From Candidatus Latescibacterota bacterium (GTDB lineage: Bacteria; Latescibacterota; UBA2968; GCA-2709665): a stretch of 64,000 nucleotides of DNA. The DNA is taken from NCBI GenBank assembly GCA_965222075.1, contig OZ244937.1, positions 1,664,001-1,728,000 of the forward strand, in the 5' to 3' direction. Numbering within the stretch: the stretch's first letter is position 1; every line of letters starts with the position of its first letter. The position numbers were made by a program, and so were the translations under genes. Positions 1 to 64,000 of this stretch are shown here, one piece after another. The notes under the pieces are model-generated. The model saw nothing but the letters and a program-made list of their open reading frames with translations. It had not been told where the DNA came from and did not search any database.

Positions 1-678
1 GATAAATCACTGTAGTTAATCATACGACGGGGGACATTCATGTCGCTGGTTTCTTCCTCGCGCAAGGGAAGAAAAGCCTCTACATCCATCCGTTCTGCGA
101 GTCCGAGAAGCTGAACGACGTCCTGCTCAACAGAAGTGTCTCCGGCTTCATTTGCACTTCGTTGCAACGTATCTAATATAGATCCCCAACTTGAGATAAG
201 CAGGTTACGTCCCGAACCAATGCGAACCCCCTTCATATCGTTAATTGTAGTCTCAGTTCCGACCTTAAGCTCCTGTTTAACACACCGTTCCTTCAACTCC
301 TGCCAGATGCTGACGATTCGGGCCTCGGGCACGACGAAAAGTAACGCGGATTCGGGTTCGTCGGAGAGCGAGTTGAGGTATCCAACTGGCTGGAGACGCC
401 GTCAGTCCTGCCCAGAATTTATTCTCAATATGTACACGGGGCTTTGAGGTGGCGTCATATATCGTGATATCCGGACGGCCGCCTGTCTCGACCTCAGTCT
501 CGCTTTCGATAGACTCGGCCTTGAATGGCTCGAATCCGGCACGTTTTGCCACCTTATCGACTAACGCCTGGCACACTCCTGGCGATGCATTAAGGATATA
601 TCGCAACGATTCTGTGGCGATGGTTTCCGGCGATGGCGCAAGCCTTCCTGCCAGGTGCGCCAGGAGACTTTTGTTCAT
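1..678 (-). pseudogene. PD-(D/E)XK nuclease-like protein with an apparent +1 frameshift near 390; runs off the left edge
   Basis: ORF 277..678 has GRPDITI...IENKFWAGLT. Another frame continues open as QPVGYLNSLSDEPESALLFVVPEAR...AFLPLREEE to base 1. Confidence 0.65.
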
Positions 679-785
679 ATTCCCTTATCTCCACGTTGGA
701 CGACGAAATCCCGCCTGTCGCGGTATAATCGAGCCTGGTTCAGGACGAAATCCTGCTCGGTCGAATAAAGGTCAATCTTCATGCA

Positions 786-948
786 GAGTGAGGGGAGATG
801 GGATTCCTGAAGACTATTTCTTCCGCGTATGAATAGTTTCAATCCGCTCCCCCCTGCCTGCTGCAGGCAGGCAGGCCACCGAAGTGAGAGGAGACCTGCG
901 CTGCCTGCGTTCCTTCCCCTCGGCCGTCTGAAAGTTTCAATCCGATCC
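786..948. CRISPR. Degenerate mini-array (partial, interrupted and partial repeat; two spacers of 36 and 38 bp), repeat approximately GTTTCAATCCGCTCCCC(C)CACCGAAGTGAGRGGAGAC
   Basis: Repeat 3' end GAGTGAGGGGAGAT at 786-799. Full repeat at 836-895 is 37 bp once the palindrome 853-875 is removed. Repeat 5' end GTTTCAATCCGATCC at 934-948. Confidence 0.6.
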
Positions 949-1007
949 AATCGGCGGGCATGAAATTCCTGATCTTACTTGACCTGGACTTTGGCCAAAA
1001 TGAAGGT

Positions 1008-1415
1008 CTATATGTTTTCTGTAATAACTTGAAGTGCTGTTATGTCTTCAAAGTCCTTGACGTTGTGCGTTACCAGGGGAACACCGTGTCTGACCGTGCA
1101 GGCTGCAATCCATGCGTCGTTGGGTGAAATCGGCCTTCCCTTTCGATCACACTCCGCAACCAACCGACCATAGCAGCGGGCAATCTCGTGGTCGTAAGGA
1201 ATAACAACAAAGTTACGCAGAGTTGTTTCCAGCGCTCTTCGCTTTCTTTCGCCCCAGCCTCTTTTCTCCGCACCGAAATAAAGCTCGCCTACAGTGATAA
1301 AGGTAATTGCAAGTAAACGATTCTGGATATGCGGCTCATACGCCGCGGCTACGCGGCCGCCTTTCATCAGGTATGAAACTATGTTCGTGTCGAGAATGAT
1401 CCTGGTGTCGCTCAT
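1008..1415 (-). CDS. vapC: PIN-domain (VapC-like) toxin
   Basis: IILDTNIVS, ITVGEL, NDAWIAA, LVTHNVKDF PIN motifs; 135 aa. Confidence 0.9.
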   Translation of the reverse strand: MSDTRIILDTNIVSYLMKGGRVAAAYEPHIQNRLLAITFITVGELYFGAEKRGWGERKRRALETTLRNFVVIPYDHEIARCYGRLVAECDRKGRPISPNDAWIAACTVRHGVPLVTHNVKDFEDITALQVITENI

Positions 1416-2407
1416 GGCCGAGCACCTGTCTTACCGCCAGGATGTCGCAGTTCGTCGATTGTCGCCTCGAAGCCGTCGTTTTCCTCATCCGGCCACGTAC
1501 CAAACAGCGTCCGTACGTCCGCCATTGGCTGCACATTCTGCGAACGCGCCAACTCCTGGAGTGTCGGCGATTTCCAGAACGTTGGTGAAATCGGCGTTCC
1601 CTGTGGCAGGAGATCGGCGGCTTCATCTTGCCGGTCCTCCAGCCGCTCAATATCGTGAATCTTGATGTCCGTTATTTTCCGAGACATGGGGTCTTCCCTC
1701 GCCTCTCCCACGACGCGGACGTATTGCAGAATGTTTTCCAGGACTTCGTCTTTTTGTTCTTCATCGAAGAGACAAAGGAGCGGATCTCCGGTGGATGGAT
1801 GCACACGGCACCTCGTTCCATCCTCCTTGAAGTCCGCCATCAACAGCCGACCTTCGATCACCCGGGTGTTTACTTGCGGTCCCTTGATTCGCTCCTGTAT
1901 CCGCGTGACGCCGCGCGGCGTCAACGACATCCGAACCGCCTTCTGCCGGTGAGTCAGCGTAAACTCGATCTTGTCAATTCCCTGACTGAAAAGCATCCCC
2001 AAGTCACGCCACGCCATTAATACACCCGTGTCATATCCGGCCGGAAATGCGCTATTGACATTGTCTCTTTGAACCGCTTCCAGCCCACCAATCGCCTTCT
2101 CCAGGATTTCCAAACCAAAGTCCATTTCGCGGAAGGATAGGCTCTCCTGCCTGCGCTGGAAGCCCAACACAGCCGTCGGGCTTCCATGCGTTAGCGACAC
2201 CAACTCAAGTTCCACCTCTGCCTTTATCCTGTGAGGCGGTTGGCCTCGACGCAAGCTGCCAGCATCGCCTTGCAGGACCCGCCCGGTCCGCTGAAGCGCT
2301 TTGTTGAAATTAGAAAGAAATCGCAGTAAATGAGACACCGGGATCTTTCCCGGCCCAACTGCCTCGCCATCAAAACGAATCTTCAGTAGCGAATTGTTTT
2401 CATTCAT
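1412..2407 (-). CDS. Hypothetical protein, translationally coupled to the PIN toxin; C-terminal acidic antitoxin-like tail
   Basis: Long ORF; AGGAGG RBS before the ATG at 2407; ATGA overlap with vapC. Confidence 0.75.
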   Translation of the reverse strand: MNENNSLLKIRFDGEAVGPGKIPVSHLLRFLSNFNKALQRTGRVLQGDAGSLRRGQPPHRIKAEVELELVSLTHGSPTAVLGFQRRQESLSFREMDFGLEILEKAIGGLEAVQRDNVNSAFPAGYDTGVLMAWRDLGMLFSQGIDKIEFTLTHRQKAVRMSLTPRGVTRIQERIKGPQVNTRVIEGRLLMADFKEDGTRCRVHPSTGDPLLCLFDEEQKDEVLENILQYVRVVGEAREDPMSRKITDIKIHDIERLEDRQDEAADLLPQGTPISPTFWKSPTLQELARSQNVQPMADVRTLFGTWPDEENDGFEATIDELRHPGGKTGARP

Positions 2408-2480
2408 ACGAACCTCCTGTCTTCGTTTACGTGGCACATTGCAGTCTCACTCTCACCACAAACTCCGCACGTACCCCAAC

Positions 2481-2717
2481 TCATGCTGCTCCAGTATGGT
2501 CAGCAGACAGGCAGGCCAGCCGCTCACCCCGGGGCTCCGGTATTGGATCGCCGAACTCTCGCGCGGTGTCAATCCAGAGATCCATCCCTTCATTAACGTG
2601 TCTGAGCGCGGCTTCTTGTGTGTCGCCGTGAGCCATGCATCCGGGAAGCTCGGGCACTTCAGCCACAAAGACACCGTCGGCATTGCTCCAATAGAGAATG
2701 ATCTCGTACTTGTACAT
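2481..2717 (-). CDS. hicB: HicB-family antitoxin (orphan)
   Basis: YEIILYWS..DGVFVAEVPELPGCMAHGDTQEAAL...GDPIPEP. Confidence 0.85.
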   Translation of the reverse strand: MYKYEIILYWSNADGVFVAEVPELPGCMAHGDTQEAALRHVNEGMDLWIDTAREFGDPIPEPRGERLACLSADHTGAA

Positions 2718-2770
2718 TGACTTACTTTATCCAGTCACGAAATAGCATGGCATTGCACCCCGATCCTTCA

Positions 2771-3005
2771 GGCAAGGGCCGCGTACTCATAAATCTGGGG
2801 TCTCAATGGTGCGAACGGGGCGGTATCGTTCCCACACCACTTGCTGCAAGCGCTCAACGGTCTCCGGTGAGAAGTGCCTCTCACCTGTCTCGACGTTGAC
2901 TCGCGCCGGGACATTCTCAATGAGTAAGAGCCGCCCATCGAACTCAATGTGGTACATCACCTTTTTTTCAATCAGCATCTCGTTCCACACGCGGTCGTCA
3001 GGCAT
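2771..3005 (-). CDS. YgiT/MqsA-like zinc-finger-type antitoxin protein, probably with a +1 frameshift at the C-terminus
   Basis: LLLIENVPARVNVETGERHFSPETVERLQ; ending IETP/IYEYAALA* is restored by removing one base. Confidence 0.7.
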
Positions 3006-3034
3006 CGTCCGGTCTCCTTTTCGTCATCCGCTCC

Positions 3035-4600
3035 TCATCGCCCTTCTCCCAACTCTGCCAGGAGTTGCCGCCCCTTACTCGTCAGTCGGTATTTCTGCTT
3101 GCTGCTGGTCGGCTTGTCCGGGATGGTCATTTCCAGCCACCCGGCATCCAGCAGCGGTTGCAGGTAGTTTGTCCGGAACGTTTTCCAGTGCTTCAACCCA
3201 AGGCAGTCCATGATCTCTTTCGCCATGCGAGGCACCCGGCAATGCCAGACAACTTGTGCGGTAACTTGTGCGGTAACTTGTGCGGTCAGGTCCTCCAGGC
3301 TGTTCGCAATCCGCTGCAACATATTGTTCGCAAAGGTGTTAGGGTCTTCCTGGGCGTTTCTTTCAACTTGTGCGGTGGCCTGAACTCGGCCTGGTCCGGA
3401 TTTGATGCTGACTTGTGCGGTCGGCCTGGGAAAAGTCGTCGTTACCCACGACTCCGACCTGCCTGCCGATCCGAGCTCGGCGCAGGCAGGCACCTCAATC
3501 ACCGGCTCAGCCACTCCGTGTTCGCGGCACAGGTCGCGGATGCGCCGGATGCCGGAACCGACCTGCCTGTGCGTCACCGCACGCAGACAGGTCCTCTCAA
3601 CCGCCTCCATGCGGTGCAGGATGCCGAACAACAGCGGATTGCGTGGAATGCTCTTGACGCCAAGGTCCGCTTCCGTCATACCGGCGGGCAACCCGCCCGG
3701 GCTGACGATCTCGAGCCGGTCCATAAACAGATATACCTGTACATTGGCGGTGGAGCGGTAGTCACGATGGGCCAGGGCGTTGACAACCGCCTCACGAATG
3801 GCCTCTTCCGGCAGTTCCGGCCGTTCTTCCCGCCTTACGCGCTTAATGATGTACTCCACATTGATCTTGGAAAGAATCCAGGCCATCACCTCCTCAATCA
3901 TCGAATAGACATCGCCGTGGAAGTCGCGCCTGTCGAGAATACGCACCTTGTCGGTTCCCATGAAGAGCGCGCACGCCACATCTGCGCTGATATTGAACTT
4001 ACGAATGTCCCGGGCCAGCAACCAGGCGCCCGCGTGCGCCATGCGGCCATCTTCACCGACCAGATGCAGGTTGCGCAGCGCGGTCTCCGGCTCCATATCA
4101 GCCGGTATTTTGGCGCGACGCTGAAACAGGGACCAGTTCTCTTCCTCAAGGTCTCTCTCCAACAAAAACTTGTCGCACGCGGTTTCATCGAAATGGATCA
4201 GCCCTTCCTTGTAGAAAAACTCCCGGATCTCCTCACGCGACATCTGCTGACTGCTCGCCCCCTCGCGGATGAAGAACTTTCCGCCGAAAGAGTAAGGCTT
4301 GCTGTGCTGCGCGGGCACCGTCACGCAGAGCACGCCATCCACGCTTTCGACCTCCACCGCGATGGGCGGCTCCGCGCTGCGGGCGATCGACTGCACCCGG
4401 GACTTCAAGCGGTTGTGGTCAGCAACCCCGCAGACCACCCCATCATCGGCCACGCCGATCAGAATTACGCCGCCGGTGGCATTGGCAAAGGCGCATATCT
4501 CACGCCCAAGCCCGGAAGTGCCCGAGCGCTTGAACTCGATGGTAAAGCCCTCGCCAAGGGCGGTCAGGCCAGAGAGAGTCTTTTCGTTCATGTTGATCAT
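3035..4600 (-). CDS. AlbA_2 (Schlafen-like) + HATPase_c_4 (RecG C-terminal-like) + C-terminal HTH protein
   Basis: GEGFTIEFK, EICAFANATGGVILIGVADDG, EAVVNALAHRDY, PRNPLL, TAQV linker repeats, MTIPDKPTSSKQKYRLT. Confidence 0.85.
   Translation of the reverse strand: MINMNEKTLSGLTALGEGFTIEFKRSGTSGLGREICAFANATGGVILIGVADDGVVCGVADHNRLKSRVQSIARSAEPPIAVEVESVDGVLCVTVPAQHSKPYSFGGKFFIREGASSQQMSREEIREFFYKEGLIHFDETACDKFLLERDLEEENWSLFQRRAKIPADMEPETALRNLHLVGEDGRMAHAGAWLLARDIRKFNISADVACALFMGTDKVRILDRRDFHGDVYSMIEEVMAWILSKINVEYIIKRVRREERPELPEEAIREAVVNALAHRDYRSTANVQVYLFMDRLEIVSPGGLPAGMTEADLGVKSIPRNPLLFGILHRMEAVERTCLRAVTHRQVGSGIRRIRDLCREHGVAEPVIEVPACAELGSAGRSESWVTTTFPRPTAQVSIKSGPGRVQATAQVERNAQEDPNTFANNMLQRIANSLEDLTAQVTAQVTAQVVWHCRVPRMAKEIMDCLGLKHWKTFRTNYLQPLLDAGWLEMTIPDKPTSSKQKYRLTSKGRQLLAELGEGR
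3458..3490. repeat. 33-bp palindromic element inserted in frame (adds PACAELGSAGR)
   Basis: CCTGCCTGC-cgatccgagctcggc-GCAGGCAGG. Confidence 0.8.
3562..3591. repeat. 30-bp palindromic element inserted in frame
   Basis: CCTGCCTGTGCGTCACCGCACGCAGACAGG; removing it restores VERIGSG. Confidence 0.85.
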
Positions 4601-4920
4601 CGTCCGCTACGCCAGCATCAGTCGTTCGCCCCCGGGTTCCGGTGCCAACGCCCCCTTCGGAGTTATCCGGCACAGGCAGGAAGAATACGCTCCCTGACAT
4701 AGAATATACACCCTCCAACGTGGAAAAGACAGTCAAAGATGAAAGTGGCCCTGAGACTGGAGAGGCTGCTTCGAGCCGGTGCCAGAAGGATGCTGCAAGC
4801 CTACCAGGACTTCGTGGCCTGCCTGCCGGCGACCCGCATCCAGCCGACCCACCAAAAATCACGCCTGGCCGGATTCATTGTCCTGCCAGGCGAGAAATAA
4901 GGTCTTTGCACGCATCGAAA

Positions 4921-4996
4921 TTCATCCCCACGCCTGTGGGAGCACCAGGAGCACGGCCGGGAGCATCCGGTCCATCCCCACGCCTGTGGGAAGTAT
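4921..4996. CRISPR. Two degenerate type I-E-like repeats (core CATCCCCACGCCTGTGGG) with a short intervening segment
   Basis: TTCATCCCCACGCCTGTGGGAGCACC at 4921 and CGGTCCATCCCCACGCCTGTGGGAAGTAT at 4968. Confidence 0.6.
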
Positions 4997-5008
4997 CTGC
5001 CGGCCGTT

Positions 5009-5040
5009 GTTTCAATCCTTGTTCTGGTGGAAGATTCCCA
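5009..5040 (-). CRISPR. Orphan degenerate copy of the main type I-B repeat
   Basis: 25-nt exact match GTTTCAATCCTTGTTCTGGTGGAAG, then ATTCCC (versus TATTGCCC). Confidence 0.85.
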
Positions 5041-5247
5041 ACGGTGCGGGACAGTTGGCCGTGGCCACGGGTGAAGTGGACGCCTACGGCGGCAGCCGTG
5101 CTGATTCTGGTTGGCGGCAGTCGCTGAACGCTGGTGGAGGCTGTGCACCAATGTGCCGCAGACGGTGCGAGGGGTACCGCCACGATGCTATTGGTGTAGC
5201 GACCGGTATTCGACTTCACCGTACGTTCACGGCGTCCGGTGGCCCGC

Positions 5248-6111
5248 TCAGCCGCTATCAGCGTTGGGCTTCACCTCGATGATCAGGCGGCAGTGGTCGC
5301 TTGGTCCCCATTCGTGGACATCGTTCATCGCCCGCACCGACACCCTTTCGTGGAACCCGCGCGATGCGAATGCGTAGTCCAATTGATTCGCCGCCGTTTC
5401 CGGTCCGTCTCCTGGCTTGTAGTACGTCGGCACATTTTTCGTGTCGGACGGCACGTCGTCTGGCGCAGTTCCTGCGGGCCGACCGTGAGAAGCCTGCGGT
5501 CCCAGAAATTCCAGTCCGAGCACCTTTATTCGTTTCCAGACCGTGCCTTCGCGTTCCGGCAGTGACAGCCTATTGCCGGTCGCCCCGTAGAACATGTTCA
5601 GATCGCCCGCCGCCAGAATCCTGTGTCTGGCCGGGTTGGCGTGACCGATGAAAGCCGACAGGTCCGAAATGATTCGATGTGCCGAGGCGTCGGAGTAGCC
5701 AACGCTCCAACTGCTCCTGGTAGACGGATGAGGCTTCAGCCAGCGCGCGTACATCGAGACCGCGACGAAATCCTCGTGATCGCTGTCGTGCGGGAATACC
5801 TTCGCGGCGGCGATGGTCCCGATACCGCTGACGCCAATGGCGTCCGCTCCAAGCTCGCTGATGGGTGGCACCTGCTGGTACGGCTCGACCGTGATCCGAT
5901 CAGACAGCTTCACGACCAGCGGCCAGCGGTCGTACAACTGTCGGTTCCAAAACACCGCATCTTCGCATTCGACTAAATGCACCAGGTCGCCGGGTGGACT
6001 CCCCGCTTCCTGCAGGAGTGCCAGGTCCGCGTCGCCATCGTCCGCCATCTGCACCAGTTCACGCCACGGCTGCGCCCGTTTGCTGATGTTCCAGCTTACC
6101 ACCTTGATCAT
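5248..6111 (-). CDS. Endonuclease/exonuclease/phosphatase (EEP) family protein
   Basis: KVVSWNI, LALLQEA, ILAAGDLN, QLDYAF, PSDH motifs; GAGGAGG RBS. Confidence 0.9.
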   Translation of the reverse strand: MIKVVSWNISKRAQPWRELVQMADDGDADLALLQEAGSPPGDLVHLVECEDAVFWNRQLYDRWPLVVKLSDRITVEPYQQVPPISELGADAIGVSGIGTIAAAKVFPHDSDHEDFVAVSMYARWLKPHPSTRSSWSVGYSDASAHRIISDLSAFIGHANPARHRILAAGDLNMFYGATGNRLSLPEREGTVWKRIKVLGLEFLGPQASHGRPAGTAPDDVPSDTKNVPTYYKPGDGPETAANQLDYAFASRGFHERVSVRAMNDVHEWGPSDHCRLIIEVKPNADSG

Positions 6112-6138
6112 CCAATCACCTCCTCATCGCTCATTCCA

Positions 6139-9100
6139 GTTTCAATCCTTGCTCTGGTGGAAGTATTGCCCTGAGCTTACGGCCTGGTCCCAATCAATAC
6201 AATCCAAGTCCATTACTTCCGGATGAAAAACCTCGGACCAGGGGCTGAGCTTACGGCCTGGTCCCAATCAATACAATTCAAGGGCGTTTCAATCCTTGTT
6301 CTGGTGGAAGTATTGCCCTGGGGCTGGCCGATGTGATCCGGGTGGATTTCACCGGCATGGGGTTTCAATCCTTGTTCTGGTGGAAGTATTGCCCTGGGGA
6401 AACACCAAGACGGAAAGCCGATGCATCGGTTCGATGTTTCAATCCTTGTTCTGGTGGAAGTATTGCCCTGGGGCTGATGAGCGCCCAACCTGAAAGGAGG
6501 ACCGGTGCAAGTTTCAATCCTTGTTCTGGTGGAAGTATTGCCCTGGGCGCCCTGGTCGACTCCATTCTGACCGGCGTGCCGGGTTTCAATCCTTGTTCTG
6601 GTGGAAGTATTGCCCTGGGGATTCCCGGGCGCGTTCGTGTATGCCGATGCGGTGTCGTTTCAATCCTTGTTCTGGTGGAAGTATTGCCCTGGGCGTTTGC
6701 GCATGTGGGGGGGAAAATCCACATGGAAACTAGTTTCAATCCTTGTTCTGGTGGAAGTATTGCCCTGGGATGGGCTTTACCATCACAAGTATGTCTTGCG
6801 TCTATGAAGTTTCAATCCTTGTTCTGGTGGAAGTATTGCCCTGGGATGGGCTTTACCATCACAAGTATGTCTTGCGTCTATGAAGTTTCAATCCTTGTTC
6901 TGGTGGAAGTATTGCCCTGGGAAGCAGATCCTTTACGTTTACGCGAAGGCAATCGAAGTTTCAATCCTTGTTCTGGTGGAAGTATTGCCCTGGGATCATC
7001 CCAACAACCATTGAGATAATCTAAGTATGCCTTTTCAACCGTTTCAATCCTTGTTCTGGTGGAAGTATTGCCCTGGGCGTACGCATCTTTGGGCAGCTTG
7101 TCCATGGCGCCTAAAGTTTCAATCCTTGTTCTGGTGGAAGTATTGCCCTGGGTCCCTGTTCGTTGCGGCCTCTGCCTCTACCCCAGCAGAGTTTCAATCC
7201 TTGTTCTGGTGGAAGTATTGCCCTGGGCCCGGGCCCGCCGGTGGGGGATGATGCTCCTCTGTGACATCCACCAGTTTCAATCCTTGTTCTGGTGGAAGTA
7301 TTGCCCTGGGAACGACTGCATACACTTTCAGGCTTTGTTCGGGTCCAGGTTTCAATCCTTGTTCTGGTGGAAGTATTGCCCTGGGAGCTCCCCGGAGGAA
7401 GCGTTTCGCTGGCCGTATCAGGGTTTCAATCCTTGTTCTGGTGGAAGTATTGCCCTGGGAATTCGGGAGCGTACTTGCCGTCCGACAGCACGATATCGGG
7501 TTTCAATCCTTGTTCTGGTGGAAGTATTGCCCTGGGAGCCGTAGCCTGCCCGCCGTGCCTCACTGTCGGCGTTTCAATCCTTGTTCTGGTGGAAGTATTG
7601 CCCTGGGCAGGTCGGACGCCTGCGCCCGCACCGCAAGCCTCTCCGAGTTTCAATCCTTGTTCTGGTGGAAGTATTGCCCTGGGTGTGGGCATCAAGGTCT
7701 TTGGGACCGGCCTCTGGATGTTTCAATCCTTGTTCTGGTGGAAGTATTGCCCTGGGTCGGACGCCATAGACATCAGCAATATCGGAACAGAGTTTCAATC
7801 CTTGTTCTGGTGGAAGTATTGCCCTGGGTTTCGACGATGAGGTTCAGGTAGACGCGGATGCTTTTTGTTTCAATCCTTGTTCTGGTGGAAGTATTGCCCT
7901 GGGCCAATAATTTCCTCTTCATTTCACACCTTCCTCTGTTGTTTCAATCCTTGTTCTGGTGGAAGTATTGCCCTGGGCGTTGGTTACGGGCGTCCCGTCG
8001 GGGTAACGGGCACTCTGTTTCAATCCTTGTTCTGGTGGAAGTATTGCCCTGGGATTAGAGTGCGTCAATCGGATATAGACGGGGGATGTTTCAATCCTTG
8101 TTCTGGTGGAAGTATTGCCCTGGGTCGGGGAATTCGCCCATGTAATGGTTCAAATAAATTGGTTTCAATCCTTGTTCTGGTGGAAGTATTGCCCTGGGCA
8201 GAGCACAAAACCGCCCGAAGGCAAGGGAATACTTGGGTTTCAATCCTTGTTCTGGTGGAAGTATTGCCCTGGGTGGCTGGCCTGTCGTCCGTCGTTGTTC
8301 GGAAGTAGAGTTTCAATCCTTGTTCTGGTGGAAGTATTGCCCTGGGCTTGGCAGGGCTGGGCAAGATACGGCGCGGCATGGCGAGGGTAGAGTTTCAATC
8401 CTTGTTCTGGTGGAAGTATTGCCCTGGGCCGTTGGGTGTCCTCCGCCCCGAATAGTGTGCATCCATACGTGTTTCAATCCTTGTTCTGGTGGAAGTATTG
8501 CCCTGGGTCTTCGGGCAGGCCCTTGTTCCGCCTGCCGACGATAACGGGGTTTCAATCCTTGTTCTGGTGGAAGTATTGCCCTGGGTCTTCGGGCAGGCCC
8601 TTGTTCCGCCTGCCGACGATAACGGGGTTTCAATCCTTGTTCTGGTGGAAGTATTGCCCTGGGGGGAGCGCTTCTCCGGCCAGGTCCCGATCGTCACCAT
8701 TGAGTTTCAATCCTTGTTCTGGTGGAAGTATTGCCCTGGGACGCGTCGGCGGATGTTGGCCTGGAGCTCAAGCACAACGTTTCAATCCTTGTTCTGGTGG
8801 AAGTATTGCCCTGGGCAGCACCTGGCCGTTGTGTTTTTTTAGCCGTGACAAGTTTCAATCCTTGTTCTGGTGGAAGTATTGCCCTGGGTTCCCCGCCTCC
8901 GGGCTCATCGCTTTTCATAGCTGCTTGTTTCAATCCTTGTTCTGGTGGAAGTATTGCCCTGGGCAGGATGACCCCTCACGATCTGTGCACCCAGGCCATA
9001 GTTTCAATCCTTGTTCTGGTGGAAGTATTGCCCTGGGAAGAGGGCAAGGGCAAGGGTGGGGATGATAACGGCGGTTTCAATCCTTGTTCTGGTGGAAGTA

Positions 9101-12100
9101 TTGCCCTGGGGAGGCTAAGGAGGCGTTGGAAAAGGATCTGCCTACGGAGTTTCAATCCTTGTTCTGGTGGAAGTATTGCCCTGGGGAAAAACGGTTGTCA
9201 CCCTGCCAGGTGATCAATGGTTGTTTCAATCCTTGTTCTGGTGGAAGTATTGCCCTGGGCGCTTTCGGGTCGAACAACGCCCTGGTCAAGCCCGTGTTTC
9301 AATCCTTGTTCTGGTGGAAGTATTGCCCTGGGTAGTCGAACTCGGCTTCGGACAGCAAGTTGAGATGAGGTTTCAATCCTTGTTCTGGTGGAAGTATTGC
9401 CCTGGGTAGTCGAACTCGGCTTCGGACAGCAAGTTGAGATGAGGTTTCAATCCTTGTTCTGGTGGAAGTATTGCCCTGGGTTTGTTCCTTTATGGTATTA
9501 TTTGACTATGGAAACAGTTTCAATCCTTGTTCTGGTGGAAGTATTGCCCTGGGTCTGTGAAACTGGGCTTTGAGGCCCGGCAGGATAAGAGTTTCAATCC
9601 TTGTTCTGGTGGAAGTATTGCCCTGGGCGGCATCGTAGGTATTGGAGTAATCCCATCCAAAAGGTTTCAATCCTTGTTCTGGTGGAAGTATTGCCCTGGG
9701 CAGGTTAAAGGGCACGATCAAGGACGCCCTGGAGAAGCAGTTTCAATCCTTGTTCTGGTGGAAGTATTGCCCTGGGCCTCCGCGATAGGGTCGACGCTGA
9801 GGTGGAGATCTTGATGTTTCAATCCTTGTTCTGGTGGAAGTATTGCCCTGGGACCAGGCCGTAGCCTGCCCGCCGTGCCTCGGAGTCGGGTTTCAATCCT
9901 TGTTCTGGTGGAAGTATTGCCCTGGGCCACCGGTCAACCGTGTCTCTACGCTGCGGCCCACAAAGTTTCAATCCTTGTTCTGGTGGAAGTATTGCCCTGG
10001 GTCGCCACCTCCTGCGGTTGTGCGCCAGTCACCCCAGAGTTTCAATCCTTGTTCTGGTGGAAGTATTGCCCTGGGAACAATGGCCTCCGGCGAGGTCTCC
10101 CACTCGCTAACGTTTCAATCCTTGTTCTGGTGGAAGTATTGCCCTGGGTCGCCCGATTGCGACGCAGCGAAAAACCGCCCGACCTTGGTAAGGGGATTAC
10201 GTTTCAATCCTTGTTCTGGTGGAAGTATTGCCCTGGGAAGAGGCCACGCGGGCCCAGGCCAGCGCAGCGATAAAGTTTCAATCCTTGTTCTGGTGGAAGT
10301 ATTGCCCTGGGGCCAATGCAGCACAGATGATTGCGAAAGCTAAAACATCCATGTTTCAATCCTTGTTCTGGTGGAAGTATTGCCCTGGGGAACTTATTTG
10401 CTTGTTTCTGGTCTATTATTCAGCGTGTTTCAATCCTTGTTCTGGTGGAAGTATTGCCCTGGGGGGGCCCCAGGCCCGCCGTCCCTCACCCTTTTCTCAG
10501 TTTCAATCCTTGTTCTGGTGGAAGTATTGCCCTGGGGTACATACCCATCTTCTACATTGGACGCCCGATCTCTGTTTCAATCCTTGTTCTGGTGGAAGTA
10601 TTGCCCTGGGGTACATACCCATCTTCTACATTGGACGCCCGATCTCTGTTTCAATCCTTGTTCTGGTGGAAGTATTGCCCTGGGTCATTGGCAGGATCGA
10701 CCTCATCCTTGCCTATGAGAGGTTTCAATCCTTGTTCTGGTGGAAGTATTGCCCTGGGCATCGCCTGCCTTCAGCTCAAATTGGACGGGGCCTTGAAGTT
10801 TCAATCCTTGTTCTGGTGGAAGTATTGCCCTGGGTTCTTTCCATCCCCACTCTCTCAGAGGATAGCGCTGGAGTTTCAATCCTTGTTCTGGTGGAAGTAT
10901 TGCCCTGGGACCAGTGAGGGAAGTTTCCCATCTCCGCTTACCAGTAGTTTCAATCCTTGTTCTGGTGGAAGTATTGCCCTGGGCCCCCTTATGCTGGAGT
11001 GATGGGATGCGTGATATAACGTTTCAATCCTTGTTCTGGTGGAAGTATTGCCCTGGGCCCCAGTCGCCCGGGGCGCATTTTCGTTGCCTTAGCTAATGTT
11101 TCAATCCTTGTTCTGGTGGAAGTATTGCCCTGGGCGCCACATTCGCATATATATTCACAATCACACATCATAGTTTCAATCCTTGTTCTGGTGGAAGTAT
11201 TGCCCTGGGATCGGAAATCGAGCAGAATATCATATCGTGGATGGACGAGTTTCAATCCTTGTTCTGGTGGAAGTATTGCCCTGGGAACGGTTGACGCGAG
11301 GTGGCACGTTCGCACAGTGGCGGGTTTCAATCCTTGTTCTGGTGGAAGTATTGCCCTGGGTGCCTGGCGAGAGGCTTGATGCGATAGGCATGGAGTTGTT
11401 TCAATCCTTGTTCTGGTGGAAGTATTGCCCTGGGTCTTTGTTGAAATCTCCGGCAGGCCTTATGTTCTCCAGTTTCAATCCTTGTTCTGGTGGAAGTATT
11501 GCCCTGGGCGCAGAGTAACAGGCCGCAGGCGATCAAGCTCCACGAGTTTCAATCCTTGTTCTGGTGGAAGTATTGCCCTGGGAGCTTAAGGCCGGCCAAG
11601 CATGGGGGCCGAAATATCAGTGTTTCAATCCTTGTTCTGGTGGAAGTATTGCCCTGGGCGCAGGGCAGGCAGTGAGCGCGCCCGGGCGCTGGGGTTTCAA
11701 TCCTTGTTCTGGTGGAAGTATTGCCCTGGGACCTGCGGCAGGCCTTTCTAGGGGACGCCGATGTATAAGTTTCAATCCTTGTTCTGGTGGAAGTATTGCC
11801 CTGGGCACCAGGTCCGGGTGATTATACTGCGTTCCATTTGGTTTCAATCCTTGTTCTGGTGGAAGTATTGCCCTGGGCGCTTCAAATCAACATCGACGGT
11901 CTCTGCATCAGGGACGTTTCAATCCTTGTTCTGGTGGAAGTATTGCCCTGGGCTTGTCACTGTAATCCGCGCCGATCATCTCCCATTCGTGTTTCAATCC
12001 TTGTTCTGGTGGAAGTATTGCCCTGGGGCAGACGAATCCGAGCTACAAGGACATAGCGGAAGATGGTTTCAATCCTTGTTCTGGTGGAAGTATTGCCCTG

Positions 12101-12695
12101 GGCCGGGGGGGCTCTCCTCCCCGGCTTCGTCGTCCGGGTTTCAATCCTTGTTCTGGTGGAAGTATTGCCCTGGGAAAGAGAGGGACGAAGCACAAGGCCA
12201 GCTAAATATTTGTTTCAATCCTTGTTCTGGTGGAAGTATTGCCCTGGGCTTGATCCAGAACTGGGCAGGTGTTCCCGGACGGTAGAGTTTCAATCCTTGT
12301 TCTGGTGGAAGTATTGCCCTGGGAATATGCCGTCGGCGCTTGGAGGTACCACCAATATTTGTTTCAATCCTTGTTCTGGTGGAAGTATTGCCCTGGGCGT
12401 TTATCCCTTTCGTATCCGTACACAGTACCCCCGAATGTTTCAATCCTTGTTCTGGTGGAAGTATTGCCCTGGGCAGGCCAATACTTTCCAGGCCGGGGAG
12501 ATGAGTAAGGTTTCAATCCTTGTTCTGGTGGAAGTATTGCCCTGGGGGTCGGGCCGGTGTTCCATGTCGAGCACGGTACCGCGTTTCAATCCTTGTTCTG
12601 GTGGAAGTATTGCCCTGGGCCGCCTCCAGTTCATTTTGTTTCTCACGCCTGGCATCATGTTTCAATCCTTGTTCTGGTGGAAGTATTGCCCTGGG
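6139..12695 (-). CRISPR. CRISPR array with a 37-bp repeat (transcribed strand CCCAGGGCAATACTTCCACCAGAACAAGGATTGAAAC); about 86 intact repeats plus one degenerate terminal repeat; spacers 34-52 bp
   Basis: Repeats counted by eye from 6286 to 12659. The degenerate repeat at 6139 marks the trailer. The ATTGAAAC end and AT-rich leader next to cas4 give the minus orientation. Confidence 0.99.
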
Positions 12696-12867
12696 TCCAT
12701 TTTATGTATATCGTTTGAAATTGCAACGGGTTATATGAATCGCCTGCGGCTCAAAATCTCGATTTGACCACCCTTTTTTTCTCCGAAAAGCAGACATTAT
12801 GCTCCTCCTTTGCAGAATAGAATGTTCCCAACATCTTGATTTTCAATAGATTGCATCCATATTGTTG
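12696..12867 (-). promoter_or_regulatory. CRISPR leader
   Basis: AT-rich non-coding segment between the cas4 stop and the first intact repeat. Confidence 0.8.
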
Positions 12868-13464
12868 TTAGACGCAGATATTTTTGTAGCAACAGTCACC
12901 ACATTTGGCGCGGTGAGGTGTTTTTTTTGGCAGTCGCCCAGTTTGAATGATGTCAAGAATTTCAGCTACAATTTTCTTTGCGATGCTCTCTTCAGCCTCT
13001 CCGATAGGGACTTCTACCAGATGGCTACCGCCTCGAATGTAGGCAACATATCCCCGGGTCACGCGCTTTTGATAGGCTTCGCGGGTCAAGAGGCCATAGA
13101 GTGTAATTTGGATGCGATGGGTTTTGAAAGCATGTTCTCGGTAGGGTGAGTATTTGTAATCTAAAGGTGCGAAGGTCCCATCTCGCAATGTCAAAACTTC
13201 GTCCACAACCCCGCGCACACCAAGTTCGGGCGATGCCAGATACACATTGAGATCTCGATTGACAACGCCGATTTTCTTGCGCAAGTAAAATCGGTTTTCT
13301 TTTTCTCGGCGTTTGTGGACTTCTCGTCCTTTGAGCACCTTGAAACGACGGTCTTCAAACTGCGGGATGTTGAGCACGTTCATGTAGTATGTGAAACGCG
13401 GACAGTATACATGCTCAATCACCTCTGACGGCGTGATCATGATTGTTGTTTCAGTATCGCTCAC
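12868..13464 (-). CDS. cas4: CRISPR-associated exonuclease Cas4
   Basis: YCPR, GVVDEV..PLDYK, C-terminal CGDCCYKNIC Fe-S cysteines. Confidence 0.95.
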   Translation of the reverse strand: MSDTETTIMITPSEVIEHVYCPRFTYYMNVLNIPQFEDRRFKVLKGREVHKRREKENRFYLRKKIGVVNRDLNVYLASPELGVRGVVDEVLTLRDGTFAPLDYKYSPYREHAFKTHRIQITLYGLLTREAYQKRVTRGYVAYIRGGSHLVEVPIGEAEESIAKKIVAEILDIIQTGRLPKKTPHRAKCGDCCYKNICV

Positions 13465-13766
13465 AAGAACAAACTCCTCACATCGTCGGTGACGAGTTTG
13501 GGGTCAAAGGCCTGACCTTGAAGGATGACTTTGCGAAAGTCCATAGCACACATGGGAAAAATGTAAACGCGATCGCTTTCAAGATCAATGTGGTCTTCAA
13601 TGCGCATCGAAAGTTCATCGAGGCGGTTGTGTTTGACTGTGCCGAGGAAGACGGATTTTTGAATGCGGTAGAGGCCCGCTTCTTGACAGGCTTTGACAAC
13701 GCGACGACGGCTTTTGTTGTCGGAGATGTCGTAAAGGACCCAGGTGAGAGATTCATCGGATTTCAT
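13461..13766 (-). CDS. cas2: CRISPR-associated Cas2
   Basis: WVLYDISD..R, RIQKSVFLG, DRVYIFPMC. Confidence 0.95.
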   Translation of the reverse strand: MKSDESLTWVLYDISDNKSRRRVVKACQEAGLYRIQKSVFLGTVKHNRLDELSMRIEDHIDLESDRVYIFPMCAMDFRKVILQGQAFDPKLVTDDVRSLFL

Positions 13767-14761
13767 GGGACAGTTTCCTCTGTGTTCGGATCTTTTGCAA
13801 GCAGATCATTGGCGATGCGGTGCAGGTCAAACTGGATGCTGTCTCGCCGCGTGATATTGCGGCCCCGGTAGCGGATAGCCTCGTCGAGACACGCCGTGAA
13901 TGCTTCGATGAGCACCGCTTTGCCCTGTTTGTTCAGGGTGAAGCCATTTTTTAAGCTGTCGAACAGATCTTGTTTGATTTTTCGCGCGGAAAAAAGACTG
14001 AGAATTGTTTCGTCGGCCCAGATGCGATATTGTTCGATGAGATCAAAAACAAGGGATGGTTTGTTATAGTGGTCGGTGTGGATAAAGCCAATGTAGGGAT
14101 CGAGCCCTGAGAGCAAACAGGCGCGTTCGACCACGCCATAAAGGATGCCATAGGCGTAATTGAGCAGGCAGTTGAACGGATCTTTGGCCGGATTGCGGCT
14201 ACGACCTTTAAACCGATAGTGAGTCGGTAAAAGCAGAGATACAGCAGCCCAATAGGTGCGCCCGGCGCGACCTTCCAGACCGAGCAAACTCTGGCGCGTG
14301 GTATCGATATTCCCTGTGAGGTCCTGCATTTGCTCTTTGAGGGTTTTGAGACTGCCAATGGCTTCGGTAAGCTGCGCTGAAAGCCGCGTACGACGGTCGC
14401 GCATTCGCGTGAGCAATGCAATCTGATTGTCAAATTTGCGCCCGACCCAGCCAAGGGCGAGTTGCATGCCGAGGTCGGTTTGTGCAGCCACAAGTTGCAA
14501 CCGGCGAATGGCAGTTGTGGAACCCGGGCGTCCGTGCCACACACGGCCAAACGGATCGCCGTACTTATCGAGAAAGAGGATGTCGATGTTCTTTTCCACA
14601 GCAAGTTGCACTGCATCGGACGAAAACGCCGCGCCCGTTGAAATGAGAATGGAACGCACTTTGCGAGCGGAAATTTCAGTCGATTGCCCATTCACCTTGA
14701 CCAGAAACAATTCCCCACGCCGACTCAAATACGCGCCATAGGTGTTGAGTACGAGTTGCAC
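13763..14761 (-). CDS. cas1: CRISPR-associated integrase Cas1
   Basis: LGLEGRAGRTYW, DPFNCLLNYAYGIL, GLDPYIGFIH, SLVFDLIEQYR. Confidence 0.97.
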   Translation of the reverse strand: MQLVLNTYGAYLSRRGELFLVKVNGQSTEISARKVRSILISTGAAFSSDAVQLAVEKNIDILFLDKYGDPFGRVWHGRPGSTTAIRRLQLVAAQTDLGMQLALGWVGRKFDNQIALLTRMRDRRTRLSAQLTEAIGSLKTLKEQMQDLTGNIDTTRQSLLGLEGRAGRTYWAAVSLLLPTHYRFKGRSRNPAKDPFNCLLNYAYGILYGVVERACLLSGLDPYIGFIHTDHYNKPSLVFDLIEQYRIWADETILSLFSARKIKQDLFDSLKNGFTLNKQGKAVLIEAFTACLDEAIRYRGRNITRRDSIQFDLHRIANDLLAKDPNTEETVP

Positions 14762-14775
14762 AATTGTCCCTCTGT

Positions 14776-15441
14776 TTAAATTTCACGCATCAAACCGAAG
14801 CCGTTAGATGTTAGTTTACCGATGCCAATACCAGTAGGGAGAATCATATTGGAAACAAAGGATACTTTTACACCCTTAAAAACGACACCGTGATGTTTTA
14901 ACGATAGAAGTGAGAAGTTAAGCACGTGAGTCATTAGACGTTCTTGGAGATAAACGCCAACCCCTTTACATAATGAGAGATAGTTTCCATTAAGAATTTT
15001 CTCAAAAAGCTTTCTCCGATTTTCAACGTTCGACTCTTCTTGAAATATTGCATGATTCTTTTCATTAAGCGCCAGCCAAGGTGTAATTGAGCGATAACCG
15101 ATCAGATTGTATGATAGTCCGATAGCTACTATTTCGTCTTCCAGTTCTGCGCCCATAATCTGATACTGAATGCCTCCAACTCTGAGTGTATGACCCTGGT
15201 TGTAAATTTCTTGCAGAACTTGAAGGCCGTCATCGAAGGAAATGAGTTGGGGGAAGTTATTCAAGACGATATAGCGAACTCTGGGAGAACGATAGTCAAA
15301 TTGATCCCCCTTATGGTTGTGTAATACTGGCCGATTTGGAAACGCACCTGTTATAGCTTTTCGAAGTTCCGATCCTCGATGTTTAAACGGGCGGTCGGTG
15401 TAGATTTTTAATCGTCGAATATGTATCACATTTTCTGACAT
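14776..15441 (-). CDS. cas6: CRISPR endoribonuclease Cas6 (Cas6b-like)
   Basis: C-terminal G-loop GIGIGKLTSNGFG; LHNH and TPWLALN motifs; start taken at MSENVIH just after the cas3 stop. Confidence 0.85.
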   Translation of the reverse strand: MSENVIHIRRLKIYTDRPFKHRGSELRKAITGAFPNRPVLHNHKGDQFDYRSPRVRYIVLNNFPQLISFDDGLQVLQEIYNQGHTLRVGGIQYQIMGAELEDEIVAIGLSYNLIGYRSITPWLALNEKNHAIFQEESNVENRRKLFEKILNGNYLSLCKGVGVYLQERLMTHVLNFSLLSLKHHGVVFKGVKVSFVSNMILPTGIGIGKLTSNGFGLMREI

Positions 15442-15442
15442 C

Positions 15443-17824
15443 TCAATTTCCAATGATGAGCACTCCTGAATTATACGGATCTTCTTCCGCTTTATACCCA
15501 AACCTCTTATCATATCCGAGCTTGGCATCCAACATACACAGTTCGTCAACAACATCTCTTGCATACACTTGTACAATTCGCTCCATCAAAGCAGCACGGA
15601 TTTTATAGAATTCCTTTCTGCGTTTTACTGGATTCACGATTTCTCTGATTCGAAGATATTGATCCCAAATTTCCTGATCATCACTATCTTGGACGATATA
15701 ATAGGATTGTCGGGGTAATTCTTCAATAAGCTGAAAACGATCTTCTACTTCTTTAAATTGTCCACAGGCCAACAGACGATCAATGGGTTCTTCGCTGTTA
15801 TGCGTGCGGTCGTAAACCATTTTGAAATAAGACTCCCCCAAGTCCAAAAACTCAGATTCAGCGACTTCCTCAAATTGGTTCAAAAGCTCTTGCGTTGCCC
15901 CTATCAATACTGGACTATAAATCCGCGTGAACGTTATCTCTTTCTCATCTGTTAAAGACCAGACCCTTACAATCCCTCCATCACCGTCTCCATGCCGATT
16001 ACAACGACCCGATGTTTGAATAATAGCATCTAGCGGTGCAAGATCTCTTTCAATCCGATCTACACTCAGATCAACGCCAGCTTCTATCAATTGTGTCGTA
16101 ATGACCAAAACGGGCTGATCCGCATCCAGTGACTTGCTAATGTCTTCAATCCGAGCGTTACGATCTTTAGGCGTTAGAAGTGCTGAAAGTGGGCAGATAA
16201 GAAATTCTTCTATGTTTACCTTTTTTTCAAATATTTCTGTTAGCTCACCTACGAGCCTTCGATAGTTGACCACAATCATGCGGCTGCATTTTGGATTTTG
16301 ATGAATTTCTTCGACAATCTCACTGACAAAACACTCAAGAGACGTATTTTCTTTTGCACGATTTACAAGATGCATACGCGATAGTTTTTGGTAATATTCT
16401 GGATGATTGGACAACAACTCCCTGGACATATCGGGCAAAAAAATCAACGGTTTTGTGGCTGTCATCAGTATGAAACGCGTTTCAAAACACCGGCTCATCA
16501 CTTTGAATATATTACGAATAGCTTGCCAGTATTTCGGAGGAATCGCCTGTACCTCATCGAGAATGACAATGGCTCTACGCAGCGTTGGCAAGCGTTTGAG
16601 ATTTCGATTTCTACCTGTGAAAATCGTATGGAGAAATTGATAAAATGTGGTTACTACAATTTCTGATTGCCACGTCTCAACAAAAAGTTCGGACCCATCA
16701 TGATCAAACTCCGAGTCTGAAGAGCAGTATTTCATATCTGTGAGATGGTGATGTTTCAAGAGCAAGTCCGTTGTTTCAGACAGTCCTCCGAGTTCTAATA
16801 CTTTTCGATAAACATCGTGGTTTTGATCAATAATTGCGGTAAAAGGCAAACAATAGATGATCCGCGGGTTTTCTTGATATACTTCTCGCAACTCATGACG
16901 TAAATGAAGTGCTGCATCCAAAGCGGTCAAGGTTTTTCCAGACCCAGTCGGTGCTGTGAGTGTGAATAGTTTCTCATCTAAATGAGCAGATAATTCGCGT
17001 AAAACATCATCTCTAACGCGATCTCTTATTTCATCAAGGGGTGATGGTTTCTGATCTTGTTTTAAGTGTATCAGATAGTTGTGTACAAGATCATTGGGCA
17101 GTTCTAAGCGATTAAATTCTGTTTCCCCTGTTGCAGTATGGATTTTATCCATTTGCAAAAGACTGCCAAATCCAAACAAGAAATCTACTGTCCGGTCGAG
17201 TTGCTCAAGACAAATATCCTTTTCATTACTAGTGAAAGCTTTCCTAAGACGAAATTGAGGTATGGCCTCCATAGTTTGTCGAAGAACAGATTCGTTAAGA
17301 TCAGGTACTTCAAAGTGAAGGCCGAACTCAGGCAAAGTCTTTCTTAGCCATCGTGTAATGCCTGAGAGATCCATGCTGTCAATTTGGCGAGCAAATGTCC
17401 CTTGTGGCCCCTGGTCGTCCCGAAGATGGCCTTTGGCTTCGACAAAATAATCGGACCACGACTTTTGTAGATTACCATGGTGTCTCATAACAGAGGTAAT
17501 CACCGAAAGCTGGAATTGATACGCGGTCTTCTGATTTGGTGCTTGAACGCTCTGACTGATCAGCCAACCAATAATCGCAGAAACAAATGAGTGGTTGGAC
17601 AGTTCAGATCTTTCTCCTTTACAACCCGGCTGGACGCGCTCCTGAAACCAAAAGGTCGCTTTGCCCAAATCATGGACGAGTGCAGCCAGCAGTGCAGCTT
17701 GCGCTGGCAAAGGCCGACTGTCCCCCCACAATTGGTTTACACCTCTGGCGACTTCTTTAAGATGAGCTTGCAAAAAATCGTCTGGAGGATGCGCCAAGCA
17801 TTCAGAAAAAGAGTATGTGGTCAT
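15443..17824 (-). CDS. cas3: Cas3 HD nuclease-helicase
   Basis: HDLGKA, APTGSGKT, ILDEVQ, MTAT, TQLIEAGVD, QTSGRCNR. Confidence 0.97.
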   Translation of the reverse strand: MTTYSFSECLAHPPDDFLQAHLKEVARGVNQLWGDSRPLPAQAALLAALVHDLGKATFWFQERVQPGCKGERSELSNHSFVSAIIGWLISQSVQAPNQKTAYQFQLSVITSVMRHHGNLQKSWSDYFVEAKGHLRDDQGPQGTFARQIDSMDLSGITRWLRKTLPEFGLHFEVPDLNESVLRQTMEAIPQFRLRKAFTSNEKDICLEQLDRTVDFLFGFGSLLQMDKIHTATGETEFNRLELPNDLVHNYLIHLKQDQKPSPLDEIRDRVRDDVLRELSAHLDEKLFTLTAPTGSGKTLTALDAALHLRHELREVYQENPRIIYCLPFTAIIDQNHDVYRKVLELGGLSETTDLLLKHHHLTDMKYCSSDSEFDHDGSELFVETWQSEIVVTTFYQFLHTIFTGRNRNLKRLPTLRRAIVILDEVQAIPPKYWQAIRNIFKVMSRCFETRFILMTATKPLIFLPDMSRELLSNHPEYYQKLSRMHLVNRAKENTSLECFVSEIVEEIHQNPKCSRMIVVNYRRLVGELTEIFEKKVNIEEFLICPLSALLTPKDRNARIEDISKSLDADQPVLVITTQLIEAGVDLSVDRIERDLAPLDAIIQTSGRCNRHGDGDGGIVRVWSLTDEKEITFTRIYSPVLIGATQELLNQFEEVAESEFLDLGESYFKMVYDRTHNSEEPIDRLLACGQFKEVEDRFQLIEELPRQSYYIVQDSDDQEIWDQYLRIREIVNPVKRRKEFYKIRAALMERIVQVYARDVVDELCMLDAKLGYDKRFGYKAEEDPYNSGVLIIGN

Positions 17825-18515
17825 CGCCTATCTCGTATGCTTGGTCGGTTTCAACGGTTATTGAACTTCCATCCTCCGCGACAACGACCTCCCGATAATC
17901 TACAACTGTTCTGTCTGGTTGCATTTGCGCCGGTACTCGATATCGGACATAGCGCCTACCCTTTTCGTATCTACAATTTTCTTCGGGATCAGGTACAACT
18001 GAAGCAATGTTATATTCTGTCCTCGAAAGTGGTTGGCCTTCAAATACGCCGACAAAGGCAACATCCGCAATACATTGTGCAAGGCCAAGAGATGGCGTAT
18101 ATACTGTCCTGCCCGCTTGAAGTTGGCTTTCCAGGTTCTGCATTGCTTCATCTATGGCTTCCGCGATATAAATCCGAAAAGCAGGTTCAAGAAGGAATTC
18201 ATAGGGATATTGGCCCCTTGTAGCGCGACTGGTACTGTCCGGCACTAGGCGGAAATATTTATTGCCTTCGTGCGTGAGTACCAGGTTTAACCCTGTTCGA
18301 TATTTGCGTGTTGGTTTGAGTAGACGAACGCCAACGCGTACCTTCTCCCACCCAATTCTCGACAGATACTCTTCTTTTCCATAGCCCAAGATAGCCCCTA
18401 TAAGGCCAAGAACTGTCGGCGGTGGTGGAAAAGGATAAGTTACAGGGGAAACGGGCGCATACGGTTTACGAAAATGCCCATAAGGACCACTCACATCGAA
18501 CACGATTGTATGCAT
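17802..18515 (-). CDS. cas5: Cas5 (type I-B)
   Basis: VFDVSGPYGHFRKP..TYPFPPPPTVLGLIGAILG, YTPSLG. Confidence 0.93.
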   Translation of the reverse strand: MHTIVFDVSGPYGHFRKPYAPVSPVTYPFPPPPTVLGLIGAILGYGKEEYLSRIGWEKVRVGVRLLKPTRKYRTGLNLVLTHEGNKYFRLVPDSTSRATRGQYPYEFLLEPAFRIYIAEAIDEAMQNLESQLQAGRTVYTPSLGLAQCIADVAFVGVFEGQPLSRTEYNIASVVPDPEENCRYEKGRRYVRYRVPAQMQPDRTVVDYREVVVAEDGSSITVETDQAYEIGDDHILFF

Positions 18516-18519
18516 TAGA

Positions 18520-19503
18520 TCACCTGATGTTCAAGGGAGTTGGTTGCAGGTCACGACTTACAGCCAGTGATGTAAAATCGCCTTCTTCGTCCCCATCTCT
18601 AAGTTTAAGGCGAGAATCCTGAACAATCTTCAACCCTACAATATCATCTTTCAATATATCAAGACCATCGAGTAATTGTGCGATATTGACTTCATAGTCA
18701 TCAATCGAACGAATAGCTATATCCTCTTTTTCGCTCTTTAGAGAGATTCGACCGGAGAGGTCGCCTAAGCGTCGGCCATTGGTGTAGCGTAACACCAATA
18801 ACAAAAGGGGTTGATGACCCATCTTGGATCTGCTGATTAGTGATTCAGTCCCTTTCCAGAGTCCTTCTAACAACAACGAGACATCTTCTTCTGATAAATC
18901 AGTTGTTTGCGCTGCAACTTCGTTGACAACACCATACGCAGATATGAGAGCATATGGAAGAATATGGTCTTCACGAAAGGATTTTTGAGTAGAATTCTTC
19001 TTGGATGCAAAGCCTGCTGTACCTTGTATAAGCTGCGAACTTACACGATGCAATGAGCGATTAAATCCTGAAAATTGGACTGGGCCCGTAAGCCGTATAG
19101 ACGACTTTTTTTTGCCAAATTCCACTGGCAGGGTTGCTCCAAAAAGCCTCGCATCAATACAGTGGTCCAAGATGGTATTGCGAACTTTCGAGACCATTGT
19201 TGTAATTTTATCGTCTTCGGTCACACCCGCTTTACCAAGAAAATCATCGCATCGACCTTTTCCATCCTGGAGATACCCATCTTCGTCTTCTGTATCTCTG
19301 ACAAGGATTTCAAGACCTTTGGTTTGAAACAAATAATCTCGCACTGTTCTTTTGATCCTCACGTCGGTTACAGTTGCCACGCCCGTTTCTGGATCGGTAC
19401 GAGGTTTGTTTTCGTCCAGAGGATCACCGTTGGGATTACAGTCTTTTGTTTCATACAGAAACAGAATTTCCATACGGTTTTCGATTGAATTTCGGTCAGC
19501 CAT
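18520..19503 (-). CDS. cas7: Cas7/Csh2 (type I-B)
   Basis: CNPNGDPLDENKPR, VTDVRIKRTVRD, DARLFG, TGPVQF. Confidence 0.95.
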   Translation of the reverse strand: MADRNSIENRMEILFLYETKDCNPNGDPLDENKPRTDPETGVATVTDVRIKRTVRDYLFQTKGLEILVRDTEDEDGYLQDGKGRCDDFLGKAGVTEDDKITTMVSKVRNTILDHCIDARLFGATLPVEFGKKKSSIRLTGPVQFSGFNRSLHRVSSQLIQGTAGFASKKNSTQKSFREDHILPYALISAYGVVNEVAAQTTDLSEEDVSLLLEGLWKGTESLISRSKMGHQPLLLLVLRYTNGRRLGDLSGRISLKSEKEDIAIRSIDDYEVNIAQLLDGLDILKDDIVGLKIVQDSRLKLRDGDEEGDFTSLAVSRDLQPTPLNIR

Positions 19504-19520
19504 TTTACATGTCTCCTTCT

Positions 19521-21293
19521 TTAATCTTCGGTTAAGACAGCATTTTTATCTGTCTGGCGGATTTTATCTGCGAGACTCAAGCCCAGTGTGAAAGCAAAGG
19601 TCGATTCTTCATCAGAGATATTCCATTCTTTGCCACAATTAACCCACGCTTCTGCGAGTTGGGGATCAAGAGTTTTAGCTACCCAACCAAAGCGTGCATA
19701 TTGGCGCAATTTAGTTTGCGCTTCTGGATAAATGTGCTGGAGTTTCCGGCGATCCATTTTTACACCCTGAACTTTTTTGAGGAATGGTGTCCGTTTGTCG
19801 AGGTCCTGATATTGAGCGGATGCCACTGTTTTAACATAACATCCAGTTAAAAAAGCAACAGCCTTTTCCTGGAGATCAAAAAACTCAGGATGAGATTTAA
19901 TATACTTTCCATACACATTGTCTTGTTCTGCCATCGTCACACCTCCTTTTGGTGGGGTTAAAATCTGAAGAAGACTCAGAAAACGATATGTCGCCCATGC
20001 ATCGCGAACGGTAAATACGGCTTTGTCCGGTTCTCTTTTGTAGGCAGTGAGAATAACGGATACAGCGTCTCGAAGGAAGACTTCACGAGCAATTTTGTTT
20101 TTACCACCGGAAAAAATACGGTCGACATAAGCCAGAAATTGTTTCTGGCTACTTTTGTCTGATCGTGTGCCAGTAAATTGACGTAATGTTTTAAGTGTAA
20201 AACCGTAAGTCTGATTTTTGCTGAAATTTAAGAAAGAATCGAGATCAATTTGGTTTTTTATGCAATAAATTTCTTGAATGCGTGATGGTAGAATTTCATG
20301 AATCTCGGCAGTAATTCTCCAGGCTGCATTCTTTTTTTGATAAAAAACCATGGATAACGCAATGGTATCCTTGTACCCAGAAACTTCTGCCAGTGCTTCC
20401 AGAATCTCGTTCTCGGAGTATGTAATTGTCCTTAAGGCATCCTTTTTAAGTGAAACACGTTCTCGCTTCTCCAATTCTTCAATGACATATTTGCTCAGTT
20501 CCGGGTTGCGAATCTGGGGCAAAAGTAAATATGATTCTCCAGCCAGACTAAATTGGAGATTTGTGTTGACGTAATTCCAGCCTTTTGATACAGCAAGCAT
20601 ACAGAGATCACATACAGGAAAATTTCGTGTCGCAGCACTATTATTCATGCCTCCCGTGATTAAACCTCTTTTGTCGAGATTGTAGCACGAGATCAATGAG
20701 AAATTTCCAAATACTTTTTCGGCTTGCTTTCCACACACAGAGCAAGCTTGATTTTTGGCTTCTAAAGGGAGTTTTTTGACACGACCATACCGGGAGAGTA
20801 CTTCAGAGATCGCAAATTGTTGGAAATGATTGTCTTTGTAGAATGGATCTAGTTTGGTACTTTCAACCCAAGCCAAATACACGAAGGGATATTTTTCGCG
20901 TGTATCAAGCTCTTCAAGCGTATTTTCAATATGCTCAGCGATTTGGATGTCATCATATCCGTCCAGAATATTATCTACCCGGTCTTGAATGGGTTCAACC
21001 TGGGGTGATTGGCTAAAAGCCTTCAAACATTTGTGAAGTCTTTGTGCGACTTTCTGCGGACTACCCGCAAATTTGGAGACTACCAATGGGTCAAATCCAT
21101 TAGGTGCTCCTTTGATATAGATCACATCTTTGCTACCTTCTGTTATTTTAATACCCTTGTATTGACCAGTTTCATCGAAACAGACAGCCAATCCATAATA
21201 GTATGAAGGTTCCAAGCCTTCATTCAAAAGTTTGATGCGAGCACTTTCATTTCCATAAAGAATTTGAGAAATATGAAGTAGTCGTTCGAACAT
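19521..21293 (-). CDS. cas8b: Cas8b/Csh1 large subunit (TM1802-like)
   Basis: CSVC...NFPVCDLC zinc motif, YNLDK.G, C-terminal Cas11-like AFLTG...FTLG; first gene of the operon. Confidence 0.88.
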   Translation of the reverse strand: MFERLLHISQILYGNESARIKLLNEGLEPSYYYGLAVCFDETGQYKGIKITEGSKDVIYIKGAPNGFDPLVVSKFAGSPQKVAQRLHKCLKAFSQSPQVEPIQDRVDNILDGYDDIQIAEHIENTLEELDTREKYPFVYLAWVESTKLDPFYKDNHFQQFAISEVLSRYGRVKKLPLEAKNQACSVCGKQAEKVFGNFSLISCYNLDKRGLITGGMNNSAATRNFPVCDLCMLAVSKGWNYVNTNLQFSLAGESYLLLPQIRNPELSKYVIEELEKRERVSLKKDALRTITYSENEILEALAEVSGYKDTIALSMVFYQKKNAAWRITAEIHEILPSRIQEIYCIKNQIDLDSFLNFSKNQTYGFTLKTLRQFTGTRSDKSSQKQFLAYVDRIFSGGKNKIAREVFLRDAVSVILTAYKREPDKAVFTVRDAWATYRFLSLLQILTPPKGGVTMAEQDNVYGKYIKSHPEFFDLQEKAVAFLTGCYVKTVASAQYQDLDKRTPFLKKVQGVKMDRRKLQHIYPEAQTKLRQYARFGWVAKTLDPQLAEAWVNCGKEWNISDEESTFAFTLGLSLADKIRQTDKNAVLTED

Positions 21294-21323
21294 GATTTTT
21301 TCCTTTTAAAATGGAGATTATAA

Positions 21324-21422
21324 TTCTAAATCCTTGTTTTAATGGATTTTATGATATATATTTTAACTTAACAGAACCATACCATGTTTCAATCCTTGTT
21401 TTGATAGTGGACTTCCAATGAT
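21324..21422 (-). ncRNA. crRNA-like RNA (CreR/CreA-type mini-array): pseudo-repeat, 25-nt spacer, pseudo-repeat
   Basis: Pseudo-repeats at 21324-21360 and 21386-~21422 keep the AATCCTTGTT core. Spacer ATGGTATGGTTCTGTTAAGTTAAAA matches 21491-21474 at 16/18. Confidence 0.8.
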
Positions 21423-21492
21423 TTGCCACAAGTTATGGAATTCATCACCAGTTCTGTCATTGGAGATTCTATTTTAACATAACCATACAATT

Positions 21493-21521
21493 AAGATAAC
21501 CGTTTCCGGGTAAAATGTCAA
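21493..21521 (-). promoter_or_regulatory. Sigma70-type promoter of the mini-array/cas operon
   Basis: TTGACA (21521-21516), 17 bp, TATCTT (21498-21493). Confidence 0.8.
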
Positions 21522-21590
21522 GAAAGACCTGAATAGTACTGCATGGCAGTACCGCAATTGATTCCCCGCCAAAATCTTCCATGAACTTTT

Positions 21591-22559
21591 TTACTTCCCC
21601 TTTCCATACATTTTCCCCGCTGCAATCATATCCTCTGCAATCACCTGCCTCAGTTCCTCCGGCTCCAGCACCTCGCAGTCCGGTCCCCAGCCCCGAATCC
21701 ACGGCTTCATCTCCAATGTATGCTTCACTCCCAGCCGCATCCGGCACCCGCCGTCCGGCTCATCCGTCACCTCCACCACGCCCGGCCAGTCCGATTCCCG
21801 CACCCGGTACGCCACCCTGGCTGAAAACCGCAACACCACCTCCACAACATCGTCGCCGCCCATAACGCCCCAGGAATGTTCTAAATAATCGTACGGATCG
21901 AATCCATCCTGCACTTCGTAGACCGTCTCCAGCAGCGTGGCCCGTTCAATCCGCTCCACTTTGAACTCTCGAATATTCCGGCGCAAATGGTCATAACCGA
22001 TGACATAACAGGCATATCCGATCGGGGAAGGCTCGATAAAATAGGGATCAAAGGTGCGCCTGGTGGTTTTTTGGGTCTGTGGATTGTGATAAGTCAACCG
22101 CACCTGCTTGCGTTCGGACCAGGCGCGGGTAAGGGTTTCCAGAACACGAATATAATCGCGATGCCGTTTGCGCTTGTCAGCGACTGCGGCCGTTCGGGTG
22201 ATATGTTCGCCTACGGACTCCGGCATCGCACTGGCCAGCTTCTCTAAGGCGGAAACAACATTGGGATTGTGTTTATCGCTGTGTGCCGAAAGCAGGCGTG
22301 CGGCCAGATAAAGCGCCAGGGCCTCGTGCAAACGCACCCGGACCGTGGTCAAATACCGATCCTTCAGCACCCCGAACCGACCCTCATCCTCCCAGATCGG
22401 TGTACCGGACGCCTCCAGCGACTGAAGATCCCGGTACACAGTACTTCGATGCACCCCAAAACGGTCCACAATCTCCGAAACCCTCCGTCCGTCCGCGGAT
22501 CGGAAGAGAAACGTCTCAATCGCTATCAGCCGCTCCACACGGCTCTGTGTTCGTCCCAT
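21591..22559 (-). CDS. HTH-WYL-WCX transcriptional regulator
   Basis: FGVHRSTVYRDLQSL HTH; RTFDPYFI..YVIGYD..REFKVERI WYL; WIRGWGPDCEVLEP WCX; GGAGG RBS before the ATG at 22559. Confidence 0.93.
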   Translation of the reverse strand: MGRTQSRVERLIAIETFLFRSADGRRVSEIVDRFGVHRSTVYRDLQSLEASGTPIWEDEGRFGVLKDRYLTTVRVRLHEALALYLAARLLSAHSDKHNPNVVSALEKLASAMPESVGEHITRTAAVADKRKRHRDYIRVLETLTRAWSERKQVRLTYHNPQTQKTTRRTFDPYFIEPSPIGYACYVIGYDHLRRNIREFKVERIERATLLETVYEVQDGFDPYDYLEHSWGVMGGDDVVEVVLRFSARVAYRVRESDWPGVVEVTDEPDGGCRMRLGVKHTLEMKPWIRGWGPDCEVLEPEELRQVIAEDMIAAGKMYGKGK

Positions 22560-22592
22560 CAAAATCCTCCACCCGTCAATATACACCCCACC

Positions 22593-22611
22593 TGTCGCAA
22601 CTACTGCGACA
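22593..22611. promoter_or_regulatory. Palindromic candidate operator upstream of the WYL gene
   Basis: TGTCGCA-actac-TGCGACA about 34 bp upstream of the start. Confidence 0.6.
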
Positions 22612-22859
22612 CCCGATATATTTTTTTGGCCTTCATCACATTTTCTACCTCTCCGGGGGGATGAAGGACCGTGTAACAAGGAGGGGGGTGACGCGCGAGC
22701 GCCTGCACGCGCTACCGAATTGCTGGAAAAACGCTTACGACATTCGGTTCACAATCTCACGCGCACGGGGTCGGCCATAGATCAGCCCACCTTGTAAGCG
22801 CGTACGGGCAGCGAATCCGTTTGGCTGCATAAACTCATGCGAACTTATGAAATCGACCA

Positions 22860-23231
22860 TTAGCCGCATGCCTTCAACAGAACCGCCGGTAGCCGCTTCA
22901 GTTCTTCGTTGCGCGGGTCAACCTCGAACCCGCCGGACTCCAGGGCGGTAACGCCCAGCAACGGTTCCGACCCTTCGTCCCCATACGCGATGGTCCCACC
23001 GACGACTTCTCCCTCAAACTCAATCTCGGCAATGGTTATATCCAGGGCGATGGACTTTCCATCCGCAAGTACGTACTCACGGCGGCCCCTCGGTTCAAGT
23101 CCGATCGCTTCCAGGTGCACCCTCGGTACGAGCGAGTCGAACGCGCCGGTATCGACCAGGAATTTGCCGGTCCAGCTTCGCTGCGGATCTGCAGGATTGC
23201 GGATGGTCACGTCAACACAGGTCGCGCCCAT
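22860..23231 (-). CDS. Clan AA (retropepsin-like) aspartic protease
   Basis: FLVDTGA and LLGVTALE motifs. Confidence 0.85.
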   Translation of the reverse strand: MGATCVDVTIRNPADPQRSWTGKFLVDTGAFDSLVPRVHLEAIGLEPRGRREYVLADGKSIALDITIAEIEFEGEVVGGTIAYGDEGSEPLLGVTALESGGFEVDPRNEELKRLPAVLLKACG

Positions 23232-23258
23232 TGTGATTTTCCTTCTGAGTGGGAAATG

Positions 23259-24138
23259 CTAATGCACGGCCTGTTCCATTCCGGCGATTTCCTCATCCGA
23301 CAGGGAATCGAAGTGTCTGGCGCGTTTCCTCGCCGAAAGTCGGCCGTTATTTTGCAGACAGAAGCGAATGAACAGATCGATCTGCCGGTCCGGCATGTCC
23401 ACGATTTCCTGGATGGCTTGTTTGCTCTCGTCGTACCTGGCCAGAAATGCCAGTTCGTCGGCGAGTTCCGTATCGATGGTCTGATCGATGAAGCGAAACA
23501 GCGCCTCCGCCTGGGGTGTCATGTCGATATAGCGGTACCAGATGGCCGTATCGTTGTGCACCGTCAAGCGGCCCTCTTCGTCAAGCGCGTATTCCACCAG
23601 GGACATCAGCGGTCGGGAGAACGCTTCCAGGGAAGCGTCGTAGTCTGCGGATCTCTTCAGCATAGTCGCCGATATGGGAAACATGACACGTTCGGCTGTA
23701 AAGCTGCGGCGGGCGAGAATGTTGTGGATCAGAAAGCGGTGAATACGACCGTTGCCGTCCTCAAACGGATGCAGAAAGACGAATCCATAGGCGATGGTCG
23801 CGGCTTGAATCACGGCCGGAACCTCGCCGGCTTCCATGCGTTCGTGTGCGGCCACAAGGCCGGCCATCAGGTCGGCCAAGTCCGCAGGCGTCGGGGCCAC
23901 GAAGTGGATCTGCTCTTTCTGCCAGGCCACGCTCCGCCCAACATAATTTTGGCTGCTTCGGTAGTCGGCATCGCGGAACCGGTCTGATGATGCCTCCGCT
24001 GGAGTTGACCCGGTGGATTCCGCGGGTGGTCACCCTGGAGGTGTGCCAATTCGGGATGACGCCAAGGTCGTACCGCTTGATCAGCGCCGCATACCCTGCA
24101 AGCCTGACTATCGGCTGTTCTTGATCCTGTTCGGCCAC
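23259..24138 (-). pseudogene. Fic-domain protein with an internal deletion
   Basis: N-terminal LAGYAALIKRYDL fragment joined out of frame near 23985 to DRFRDADYRSSQNYVG...HPFEDGNGRIHR. Confidence 0.8.
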
Positions 24139-24250
24139 GGCGTCCTCCGGAAAAACGCTTACGATATAAGAATTATACTTATAACAGAGGCCATGTCAAG
24201 AAAAACCGTTACACTCTGACACTCTCACCCGGTCTCCGGCAGGTGGTCGC

Positions 24251-25543
24251 TCAATTCAACCAGCCCGACAAAGAGAACGTCTGTGAAATAAAACGCTCCG
24301 ACACCCCATGCCGGCCCACGTCTCCCCGCTTGCCGATTTCCAGAACATACCGGAACTTTCCGGCTCTATTGTGAAGGGGCAAGCCGATGCCCAGGCTTAC
24401 GCCAACCTCCGATATCTGGGACCCGCTGGCGGTCTGGAAATAAAGGGAACGATAGTGCATCCCTCCCATCCACTCGATCCGCTTACTCTGGCTCATAGGA
24501 TCTGCCTGCCCTGCTCGGTACAGCACCCCTCCGGCAAGCTCCAGGGTATCGTATCGGCCGCTCCCCGTCTGCGACCAAAAGGTCTTTTCCACGTCAAGCG
24601 CCGCCATCCACTTATACCCTGTGGAATAGGCAATCCCGCCTCCCAAACTCGTAGGCAGCTTGATATCGGTCTCTGAAACCACCTCACGCTCAAGCCCCCG
24701 TTCCGCCCAGAAATTGCGCAGGTGCCGGGTCTGTTTAACCGTGCGCTTGATCTGCAGCGCGGCCCCCACGCGCCACCTGTTAGACGGCGTAAAGATCGCG
24801 CCAAAAGCCGGCAGGACGCCCCGGTGCGTGCGCACAATCCGATCTTCGGAATCCGATACCGTCCGTGTCTCCCCCCCCTGCAGAATCGAGCCGCTGAAAG
24901 TATCCACAAACCGATCTTCAGCATCCACAACAGCCTGGCTGTCAAAGTCTTTGCTCCAGGTCTCGGTAATGGTGCCAAGCACAACCAGATCCATCCGGGC
25001 GCCCAGATAGACCTTCTGTCCGACCCGCTGCCCGAACCTCAGCGAAACGGCCTGAATCCCGCCGGTGCCGTCAATGCTCAACTTGTGCCGGAGATCCCCT
25101 GTCCCGACCGTATCCACCAGTCCGAAGTCCAAATCCGTAAGGGGCTCCACGCCGATCCCGACAACCGTTCTCCGCCAGAAGGGAAGGACCATCTGAAAGG
25201 CGCCCAGGTCCCCGTCGGAAACCGCATGGGTCTGTTGCCCGTCGTTCAACGTCCGGCGATGCACGAAATACAGGCTGCTGAGGGCAGGGCGGGCGAACCC
25301 CGCCAGCAGCGCCGGATTCGCCGAACTGAAATTGCCCTGATCGAAATTCCCCGCGTCAATCAAGGCCCGGCCGGCCCCCCCCATCCCCTTGGACCGAACG
25401 TCAATCCGCCGCACGGGGTCTCCCACCCCGTTGAACGAAAAGACCGTCGCCGCCCCTGCCGGACCCGTCCACCCGACCAGACAGAGCCATACCATCCACC
25501 TGGACATGCGATTCCTCACGGTCGTTCCTCCAACATCGAACAT
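24251..25543 (-). CDS. Outer-membrane beta-barrel protein (FadL-like, FCB type)
   Basis: Signal peptide, GMGGAG..NPA motif, alternating beta-strands. Confidence 0.7.
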   Translation of the reverse strand: MFDVGGTTVRNRMSRWMVWLCLVGWTGPAGAATVFSFNGVGDPVRRIDVRSKGMGGAGRALIDAGNFDQGNFSSANPALLAGFARPALSSLYFVHRRTLNDGQQTHAVSDGDLGAFQMVLPFWRRTVVGIGVEPLTDLDFGLVDTVGTGDLRHKLSIDGTGGIQAVSLRFGQRVGQKVYLGARMDLVVLGTITETWSKDFDSQAVVDAEDRFVDTFSGSILQGGETRTVSDSEDRIVRTHRGVLPAFGAIFTPSNRWRVGAALQIKRTVKQTRHLRNFWAERGLEREVVSETDIKLPTSLGGGIAYSTGYKWMAALDVEKTFWSQTGSGRYDTLELAGGVLYRAGQADPMSQSKRIEWMGGMHYRSLYFQTASGSQISEVGVSLGIGLPLHNRAGKFRYVLEIGKRGDVGRHGVSERFISQTFSLSGWLN

Positions 25544-25552
25544 AGTGGCTCC

Positions 25553-26737
25553 TTATCTGGTATCAGGCGGCAAGGAATAGGTCACCTTCAAGATTGGATT
25601 TTCAAGCACAACCCAGAGGATCACATCGTTATCCACCGGCGTCAAGCGCATGCCGTGATTAGGGATATCCCCCGAAACCCACCCCTGCACCAGCGCCCGG
25701 TTCAAGACAAAACTGGGCTGCTTCGGCCCAAACTGCCACGCATTGAATTTGGTAAAGAGGGTATCTCCCACTTCGGGTCGAACATCCAAACGGCTCACAT
25801 GGAAACGAAAGCTATCGAAAAGCGAATGATCCCGGTCCACATCGGTTTCAAGCTGCACCGAATTGACCGACGCGCCGGGGGGGATATTATCCGGAAGGTT
25901 GAAGCGAAGAATGGAACTGTAACGAATGCCGGATGCCAGAATCAACAGGTCCGGATCCGAGGCAGGCCCACCCCCGTCCTGGGCCCCCCAAAAGGTGTCT
26001 TCCGCCGCACCGCTCTCGTAGCGGTGGTGCACGCCTCCTCCGAAAGAATAGGTGAGCTCGAGCCTGGGGCGTCCGGACGGCTCACCCTCTTTGGATATCA
26101 ACAGCACAAGAAAGTCCGCTGTCTCGGCCGGAAGCAACATAAGATCGATCTGAGCCATCAGAGCGTCCGTATCAATCGCCTGCTCCATAAACGGGCTTGT
26201 GAGGTCTATGACCACACTGCTGTCGCCTGTGGAAACCTCGAAAGCCCCCGGAATTCCCGGAATCGATGAAACGGGAAGGTCGATTTCAGTAGCGGTCAGC
26301 GTATCCACAAATACGCTGGCTTCGTTCCAGGCGCCCTCAGGACGGCCTACGGCCAATTTCCCCTCGCCGCCACGTTGCAGAAAAGGATCGGACTGGAGGA
26401 TAAGGCGCAGCGCGTTCACCTCAAAACCGTTGGCGCTACTTTCGCCCGCCGCGCGGGCCAGGGAATCGGCGGAAGGCACCCGAAACCGGAGCAACGAGCG
26501 GAAGAGCAGGCCGTTCATCCGCCCCACCAGAAGCGCCCCGGCCTGTCCCTGATCCAGAGAGCTGACCCCCTCAAACACCGATGAGGCGCCTGACAGAGAC
26601 AGCGGCGAAAGTTCAACCACGCGGCCCGAGCCACCGATCAGCTCACGTCCCACCGGATTTGTTGCCCTGTCTCCGCACCCATTCCCCCAAAAGACAACCA
26701 TCAACAACACCGTCCCAATCAACCGATGAACCCTCAC
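25553..26737 (-). CDS. Putative lipoprotein (DUF4270/DNRLRE-like), paired with the outer-membrane protein
   Basis: Lipobox-like GNGC; RSLLRF, SKE..RPRLELTY and WVSG..NHG motifs. Confidence 0.6.
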   Translation of the reverse strand: MRVHRLIGTVLLMVVFWGNGCGDRATNPVGRELIGGSGRVVELSPLSLSGASSVFEGVSSLDQGQAGALLVGRMNGLLFRSLLRFRVPSADSLARAAGESSANGFEVNALRLILQSDPFLQRGGEGKLAVGRPEGAWNEASVFVDTLTATEIDLPVSSIPGIPGAFEVSTGDSSVVIDLTSPFMEQAIDTDALMAQIDLMLLPAETADFLVLLISKEGEPSGRPRLELTYSFGGGVHHRYESGAAEDTFWGAQDGGGPASDPDLLILASGIRYSSILRFNLPDNIPPGASVNSVQLETDVDRDHSLFDSFRFHVSRLDVRPEVGDTLFTKFNAWQFGPKQPSFVLNRALVQGWVSGDIPNHGMRLTPVDNDVILWVVLENPILKVTYSLPPDTR

Positions 26738-26771
26738 GGCTTCTCCTCCAAATCAGACTATGGTGTTTACT

Positions 26772-26853
26772 GTAGGGGCAGACCTGTGTACCTGCCCCAT
26801 TTTGACCCACACACTGGTGTGAGCCATTTTGACCCACACAGATGCGCCCCTGT
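26772..26853. repeat. REP-like GTAG palindrome pair with an internal CCATTTTGACCCACACA direct repeat
   Basis: GTAGGGGCAGACCTGTGTACCTGCCCC ... CACACAGATGCGCCCCTGT. Confidence 0.6.
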
Positions 26854-26911
26854 AAATAAAACGCCTGACCCCCAAAAACGTTTCCGCCTCTATCTAAATC
26901 CCGCAGCGGAT

Positions 26912-27454
26912 TCAATACACCTGGTCGATGAGAATATCCCCGCTGTGCTCTCCCGCCGCAACCGGGTTTTTGGGACAGACCCCCTCCATATCTCCCGGCT
27001 GCCGTCCGACCATGCCATCCCGGTCGACTTTGGCCACCAGGTACATCTCCGGAATCTCCGCCAGCACAATACCCTCTCCGAACATCCCGGCCACGTCGTC
27101 CTGGGTCAGCGTATATTGGTAAGGGAACTCCGGAACCCGCAGTCGCTTAAAAGCGTATGGCGGTCCTCCGTCCGCACGTTCCCGCGCAATAATATACAAA
27201 TAAGCGTTTCCGGGAACCCTTGCGGCCAGGTCCGGCGCAAGTCGAATCGTTCCACTGACCGTTCCGGCCGCCTTTGAGGCCCCTCCCCTGCCTGCCGGCC
27301 GCCCCCCCTCGATCGGGGGATGTCCCTCGGGCAGAGCGATCACCGGAGGGGGCTTGGGGGGAGGATGCGACCCTTCTTCGTAGTGCTGGCTGCATCCCGT
27401 CAAAAGCGCGATCAGGAGGCCTCCGGAAAACAGCCTCCAGGACCTCAACACCAT
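26912..27454 (-). CDS. Lipoprotein with a CcmI/CycH C-terminal-like domain
   Basis: LLTGC lipobox; LPEGHPPI; VSGTIRL..LYIIAR..GGPP..FPYQYTL..AKVDRDG. Confidence 0.7.
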   Translation of the reverse strand: MVLRSWRLFSGGLLIALLTGCSQHYEEGSHPPPKPPPVIALPEGHPPIEGGRPAGRGGASKAAGTVSGTIRLAPDLAARVPGNAYLYIIARERADGGPPYAFKRLRVPEFPYQYTLTQDDVAGMFGEGIVLAEIPEMYLVAKVDRDGMVGRQPGDMEGVCPKNPVAAGEHSGDILIDQVY

Positions 27455-27588
27455 ATCCCCCACCTCCACCTCATAAAAACGTGAACAGCCAACACGTAAA
27501 GAAGGCTGAAGTCGATTGGAACCGAGCTTCAGCCCGTTGACCACAGCCTCTATTTCCCCTCTCCTCTGCCGGGATTGAAGACCACCTG

Positions 27589-28359
27589 TTATCTCCCATT
27601 GGCGATCTCTTCTTCTGTCATAGTCAAAATCCGGGGATTGCCATCCATAATAGCAACCACGTGTTCAAAATGTGCCGACGGCAGCCCGTCCGAGGTCGAA
27701 GCGGTCCACCCGTCCCCTGCAACAACCACATCCGGTTCGCCCAGATTGACCATCGGCTCAATGGCCAGCACCATCCCCCTGCGCAGCCGGGGGTTGCGCT
27801 CCAGGGGCAGATAGTTGGGCACGGGGGGCTCTTCGTGCAGCCTCCGGCCGATGCCGTGTCCCACAAACTGCCTGACAACCGAAAATCCCCGCGCCTCGAC
27901 CCACTTCTGAATACCCCCGCAGATATCGGCCAACCGCTGGCCGGCACAGGACGCCTCGATCCCCTTGAAGAGGGACTCGCGGGTCACACACATCAACCTT
28001 TGCGCCTCCGGGGAAGTCTCCCCCACGGCGGTGGTAAGCGCCTGATCGCCATAGTAGCCCCCCAGCTTTGCGCCAATGTCGATGCTGACAAGGTCCCCCT
28101 CTTGCAGTTCCCGATCCCCGGGAATGCCGTGCACCACCTGCTCGTTAATGGAAATACAGGCCGTGGCCGGATACCCGTGGTAGCCCTTAAAAGCCGGTAC
28201 GGCGCCGTAGCCCCGAACCACCTCCTCGGCCACCCGGTCCAGCTCCGCCGTCTTCACCCCGGGCCGGATCAACCCCCGCAACACCCGGTGCGCCAGCCCG
28301 ACCACCCGGCAACTCGCTCGAATCCGGTCGATTTCACGGTCTGTCCGCAGCGCAATCAA
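27589..28359 (-). CDS. map: Type I methionine aminopeptidase
   Basis: CISINEQVVHGIP, DIG..GYYGD, GHGIG..LHE, AIEPM, SAHFEH. Confidence 0.97.
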   Translation of the reverse strand: MIALRTDREIDRIRASCRVVGLAHRVLRGLIRPGVKTAELDRVAEEVVRGYGAVPAFKGYHGYPATACISINEQVVHGIPGDRELQEGDLVSIDIGAKLGGYYGDQALTTAVGETSPEAQRLMCVTRESLFKGIEASCAGQRLADICGGIQKWVEARGFSVVRQFVGHGIGRRLHEEPPVPNYLPLERNPRLRRGMVLAIEPMVNLGEPDVVVAGDGWTASTSDGLPSAHFEHVVAIMDGNPRILTMTEEEIANGR

Positions 28360-28376
28360 CTCGCCCCTCCCGGCCC

Positions 28377-29982
28377 CTACTCGCCAAAGTGCTGCGCAAA
28401 AATCACGAAATCCTGAAAATCGATCTCTCCGTCCCCATTCAAATCCGCGCGCTGGTCATACCCCTCCGCGTCCGGCTTTTTTCCAAATCCCCCGGCAAAG
28501 CTGACAAAGTCGGCAAAATTAACCCGTCCGTCGAAGTTGAGATCTCCCACGGGATCGGACGCGCGGGTGATGCCCTCATCCACCGAAATCGTATAGGAAT
28601 AGCGGAACCTTTTGCCCTCCAGAGAGGTCACGATCGGGACAAAGACCACCTGCTCGTAGCGCTGCACATCCGGAATTTCAACGCGGGAAGCATCCGACGC
28701 CCGGACCACCTCCACCCGATCGGAGATCAGCAGCACCAGGAGCGTCCACGTTGCGTCCCTATCCAGCATAAAAGCCCCTCGCAGTCCCCCGGAGAGGCCC
28801 TTTGGGAGACACCCGGATATAATTGGCCGCCAGGTGATCCACGTTGCCGTACCGCACTCCCGGACCGGGCACAGCGGTGGTCGCTCCAACTTCGGGATAG
28901 TTGCCCGCCTCGGGGTAATATCCCGGCCGCGCCCGTATGTTCGTCAAATAGTTCCACACCGCAAACCCGGGAAACACCGCGGCAAACCCGCCCGCGGGCA
29001 TCCCGGCATCGTAGTGTTCCAGACCGGCATCCGAAGGCTTGCGCTCCTTCAAAACCTCCCACGACCTCCGAATGGACGCCTCCCCGTAGACCTTCGACAG
29101 GTAGTGCGCATAGACCGACGCCCCAAACTTGTGCAGGCCGTCGGATTGATCCAGCGAGACCCCCGGAAATTGGAAGAACTCAGGGATGTACTGGTAGTAG
29201 TCGTTCACATCGGTATAGGCCACATCCTCCATCCACGTGCTCGTCAGCTCGTGCCACCATCCCCCCGACGTGTGGAAATCGTTGTAATAGCCAAACTGAA
29301 CCGCGTGGTAAAATTCGTGCGCCGCCGTCACATGCAGCCCATCCAGCCCCCTCGTTTCGTAGATGGTTTCCGTATAATTGTTGTCGATCTCCACATAGCT
29401 GGCCGAGGCATAACGCCCGGTGGAAACATCCGGATAGGTGAACCCGTAGATCCCCTGGACGCCAAAATTGCGGATATAAATATCGTACACGCCGTCTCCA
29501 TCCGACGGCGGGGGATCATACCTCATCCGGCCGATCTGCAGATCCCGGACGTCTTCGAACGTCCGGCCCACCTCGTCCACATAATCCGGCACACCGTTCC
29601 GGTCCGCATCAACGGGGGCCACCGCATGGCCGCCGGTCCGGTTGTAGTGAATCCGGAAACGCCCCTTTGGAGACATCACGCTGTCCGATGCAGCCGGCCG
29701 CTGGAAAAGGGTGGCAAACGCCTCACGGGTCGTTTTGCTCAACCGGTGCCAGTTGGAAGCCAGGGCCATCACCACGGGCGTCCCGCACACCGCCCGGCCG
29801 GGGATATAGGGACTCCCCGGCGGAAGCGCCTCCCGGTTGAACAGGCCGCAGGCCCGTAAGAAAAGCGTGTGCTCCACCTCCCTGGGCAGGGGAGACAAAT
29901 CGGGCGGTGCCTGCGCATCCAGCCGGGCACCGCCTCCGGATAGAATCAGTACCGATATGATGATGGTCCGGTGTCTTCTCAT
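28377..29982 (-). pseudogene. Secreted metalloprotease (MXAN_6640-like) with a dockerin/EF-hand tail, split by a +1 frameshift near 28800
   Basis: DADRNGVPDYVD and TAAHEFYHAVQ in 28759..29982; GDLNFDGRVNFADF/ADLNGDGEIDFQDF in 28377..28889; the frames join at CCCAAAGGG. Confidence 0.75.
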
Positions 29983-29989
29983 TGCCCTT

Positions 29990-30673
29990 TTATGTCGTCT
30001 CTCCGGCCAACGTCACATAAATGTGGTCTGCCACCTCCAGACCCAGGAAATGCTCCGACTCCCGGTCCACCCTCACCAGCAAGGGCCCGTTAAAAGGCAC
30101 CCGCTCCTTCACCTTCACCTCTACACCGGGCCTCAACCCCAGGGACGCCATGTAGCGAAGCATTTCCGAACTCTGATCGCTCACCTGCTGGATCGTGACG
30201 GTCTGACCCGCCTTGATCTTGGAAAGCAGCTGGTCGTTTCCCTGCTTGATATCCCCGTCCTTGGTCGGAATCGGCGCCCCGTGCGGATCGATGGTGGGAT
30301 ACCCCAGCACCTTGTCGATCCGGTCCTCGAACTCCTCGGAGATCACATGCTCAAGCCGGTCCGCTTCGGCGTCCACTTCGTCCCACCGGTATCCGAGGGC
30401 ATCGGCCAGATAGAGCTCCAGCAACCGGTGGTGGCGGATAATCTCCAGGGCAATCGCCTCTCCCGCCGGCGTCAGCTCTACCCCCTGATACGGCGTATGC
30501 CGCACCAGCTTGATCTCGGCGAGTTTCTTCACCATATTCGTGACCGAAGCCGCCGCAACGTTCATCACCTCCGAAATCGTGGAGGTATGCACGGAAGGGA
30601 CCGGGTTGCGCCCCTTCTGAAGCTTATAGATCTCCTTCAAATAATCCTGTACCGCCTGGCTGAGCATGGCCAT
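29990..30673 (-). CDS. DtxR/MntR-family metal-dependent repressor with a FeoA-like domain
   Basis: QDYLKEIY, RHHRLLELYL, EADRLEH, PTIDPHGAPIP. Confidence 0.92.
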   Translation of the reverse strand: MAMLSQAVQDYLKEIYKLQKGRNPVPSVHTSTISEVMNVAAASVTNMVKKLAEIKLVRHTPYQGVELTPAGEAIALEIIRHHRLLELYLADALGYRWDEVDAEADRLEHVISEEFEDRIDKVLGYPTIDPHGAPIPTKDGDIKQGNDQLLSKIKAGQTVTIQQVSDQSSEMLRYMASLGLRPGVEVKVKERVPFNGPLLVRVDRESEHFLGLEVADHIYVTLAGETT

Positions 30674-30766
30674 ACCGAATGCTCCGGATCGCTGAGAAAC
30701 GGAAACCGGGGCAAAAATAACAAGAAAATGCCTTCCGGGCAAGCGAAACCTGGCGAAAGCAGCCCC

Positions 30767-32194
30767 TCAACCGGACAGCAACCACCAGACCTGAGCCACC
30801 AGGAAACAGAGGACAAACCCCATCCCCACGGGCAGCAGCGAAGAAATCGTCGTCCACTTTGCGCTGCGGGTCTCCTTCCAGATCGTGTAAATGGTGGTGG
30901 AACAGGGGTTGTGGACCAGGCTGAAGAGCATCAGGTTGACCGCCGTAAGCAGGGTCCACCCCCCGGCCTGAAAGATCGCGGCTGTGGCCGTTTCGGACTC
31001 CAGTTCGAACATCACCCCCGCGCCTTCGCCCATGCCGGCCATGCCGGCGCTCAACACCGTCAGCATCAGGATGGTTGGAATGACAATCTCGTTTGCGGGG
31101 ATGGCAATCACATAGGCCAGCAGAATCACGCCGTTCAGACCGATCAGCAGCGCAAACGGATGGGTGCCGTTGATGAAGTGCTCGGCCAGGCTGACGCCCC
31201 CCATCTGGATATTGGAAATCAGCCAGATGACGGCCCCGGCAGGCATCGCGAAAATCACCGCCCGCCACAGCACAATAAGCGTGCGGTCGATCACCGAAGT
31301 GTAGATCGTCTGAAGGATGCGGGGCGGGCGGTAAGGCGGAAGCTCCAGGCTGAACGCCGAGGCCTCACCCTTCAGGATCGTGTGCGAAAGCCCCCAGGAA
31401 ACGACAAAGGAGAGGACCACGCCCAGGACCGCTACCCCCACCACAGCCCCCGCCGAGACCAGCCCCGCCAGGTGCGCGGGCGCCAGCCCGCCGATAAAGA
31501 TGGTGGCCACCAGGATCTGGGTGGGCCAGCGCCCGTTGCAAAGCGCGAAATTGTTCGTAATAATGGCAATCAACCGCTCCCTGGGGCTGTCGATCACACG
31601 GGTGGAAACAATGGCGGCCGCGTTGCACCCAAACCCCATGCTCATCGTAAGCGCCTGCTTACCGTGCGCGCCCGCCTTTTTGAACAGATTATCCAGGTTG
31701 AACGCCACCCGGGGCAGGTACCCGAAATCCTCCAACAGGGTAAAAAGCGGAAAGAAGATCGCCATCGGCGGAAGCATCACGCTCACGACCCAGGCCATGG
31801 CCAGGTAGACCCCGTCCAGCAGAAAGCCGTCCAGCCACCAGGGCATTCCGATGCCCGCGGCAACCCCCTTCAGCACGGGATGAACCGTATCCAGCAGCAG
31901 GGTCGCCAGCATGCTCGACGGCACATTGGCGCCTGCAATGGTCAACCAGAACACCACCATCAGCATCAGCAGCATAATCGGAAACCCCAGCCAGCGGCTT
32001 GTTACCAGCCGATCGATGGTGCGGTCCAGGTCGAAGCGGGGCTTCGCTCCGCTGCGGGTGACGGACCGGTCCGCAATCCGGGTGGCGTCTGTGTAGATGG
32101 CCTCCATCAGCGAATCGTGAAAATTGGGACCGGCCTCCCAGCGCAGGGAGGATGCGGCGGAGAGCACGTCGTCGGGCATTGTTTTAGCGTTCAT
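30767..32194 (-). CDS. feoB: FeoB membrane (gate) domain of a split FeoB
   Basis: [34 protein letters not shown]; ATGA overlap with the upstream GTPase gene. Confidence 0.88.
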
Positions 32195-33006
32195 AACACC
32201 TCCTGGAGCGGAGTCTCGGCCTGAGACCCCTGGTTCAGGTCGCCCAATTCCCCCGATCGAACCGCTTCGATCATCCGTTTGTCGCCTTCCAACAGGCGCA
32301 GCGCCACCCAGCGTGCATTTGGCAGCCCGGGAAAGGCCGACTCGAGCTTGTCCACAAGCTGGCTGACCGCGCGTTTCAGCGCGGGCGGCTCGCTTTTTAT
32401 TCGGTGCGGCTTGCACACCACCTGGCCGTTGGCCACCTCGCTGATGGCCTGGATCAACAGCGGAACACCCTCACCCTGGCGGGCCGCGGTGGGCACCACC
32501 GGCACCCCCAGGTCCCGCGCCAGGCGGCGGTCGTCTACCGCCAGGCCGTGCCGTTTGGCCTCATCCATCAAATTGAGGCAGACCACCGCCTGGTCGGTAA
32601 TCTCCAAAACCTGAAAAACCAGGTTCAGATTGCGCTCCAGGCGGGTGCTGTCCACCACGATAACGGTCACGTCGGGCCGGCCGAACAGGATAAAATCACG
32701 GGCGATCTCTTCGTCGTAGCTGGCCGACAGCAGCGAGTAGGTACCCGGAAGGTCCACCAGCTTATAGCGGTATTCACCGTAGGCGAACCCGCCCTCGGCC
32801 CGGGTAACCGTCTTGCCGGGCCAGTTGCCCGTATGCTGCCGCAGCCCGGTCAGGCTGTTGAACACCGTACTCTTCCCGGTATTCGGATTGCCGGCCAGCA
32901 CGACCACATAATCCCAGTTGGCCATATTGATGCCCAGCCTGGTTAGATTTCCGGCGTGATGCGTCGGACAAGTTTCACAAACCGTTGTCGCATTCTCTCT
33001 GTCCAT
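32191..33006 (-). CDS. feoB: FeoB GTPase domain of a split FeoB
   Basis: [25 protein letters not shown]. Confidence 0.9.
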
Positions 33007-34034
33007 CAGGCTGCCTCCATCTGTCGGGTAATATGAATCTGGTTGGCCTGTTCTTTGCGCAGCGCAATCACGCTGTCCCGAACCCGGTACGCGGTCGGAT
33101 CACCGGTCGGGCTCTTCATCTCAACCTCGATCCGCGTGCCGGGCAAAATGCCCAGGTCCATCAGCCGGCGGCGCTCCAGCCCCCGACAGCTCCGGGAAAG
33201 GCGGATCACCCGGGCCGTCTCTCCCGGTTTCAACCCGGACAAAGGCGCATAGGGCGCCTCCTTCTCCTGTTCCTCCGGCACGGGAATAACCGAAATATTG
33301 GCGGCCAGGACCGGAGCCAGCACGTGTTCCTCCCCATCGGCCCAGAATCGAATGCGCCGGGGCGAGATGCCGGTGATCTCCACGCGCATCCCCAGGTTCA
33401 GCCCCTCGGCAACCAGCTGAGCGAAAACCGCCTCCGGCTCGTCTTCGATATGCACAATCGTCGCTGCCTTTGCCACGGGAAGGGCCGTAAGGGGCTGGCC
33501 CTGCCTGGGGGCGATTTCTCCGGACGCGGTGGGAATCGGATCCCCGTGGGGATCGTAGCCCGGGTGTCCCATCTGTTCGTCCAGGCGATCGGTTTCTTCG
33601 GGAGACAGATCGTGCTCCCGGTATTCCGCCTCACTGTGCCAGTCGGCTTCGGCCAGGCCGGTCTCCTCGGCCAGATAGTGCTCCCAGAGCCGGTGCACGC
33701 GAAGCATGCGCAGCGCATAGGTGCGCCCATCGGGAGTAAGATGCAGCCCGCCCCCCTCCGACTTCAACAGCCTCAGTGCCTCAATGCGCACGAGCAGGTC
33801 GGCCGTCTGATTCCCCGTAATACCCAGCGCCCCCGCCAGGCTCTCCACCGTGCACGCCTGTTTCCGGTATTCACAGTCGTACAGGTGTTTCAGGGCATCT
33901 TCAATCAAAACCCGTTCGGTTATGCTCCGCACCCGCTGCCAGCGCCAGAACGCGCCGCGCTTGGGCCAGAACATCCTCTCCCCTGCCAACAGAACCAGGG
34001 CAGCCACAAGCAGTGCAGTGACCGGGTCAACCAT
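33006..34034 (-). CDS. DtxR-FeoA fusion with an N-terminal hydrophobic segment
   Basis: EDALKHL, HRLWEHYL, EAEYREH, DPHGDPIP, then RRLMDLGILPG..SPTGDPTAY FeoA. Confidence 0.85.
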   Translation of the reverse strand: MVDPVTALLVAALVLLAGERMFWPKRGAFWRWQRVRSITERVLIEDALKHLYDCEYRKQACTVESLAGALGITGNQTADLLVRIEALRLLKSEGGGLHLTPDGRTYALRMLRVHRLWEHYLAEETGLAEADWHSEAEYREHDLSPEETDRLDEQMGHPGYDPHGDPIPTASGEIAPRQGQPLTALPVAKAATIVHIEDEPEAVFAQLVAEGLNLGMRVEITGISPRRIRFWADGEEHVLAPVLAANISVIPVPEEQEKEAPYAPLSGLKPGETARVIRLSRSCRGLERRRLMDLGILPGTRIEVEMKSPTGDPTAYRVRDSVIALRKEQANQIHITRQMEAA

Positions 34035-34073
34035 CCTGATCCCCCTTTCAGAATTTTTATAAAACAAATAATA

Positions 34074-34117
34074 ATTTTAGCCATAGCTAAAATATACAAA
34101 ACAAGCTGTACTGTCAA
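34074..34117 (-). promoter_or_regulatory. Promoter with an overlapping DtxR-like palindromic operator
   Basis: TTGACA 34117-34112, 17 bp, TATTTT; ATTTTAGC-cata-GCTAAAAT at 34074-34093. Confidence 0.7.
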
Positions 34118-34139
34118 GTAAGATTTTCCAAAATACCCC

Positions 34140-34189
34140 TTGACATTCTATTTGAAATATTATATTATCAATTGAACAGAAGTTCAATT
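34140..34189 (+). promoter_or_regulatory. Promoter with an ArsR/SmtB-like operator
   Basis: TTGACA 34140, 17 bp, TATTAT 34163; AATTGAAC-agaa-GTTCAATT at 34170-34189. Confidence 0.75.
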
Positions 34190-34209
34190 ATTAAAGGAGA
34201 CAATACCCT

Positions 34210-34581
34210 GTGACAAGCGCAACAGAAACCACAGTCCCGGACATCTGCGAAGACCGCATCATCGACCGGGAAAAGGTCCGGCGGGCGGCGCAGGCCCTGC
34301 CCACCCAGAGGGTTTTAAACGGCCTGGCCGAAACCTTCAAAGTCCTGAGCAACCCCAGCCGGCTGAAAATCATCCACGCCCTCTCCGGAGACGAACTCTG
34401 CGTCTGCGACCTGGCAGCCCTTCTGGGCAGCACCGATTCCGCCGTGAGCCACCAGCTCCGCATCCTGCGCAGCATGCGCCTGGTCAAATACCGCCGCGAA
34501 GGCAAACTCGCCTACTACTCACTGGACGACCAGCACGTCCGCCAGCTCTTTGAGGCGGGGCTGGAGCATCTGATAGAATAG
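34210..34581 (+). CDS. ArsR/SmtB (CadC-like) metalloregulator
   Basis: FKVLSNPSRLKI, ELCVCDL, SAVSHQLR, YYSLDDQHV. Confidence 0.93.
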   Translation: MTSATETTVPDICEDRIIDREKVRRAAQALPTQRVLNGLAETFKVLSNPSRLKIIHALSGDELCVCDLAALLGSTDSAVSHQLRILRSMRLVKYRREGKLAYYSLDDQHVRQLFEAGLEHLIE

Positions 34582-34610
34582 GGAGTCACGCGTCTTTACG
34601 AGGCCAACCT

Positions 34611-36737
34611 ATGGGAGTCAGGGAAAAAGGGTCTACCAAAGTCTACGCCATCCCGGACATGGAATGCGCTGGATGTGCGGCCAAGGTGGAACGCGCCATC
34701 CGGGGTCTGGACGGTGTTCTGGAGGTCTCAACCAGTGTGATGGCGCAACGGGTAACGGTGCACTATATCCAGGGCGTTGTAGATACACGGCAGATGTCGT
34801 CGGCCATCCGGGATGCGGGCTACACCGTGGGAGAAGGTACTCCCGGCAAACCCTCCTTCCGGAAGGACCGGGAAAAGGTCCTCACCCTTCTGTCGGGCCT
34901 CTTCTTCGCCCTCGGGCTGGCTGCCCGGTGGGGCTGGCCGGAAGTGGCGCTCTGGCAGGGACACATCGGGCTTTCGGGCCTGCTCTTTCTGATCTCGGCC
35001 CTCCTGGGAGGCTTCAACTTTTTCCCCGCCGGAATCCGGGCGCTTCGCACGTTCTCCCTGGACATGGACTTCCTGATGACCGCCGCCATCTTCGGCGCAG
35101 CCGTCATCGGAGAATACCTGGAAGCCGCCGCGATTGCCTTCCTCTTCTCCACGGCCGAACTCCTGGAAGGTTATGCCATCGACCGGGCGCGGCATTCGCT
35201 TCGGACCCTGATGGAACTGGCACCCGATACCGCCACGGTTCGGCGCAACGGCCGGGAAGTCACCGTACCAATAGAAGGTGTGCAACCCGACGAACGGGTG
35301 GTCGTGCGCCCCGGAGAAAAGATCCCCGTGGACGGCGAGGTCGTCGAGGGGGTCTCCGCCGTGGACCAGTCCCCCATCACCGGCGAGTCCATGCCGGTTA
35401 CCAAGCAGGCGGGCGACGAGACCTTTGCCGGCACCATCAACCGGGAAGGCTACCTCGAAATCCGGACAACGCGGGGGGCGTCTGAAAGCACCCTCAGCCG
35501 CATCGTCCGGATGGTGGAAGAGGCCGAAGACCGTCGCGCGCCCAGTGAGCAGTTCGTGCGGAAGTTCGCCCGCTACTATACACCTGCGGTAACCCTCCTG
35601 GCCCTTGTCGTCATCCTGCTTCCCCCGCTCGTCTTCGGGGCGTCCTTCGACACGTGGTTTCTCCGGGGGTTAACCCTGCTGGTCATCGCCTGCCCCTGTG
35701 CGCTGGTCATCTCCACGCCCGTGGCCGTCGTCAGCGGCATCACCAGCGCCGCCCGCAACGGCGTCCTCATCAAAGGCGGCAACCACCTGGAAGCCCTCGG
35801 CGAGGTCCGGGCCGTGGCCTTCGACAAGACCGGCACCCTCACCCACGGCAACCCCGAAGTCACGGACATCGTGTCGTTCAACGGCCAGCCGGAAGCCGAG
35901 GTCCTCCGCATCGCCGCGGCCCTCGAACGGCGGTCGCAGCACCCCATTGCCGGGGCCATCCTCAAACGGGCCGAGGGCCTTACCCTCCCCGACGTCTCAG
36001 GATTCGAGTCCATCACCGGCCAGGGCGTACGCGCCCGCATCGATCACATCGCCTACCTGGCGGGAAAACCCGACCTCTTCCCCATACCGGCGCCCGAAGC
36101 GGTGGGCCGGCTCAACCGGGAGGGCAAAACAACCGTCCTCGTGGGCACGGACTCCGAACTCATCGGCGCCCTTGCCGTTGCCGATACCGTCCGTCAAAAC
36201 GCCGGGGAGACGGTTCGGGCGCTCCATCAAAGCGGCATCCAGCGGGTGGTCATGTTAACGGGAGACAACGAGGCAACGGCAAGGGCTATTGCGGGAGAGC
36301 TGGGCGTGGACGAATGGCAGGCGGGTCTGCTCCCCGAACAGAAGGTCGAAGCAGTCCGGGAGCTTCGCCGCAGGTATGGTCAAACCGCGATGGTCGGCGA
36401 CGGGGTAAACGACGCCCCGGCGCTTGCAATAGCATCTGTGGGCATTGCAATGGGCGCGGCCGGCACCGATACCGCACTGGAGACCGCCGACGTCGCGCTT
36501 ATGGCCGATGACCTGTCCAAACTCCCCTACCTCTTCCGGCTTTCCCGCACCTCAAGGCGTGTGATCCGGCAGAACGTCTGGACCTCGATCCTGGTCAAAT
36601 TCATCCTGGCCGCCGGCGTCTTCCCCGGCCTGGTTTCCTTAGTCGCCGCCGTCCTGGCGGGCGATATGGGCACCTCGCTTGGTGTTACGGGAAACGCCCT
36701 CCGCCTGGCGCGCGTCCGCCCTTTGGAGGTGCGCTGA
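34611..36737 (+). CDS. cadA: Heavy-metal P1B-type ATPase (CadA/ZntA-like)
   Basis: MECAGC HMA domain, TGES, CPCAL, DKTGT, HP, GDGVNDAP. Confidence 0.93.
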   Translation: MGVREKGSTKVYAIPDMECAGCAAKVERAIRGLDGVLEVSTSVMAQRVTVHYIQGVVDTRQMSSAIRDAGYTVGEGTPGKPSFRKDREKVLTLLSGLFFALGLAARWGWPEVALWQGHIGLSGLLFLISALLGGFNFFPAGIRALRTFSLDMDFLMTAAIFGAAVIGEYLEAAAIAFLFSTAELLEGYAIDRARHSLRTLMELAPDTATVRRNGREVTVPIEGVQPDERVVVRPGEKIPVDGEVVEGVSAVDQSPITGESMPVTKQAGDETFAGTINREGYLEIRTTRGASESTLSRIVRMVEEAEDRRAPSEQFVRKFARYYTPAVTLLALVVILLPPLVFGASFDTWFLRGLTLLVIACPCALVISTPVAVVSGITSAARNGVLIKGGNHLEALGEVRAVAFDKTGTLTHGNPEVTDIVSFNGQPEAEVLRIAAALERRSQHPIAGAILKRAEGLTLPDVSGFESITGQGVRARIDHIAYLAGKPDLFPIPAPEAVGRLNREGKTTVLVGTDSELIGALAVADTVRQNAGETVRALHQSGIQRVVMLTGDNEATARAIAGELGVDEWQAGLLPEQKVEAVRELRRRYGQTAMVGDGVNDAPALAIASVGIAMGAAGTDTALETADVALMADDLSKLPYLFRLSRTSRRVIRQNVWTSILVKFILAAGVFPGLVSLVAAVLAGDMGTSLGVTGNALRLARVRPLEVR

Positions 36738-36755
36738 CCCCCTGAAGCAGAAAAC

Positions 36756-36790
36756 AAAAAGCCCCGGAGGAAAGTCCTCCAGGGCCTTTT
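36756..36790. terminator. Bidirectional intrinsic terminator between convergent operons
   Basis: AAAAA-GCCCCGGAGGA-aag-TCCTCCAGGGC-CTTTT. Confidence 0.65.
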
Positions 36791-36830
36791 CCATAGGGGG
36801 CAGGGGGCGCTCAACGGAGCGCCCTTTCCT

Positions 36831-37016
36831 CTATCCCCCAATCCGGAGCAGGTCTTCCGGGGGGGCCGAAAGCGTTTCCCCTTTGCACCCCTTGCTCCCA
36901 CATCCACCGCCGCACGCACCCCCCTGCCCTGACAAAAAGGGCCGGATAAACTGCCCCAACACCCACACGCCGCATACCAGCGCCACAAAAATCGCCAGAA
37001 TCGACTGCCAGTCCAT
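36831..37016 (-). CDS. FeoB-associated Cys-rich membrane protein
   Basis: Transmembrane helix then CGGGCGSKGC, directly after feoB. Confidence 0.75.
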   Translation of the reverse strand: MDWQSILAIFVALVCGVWVLGQFIRPFLSGQGGACGGGCGSKGCKGETLSAPPEDLLRIGG

Positions 37017-37017
37017 C

Positions 37018-39291
37018 CTACCCTCCCCACCCCAGGGCCGTCGTGGCCTGGTAAGTGACCCATGCGCCGATATAGGCCAGAAGGGTCATATACCCAAACG
37101 CGAACCCCGCCCACCCCCAGGACCGGGTCTCCCGCTGGATCACCGCCAGGGTGGCCGCGCACTGCGCGCACAGCGCAAAAAAGACCATAACCGAAAGGGC
37201 GACGGGAACCGTAAAAATCGGCCGCCCGTCGTCCCACGTCGCCGCCTGCAGGGCGTGCCGAAGTCCCTCCGAGGTCTCATCCACCCCGCTTCCCAGGCTG
37301 TAAATCGTCCCCAGGGACGCCACAACAATCTCCCGGGCCGGAAAAGAAGCAACCGCCGCCATCCCGATGCGCCAGTCCCAGCCGAGGGGGCGCACGACCG
37401 GTTCTATGAAGTGCCCGGCACGGCCCAGAAAACTCTGTTTCAGCAATTCGGAAGACATCCCGGCATCGATCGCGGCCAGTGCCTCTGCCTGCGCCTGCCC
37501 CGCATGGGTGCTCAAAATCTCCTCCTGCCGGGCCTCGTAATTTTCAACAATCCCCGCAGGACGGGGAAAATAGGCCAGCGCCCACATCACAATCGCCGCA
37601 GCCAGGATAATCCTTCCGGCGCGGGACAGAAACGCCTTGCTGCTCTGGTAGACCCGCATGCCCACCGTCTTGGGATCCGGCAGTTTGTAGGACGGAAGCT
37701 CCAGAACGAACGGCGAAGACGCCCCCTTCAGCAGCGTCTTCTTCAGCACCCATGCCACCGGCACCGCCACCCCGATGCCCACGCAGTACATCCCAAACAG
37801 CGTCAGCCCCTGCAGCCCGACCCACCCCCCCAGGAGCATGTGGTCCGGAATAAATGCCGCAATAAAAATGGTGTAAACCGGCAGCCGGGCCGAACAGCTC
37901 ATCAGGGGAGCCACCAGGATCGTCGTAAAACGGTCCCGCCTGTCTTCAATCGTCCGGGTCGCCATAATCCCCGGCACCGCACATGCAAAGCTGGACAGCA
38001 TCGGAATAAACGACTTCCCCGATAGCCCGCACCGGGTCAGCAGCCGATCCATCAAAAAGGCCGCCCGGGCCATATACCCGCCGTCTTCGAGAATCGCAAT
38101 AAAGAAGAAAAGAATGGCAATCTGCGGCAGAAAAATGACCACGCTCCCCACCCCGCCGATGACGCCGTCCACCACCAGACTTTTCAGCGCCCCCCCCGGC
38201 ATCGTCGCCCCCACCCAGGCGCCCAGCCCCCCGAACAGGCCGTCGATCCAGTCCATCAGCGGCCCTGCCCAGGTAAAGATCGACTGGAAGACCAGCCCCA
38301 TCATACCCACAAAGATCAGCGTCCCCAACACCCGGTGCGTCAGCACGCGGTCGAGGCGGTCTGAAAGGATCGTCTGCAGCCGTTCGGGCCGAACAAGACA
38401 GCCCGATATCACCTGGCTGATCCAGGCATACCGGGCTTCGGTCTCCAGCGCCGACAGGGGCGCCTTCGTGTGCACCTTTGAACGCACTTCCAAAAGCCGC
38501 CTGCCAAACGCCGGCCCCTGCGCTTCAACCAACCGCTGTTCGGCATAGCCCCCTTCGTCCACCAGCGCCCGAAAAGCCTCGACCTCGGAGAGCTTCCGAA
38601 CGCGCCCATCCCAGGAGAGCTCCACATCCTGAGCAAGCGTCCTGACCTGACGCCCCAGGGATTCCGGAAAGCGGGGCAGTCCCGCCGGTTCGGCGCTCCG
38701 TTCGCCTGAGACCACATCGGCGATGGCCCTGCGCAGGTCGTCCAGCCCCCGGTGCCGGTTCGCGCAGGTCGGAACCACCGGAACCCCGATCCGCTGAGAA
38801 AGCATCGCCGCATCGATCCGGACGCGCCTGGACGCGGCCACGTCCACCATATTCAACGCAATCACCACCGGCAGGCCCAGTTCCAGAACCTGCGAAACCA
38901 GATAGAGGTTCCGCTGCAGATTGCTGGCATCCACAATCGCCAGCACTACGCTTACCGGGGCCTCGCCCTCCACCTGGCCCATCAGCACATCGGCCACAAT
39001 CATCTCGTCCGGCGAATGCGCCGCCAGGCTGTACGCGCCGGGCAGGTCCAGCAAATCGACCTCCAGGCCGCCCCTCAGCTTCAACCGCCCGACCTTCCGC
39101 TCGACCGTCACGCCCGGATAGTTTCCAACGCGCTGAGAAAGCCCGGTCAGAGCATTAAAAAGCGTCGTCTTACCCGTATTCGGGTTGCCGACCAGGGCAA
39201 CGGTTTGAACCCCCGCACCCGGCGCCTGCCTGCGCAGCGTAGTGCGCTGCAGGCAGGGCTGAATATCGTCCGTCCGTATCTGTGTGGACAT
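37018..39291 (-). CDS. feoB: Ferrous iron transporter FeoB (full length)
   Basis: GNPNTGKT, GNYPGVTV, LEDGGYMARAAF, MSCSARLPVY, CAQC. Confidence 0.96.
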   Translation of the reverse strand: MSTQIRTDDIQPCLQRTTLRRQAPGAGVQTVALVGNPNTGKTTLFNALTGLSQRVGNYPGVTVERKVGRLKLRGGLEVDLLDLPGAYSLAAHSPDEMIVADVLMGQVEGEAPVSVVLAIVDASNLQRNLYLVSQVLELGLPVVIALNMVDVAASRRVRIDAAMLSQRIGVPVVPTCANRHRGLDDLRRAIADVVSGERSAEPAGLPRFPESLGRQVRTLAQDVELSWDGRVRKLSEVEAFRALVDEGGYAEQRLVEAQGPAFGRRLLEVRSKVHTKAPLSALETEARYAWISQVISGCLVRPERLQTILSDRLDRVLTHRVLGTLIFVGMMGLVFQSIFTWAGPLMDWIDGLFGGLGAWVGATMPGGALKSLVVDGVIGGVGSVVIFLPQIAILFFFIAILEDGGYMARAAFLMDRLLTRCGLSGKSFIPMLSSFACAVPGIMATRTIEDRRDRFTTILVAPLMSCSARLPVYTIFIAAFIPDHMLLGGWVGLQGLTLFGMYCVGIGVAVPVAWVLKKTLLKGASSPFVLELPSYKLPDPKTVGMRVYQSSKAFLSRAGRIILAAAIVMWALAYFPRPAGIVENYEARQEEILSTHAGQAQAEALAAIDAGMSSELLKQSFLGRAGHFIEPVVRPLGWDWRIGMAAVASFPAREIVVASLGTIYSLGSGVDETSEGLRHALQAATWDDGRPIFTVPVALSVMVFFALCAQCAATLAVIQRETRSWGWAGFAFGYMTLLAYIGAWVTYQATTALGWGG

Positions 39292-39295
39292 CTCT

Positions 39296-39613
39296 CTACA
39301 CCGAACGCACCCGAATCGCGTCGGCGTCTCGCCTCCGGACGCAGAACCGCCCCTCTTCCAACTGGATCACGGTTGGACACCCGGCGCGCAGCACCCGTAC
39401 CCGCGCCCCCGGCACCGCCCCCATTTCCCTCAGCCGGGCCGTCAGGCAACAGGTTCCGGCCACCTCCACGATCTCCCCCTCGTCCCCCTCAGGCCACGCG
39501 GCCAGAGGCCCTTCCGCGGGCCGGTCCCGCCTTCCCGGCTCCGCCGCCCCGTTCCGGCCCCAGAGGAACCGCAGCGTCAGCCAGCCGGCCAGCACTATAA
39601 AACGCTCGGCCAT
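39296..39613 (-). CDS. feoA: FeoA
   Basis: RLREMGAVPGARVRVLRAGCP; upstream of feoB. Confidence 0.8.
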   Translation of the reverse strand: MAERFIVLAGWLTLRFLWGRNGAAEPGRRDRPAEGPLAAWPEGDEGEIVEVAGTCCLTARLREMGAVPGARVRVLRAGCPTVIQLEEGRFCVRRRDADAIRVRSV

Positions 39614-39652
39614 GCCTCAATCTCCCTCCGGAATCCTGTCCCCGGCGTCCTC

Positions 39653-40183
39653 TCAGGCCTCGATCTGCATGTGCAGCAGACATTCATCCTCGCAGATCGG
39701 GCACACTTCCAGGCCGTAACACAGCGCCTCCTCGTTCCGAAACGCCTCCAGGAACTGCCGCGCCATCGGCGTATCCGACAGCAGGAAACTCATAAAATGG
39801 AGCAGCTTCTCCCCGGTCTCCAGGCTCAGGAGGTGTTCGACCTTACAGGCGTCGACCTCCGCCTGCTGTTCCCCCACGTGCAACACATCCTTCAGGAATT
39901 TCCTGACAATCGCCCGTTTGGCCATCACCAGATCCACAATCCGCTGCGCCTCTTCGGACAGCCGCAGGAACTTGTTCTGGTCTTCCAAAACGTAATGCTT
40001 TCGTTTTAAAGCCTTTAGCGTAAGCGAGGCGCTCCCCCTGGTAATATCCAAATACCTCGCCACATCCGAAACCCGGGCGTATCCCTGCCGCTCCGCCAAC
40101 TCGCTGATTGCCGCAAGGTGGTGGGCCACACTGTGGGTAATCTCATTGTCCTCAAACGCTTTCCACACCCCCGAAGATGACAT
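39653..40183 (-). CDS. DtxR/MntR-family regulator with a Cys-rich tail
   Basis: HHLAAI..GYARVSDVA, DACKVEH, CPICEDEC. Confidence 0.85.
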   Translation of the reverse strand: MSSSGVWKAFEDNEITHSVAHHLAAISELAERQGYARVSDVARYLDITRGSASLTLKALKRKHYVLEDQNKFLRLSEEAQRIVDLVMAKRAIVRKFLKDVLHVGEQQAEVDACKVEHLLSLETGEKLLHFMSFLLSDTPMARQFLEAFRNEEALCYGLEVCPICEDECLLHMQIEA

Positions 40184-40222
40184 GGAAGCCCCCTTTCCCC
40201 TACAAAGATGACTGTTTAATCA

Positions 40223-40252
40223 ACCAGATGTTTTGTTAATAAAACATCTGGT
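40223..40252. promoter_or_regulatory. Perfect 12-6-12 palindrome, candidate operator of the second feo operon
   Basis: ACCAGATGTTTT-gttaat-AAAACATCTGGT. Confidence 0.65.
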
Positions 40253-40408
40253 ATAGAATATAAACAATATCCATCGGACATGTCAAGGGGAATTTGTAAC
40301 AAAGCCGTAACAATCGTCCAGGCGCTGCCTGTGTATTGCCCCCTTGACTTTACCCCGAATTTTTTGTATACCTGTCAATGAATATTTTTCGTTGAGGAGT
40401 TTCCCCCC

Positions 40409-43159
40409 ATGCCTCCAACCTTCGACTTCGATCAAATCGGCCGGCTTCCTGCGTCGAGTGACAACGTGGCCATTGCGACCCGGAAGCTGGATGCGGGCGA
40501 CCGGGTCACCTGTCTGCCTGCTTGCGCGCTGCGCGCAGGCAAGCGTGCTCCGCACAGGCAGGTCTGCAAAAACACGCGCTTCACCCTCAGCCACACCATC
40601 CTGGAAGGGCATCGCTTTGCCGTGCATCCGATTGCCGCTGGTGAGGCCCTCCTCTCCTGGGGCCTGCCCTTTGGCATCGCCACCCGTGCAATCGGGCCGG
40701 GCGACTACGCCTGCAACCCCCAGATCCTTGAAGCCCTCCGCTTGCGAAACCTCGACTTCGAACTCCCCTCCAGGCCCAATTTCCAGGACCGGATCGAACC
40801 CTGCGTGCTGGATGAACAGCGCCTCAAACCGGGGGTGCAGGTCTCTTCCTACCCCCAACCCCGCACCTTTAAAGGCTACCGCCGGGCCCCCTCGCGGGGT
40901 GTGGGCACCCGCAATAACATCGTCATCCTGGGGACCACCTCACGCACCGCCAGCTTCGCCAGACGGCTGGAAGAGCGCCTGAAGGGGCTGTCGGACGCTT
41001 ATGAGAACATCGACAACATCGTCGCCGTCGCCCACACCGAAGGCGGCGGTGGGGAACGTCCCAACAACCTCGACCTCCTGCTGCGCACCCTGGCCGGCTT
41101 TATTGTCCACCCCAATGTGGGAGCGGTGCTGGCGGTCGACTACGGAACCGAACCCCTGACCAACAAAATGCTCCGAACCTGCATGGAAGCAGAGGGCTAC
41201 CCCCTGCGGGAGGTCGTGCACGAATTCTTAACCCTCAAAGGCGGCTTTCAGGAAAACCTGGACATGGGTGAAGCCATCGTCAAGGGGTGGCTCGACACGG
41301 TCAACCGCACCTCCCGCACCGACGAGTCGGCCGCGCACCTGAAAATCGCCCTCCAGTGCGGGGGGTCGGACGCCTTCTCGGGCATCTCCGGCAACCCCCT
41401 CGTCGCCTGGGTCGCCCGGGAAACCATCCGCTACGGAGGGTGCGCCAACCTGGCCGAGACCGATGAACTGATCGGCGCGGAGTCTTACATCCTCCAAAAC
41501 GTCAAAGACCTCGACACGGCCCGGCGGTTTCTGGATACGATACAGCACTACAAAGACCTGGCCGCCTGGCACGGTACTACGGCTGAGGGCAACCCCTCCG
41601 GCGGCAACAAATTCAGGGGGCTTTACAACATCGTTCTCAAATCGATCGGCGCGGCCCAGAAGCGCCATCCGGACATCCGCTTAGACGAAGTCATCGCCTA
41701 CGCCGAACCGATGCGCGCCCCCGGCTACTATTTTATGGACAGCCCTGGAAACGACCTGGAAAGCGTTGCAGGGCAGGTCGCCTCGGGGTGCAACATGATC
41801 TTCTTCGTCACCGGCAACGGCTCCATCACCAACTTCCCCTTTGTGCCCACCCTCAAAATCATCACCACCACCGCCCGCTACGACCTCCTCTCCAACGAAA
41901 TGGACGTCAACGCCGGCGCCTACCTGGACGGCACACCGATGGACGACCTGGGCCGGCAGATGCTGGGCCTCACCTTAGACGTGGCCTCCGGCGCCCTCAG
42001 CAAAGGGGAACGGGCAGGGCACGCCCAGGTCTCCCTCTGGAGAAACTGGCGGCAGACCGACACCCGCGACCTGGAGCGCCTGCTCGCCCTCCCCCGGCCC
42101 GGGGGCGTCCCCATCCCGATCCGGACCGACCCTCGGCACAGCGCCCTGACCTTCAACGCCATCCACACCCCGAAAGGCCCCACGACCGACCGGATCGGCC
42201 TCATCCTGCCCACCAGCCTCTGCTCGGGTCAGATCGCCCGGATGGGCGCCGAACGCCTCACGCAGAAGGGCCTGGGCTGCGCGCAGGGCATCTCCCGCTT
42301 CGTGGCCCTGGCGCACACCGAAGGCTGCGGGGTTGCGGGCGAATCGGCCGAGCGCTTCTACAACCGCACCATGCTCGGCTACCTCACCCACCCCCTCGTC
42401 GCCTGCGGCCTCCTCCTCGAACACGGATGCGAAAAAACCCACAACGACTACATGCGCCACGAGCTTGAAGCCCTCAGCATCGATCCTGCCACCTTCGGCT
42501 GGGCCAGCGTGCAGCTGGACGGCGGCATCGAACGCGTCCTCCAAAAAGTGGAAGCCTGGTTCGCCTCCCAACTCGCCCGTGAAGGCGCCCCTCTTGAAGA
42601 ACCGGCAGGCTTAGACGCCCTCCGCCTGGGCCTGCTCACCTCCGGCCCCCTCTCCGACACCGCAGCCCGGAGCCTGGCCGGGCTCACGCGCACCCTGGTT
42701 GGCGCCGGCGGCACCGTCATCGTCCCCGAAACCGCCGGCCTCCTCGCCTCGCCCCCTTACCTGAAAAGCACGCTTGGAGACCGTCCGCCGGGCGCCTCGC
42801 TGGGCCACGGGCAACGGGCGGAGGCCCCCGGCTTCTACATCATGGAAACCCAGACCGACCACTGGGTGGAAATCCTCACCGGCCTGGGGGCCACCGGCGT
42901 CGAAATCCTCCTGGCACACACCGCAGAACACCCCATGCAGGGCCACCCTCTCCTGCCCATGCTCCAGGTCACCGCCTCAACGCGGGCCGTCTACGGCGGC
43001 GACATCGATCTCTATCTGGGAGAAAACCCTGCCGAAAACGTCGACGGGATACTCCGCCTGATCCTGAGCGTCGCCTCCCGGACCTGTACGCCCAGGGCCA
43101 ATATTCAGGGCAACACCGATTTCCAGTTTACCCGGGGGCTGCTGGGCGTTTCGATGTAG
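40409..43159 (+). CDS. UxaA/GarD-family sugar-acid dehydratase, extended form
   Basis: DNVAIA SAF domain, GVGTRN, HTEGGG, QCGGSDAFSGISGNP; second HTEGCG module. Confidence 0.85.
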   Translation: MPPTFDFDQIGRLPASSDNVAIATRKLDAGDRVTCLPACALRAGKRAPHRQVCKNTRFTLSHTILEGHRFAVHPIAAGEALLSWGLPFGIATRAIGPGDYACNPQILEALRLRNLDFELPSRPNFQDRIEPCVLDEQRLKPGVQVSSYPQPRTFKGYRRAPSRGVGTRNNIVILGTTSRTASFARRLEERLKGLSDAYENIDNIVAVAHTEGGGGERPNNLDLLLRTLAGFIVHPNVGAVLAVDYGTEPLTNKMLRTCMEAEGYPLREVVHEFLTLKGGFQENLDMGEAIVKGWLDTVNRTSRTDESAAHLKIALQCGGSDAFSGISGNPLVAWVARETIRYGGCANLAETDELIGAESYILQNVKDLDTARRFLDTIQHYKDLAAWHGTTAEGNPSGGNKFRGLYNIVLKSIGAAQKRHPDIRLDEVIAYAEPMRAPGYYFMDSPGNDLESVAGQVASGCNMIFFVTGNGSITNFPFVPTLKIITTTARYDLLSNEMDVNAGAYLDGTPMDDLGRQMLGLTLDVASGALSKGERAGHAQVSLWRNWRQTDTRDLERLLALPRPGGVPIPIRTDPRHSALTFNAIHTPKGPTTDRIGLILPTSLCSGQIARMGAERLTQKGLGCAQGISRFVALAHTEGCGVAGESAERFYNRTMLGYLTHPLVACGLLLEHGCEKTHNDYMRHELEALSIDPATFGWASVQLDGGIERVLQKVEAWFASQLAREGAPLEEPAGLDALRLGLLTSGPLSDTAARSLAGLTRTLVGAGGTVIVPETAGLLASPPYLKSTLGDRPPGASLGHGQRAEAPGFYIMETQTDHWVEILTGLGATGVEILLAHTAEHPMQGHPLLPMLQVTASTRAVYGGDIDLYLGENPAENVDGILRLILSVASRTCTPRANIQGNTDFQFTRGLLGVSM
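40509..40562. repeat. Nested pair of palindromic elements (54 bp, in frame) inside the UxaA-family gene
   Basis: CCTGTCTG[CCTGCTTGCGCGCTGCGCGCAGGCAAG]CGTGCTCCGCACAGGCAGG. Confidence 0.8.
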
Positions 43160-43292
43160 ATCTGAAATTCCAATGGACCTGCACATTACTTTTCACCTGA
43201 CTTTTTGGTGAGCATTGTCTATATTTATTCTAACTGAAGATAATGTGACAGAAGTAATACTGTTACTGATAATACGCTTACCAGGGAGACAC

Positions 43293-43523
43293 ATGATGCG
43301 AGTGACAACCAAAGGTCAGGTGACCATACCTCAACATATACGGGAAAAAATGGGAATTACATCAGATACCGAGGTTGAATTTATAGAAGAAGAAAAACGC
43401 GTCTATCTGGTCAAAAAAACGTCACCTGTCCCGAAAAACAGCAGATTTCGGCGTTTCCGGGGGATTGCCACGGTCAAGATGTCCACCGATGAAATTCTGG
43501 CTTTAACCAGGAGCGATGAGTGA
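43293..43523 (+). CDS. AbrB/MazE-type antitoxin
   Basis: MRVTTKGQVTIP..IR..GI. Confidence 0.9.
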   Translation: MMRVTTKGQVTIPQHIREKMGITSDTEVEFIEEEKRVYLVKKTSPVPKNSRFRRFRGIATVKMSTDEILALTRSDE

Positions 43524-43930
43524 CCGGGGTACTTGTTGATTCCAGCGTCATACTGGACGTGTTTGAAGACGACCCGAATTGGGCCGACTGGTCTGAATCC
43601 ACGCTATACCGCCATAGCATGACAGGCCCGCTGTATGTCAATCCCATTATATATTCGGAAGTCTCTATAGGCTTTGCACGTATTGAAGAATTGGAAGCGT
43701 CAATCACCGGATGTGGTCTTCAAATTATAGAGATGCCTAAAGAAGCCCTCTTTCTTGCGGGCAAGGCATTTGTCAACTACAGAAGACGCGGAGGCGCGAA
43801 AACATCTCTGTTACCGGACTTTTTCATCGGTGCGCACGCTGCGGTTGCCGGATTGAAGCTCCTGACCAGAGATACATCGCGGGTCAAAACCTATTTTCCA
43901 ACGGTTGAGTTGATTTCTCCACAGACATAA
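43520..43930 (+). CDS. vapC: PIN-domain toxin
   Basis: LVDSSVILD, IIYSE, PDFFIGAHA, LLTRD; overlaps the antitoxin stop. Confidence 0.9.
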   Translation: MTGVLVDSSVILDVFEDDPNWADWSESTLYRHSMTGPLYVNPIIYSEVSIGFARIEELEASITGCGLQIIEMPKEALFLAGKAFVNYRRRGGAKTSLLPDFFIGAHAAVAGLKLLTRDTSRVKTYFPTVELISPQT

Positions 43931-44031
43931 TATTCCCGCAACAAGGCCCTGAAGCATGCCTTCCCCAGGGTCTCGCTTTATGATCTGACTGCCGGTTCTC
44001 AGACTCGCCGGTCCGGTCGCACTCGTCCGCG

Positions 44032-44319
44032 CTACTCCTCCGCAATCCACTTCTGCATCGCCTCCACGATCTTCTTCCCCTGTTTCATACTCGAAATATT
44101 GAACTTGCTCCGGGGCAGATAGATCCCGTCCCGCTTCTGGTAGCGCCGGATCGTCACCTTCTTCGGGCCGTACTCCCCTGTTCTCCGGTCCAGATCCTGA
44201 TAGAGGAATATCACCGTGGCCCATGCCCCTCTGGACAGCACGTACCGGTCCACCTCCTTACAGAGCAGAACCCCATCCTCTTTGTAATTAATCGACAGGC
44301 CATCCACTGTTTCCGCCAT
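44032..44319 (-). CDS. Small hypothetical protein
   Basis: 95-aa ORF with protein-like composition (VLSRGAWAT...IRRYQKR..SKFNISS). Confidence 0.7.
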   Translation of the reverse strand: MAETVDGLSINYKEDGVLLCKEVDRYVLSRGAWATVIFLYQDLDRRTGEYGPKKVTIRRYQKRDGIYLPRSKFNISSMKQGKKIVEAMQKWIAEE

Positions 44320-44583
44320 AAAGCTTGGGCGAGCAAGAAAAAGGCCAAGAGTCCTTACAACAACAGTCGGACCCGGGTATCTAAGGTTATTTGCCAGGCG
44401 GCTTCTCAGGCTTAATCTTCTGAAAAATAATAGGAATTATGAAGAAATAAGGCAAGCATAATAGCTGCAAGACGCCCCTGCGGCCCACAATACCGCCTGC
44501 ATTTAAACGTTGCCAGCCAGTGCAAAAAGACGTTATCTTGCTCCCGCACCCTCTTCTCCAACCTCTCCATCAGGAGGCCACCC

Positions 44584-45447
44584 ATGCGCCTCGGCATCGT
44601 CGGCATGCTCCCGGGCGATTTTCGCACGTTCACGGACGATCACTTCCACGCCATCCGGAACCTGGGCTTCACCGGCGCCGGCTTTCACTTTCCGGGCGAC
44701 CTGATCAACCAGACCGCCCCGGAAGATGCGGCCCGCTGCAAAGGCCGGTTTGCCGCCCACCGCATCGATCTCGCCCAGTTCGCCATCACCTACGGCGACT
44801 GCCTCTTCGACCCCGATCCGGATGCGCGGCAGGCTGCTGTGCAAAAGATCGCCCGGGGGGCCGAAATCGCCGCGCAACTCAACGCCCAGACCTACCTCAT
44901 CCGCCCCGGCAGCCTCAACCCCGCAGGCCCCTGGACGCCCCACCGGGACAATCATCGGCCCGACGCGATGGAGCGCCTCATCGAAACCCTCAAAACGATC
45001 CTTCCCCACCTCGAAGCCGAAGGCGTCACCGCGGTCCTGGAAACCCATGCCATCTCCATCCTCAACACCCCCGAAACCTGCCGTTCCATCGTCGAAGCCG
45101 TAAACAGCCCCCGCCTCCGGCTCGTCATGGACCCTGTCAACCACTTCGAGTCTCTCCGGCAGGTCTACGCCGGCGCCGACCGCCTCAACCACATCTTCGA
45201 CCTGATGGGTGCCCTCTCCCCGGTCTGCCACGTCAAAGACATCGCCGCCGGCAACCGCCTCGTGATCCACCTGGACGAAACCGTCCCCGGCGAGGGCGAA
45301 CTCGACATGGCCCTCCTCCTCCACCGCTTCCACACCGCCCACCCCGATGGCTACGCCCTCATCGAGCACCTCGGCCCGGACCAGATCCCCACAGCCGCGG
45401 AAAACGTCCGCCGCATCGCCGCCGGGGCCGGCATCCCCATTCACTGA
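44584..45447 (+). CDS. Sugar phosphate isomerase/epimerase (AP_endonuc_2 TIM barrel)
   Basis: LETH, MDPVN, CHVKD, PGEGELD, IEH. Confidence 0.85.
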   Translation: MRLGIVGMLPGDFRTFTDDHFHAIRNLGFTGAGFHFPGDLINQTAPEDAARCKGRFAAHRIDLAQFAITYGDCLFDPDPDARQAAVQKIARGAEIAAQLNAQTYLIRPGSLNPAGPWTPHRDNHRPDAMERLIETLKTILPHLEAEGVTAVLETHAISILNTPETCRSIVEAVNSPRLRLVMDPVNHFESLRQVYAGADRLNHIFDLMGALSPVCHVKDIAAGNRLVIHLDETVPGEGELDMALLLHRFHTAHPDGYALIEHLGPDQIPTAAENVRRIAAGAGIPIH

Positions 45448-45549
45448 GCATCCCCCCTTCCCCTTTTTAACCCCTTGACGTTCCCTCCAATGCTGACCAT
45501 ATTAGGGGAAAACGCGTCTCTCTTTTCACAAATCCCTCAGGAGCAGCCC

Positions 45550-46407
45550 ATGCAACCCGAACTCATTGCCGACTACCGGTGTGAAACAGGCGAAGGCCCC
45601 CTCTGGCACCCCATGGAAAAACGGCTCTACTGGGCAGATATCCCTGCAGGCCGGATATTTCGCTACGATCCCGCAACCGGGCACCACGAGCAGTGCTATG
45701 AAGGCGATATTGTCGGCGGATTTACGCTCCAGGCCGACGGTTCCCTCCTCCTCTTCATGGACAGAGGCGCGGTCAAAATCTGGCGGGATGGAGAATTGAC
45801 CACGGTCCTGGAAGACATCTTCGAAGAGCGGGCAACCCGTTTTAACGACGTCATCGCCGACCCTGCGGGCCGGGTCTTCTGCGGCACCATGTCCACCCCG
45901 GACCGGCCGGGCCGGCTCTATCGCCTGGACGCCGACGGCGATTACACCCGGGTGGTGGACAACGTCGGCGTGTCCAACGGGCTGGGCTTTACCCCAGACC
46001 GCAAGCAGATGTATTACACCGACTCGACCGCCGGGAAAATCTACCTTTTCGACTACGATGAAAAAACCGGCGACATCGCCAACCAGCAGGTCTTCGCCCG
46101 GGTCCCTCCCCAGGAGGGCATCCCCGATGGCATGACCGTAGACGCCCTTGGCCACGTCTGGTCCGCCCGCTGGGACGGGAGCTGCCTGGTCCGCTACACG
46201 CCGGGTGGTATTGAGGAACGCCGCATCCTCTTTCCGGTCAAAAAGGTCTCCAGCGTCACCTTCGGCGGCAGTGATTACACCGACATGTACGTCACCACGG
46301 CGGGTGGAGACAACAAACCGGAAGAAGGCGAAGGCGCCGGGGCCCTCTTCCGGCTCAACCTGGGCATTCGAGGCGTAGAAGAGTTTTATTCCCGAATCGG
46401 CCTCTGA
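45550..46407 (+). CDS. SMP-30/gluconolactonase family protein
   Basis: GEGPLW, RFND..DPAGR, SNGLGF, PDGMTVD. Confidence 0.92.
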   Translation: MQPELIADYRCETGEGPLWHPMEKRLYWADIPAGRIFRYDPATGHHEQCYEGDIVGGFTLQADGSLLLFMDRGAVKIWRDGELTTVLEDIFEERATRFNDVIADPAGRVFCGTMSTPDRPGRLYRLDADGDYTRVVDNVGVSNGLGFTPDRKQMYYTDSTAGKIYLFDYDEKTGDIANQQVFARVPPQEGIPDGMTVDALGHVWSARWDGSCLVRYTPGGIEERRILFPVKKVSSVTFGGSDYTDMYVTTAGGDNKPEEGEGAGALFRLNLGIRGVEEFYSRIGL

Positions 46408-46419
46408 GAGGAACGCAAA

Positions 46420-47124
46420 ATGTGTGGACGCTTTACGCTTGCCACCCCGGCGGATGACCTCCAGCAGGCCTTCCCCGGATTCGCCTTTCCGGACGAGATG
46501 CCCCTCCGCTACAACATCGCGCCGAGCCTGGAGGTTGCCCTGGTCCCCAACAACGGGGAAAACCGGGTGCAGCACTTCCGGTGGGGCCTTGTCCCCCCCT
46601 GGGCGAAAGACCCCAAAATCGGCAACCGGATGATCAATGCACGCTCGGAAACCCTGGCCGAGAAGCCCTCCTTCCGGACCGCCTTCCGAAAACGGCGGTG
46701 CCTCATCCTGGCGGACGGCTTCTATGAATGGCGCAAACATCCGGGCGTCAGCGCCAAAACGCCTGTTTACATCCGGCTACAATCCGGCAAATCCTTTGCC
46801 TTCGCCGGCCTCTGGGAATCCTGGAAACAGCCCGACGCCCCCCCCCTCCTCTCCTGCACGATTATCACCACAGAGCCAAATGCGCTCGTAGAAAAAATCC
46901 ACAGCCGGATGCCCGTTATTCTCCCCCCCGGGGCCTACGACCAATGGCTCGACCCGGCCGAACAGCAACCGGACCGGTTGGCAGACCTGCTCAAACCCTA
47001 TCCCGATTCGGAAATGACGGCCTACCCGGTCTCCACCTTAGTCAACAACCCCAGGGCGGACACGCTTGCGTGCATCAAGCCTGTGGAAACGCAGGCGCAA
47101 CCCGACCAGCCGTCGCTTTTTTAA
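46420..47124 (+). CDS. SOS response-associated peptidase (SRAP/YedK)
   Basis: MCGRF, YNIAP, INARSET, GFYEW, IHSRMP. Confidence 0.93.
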   Translation: MCGRFTLATPADDLQQAFPGFAFPDEMPLRYNIAPSLEVALVPNNGENRVQHFRWGLVPPWAKDPKIGNRMINARSETLAEKPSFRTAFRKRRCLILADGFYEWRKHPGVSAKTPVYIRLQSGKSFAFAGLWESWKQPDAPPLLSCTIITTEPNALVEKIHSRMPVILPPGAYDQWLDPAEQQPDRLADLLKPYPDSEMTAYPVSTLVNNPRADTLACIKPVETQAQPDQPSLF

Positions 47125-47149
47125 GCGGCAACTTGCAGGTCGGGAAGAC

Positions 47150-47182
47150 AGAAGCCGGGATTGGGTTATCCCGGCTTTCTTT
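47150..47182. terminator. Intrinsic terminator between convergent genes
   Basis: AGAAGCCGGGAT-tgggtt-ATCCCGGCTTTCTTT. Confidence 0.65.
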
Positions 47183-47230
47183 ATCACAGGCACCAGCTTT
47201 GTGGTAGGCGTCCATCACCGCACAAATTTT

Positions 47231-48019
47231 TCAAGCCCGCGCCAGGTCTACGTAGGCCCGGAACAGATCCGAGTAGTAGGCCACAAACATCCACAGATCC
47301 CCCACCCCCCGGTCCGCGCTGCGCTCGGCCTCAGCCGACATGTAGCCCTCGTAGCCCTTTTCGTGGAGCAGCCGGAACAGCTCCCGGTAGGGGTAGCCCT
47401 GTCCTGCCAGGTCGTGCATGTGGACATGATCCAGCCAGAACCAGACCGTATCCAGGGCCTTTTCGACCGACCCGTCCACCACATCCTGCGGCACCGAATT
47501 CCAGATCAGCCCGAAATTCTCGTGGTCCACCTGCTCGGCCACCGCCCTGCAGGCCTGCCAGTCGAACTCCCCGTGCAGTTCCAGGCTGGGCTTCACCCCT
47601 CTTTGCGTCCCGTAATCGCACAGCTCCCTCAGCGCCTCGGCCACCTGCGCAATCGTCCTCTCCCTGGACACCCCCTCCGGAAAATTGTTCCCGAACACCC
47701 GCACCCGGGGCGCTCCCAGGTCCGCTGCCAGGTCCATCCGGACCTTTGTTTCCTCAATATGTTTTCTGAGATCCCCAGCATCCGGATCGTGGTACCGGTT
47801 GCCCGTTGCCACACTCATAATCCTGATCCCCGCCACGGCGCAATCGGCCACCACCTGCTTCCGTTCCGCCTCATCGATCGACGCCTCCACCCCGTGTCCG
47901 TGGTTCGCGTCCGTGCGAAACTCCACCCCCTCAAACCCGTGGTCCTTCAACATCGCCAGCAGATCCGACCGCGACAAATCTTTCAGAACGCCATAGGTCA
48001 TCCACGATGGTTTCATCAT
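47231..48019 (-). CDS. Sugar phosphate isomerase/epimerase (TIM barrel)
   Basis: GFEGVEFR, APRVRVFG, LELHG, HVHMHD, SAE. Confidence 0.85.
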   Translation of the reverse strand: MMKPSWMTYGVLKDLSRSDLLAMLKDHGFEGVEFRTDANHGHGVEASIDEAERKQVVADCAVAGIRIMSVATGNRYHDPDAGDLRKHIEETKVRMDLAADLGAPRVRVFGNNFPEGVSRERTIAQVAEALRELCDYGTQRGVKPSLELHGEFDWQACRAVAEQVDHENFGLIWNSVPQDVVDGSVEKALDTVWFWLDHVHMHDLAGQGYPYRELFRLLHEKGYEGYMSAEAERSADRGVGDLWMFVAYYSDLFRAYVDLARA

Positions 48020-48870
48020 ATCCTCCTTTCCTTAGTTCCTTGAATCCGTTAGCCAGGTATGTCATTCCCTAAGAATACGCTCATTTTTCAGATCCGTCCA
48101 CAACTTTCTGATATACCTCTCTGATCCGGGGGGCAAACTCCCACTTTTTTGCTTGACAGCGTAGAGCAGTTTGCCATAATATTTCTAATAGACCGTTTGT
48201 TATGATGGATTATTTTTTTATCAGAAAATGATTGTCTGAAAATTGATTATTCTTGAGAGGCTAATCTCGCATCAGGGCGTTCCGGGATCGCAGGTTGCAG
48301 ATGTTTGACATGAGGGGGACACACCATGTGGAGTACCGTCGTGGGACGGCTCTTTCCGGTAATCGTCGACGGTCTTATCTCCGCTTGCTCGCTTGCGAGG
48401 GACTCGACCGCAGTCCGAACAGAGCGCGCGGTTCCGTCGACCGCCCAACATCGATATCCACCTTCGCTGGCAGGGCGAAAGATTCTGTGGATACGTCAGA
48501 GATATTCGCGCTGTGCATATCGACGGCGCCGCGCGAGAAATCCCTTGTTCCGGTTGACGAAATCGAATATACTCATGTTCGCCCTTTTGTCGCCTCCAAC
48601 CCGCCGCGATGCGCCCATCTCGTTGGGTTCGAACGTGTCGCTCTTTTACCCTGCGCAATCGCCGCGTCTTTTGTACAGTAGTTGTCATGCGCCCTTTGGG
48701 GCACCCATTAGGATGAAAATAGCTGCCTGCAGACTTGTGCTGTAACCGTACACGCCCTCTCACGCATCTCGCCGTGCGATCCCCCCACCGGCGCGCCTGC
48801 GGGCTGGCGCCCCGCAACCAAGGGGGGAGTAATGGTGGCCACGGTGAATTTGCTGCAGCCGTCGCCTGGT

Positions 48871-49236
48871 GGGCAACCACGAGGGTTGCCCCTACAAATG
48901 CAACGGCGTGGACAACCACGAGGGGTGCCCACGCAAATGCTGCGGGGCGGAAGGGGCTTTTCCGCGCAGATCCCCCAAGCACTTCGCCCAAAAACGCCCC
49001 AAAGGTCCGCTGGGCACAACCGCCTGCTGCCACCACAGGGTCAGTTCGCGGAAAAGCAGCCCCCGCGGCGTTTGAGCGGCCTGCCTGCAGCGCGGTGCGC
49101 CGGCCTGTGCGTCGCACGCAGACAGGCCCAGGCAGGCGCGGCCTTTTTCCTGGGCGAGCAACGAACGTCAACCTGCCGCCACCTCCTCCGCCTTTCTCCC
49201 CCTTTCCTCTCAGGAAAGGGGGCCGGGGGGATAGGT
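48871..49236. repeat. Cluster of several REP-like palindrome classes
   Basis: GGGCAACCACGAGGGTTGCCCCTAC, GGACAACCACGAGGGGTGCCC, nested CCTGCCTG element 49080-49136, CCCCCTTTCCT-ctc-AGGAAAGGGGG. Confidence 0.7.
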
Positions 49237-49343
49237 CACTATACCGCAACACATCCACCGGGTTCGCCCGCGCCGCACGGACCGCTTAAACCCAATAAAA
49301 ACAACAAGTTCGGTTGCAATCTGAAAGGTTATTTTCTAAGTAG

Positions 49344-50132
49344 ATGCAAAACCCACCCATTATCACCGTAGAGAATGCGTGCAAGACCTTTACCGGGGAC
49401 CGCGGGGAGGTCCAGGCCCTGGACGGCTTCGATATGGCCGTGCGAGAAGGCCAGTTTGTATCCATTGTGGGACCGAGCGGTTGCGGCAAGAGTACCCTCC
49501 TCTGGGCCATGGCCGCGCTCTGGCCGCTCACGTCGGGTAGAATTACCGTCAACGGGCGGGAGGTTCTGGAACCCCGGAGGGAGATCGGCATGGTCTTCCA
49601 GACCTCCAACCTGCTGCCGTGGCGCAACCTGCTGCAGAATATCCGTTTTCCCTTTGAAATCATGCGGGAAGACCCGGAACACTACCGGGATCGTATCGAT
49701 GACCTGATCGAGATCACGGCCCTGAAGGGCTTTGAACATCACTATCCCCGCGAACTCTCAGGAGGCATGCAGCAGCGGGCATCCATCGTCCGGGCGCTCG
49801 CGTACGACCCCGGGGTTCTGTTGATGGACGAACCCTTCGGCGCACTGGATGCCTTCACCCGGGACGAAATGAACCTGATGCTCCTCAACATCTGGGAACA
49901 GTCCCGCAAAACCATCGTCTTCGTTACCCATCAGATCCCCGAAGCCGTCTACCTCTCCGACCGGGTTTACGTGATGACCCCCCGTCCGGGCAGGAACTCA
50001 AGAATATATGACATCGATCTGCCCCGCCCCCGCCCGTTATCCATTACCGCCGAACCTCATTTTTTTGAAATCGTCGCCGAAATCAAACAGACCATTTTCC
50101 ACGACGTACAGAACGATGCCGCGTCAGCCTGA
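49344..50132 (+). CDS. NitT/TauT-family ABC transporter ATPase
   Basis: GPSGCGKS, LSGGMQQR, LLMDEPFGALD. Confidence 0.93.
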   Translation: MQNPPIITVENACKTFTGDRGEVQALDGFDMAVREGQFVSIVGPSGCGKSTLLWAMAALWPLTSGRITVNGREVLEPRREIGMVFQTSNLLPWRNLLQNIRFPFEIMREDPEHYRDRIDDLIEITALKGFEHHYPRELSGGMQQRASIVRALAYDPGVLLMDEPFGALDAFTRDEMNLMLLNIWEQSRKTIVFVTHQIPEAVYLSDRVYVMTPRPGRNSRIYDIDLPRPRPLSITAEPHFFEIVAEIKQTIFHDVQNDAASA

Positions 50133-50203
50133 CGAAAGCCGACGACGTGCGGCAGCGGTAACCGAATACGTCGAACTTCCGCCCCTCGCCAACGGTTCGA
50201 CCC

Positions 50204-51004
50204 ATGTCTACTAAAGGCGAAAAACAGCCCATCAACTGGTCTGCGCTTACCTCCGTCAGTTTCGCCAGCGTACAAATCGCCGTGATCGCCGGTGTGGCGC
50301 TGGTCGTCGTGGCGGCTTCCGAGCTCGTGGTCCGCGCATGGGATATCCCGTCCTATGTCTTCCCGCTGCCGAGTGAGATCGCATCCGCGCTCTACCGGTC
50401 CTTCCCGTTAATCTGGCCGCATCTGCTGGTCACGCTTCAGGAACTGGGCCTGGGATACGCCATCGGGGCTGTCGTCGGCATTCTGCTGGCCGCTCTTATC
50501 ACCCAGTTTCCTTTTGTTGAAAAGATCGTTACGCCGTACATCCTCATTCTGGTCACCACGCCGATGCTCGCCCTTGTGCCGCTGCTTATCCTCAAGTTCG
50601 GTTTCGGCCAGACGCCCCGGGTCATCGCGGTCGCTCTCGCGGTCGGCCCCATGGTGATGATCAACGCCGCCACGGGCTTCCGAAGAACCGACCTGGCGAA
50701 AATCGCCCTCGCGCGCTCATACGGCGCCACGACATTCCAGATCTTTTACAAGGTCCGCTTTCCGCTCGCGCTTCCGATGATCATTGTCGGACTCATGGTC
50801 GGAGGCATCTTCGGCCTGCTGACCGCGATAGGCGCCGAGATGGTTGGGGGCGGGTCCGGCCTGGGCAACCGCCTGGTCTATTATTCGTCCCTCGCACGCA
50901 TGTCCAACTTTTTCGCCGTGATTATTCTCATCGCCGCGATCGGGATCGGCCTTTACGTCGCCTTCTACCTGATCGGAAAAAAATGGGCGAATTGGGAAAG
51001 CTAA
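50204..51004 (+). CDS. NitT/TauT-family ABC permease
   Basis: Multiple transmembrane segments; ARSYGA..KVRFPLALP EAA-like loop. Confidence 0.9.
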   Translation: MSTKGEKQPINWSALTSVSFASVQIAVIAGVALVVVAASELVVRAWDIPSYVFPLPSEIASALYRSFPLIWPHLLVTLQELGLGYAIGAVVGILLAALITQFPFVEKIVTPYILILVTTPMLALVPLLILKFGFGQTPRVIAVALAVGPMVMINAATGFRRTDLAKIALARSYGATTFQIFYKVRFPLALPMIIVGLMVGGIFGLLTAIGAEMVGGGSGLGNRLVYYSSLARMSNFFAVIILIAAIGIGLYVAFYLIGKKWANWES

Positions 51005-51045
51005 CTCCTTCATCAACAGGCAGGAGTCAACCAGGAGGAAGTCAG

Positions 51046-52158
51046 ATGAAGAAAGATACCCTCACCCGCCGCCAATTCCTCGGGTATTCATCCGCGATGG
51101 GCGTCCTGTTCTGTATCCCCGCGAACCCGCTCAGTGCGGCCGAAGCCGACAAGATCGTCTGGGTTTCTCCTCGCGGAAACCTGGAGGTCATGGATGACTT
51201 CAACCTGTGGGTCGCCCACGAAATGGGCTACTTCAAGGAACTGAACCTGGACGTCGTGTTGCAACCCGGTCCCACGGAAGCGATGGCGGTAACCAAACTG
51301 GTGGGCCAGAAACAGGCTGATATCGGTTTTCCGTCTCCAGGCGTTCTGCTTTCCAGTATCGACGCGGGAATCCCGGTTGTCCTTGTGTGGGAAATGGTGA
51401 TGAAACAGGTCTTCGACTTCGCCCTGCCCGAAAACAGTCCGATCGCGAAAGTCCAGGACCTGGAAGGGAAAACGATTGCTGTCGCCTCCGAAGGATGGCG
51501 TGTGATCATCGATCCGATCCTGGTGGAAGCCGGGCTCGATCCCAAGTCCGTAACCTACCTGAACGGCGGCCCTCAGTGGGGACAGATGGTCGCCCTCGGG
51601 CGCGCGGACGCAGGGCTTGCCTGGAGAGGGCTGGCCGCCCAGTGGAAAGCCCTGGGAATGAAGCTTAAATTCCTTATCGGGATGGAGTTCTCCAATCATC
51701 CATCCAACGGTTATGCCATCCACCGCGACGACCTGAAGGACGAAACCCGCGTGGACATCTGGACGCGCTTCTTCAAGGCCAATTGTCTGGCCTACGAATT
51801 TACGCGAGCCAATCCTCGAGCGGCCGGTCAGATCGCCTACGGCCGTTTTCCGGCCCTCCGCGAACAGATGGCGCCCCAGCTCGCGCTGGATTCCATGCTC
51901 GAGTTGGGCACCATCTACTTTGACGGCGACCGCGTTGGCAAAGGGTACGGATACAGCGACCTGGAATCCTGGCAGGCCTACATCGACACCGTTCACAAAC
52001 TCGGACAGATCCGGAACCACTACAAGGCCGAGGACGTCGTCAGCAACGTCTTTGTCAAGGAAGCCAACAATATCGACCGTGAACGCGCCCGCGCCGAAGG
52101 CAAAGCCTTCAAGCTCAACGATAACTTCAAGGATCTGAAAATCAACTATCCGGTCTGA
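51046..52158 (+). CDS. NMT1/THI5-like substrate-binding protein with a Tat signal
   Basis: TRRQFL; GYFKELNLDV; DLEGKTI. Confidence 0.88.
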   Translation: MKKDTLTRRQFLGYSSAMGVLFCIPANPLSAAEADKIVWVSPRGNLEVMDDFNLWVAHEMGYFKELNLDVVLQPGPTEAMAVTKLVGQKQADIGFPSPGVLLSSIDAGIPVVLVWEMVMKQVFDFALPENSPIAKVQDLEGKTIAVASEGWRVIIDPILVEAGLDPKSVTYLNGGPQWGQMVALGRADAGLAWRGLAAQWKALGMKLKFLIGMEFSNHPSNGYAIHRDDLKDETRVDIWTRFFKANCLAYEFTRANPRAAGQIAYGRFPALREQMAPQLALDSMLELGTIYFDGDRVGKGYGYSDLESWQAYIDTVHKLGQIRNHYKAEDVVSNVFVKEANNIDRERARAEGKAFKLNDNFKDLKINYPV

Positions 52159-52189
52159 CTGCGTCCGATTTTCAGAGGAGACACTGACA

Positions 52190-53371
52190 ATGGCGAACGA
52201 AGGCAGCGCGAAGTACCCCGGTATCAGGATCACCGCCGTGGACACCTTCCTGGTGGAAGGCAACTGCTGTTTCGTGAAGGTCAGCACCAACGAGGGGATC
52301 ACGGGACTGGGCGAGGGCTCGATCAGCGACAACAAGGTGGGCACCATCGCCCAGTGCATCAAAGACCTGGAGGGCCACCTCATCGGCAAGAATCCCACGG
52401 ACATCGAGCTTCTCTGGCAGGGGCTCTACCGCTGGAACCGCTGGCACGTGGGCGTGCTCTTCAGCACCGCCCTCAGCGCCATCGATATCGCCCTGTGGGA
52501 TATCCTCGGAAAGATCGCGGGCCTGCCGATCTACAAGCTCCTCGGAGGCGCCGCGCGGGACAAGGTCCGCATCTACGCCGGCGGCAGCGGAAAGTCGGGC
52601 GTGCAGCGCGCCCGGAGCATGGGATGCAATGCCGTCAAGACGGGGCCGCCGGTGACCAGGGTTGGCGACCCTCTCACCGTGCCCATGCCCTGGGACCTGA
52701 ACCGGGCAGCCGCGCAGATCGAGGAGATGCGGGTCGAAGGGGGCGATGACTTCGACATCCTCATCGACGCCCACGGCCGGCTGACGCCGACCATGGCCCT
52801 GGAGTACTGCAAGGCCGTCGAGCCCTACCGTCCCTTCTGGGTGGAGGAACCGATCCAGGTGGAAGGATCGAACGACGCCCTCGAGTGGCTGAGCGACCAC
52901 ACGACGGTGCCCCTGTGCATGGGCGAACGGAACTTCACCAAGTGGGGCTTCCAGGACATCATCGCCAAGCGCCTGGTGAGCTACCTCAATCCGGACATCG
53001 TCCACTGCGGCGGCATCTCGGAGTTCAAGAAGATCGCGGCCATGGCGGAGGCGCAGTACATCCAGGTCTCTCCCCACATCACCTACAGCAAGGTAGGTCT
53101 CACCGCCGAGATCCACATGGGCCTGAACTGCCCCAACAGCGTCATCCAGGAGATGGGGTCCTACGCGAACGAGCCCTTCAAGGAGTCCACGGACTGGATG
53201 GACGACCTGTTCTTCGGGCACAGGTACCAGATCGAGGACGGTTTCGTGAGGTTGCCGGACACCCCCGGTCTCGGACTCGAGCTGAACGAGGAGGTGGCCC
53301 GGACCCACCCTTACGAACCGCAACTCCGCCCGGAGCTCAGGTACGAGGACGGGTCGGTGGAGGACAACTGA
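52190..53371 (+). CDS. Mandelate racemase/galactonate dehydratase-like enolase-superfamily enzyme
   Basis: SAIDIALWDILGK, IDAHGR, WVEEP, GER, HCGGISE, PGLG. Confidence 0.9.
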   Translation: MANEGSAKYPGIRITAVDTFLVEGNCCFVKVSTNEGITGLGEGSISDNKVGTIAQCIKDLEGHLIGKNPTDIELLWQGLYRWNRWHVGVLFSTALSAIDIALWDILGKIAGLPIYKLLGGAARDKVRIYAGGSGKSGVQRARSMGCNAVKTGPPVTRVGDPLTVPMPWDLNRAAAQIEEMRVEGGDDFDILIDAHGRLTPTMALEYCKAVEPYRPFWVEEPIQVEGSNDALEWLSDHTTVPLCMGERNFTKWGFQDIIAKRLVSYLNPDIVHCGGISEFKKIAAMAEAQYIQVSPHITYSKVGLTAEIHMGLNCPNSVIQEMGSYANEPFKESTDWMDDLFFGHRYQIEDGFVRLPDTPGLGLELNEEVARTHPYEPQLRPELRYEDGSVEDN

Positions 53372-53414
53372 AACTTCCAGGGGCGGGCCATTCTAAAAAG
53401 TGGGTATAGTTCTC

Positions 53415-53582
53415 TCAATAAACGCCAGGAATAATCCGGTACTTCACCCGCGCCTGATACTCTGCCCACTTTTCGGGGCCGTATTTCTCGGCACAGTGCC
53501 TGTCGTCCTGAAGTTGACGCACGGTGAACAGCGTGACGATGAAGACAAAGTAGGTCCAGGCCCAGGGATTGGTGAAGTAGCC
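53415..53582 (-). pseudogene. C-terminal fragment of an ERG4/ERG24-family sterol reductase
   Basis: Manual translation GYFTNPWAWTYFVFIVTLFTVRQLQDDRHCAEKYGPEKWAEYQARVKYRIIPGVY*. Confidence 0.75.
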
Positions 53583-53604
53583 GGGAACCCACTTTCCTGT
53601 GAGA

Positions 53605-55980
<2,376 letters not shown>

Positions 55981-55991
55981 TCACACTTCAC

Positions 55992-57539
55992 TCAGGCGTG
56001 TGCGACCTCGAAGACTGTCAGGTTGCGGGTGTTCTTGCTGAACTCTACGGCAATCAGGTAGATCGGCTGGTTCAGGCCGCGATATTTGTCCGCGTACCGC
56101 TTTTCCTTCAATTGCGCCATCGCTCCGCCCTCAGGCGCCATCTCGACCACCTTGAACTCGAATAAATAGATGTTACTGTTAAATTGAACGGCCATGTCCA
56201 GGCGGCCATGGCTGCTGCTGTCCTCCACGGTGATGTCAAGCCCCAGTCCCGCGAAATAGGAGTAGAACACGCTGGCGTAGTAGCCCTCAAAATTGGCGAT
56301 GTCGTTGTTGGTGTACCACTCGTAGGGTATGCTGGCGAAGAAGGCGTGGAATAATGTCTCGAGGCCGGCGAAGTCGTTGGCTTCCAGCAGGCGGTACAGG
56401 CGCACGCTGTTCGCCATCTGGCGCGTCGAGTCTTTCACCAGGTAGCGCAGCAGGCTCTCGTTGAGGCTTTGACGCACCTCCCGATTGGGATAGCTCAGGC
56501 GATAGAGGAACTTGCCGCCGAGGTTCTCTTTCTCTGTGATGGTGAGGTAGCCGGTCTGGAACAAGAGTGCCTCGGTCGCTATGTGGTCAACGTCGAAGGC
56601 GGACAACAACTCGTCGCTACCGATCATGTTATCGAGTTCGAGGGAACTAACGTGGCGTTTGAACAGTGTTTCAATGAGGAACGTGGGCGTGCCGGTCTCG
56701 AACCAGTAGGTGCCAAAGGTGCGCTTGTCGAACAGCAGGAGAATGTCGAAAGGGTTGTACACCTTCTCGTCGCCCAGCCAGCAATAACCGTTGTACCAGT
56801 CGCAGACCTCCTCTCGATCCAGGCCCGGCAGTTCTGGCGCGAACACGGTGTCCAGGTCTGCCTCGGTGTAGCCGCAGATGGCGGAATAACGCGGGTCAAT
56901 GGTGATGTCGGTGAGGTTGTTGAGGCCAGAGAACAGGTGAACTTTGGAGAATTTGCTGACGCCGGTGAGGAAGGTGAAGCGGACGTGTGCGTCGCAGTCT
57001 TTGATGGTGGCGTACAGGCCACGCAAGAAGTCGCGGTTGGCACGGGCGATGTCCGGGACTTCCAGCGCGTCCAGGATCGGTTTGTCGTATTCGTCAACGA
57101 GAACGGCCACGCGCTGTCCCGCCTGGCGGTGCAGCATCTGGATTATATGACGAAAGCGTGCCGACGCGGTGTCGTAATGGCTTTCCACGCCCGTTTCCTC
57201 TTCAATGGCGTCCAGTTGCGCCATGACCTCTTTGTGCAAGATCCCCGGCTCATTAAAGTTGCCGCTGCCAAAACTGAGGCGCAGGACGGGATAGCGCACT
57301 CGCCAATCCCAGTGGTCGTGGATGTACAACCCCTCAAACAGCGGCTCATTTCCCTCAAATAGTTCCTTCAGCGTGTCCAGAAACAGGCTTTTGCCAAAGC
57401 GACGCGGTCGCGACAGGAAATAGTGCGTGCCCTCATTGAGCAGTTCTCGGATATAGACCGTCTTATCGACATAGTAGTAGTTCTGCTCCCGAATCTTGCA
57501 GAAGGTCTGAATGCCGATGGGCAGTCTGCGTTTGGTCAA
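55992..57539 (-). CDS. AAA-ATPase-like + PD-(D/E)XK nuclease (PDDEXK_9-type) protein
   Basis: LPIGIQTF, YYVDKT, SRPRRFGKS, DEYDKP, GRLDM..FEFK; TTG start after GGAGG. Confidence 0.9.
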   Translation of the reverse strand: MTKRRLPIGIQTFCKIREQNYYYVDKTVYIRELLNEGTHYFLSRPRRFGKSLFLDTLKELFEGNEPLFEGLYIHDHWDWRVRYPVLRLSFGSGNFNEPGILHKEVMAQLDAIEEETGVESHYDTASARFRHIIQMLHRQAGQRVAVLVDEYDKPILDALEVPDIARANRDFLRGLYATIKDCDAHVRFTFLTGVSKFSKVHLFSGLNNLTDITIDPRYSAICGYTEADLDTVFAPELPGLDREEVCDWYNGYCWLGDEKVYNPFDILLLFDKRTFGTYWFETGTPTFLIETLFKRHVSSLELDNMIGSDELLSAFDVDHIATEALLFQTGYLTITEKENLGGKFLYRLSYPNREVRQSLNESLLRYLVKDSTRQMANSVRLYRLLEANDFAGLETLFHAFFASIPYEWYTNNDIANFEGYYASVFYSYFAGLGLDITVEDSSSHGRLDMAVQFNSNIYLFEFKVVEMAPEGGAMAQLKEKRYADKYRGLNQPIYLIAVEFSKNTRNLTVFEVAHA

Positions 57540-57630
57540 GGTTCCTCCGGGGGTCGATCTCCTCAAAGTACACGACAAAAATCGAAATGCCATTGTTCCG
57601 ACGATTATTTGCTCTTCTCTAATAAATCCC

Positions 57631-57796
57631 TTGCGACCAGAGAAGTGAGGAGGCTGTCTACGGAGCCGAGCAGGGCGAGAATGAGCGCCGGTTCCACCGC
57701 ATGCGCCAGGAAGTCGGCGGAAGGCAGCGCCAACTGCAATCCCGGCAGGCCGGTCGGTATCTGACCGATGACGGGCACGTCCTTCAGCCACAGCGT
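57631..57796 (-). pseudogene. Internal fragment of a SulP-family anion transporter
   Basis: Manual translation TLWLKDVPVIGQIPTGLP...PALILALLGSVDSLLTSLVA. Confidence 0.75.
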
Positions 57797-57874
57797 CCTT
57801 TCACCGGATAACGGCAGTTGAGCTTGACGCAGCTCAAGTTATGTAGTACCTTCCAACAAAATAAGGAGTGGACA

Positions 57875-58531
57875 ATGCTGAGATTTCCCGAAGAACTCAT
57901 GCTTCTCATCCTCGACGACGAGAACGGGAAATTCGCCCGAGTGTCGGATCAACAGTTGCGCTACGCGCTCGCCGGAGGGGTGCTGATGGATCTGGCGCTG
58001 GAGAACCGTATCGACACCGATCTGAAGCAGCTGATCCTCGTCAATCCGCATCCCGTTCAGGACAGCCTGCTCGACCCGACGCTCGCCGACATTTCGCAGG
58101 CAACCGATACCCACGATGCGCGCTTCTGGGTAGGGCGCACCGCCATTCGCAGCGCCGACGCCATTCGCCAGGAGGCGCTCGACCGGCTGGTAGAGCGGGG
58201 TATCCTGCAACGTCAGGACAACCGGTTTTTGTGGGTTTTCCGGTCGCGGCGCTACCCGGCCATCGACGACCGGGCCGAACGGGAGGTCAAGCTCAGAATT
58301 ATGGAGATCTTGTTCAGCGACCAGCTTCCCGGCCCGCGCGATGTGGTGATCATCGGCCTGGCGCACGCCTGCAACCTGTTCAGGCAGATACTGTCTACCC
58401 GCGAACTGGCGCACGTTGCCCCCCGCATCAACCAGGTGCGCCAGCTCGATTTGATCGGCCAGGCCATGTCGCAGGCGATCACGGACATTGAGCTGTCACT
58501 TGCCCTCGCTGTGCAGATGAAGCCATATTAG
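57875..58531 (+). CDS. GPP34/GOLPH3-like family protein
   Basis: EELMLLILDD..G, LAGGVLMDLALENRI, LVERGIL, RRYP. Confidence 0.8.
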   Translation: MLRFPEELMLLILDDENGKFARVSDQQLRYALAGGVLMDLALENRIDTDLKQLILVNPHPVQDSLLDPTLADISQATDTHDARFWVGRTAIRSADAIRQEALDRLVERGILQRQDNRFLWVFRSRRYPAIDDRAEREVKLRIMEILFSDQLPGPRDVVIIGLAHACNLFRQILSTRELAHVAPRINQVRQLDLIGQAMSQAITDIELSLALAVQMKPY

Positions 58532-58591
58532 CCCGCGGCCTGGCCGCCCGACCTCGTGTGCCCCCAGCACGAGCGAACAAGCGGCGAACAG

Positions 58592-60322
58592 CTAAGGCGC
58601 GCCCTCGACCTGCACCGCAACGATGTCCAGATCGTGATATTTCTGGTGGCGCACCGAAGAGGCGTAATGCCGCAACAGGCGGAACGAGATCTCGCGCTCG
58701 TCCACCAGCTCGGGCTGCTCGCTCAGATAGGCCAGTCGGTCTTCGAGATTTTCCCCCGCGGCAGCCGCCAAAAACTCCAGCTCCGCCGCCCCCTCGGCGA
58801 AGCGCGCGGTGATGATCAAGCGCCGCCCGTTATCGCCCACGCCGTCCTCAGCTTGTTGTATCAGAATCGCCAGGGTCTCTTCCCCTGCGGCGCACAGCCG
58901 CTCGGTCGCCGGGTCGTTCCAGCCGATTTTCGCGGCAAAGGCGCGGAGGAACGCGTCGATCCTGGGCAGCGCGGCGATGACCAACTCGATCTCCAGGCGC
59001 CGGCGGCGCGGAGCCGTCAGCTCCATGAACGCGGTCAGTAAGATCGCGGCAAGACCACCAGCGGTCATGCCGTTGCCCAGCAAGACACCCCACGTCCCGC
59101 CCAGCAAGTCGGCGAAGATCACCTGATTCTGAAAGCCCACGCCAATCCAGAACGACAGCCCCACCACTGCGGCCTTCCGGTGATCGAGGCCGTCCTCGAC
59201 GACCAGCTTCATACCCTGTACAAAGAGCAGGCCTATGAGCAGGGTTACATAGGCCGCGCCCACAGGGTTGGGAATGGCGATCAGGAGGGCCGTCACCTTG
59301 GGCGATAAGGCCAGTACCGCAAAGATGGCCCCGATATACACCCCAACGCGGCGCGCGGCGACCCCGGTGAGTTCGGCGAGCGATATACTGGTCGAGTAGG
59401 TCGTATTGGGGGGCGTCCCGGCGAGCCCGGACAACAGGTTGCCCATCCCGTCGGCGTTGAGTGCGCCCTGCACCAGGCGAAAATCGGTTGCCCGCGGCCG
59501 GCGCCGCGAGACCCGTTGAATGGCAACGCCGTCGCCAATGGTCTCAATCGCGCCTACTAAGGTAACGACCACAAACGCCGGCAGCAGCGTCCAGAACGCT
59601 GCACTCAGCGTCAGGTCCAATCCCGGCCACGCGCTATCGGGAAGACCGATCCAGGGGGCTTCGATTACGGGATTAATGTCGTATAGTCCGAAGAGGGCGG
59701 CCACCGCGCAACCCACCGCGATGCCGATGAGCGGCGCCCACAGCCGCCAGGCCACCGGGGCGCGCAACGCCAGCACCACAAGGGTAACGAGCGTCGCCCC
59801 GGCCGCGGCCGGGGCCGCGGCCCACGGCGTGCCCTCGGGCACATCCGTCAGCAAGCCGAAAATGATCGGCATGACCGTGACGGCGATCAGCATGATCACC
59901 GTGCCGGAGACGACCGGCGTGATAATCCTGCGCAGTAGCGAAAGCCGTGCGGCCAGGGCAAACTGAAACAGCGACGAAACGACGATCAGGCTCGCCATCA
60001 GGGCCGGTCCACCCTCCACCAGTGCCTTGATGCAGACCGCGATGAAGGCACCGGAGGTGCCCATGATAAGCACGTGTCCGGCCCCGATCCGCCCGACCCG
60101 GACCGCTTGCAGAACCGTGCTCACTCCACTGATCATCAGCGCCGCGAAGGCGACCCAGGTCAGGTAGCTCTCCGCCTGGTTGGCCGCCCGGCCAATAATA
60201 ATCGCGCTGAGCACCACCGGCGCCAGGACGACAACCGCGGCCTGAAAGCCGACCCCGACGGCGACTGAGTGGGGGGGCTGCTCATCCGGCTCGTAGCGGA
60301 TGTTTTCATTTACGCACGCCAT
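58592..60322 (-). CDS. NCS2 (xanthine/uracil) permease with a C-terminal HATPase/RsbW-like extension
   Basis: TPVVSGTVI, AIETIGD, ADGMGN..PNTTYS; soluble tail of about 130 aa. Confidence 0.8.
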   Translation of the reverse strand: MACVNENIRYEPDEQPPHSVAVGVGFQAAVVVLAPVVLSAIIIGRAANQAESYLTWVAFAALMISGVSTVLQAVRVGRIGAGHVLIMGTSGAFIAVCIKALVEGGPALMASLIVVSSLFQFALAARLSLLRRIITPVVSGTVIMLIAVTVMPIIFGLLTDVPEGTPWAAAPAAAGATLVTLVVLALRAPVAWRLWAPLIGIAVGCAVAALFGLYDINPVIEAPWIGLPDSAWPGLDLTLSAAFWTLLPAFVVVTLVGAIETIGDGVAIQRVSRRRPRATDFRLVQGALNADGMGNLLSGLAGTPPNTTYSTSISLAELTGVAARRVGVYIGAIFAVLALSPKVTALLIAIPNPVGAAYVTLLIGLLFVQGMKLVVEDGLDHRKAAVVGLSFWIGVGFQNQVIFADLLGGTWGVLLGNGMTAGGLAAILLTAFMELTAPRRRRLEIELVIAALPRIDAFLRAFAAKIGWNDPATERLCAAGEETLAILIQQAEDGVGDNGRRLIITARFAEGAAELEFLAAAAGENLEDRLAYLSEQPELVDEREISFRLLRHYASSVRHQKYHDLDIVAVQVEGAP

Positions 60323-60344
60323 TCCAGTAATTCCCGCACTTCGT

Positions 60345-60722
60345 TCACGCTCGCCCTCTTTCTCTTTCGATCCAACACCAGGCCAGGCACCGCTTGAAAT
60401 CGCCAAGCCACATGGCCGCGTCCGGATCGAAGGTTAAGGCGTCATGCAGCCGCACGTCACACCGGGGCGGATCTTCTTTCACCACCCCAGAGACAAGAAC
60501 GTTTCCGCCACGTGAAACCCTGAACAACAGCCGCTTGCCCGATCTTTTCGCCGCCAGCCGGTAGGCCTTAAAGCACGGCACCGCCACACTATCACCCGCC
60601 AGCGCTTTTTCAAGAACGGGCCGCAAGGCGTCAAGGGTTTGGTCATGCACTTCGGAACGGGGGGACATCCGGACATCTCCCGTGTTCAAAGTCTTGTGCT
60701 CGAGTACTTCGCTACGCCGCAT
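60345..60722 (-). CDS. Hypothetical protein
   Basis: GGGG RBS before MRRSEVLEH; HKTLNTG..SPRSEV...WLGDFKRCLAW. Confidence 0.55.
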   Translation of the reverse strand: MRRSEVLEHKTLNTGDVRMSPRSEVHDQTLDALRPVLEKALAGDSVAVPCFKAYRLAAKRSGKRLLFRVSRGGNVLVSGVVKEDPPRCDVRLHDALTFDPDAAMWLGDFKRCLAWCWIERERGRA

Positions 60723-61069
60723 GTTTCTACCCCCCCTTACCGGTCGGCAGGCAGGCGCCGGGCCGTAAGTGGTTACACCCAAAAGTACCTTCGTATCCCG
60801 ATTTGGGGTCCCTCTTTTTGAAAAAAGTGCGCCGCCCATCGTGCGGATTCGTCCTCCACTTTCTCCACCCACCTCCTCGATACATTTCGTGATGCTGATC
60901 AATTTCGAGAATGGCAATTCTTTGGATCGAGTGAAACCTTTCCTCAACGCCATCTGAATTCCGCACACCTCTCATCTATCCGGAGAAGGAGAGAAAAATG
61001 AGCAAACTCAAAATGATGATTTGAAGCCATTGTCCATGACAACAATCGGCCGATACAGCCGTTGCATGG

Positions 61070-61127
61070 GCGTGAACTTCTCGTGGATATTGCAGAAAGC
61101 GTGAACTTCTCGTGGATATTGCAGAAA
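61070..61127. repeat. Perfect 29-bp tandem duplication
   Basis: GCGTGAACTTCTCGTGGATATTGCAGAAA twice. Confidence 0.9.
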
Positions 61128-61172
61128 GCGACTAAAAGTATATCAATTGCTGACTCACATGGCGGCAACCTG

Positions 61173-63089
61173 CTATGCTCCTGTCCCTACTTCCAAATCG
61201 GCATCGCTACGATGATACCGCGCAGCGTCAGGGAAGAAGACGCTCAGCACCTGTCGGGCAATGCCCTGTGCGTCCAGTTGCAGCCGATGTCGTTGGTCAG
61301 TCGCAGTGCCGTGCTCAATGAAGGAATCCGGCATACCGATGCGATGCACCGATACATCCTCCAGTCCGGCCTCGGTGAGGGCTTCAAGTACGGCAGAGCC
61401 GAACCCTCCGGCAAGCACATTTTCCTCCACGGTGACGATACGCCCGACGCTGCGGGCTGCGTTTAACAGCAGCTCTACATCGAACGGCTTCACAAAGAGC
61501 GGATTCACTACGCCGCAGTCGATACCATACTCGGCAAGCATTTCTGCTGCCTGCACGGCTGCGTCGGCAGGCTTGCCCAGACCAAAGACAACGACATCGC
61601 GTCCCTCCCTGACAACATAGCCCTTGCCCAGCGGCAGCTCCTTGAGGTCGCTGTCGAGCGGCGCGCCCGTGGCGGTTCCCCTGGCGATGCGGATAGCGAA
61701 GGGTCCCTGGTGTCTATAGGCGGTATAGACGAGATGTTGTAAATCGTTTTCGTCCATCGGCGCTGCTACGACGGCGTTGGGAAGACACCGCAGGTATGAG
61801 ATGTCGAATGCGCCGTGGTGTGTCTTGCCGTCCTCTCCGACGATGCCCGCACGATCGGCTATCAGCGTCACGGGCAGGTTCTGCAAGCAGACATCATGCA
61901 CCACCTGATCGAACGCCCGCTGGAGGAATGTGGAGTAGATTGAGACGAAGGGGGTGAGTCCGGTGGATGCCATTCCCGCCGCCATGCTGACGGCGTGCTG
62001 CTCCGCGATGCCGACATCGAAGACTTTGTCCGGGAATTCGTTCCGCACTTCCGCCAGCCCCGTGCCCTCAAGCATCGCCGCAGAGATGCCGACGACGGAT
62101 TCGTCCTCGCGCATGAGGCGTGTGAGTGTCTGGGCAAACACCTTTGAGTAAGTGGGCGCTCCCGACGAGTCTCCCAACGGCGAGCTTGGCTGGTGAAACT
62201 TGACGGGATCGTCCTCAGCAGGTTCATAACCATGCCCCTTATGCGTAACGACATGTACCAGAGGCACGAAGCCGGTGGATATTCTGGCTTGCCGAAGTGT
62301 GTCTTCAAGCTGCTCGAAGTCGTGCCCGTCCACGGGTCCCAGGTATTGAAAACCCATCTCGTTCCAGAACATCGTGGGCAGGATGAAACTTTCTACCCCG
62401 TCATTGAGCCTTTTGACAAGTTGGTAAATCAGCTCGCCCGTGGGCACCCTCTTCGAAAGAGCGGTCATACGCCTGATCATCGCGTGATACTGCGGGTGCG
62501 TAATCAGACGCTTGCGCCAGTTGGTGAGGAAGCCGATATTCTCAGAGATGGACATCCCGTTGTCGTTGAGGACCACAATCAGCTTTTCAGGGTTGAGATG
62601 CACGATGTTGTTCAGCGCCTCAAAGCTTGAGCCGGAAGTCATCGCCCCGTCCCCGACCACCGCGATAGTCCACGAGTCGATCTGCCGATTCGCCGCGCCT
62701 TGCGCTATGCCCAGAGCGATGGAAAGTCCCGTGCCGGCGTGCCCCGCACAGAGTGTGTCGTGCGGGCTTTCGCTTGGCTCTCCGAACCCTGACAGCCCGC
62801 CCTCTAATCGGATGTCCTTGAACTCGTTGCGGCGTCCTGTCACCAGCTTGTGCGTGTAGAGCTGGTTGGTGGTATCCCAGACGATGCGGTCCGTGGGGCT
62901 GTCGAAAATGCGGTGCAGCGCCAGGGTGAGCTCGACCACGCCCAGATTGGAAGCCAAATGACCGCCGCGCTCGGTTATCACGGAGATGATGGTGTCTCGC
63001 GCCTCCTGCGCAACTTGCGTCAACTCTTCGTGGTTCAGCGCTTTGAGGTCACTCGGTGCGTCAATCCTATCCAAAATACGGCTGACCAT
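61173..63089 (-). CDS. dxs: 1-deoxy-D-xylulose-5-phosphate synthase (divergent)
   Basis: GGHLASNLG, GDGAMTSG..NDN, DVGIAEQH, YSTFLQRAFDQ, GEDGKTH. Confidence 0.9.
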   Translation of the reverse strand: MVSRILDRIDAPSDLKALNHEELTQVAQEARDTIISVITERGGHLASNLGVVELTLALHRIFDSPTDRIVWDTTNQLYTHKLVTGRRNEFKDIRLEGGLSGFGEPSESPHDTLCAGHAGTGLSIALGIAQGAANRQIDSWTIAVVGDGAMTSGSSFEALNNIVHLNPEKLIVVLNDNGMSISENIGFLTNWRKRLITHPQYHAMIRRMTALSKRVPTGELIYQLVKRLNDGVESFILPTMFWNEMGFQYLGPVDGHDFEQLEDTLRQARISTGFVPLVHVVTHKGHGYEPAEDDPVKFHQPSSPLGDSSGAPTYSKVFAQTLTRLMREDESVVGISAAMLEGTGLAEVRNEFPDKVFDVGIAEQHAVSMAAGMASTGLTPFVSIYSTFLQRAFDQVVHDVCLQNLPVTLIADRAGIVGEDGKTHHGAFDISYLRCLPNAVVAAPMDENDLQHLVYTAYRHQGPFAIRIARGTATGAPLDSDLKELPLGKGYVVREGRDVVVFGLGKPADAAVQAAEMLAEYGIDCGVVNPLFVKPFDVELLLNAARSVGRIVTVEENVLAGGFGSAVLEALTEAGLEDVSVHRIGMPDSFIEHGTATDQRHRLQLDAQGIARQVLSVFFPDAARYHRSDADLEVGTGA

Positions 63090-63200
63090 TGAAAACCTCC
63101 TTGTTGGCGGCTCGAGGCGGTTTCAAATCGGCCCCTCAAGGTGGACGGGACGAGGTGGAACTCATGGCGTCCCACGGATCGCGATCGCCCATCGGTGGTG

Positions 63201-64000
63201 TCAACTCTTCCCCGGCACCGGAATCCCATACCGGTGAAGCGTGCTTTCCAGCGTCGGCCGGCCCAGACGAATCCGACCGTCGTTCAACAGGTAAGAGAAC
63301 AGGTACCCGGCGCCGAGCATGAGGATGCCGATGAGGAAGCAGTACATGACGGCTCTGTCGGGATAGACATCCTTCAAATGCCCTACGTACAGTGGTCCGG
63401 AGATCCCGGCGGCGGCCCACGCCGTCAGAACCGCGCCGTAGATCGTGGACATCTTCCTGGTACCGAAAACGTCGAGAACGAAGGGAGGCATGGTGGCGAA
63501 TCCACCTCCGAAACAGAGCAGGACATAGCAGACCAGGACGGAGAAAACCCAGGGGTTGGTCTCCGTCATGAGAACCCCGAAGACGACCATTTGACTGGCA
63601 AGCAGCACCCTGAAAACCGTGGCCCGGCCGATGCGGTCCGAAAGCAATCCCCAGAAGAGGCGCCCCAACCCGTTGCAAATCGAGCTGACGGCAATGAGCG
63701 TCGCGCCGTAAGCGGCAAGCGTGGTCGGCTCGACCGAGGGATCGGCCAGGCCCCAGACCTCCTGAAGGAGCTCCGACTGAAAGCTGACCACCGAGATCCC
63801 CGCGGCGATATTGAAGAAGAAAACGATCCACATGATGATGAATTGGGTGGTGCGCAGGTACGCGCCGGCAGACTCCGGCTCCCCGAATCCCGCGGGCTCG
63901 CCCGCGCTGCTGCCGGTCCGGGACTCGGACTCTGGGGGATTGCTCAAGACAAGGCTGCAGGGAATCAGAATGCAAGCGAATACGACGCCAAGCCAGATGA
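63201..64000 (-). CDS. OFA-family MFS transporter, 5' end outside the window
   Basis: NGLGRLFWGLLSDRIGR, CFGGGFATMP..DVFG, IYG..LTAW. Confidence 0.85.
   Translation of the reverse strand, partial: IWLGVVFACILIPCSLVLSNPPESESRTGSSAGEPAGFGEPESAGAYLRTTQFIIMWIVFFFNIAAGISVVSFQSELLQEVWGLADPSVEPTTLAAYGATLIAVSSICNGLGRLFWGLLSDRIGRATVFRVLLASQMVVFGVLMTETNPWVFSVLVCYVLLCFGGGFATMPPFVLDVFGTRKMSTIYGAVLTAWAAAGISGPLYVGHLKDVYPDRAVMYCFLIGILMLGAGYLFSYLLNDGRIRLGRPTLESTLHRYGIPVPGKS

Follow-up and report, generated by a model that had tools for sequence, protein, structure and literature searches.

A mini-CRISPR upstream of cas8b that probably guides Cascade to the promoter of its own type I-B operon in a Latescibacterota bacterium

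Two degenerate copies of a CRISPR repeat, flanking a single short spacer, lie between the promoter and the first gene of a cas operon in a 64,000-nucleotide stretch of DNA from a Candidatus Latescibacterota bacterium (contig OZ244937.1; hereafter the window). The spacer partially matches the promoter of that operon. We consider it probable that the element is a mini-CRISPR of the CreR (Cas-regulating RNA) type, belonging to the I-B system of this locus and guiding Cascade to the operon's own promoter. The case is built on the anatomy of the element, a spacer-target match that is not random, a homologous element in a relative, co-variation of spacer and target, and mismatches at every sixth position in two other loci.

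In order along the minus strand come the promoter, a TTA-flanked target, the first degenerate repeat (psiR1), the spacer (psiS), the second degenerate repeat (psiR2) and cas8b. Features are given in window coordinates; cas genes were assigned from Pfam and NCBIfam hits that exceed the cut-offs of their models.

21591..22679, minus strand: gene for an HTH-WYL-WCX regulator, directly upstream and on the same strand
21493..21521, minus strand: sigma-70-like promoter (TTGACA at 21521-21516, 17 nt, TATCTT at 21498-21493)
21492..21494, minus strand: TTA, candidate PAM, abutting the target on its 5' side, read on the strand identical to psiS
21474..21491, minus strand: target (candidate protospacer) ATTGTATGGTTATGTTAA, matching psiS[1-18] at 16/18 positions
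21423..21473, minus strand: leader between target and psiR1, 51 nt, read by eye
21386..21422, minus strand: psiR1, first degenerate repeat, its 3' end that of the array repeat
21361..21385, minus strand: psiS, nominal 25-nt spacer ATGGTATGGTTCTGTTAAGTTAAAA, between psiR1 and psiR2
21324..21360, minus strand: psiR2, second degenerate repeat, in register with the array repeat
19521..21293, minus strand: cas8b (Csh1 / TM1802 family), with which the operon begins
18520-19503, minus strand: cas7
17802-18515, minus strand: cas5
15443-17824, minus strand: cas3
14776-15576, minus strand: cas6b
13763-14761, minus strand: cas1
13461-13766, minus strand: cas2
12868-13464, minus strand: cas4
6139..12695, minus strand: CRISPR array, 86 repeats (37 nt each) and 85 spacers, its leader at the cas4 side

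The system is of subtype I-B (Hmari type; Csh1/Csh2/Cas5b), with Cas8b, Cas7, Cas5b, Cas3 and Cas6b and a 37-nt repeat ending in ATTGAAAC. A ribosome-binding site, AAGGA, precedes cas8b at 21305-21301, and the operon continues after cas8b over positions 12868..19503 of the same strand. The array contains 84 identical repeats, and the terminal repeat at 6139 carries two changes. With all effector genes and cas6b present alongside the 84 identical repeats, the system looks intact. No terminator was called between the WYL gene and the promoter; the WYL regulator is a possible second layer of control.

The anatomy of the element is that of a minimal array built from the locus's own repeat: two degenerate repeats flank one short spacer beside the cas locus. 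psiR1 ends in AAAACAAGGATTGAAAC at 21402-21386. Over its final 15 nt it agrees without exception (15/15) with the 3' end of the array repeat CCCAGGGCAATACTTCCACCAGAACAAGGATTGAAAC; this shared end takes in the 8-nt 5' handle ATTGAAAC, which a previous, sequence-only reading of this DNA had described as intact. The TCCA motif is also kept; the upstream half of psiR1 has diverged and its loop is 3 nt longer. A genome-wide search for the repeat 15-mer outside the array, allowing up to two mismatches, returned eight sites. Four are exact: psiR1, plus three solitary repeats that lie downstream of the array. The remainder comprise a fourth solitary repeat with one mismatch and three unrelated sites with two. 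psiR2 retains, in exact register, the family-invariant TCCA (repeat positions 15-18) and AACAAGGATT (positions 23-32). Its sequence is kept as far as the expected Cas6 cut, beyond which its 3' part has decayed from ATTGAAAC to ATTTAGAA (a 5/8 match to the handle). psiR1 holds the nucleotides of the 5' handle, and psiR2 the side that the mature RNA would retain. The spacer between them has a GC-content of 32%, compared with a mean of 56% over the 85 array spacers.

In an E-value-mode scan of Rfam both pseudo-repeats matched CRISPR-DR7, psiR2 with 26.4 bits (E 0.012) and psiR1 with 19.5 bits (E 0.83), both scores lying below the family's gathering score of 37. The TCC...GGA stem is kept in both, as the earlier reading had it. 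It has 5 bp in psiR1, 6 in psiR2 (z -2.5 for the latter) and 3 in the array repeat (-1.0 kcal/mol, not better than shuffles). The array repeat's own stem is marginal.

Read by eye, the 51-nt leader contains one 23-codon open reading frame, which lacks both a recognisable ribosome-binding site and a stretch of rare codons; nothing toxin-like was seen in the leader, and no toxin family or plausible small toxic open reading frame was found adjoining the mini-CRISPR in the window. The fold of the whole leader is not better than that of shuffles (z -0.07). Contigs assembled from four DNA runs allowed us to ask which parts of the region vary. psiR1, psiS, psiR2 and target positions 1-11 and 13-18 are all unchanged, and four changes fall within 45 nt around the target, one of them at 21480, which is target position 12. 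The leader varies at 21467 and 21473 only.

The promoter is the sole sigma-70-like call of the promoter scan in 21100-21800. It matches the consensus at 10 of 12 positions; a count of one site in this interval is not above that of shuffles (mean 1.6). We presume that it serves the leader, the mini-CRISPR and the cas8b operon together. The TTA overlaps the end of the -10 box, and the target extends roughly from just downstream of that box across the expected start of transcription. The target lies 106 nt upstream of psiS on the same strand; positions 3 and 12 are those at which it differs from psiS[1-18]. No other non-self site on either strand of the 5.36-Mb genome matches psiS[1-18] better. 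In order to gauge chance, we shuffled the mononucleotides of the 297-nt intergenic region 20,000 times: no shuffle reached 16/18, the maximum being 15, in 13 shuffles. The match runs beyond 18 nt, with 21 of 26 positions identical, which is further than in the relatives described below. Promoter, pseudo-repeats, 25-nt spacer, target, mismatches and flanking TTA had all been proposed in the sequence-only reading, and each was recovered at the positions it gave.

That reading had also named spacer-promoter co-variation in homologous loci as a check on its proposal, and here the comparison is informative. One relative (G023), whose Cas8b is 79% identical, carries a homologous psiR1-psiS-psiR2 with a different psiS, ATGGTTTGTTTGTAAATG. 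Its target, TTA followed by ATGGTATGTTTCTAAATA, lies 1046 nt upstream, overlaps the -10 of a called promoter (TTGACA-17-TATGTT) and is mismatched to psiS exactly at positions 6, 12 and 18; allowing at most one mismatch, the pattern occurs in just two places in the 4.7-Mb genome, psiS and the target. A DUF3800 gene is situated between promoter and psiR1. Between the window and G023, psiS and target have shifted to the same base at all five of the non-sixth positions that differ (9, 14, 15, 16 and 17), while positions 6, 12 and 18 vary independently. The check thus came out in favour of the proposal.

A third element is found in a far more distant metagenome locus (L010; Cas8b 34% identical), where psiS CACGTTTAATTGGGAAAC faces TTG followed by CACGTATAATTTGGAAAG, over a TATAAT box. 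The promoter there has a 15-nt spacer and was not called by the promoter scan. The mismatches again fall at 6, 12 and 18, so that in both G023 and L010 all 15 non-sixth positions of the 18-nt target are identical to psiS. Were three mismatches placed at random among 18 positions, this arrangement would arise by chance once in 816 per locus. In L010 a PIN toxin gene immediately follows the mini-CRISPR and a MazE-like gene precedes it; no WYL gene adjoins the element there. One does lie upstream in the window, in G023 and in G029, a genome as close as G023. Together the co-variation and the sixth-position mismatches support Cascade-guided binding as the relation between spacer and promoter.

Mini-CRISPRs are present in three of ten distinct loci (the window, G023 and L010), where at least 188 nt upstream of cas8b were required and L011 was left out as a duplicate of L010 with a short upstream region. 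None was found in G029, G062/L006, L008, L012, L013, L014 or L017. In G029 the element has been lost, and a decayed psiR2 remains. Behind a TTGACA-17-TACTAT promoter, G062/L006 shows a stretch resembling the repeat; neither an array nor a convincing spacer-target match was found there. As to the reach of the searches, a single Cas8b protein returned no relatives from genome contigs, and a three-row alignment returned only the two loci already known. A first search of metagenome contigs gave none and a second gave 10 loci at 32-44% identity; the plasmid collection yielded one remote match (24% identity). Twelve Cas8b homologues at 75-80% identity exist.

The targets are flanked by TTA in the window, TTA in G023 and TTG in L010; PAMs of TTC or TTN type occur in I-B systems. 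The sequence-only reading had looked to the protospacers of the array for an independent derivation of the PAM, and this failed, none of the 85 spacers giving a usable protospacer. Against their own genome they produced one partial match (33/36, three mismatches, GCG flank) and two short ones. The 724 distinct spacers of arrays with related repeats, compared with the genome of the window, gave nothing usable. The whole array had no match in a phage collection, two array spacers had 0 matches each in IMG/VR, and, among the matches listed for the array against 168 genomes of the phylum, there were only repeat-driven matches to other arrays.

Given these data, we infer a cycle of the following kind. 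The promoter at 21521-21493 would transcribe the leader with psiR1-psiS-psiR2 and continue into cas8b-cas7-cas5-cas3-cas6b-cas1-cas2-cas4. Cas6b would cut within both pseudo-repeats, releasing a crRNA-like RNA composed of the handle ATTGAAAC (starting at 21393), the spacer and a 3' hairpin handle. Carrying this RNA, Cascade would then bind the TTA-flanked site (21491-21474), which lies a little downstream of the -10 box and spans the expected start of transcription. We propose that, because pairing covers only some 18 nt, no full R-loop would form and Cas3 would not be licensed; the complex would instead repress its own operon and its own guide. The psiS RNA would have to contend for Cascade with the 85 array crRNAs, and these, or any removal of Cascade, would relieve repression. 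Autorepression by Cascade without cleavage, of the CreR/CreA type, had been put forward in the sequence-only reading; the co-variation with G023 and the 6/12/18 pattern of L010 support it as the best explanation for what may be happening at this promoter.

How strongly the window's promoter is repressed is a separate matter. At seed position 3, a mismatch for which the sequence-only reading gave no explanation, a crRNA G stands opposite a target-strand A. The mismatch is seen in the contigs of all four DNA runs, and the change is derived in the window target: G is present in psiS of both the window and G023, and in the G023 target. In the I-B system of Haloarcula hispanica, single changes at positions 5 or 10 of the seed of the CreA target derepressed both promoters. 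Since the target is mismatched within the seed, where single changes have this effect in Haloarcula, repression in the window genome may be weak or lost; given the same mismatch, it is probably weaker than in the relatives.

An extended reading, which we offer tentatively and think rather less likely true than false, joins these strands. Here the mini-CRISPR would not be a gene of its own: Cas6b would release it from the 5' leader of a cas8b mRNA that starts at the promoter being silenced, and guide, processing enzyme and effector would close into a single feedback loop; the stretch from promoter to cas8b would serve as a landing slot for cargo, whose silencing would depend on Cascade; and the position-3 seed mutation of the window would be an evolved loosening in a lineage that loads 85 crRNAs. 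The cargo of such a slot would be the DUF3800 gene in G023 and, in L010, the PIN toxin split from its MazE-like partner.

The derived seed change could also be taken as a mark of decay. The element would then descend from a working CreR, as in G023, the target mutation having abolished Cascade binding and left the operon under the WYL regulator or constitutive. That the mismatch recurs in the contigs of all four runs, that single seed changes derepress in Haloarcula, that G029 has lost its element entirely and that a WYL regulator gene lies directly upstream are all consistent with such a history. A relic would not, however, be expected to hold psiR1, psiS and psiR2 unchanged across four DNA runs despite four changes in the 45 nt around the target, nor to keep every family-invariant repeat position intact, unlike the decayed psiR2 of G029; moreover, the longer match of the window (21/26 identical) could offset one seed mismatch. 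We judge decay to be unlikely.

Cargo in the same or the next slot of the relatives (DUF3800 in G023; PIN toxin and MazE-like genes in L010) brings to mind an addiction module similar to CreTA, in which the leader encodes a toxic RNA or peptide silenced by the psiS RNA, loss of Cascade kills or arrests the cell, and regulation of cas8b is a by-product; the CreA elements of Haloarcula repress creT and cas8 both. The window itself offers little to such a module: the leader's one reading frame, of 23 codons, has no ribosome-binding site or rare-codon run, and no toxin family was detected beside the element, making this account improbable. A pair of similar sites close to a promoter is typical of operators, and a gene for a WYL-HTH protein is directly upstream in the window, G023 and G029; the paired 18-mers might accordingly bind this regulator or another factor, with the repeat-like flanks incidental. 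It is very hard to reconcile this with the fact that, in three loci, one copy follows the 8-nt handle of a sequence derived from the repeat with no base between them, or with the placement of mismatches at 6, 12 and 18 that two loci share, the lack of a WYL gene adjoining the element of L010, and the separation of the G023 copies by 1046 nt. We give protein operators a very small probability, and return to CreR-type autoregulation as the preferred explanation.

On that explanation, crRNA-like autoregulation of Cascade would extend to the I-B system of a bacterium whose candidate phylum has hardly been studied. The spacers and targets of G023 and the window, having changed in step, and the sixth-position mismatches of the distant L010 provide sequence-level evidence that pairing of the Cascade type, rather than a protein operator, is under selection. 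The loci also display three states: in G023 the seed is perfect, in the window it is mismatched, and in G029 the element is gone. These may be used to gauge how much autorepression a type I-B system tolerates. Finally, annotation should mark the long, AT-rich intergenic DNA ahead of cas8b as a regulatory mini-array rather than a second array or junk.

The window element most likely joins an already published class of cas-regulating mini-arrays, the CreR/CreA type. The class is widespread (bioRxiv 10.1101/2023.03.10.532045; bioRxiv 10.1101/2023.03.03.530964). It has been established by experiment for I-B, I-E, I-F1 and V-A; Liu et al. (bioRxiv 10.1101/2023.03.10.532045) treat CreR mini-CRISPRs of type I-B, I-E and V-A. 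CreR elements as presented there share with the window a degenerate psiR1-psiS-psiR2 in a cas intergenic region, 5'-handle bases kept in psiR1, the 3'-handle side kept in psiR2, and no obvious toxin partner. Their psiS partially matches a PAM-flanked site at the promoter of the effector operon; in the window the corresponding partial match adjoins TTA, a candidate PAM. The window differs from CreR in that its target precedes the mini-CRISPR and lies in the sole called promoter able to transcribe the mini-CRISPR too; guide and cas genes would then share one self-repressed transcript. It differs further in its host, a bacterium of a candidate phylum, and in the seed position-3 mismatch of its target.

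CreTA/CreA of Haloarcula hispanica, whose system is of the same I-B lineage (Csh1/Csh2/Cas5b), is a close parallel: there a degenerate crRNA encoded immediately ahead of cas8 directs Cascade, through partial pairing, to repress the cas8 promoter, as is proposed for the window. CreA is paired with a divergently transcribed toxic RNA, CreT, whereas no toxin is recognisable in the window; L010, with its PIN toxin gene behind the mini-CRISPR, comes closer to CreTA.

The mini-arrays of Shmakov et al. (bioRxiv 10.1101/2023.03.03.530964) likewise consist of two repeat-like sequences and a spacer partly complementary to the promoters of cas8 or cargo genes; their targets are PAM-flanked, the seed adjoins the PAM and every sixth position is expected to be unpaired. 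By the same authors' count, mini-arrays occur in about 13% of I-B-only archaeal loci, in a database of the complete genomes of 2021. Their I-B examples are reported near cas6, whereas the window operon begins with cas8b and has cas6b mid-operon. Loci such as these may already appear in the supplements to the CreR and mini-array papers. tracr-L, which acts on cas9, is a further parallel, summarised in the same paper (bioRxiv 10.1101/2023.03.03.530964): like the guide proposed here, it is a naturally occurring guide whose complementarity to the promoter of its own effector is short (11 bp), and it brings about autorepression without cleavage. Unlike the window system, it works through a type II single-protein effector, with a guide derived from a tracrRNA and no processing by Cas6.

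On its minus strand, the window has a subtype I-B CRISPR-Cas locus that is complete and in which the first three operon proteins bear the NCBIfam labels Cas8b/Csh1, Cas7/Csh2 and Cas5b. Ahead of cas8b lies a two-repeat mini-CRISPR, made up of two degenerate repeats (psiR1 and psiR2) and the spacer between them (psiS); when the window was read again, the coordinates and sequence strings that a sequence-only reading had assigned to promoter, pseudo-repeats, spacer and target all proved correct. The features are:

21591-22679, same strand as the operon: HTH-WYL-WCX regulator gene, directly upstream
21521-21493, minus strand: promoter TTGACA-17-TATCTT, inside the 297-nt intergenic region before cas8b
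21400-21386, minus strand: 3' end of psiR1, where 15 nt agree exactly with the end of the array repeat
21385-21361, minus strand: psiS, nominal 25-nt spacer
21360-21324, minus strand: psiR2, with TCCA and AACAAGGATT retained in exact register
19521-21293, minus strand: cas8b, followed in the operon by cas7, cas5, cas3, cas6b, cas1, cas2 and cas4
6139-12695, downstream of the cas operon: CRISPR array, 86 repeats of 37 nt

The promoter was the sole promoter-like site called by the scan tool in 21100-21800, a yield (one site) not above that of shuffles, and a terminator scan of the interval between the regulator gene and the mini-CRISPR called none. The GC content of the cas genes (about 39-53%; about 34-53% with the intergenic region, 12868-21590) lies below that of the flanks (56-65%), which suggests that the locus was horizontally acquired from a lower-GC donor.

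Read on the operon strand, the array repeat is CCCAGGGCAATACTTCCACCAGAACAAGGATTGAAAC, with the handle-type octamer ATTGAAAC at its 3' end; 84 of the copies are the same, and the terminal copy at the far end has two changes. Four pairs of identical neighbouring spacers (6770-6884, 8508-8626, 9333-9443 and 10537-10647) are duplicated repeat-spacer units, and thus 81 of the 85 spacers are distinct. Counted from the leader end, spacer 2 (12547-12582) matches the organism's own chromosome at 33/36 positions, about 830 kb away from the window, at a site flanked by GCG and with mismatches at positions 2, 5 and 36. Past the array's far end stand four solitary repeats, 1.1-5.8 kb from one another: one at 5009-5045 (minus strand), the others outside the window, 729, 2323 and 5006 bases ahead of its start. 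The repeat's last 15 nt are intact in three and carry one mismatch in the fourth, and a 40-nt sequence, almost identical in the two cases and containing a GC-rich hairpin, follows those at 5009-5045 and -2323. Among them lie genes for Exo_endo_phos (5248-6111), Schlafen AlbA_2/HATPase_c_4/Fic-like_C (3035-4600) and PIN (1008-1415) proteins; the solitary repeats might represent additional cargo-guarding crRNA-like elements or, alternatively, fragments of an array split by insertions.

Repeat positions 15-18 (TCCA) and 23-26 (AACA) are invariant in a set of 28 variants taken from related arrays, positions 26-37 being fixed by the collection procedure. A genome-wide scan for the repeat-end 15-mer found eight sites outside the array at up to two mismatches, of which the exact ones are psiR1 and three of the solitary repeats beyond the array. 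Independently, Rfam searched in E-value mode assigned CRISPR-DR7 to both pseudo-repeats, each below the family gathering score. The TCC...GGA stem proposed for both is indeed present (5 bp in psiR1, 6 bp in psiR2); in the real repeat it amounts to only a 3-bp TCC/GGA pairing, no better than shuffles. Conservation is found in psiR1 at the end that would become the 5' handle and in psiR2 up to the expected Cas6 cut, beyond which it has decayed.

The central claim, that the spacer matches the operon's own promoter, holds: psiS[1-18] matches 21491-21474 at 16/18 positions, with mismatches at 3 and 12 and TTA immediately before the site, and identity over the first 26 positions is 21/26. This is the best non-self match on either strand of the entire 5.36-Mb genome; next-best sites have at least two mismatches outside positions 6, 12 and 18 (the sixth positions), and when the intergenic region was shuffled 20,000 times, 16/18 was never reached. 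With a GC content of 32%, against a mean of 56% for the 85 array spacers, psiS resembles the promoter region, not captured invader DNA.

It is well established that in type I effectors each sixth base of the guide flips out and does not pair, and the mini-array paper makes use of this non-pairing (Shmakov et al., bioRxiv 10.1101/2023.03.03.530964). Selection for Cascade pairing would be expected to confine mismatches to the sixth positions. By our arithmetic, if three mismatches landed randomly among 18 positions, the probability of their falling at 6, 12 and 18 is 1 in 816 for each locus. Few of the genomes searched have a Cas8b of the window's kind (3/61 close relatives; 4/168 of the phylum), and the two closest Cas8b loci are titled Candidatus Latescibacterota. 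One relative (G023, Cas8b 79% identical) has a homologous mini-CRISPR in which both pseudo-repeats can be aligned and the spacer is different. Its psiS, ATGGTTTGTTTGTAAATG, matches a site 1046 nt upstream, TTA|ATGGTATGTTTCTAAATA, and the mismatches are precisely at 6, 12 and 18; apart from spacer and target, no place in the 4.7-Mb genome fits the pattern when up to one mismatch is allowed. This target overlaps the -10 box of a promoter that was called as TTGACA-17-TATGTT, has a TG extension and lies where the WYL gene ends. Between this promoter and psiR1 a DUF3800 gene is inserted (locus L018, 16162-17001, minus strand), which would share in the repression of the cas operon.

Spacer differences between the window and G023 fall at positions 6, 9, 12, 14, 15, 16, 17 and 18, and target differences at 3, 9, 12, 14, 15, 16 and 17. 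The covariation expected of homologous loci is found: the target is altered to the same base as psiS at five of five differing non-sixth positions, while the two vary independently at 6, 12 and 18. Whatever the mutational path, of which an indel may be part, spacer and target have remained matched.

A metagenomic locus (L010, Cas8b 34% identical) has a mini-CRISPR 611 nt before cas8b, between MazE-like and PIN genes. Its psiS, CACGTTTAATTGGGAAAC, matches TTG|CACGTATAATTTGGAAAG just upstream with mismatches at 6, 12 and 18, and protospacer positions 5-10 hold a TATAAT box, the same placement as that of the -10 box in G023. The -35 hexamer TTGACA stands 15 nt before that box, and the promoter was not called because the scan tool requires a spacer of 16-18 nt. 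In this part of L010 (7355-7944), promoter and mini-CRISPR separate the MazE-like antitoxin gene from the PIN toxin gene; since the spacer matches the promoter between them, the PIN toxin would be Cascade-silenced, an arrangement resembling a CreTA whose toxin is a protein.

A mini-CRISPR was found in 3 of 10 distinct loci, a tally that omits L011 (a duplicate of L010, too short upstream); none was found before cas8b in L006, L008, L012, L013, L014 or L017. G029, as close a relative as G023, retains the WYL gene, followed by unrelated genes; it lacks promoter, target and psiR1, and its psiR2 has decayed. Large arrays with the repeat 3' half TCCA..AACAAGGATTGAAAC occur in many same-order genomes (G002, G012, G015, G021, G024, G026, G030, G039, G046 and others) that gave no match to the window's Cas8b, and this repeat family therefore serves other effector types too.

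Population variation was drawn from contigs covering the mini-CRISPR region in four DNA runs, each of a different study. The contigs of one run, possibly the source of the window, show no difference from it; the remaining three runs depart from it at 21467 and 21473 (target positions 25 and 19, outside the 18-nt core), one of them also at 21480 (position 12, a sixth position) and 21511 (within the promoter spacer), and another also at 21257. In these contigs psiR1, psiS, psiR2 and target positions 1-11 and 13-18 carry no variants. With so small a number of changes, the pattern is consistent with the Cascade-pairing model and by itself not significant.

The seed mismatch at position 3 (guide G, target strand A) is found in all four runs. 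Because psiS of both genomes and the G023 target have G there, it is the window target that is in the derived state. In the Haloarcula I-B system, altering the target at seed position 5 or 10 alone was enough to derepress both promoters; by analogy, repression in the window's organism may be weak or lost. The longer identity of 21/26 might compensate for the mismatch; three of the four runs, however, lack the position-25 match.

Anatomy and evolutionary signature are observed; from them we infer every biochemical step of the following model. The promoter would yield a single transcript of leader, mini-CRISPR and cas genes, which Cas6b from the same operon would cut within psiR1 and psiR2. The processed RNA (ATTGAAAC, spacer and hairpin 3' handle) would load into Cascade and direct it to the TTA-flanked site, from the -10 box edge across the start site. 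Pairing of about 18 nt would give an incomplete R-loop and leave Cas3 unrecruited, a logic shown for CreA and CreR, an I-F1 mini-array and tracr-L (bioRxiv 10.1101/2023.03.10.532045; 10.1101/2023.03.03.530964). The 85 crRNAs would compete for Cascade, and so cas expression would rise with demand and upon Cascade inactivation, following the CreR paper (bioRxiv 10.1101/2023.03.10.532045).

The pseudo-repeats show the decay pattern given for CreR genes in that paper (bioRxiv 10.1101/2023.03.10.532045), and CreTA is found in the same I-B lineage as the window system. The phylum name was not found together with CreR, CreTA, mini-array or crRNA-like in the literature searched, which did not extend to the supplements of the CreR and mini-array papers. 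Since the element fits the published class of CreR and regulatory mini-arrays (bioRxiv 10.1101/2023.03.10.532045; 10.1101/2023.03.03.530964), we regard it as a further case of a known element class. Its peculiarities may be that the target lies within the promoter that also makes the guide, and that relatives place cargo genes behind a Cascade-guarded promoter.
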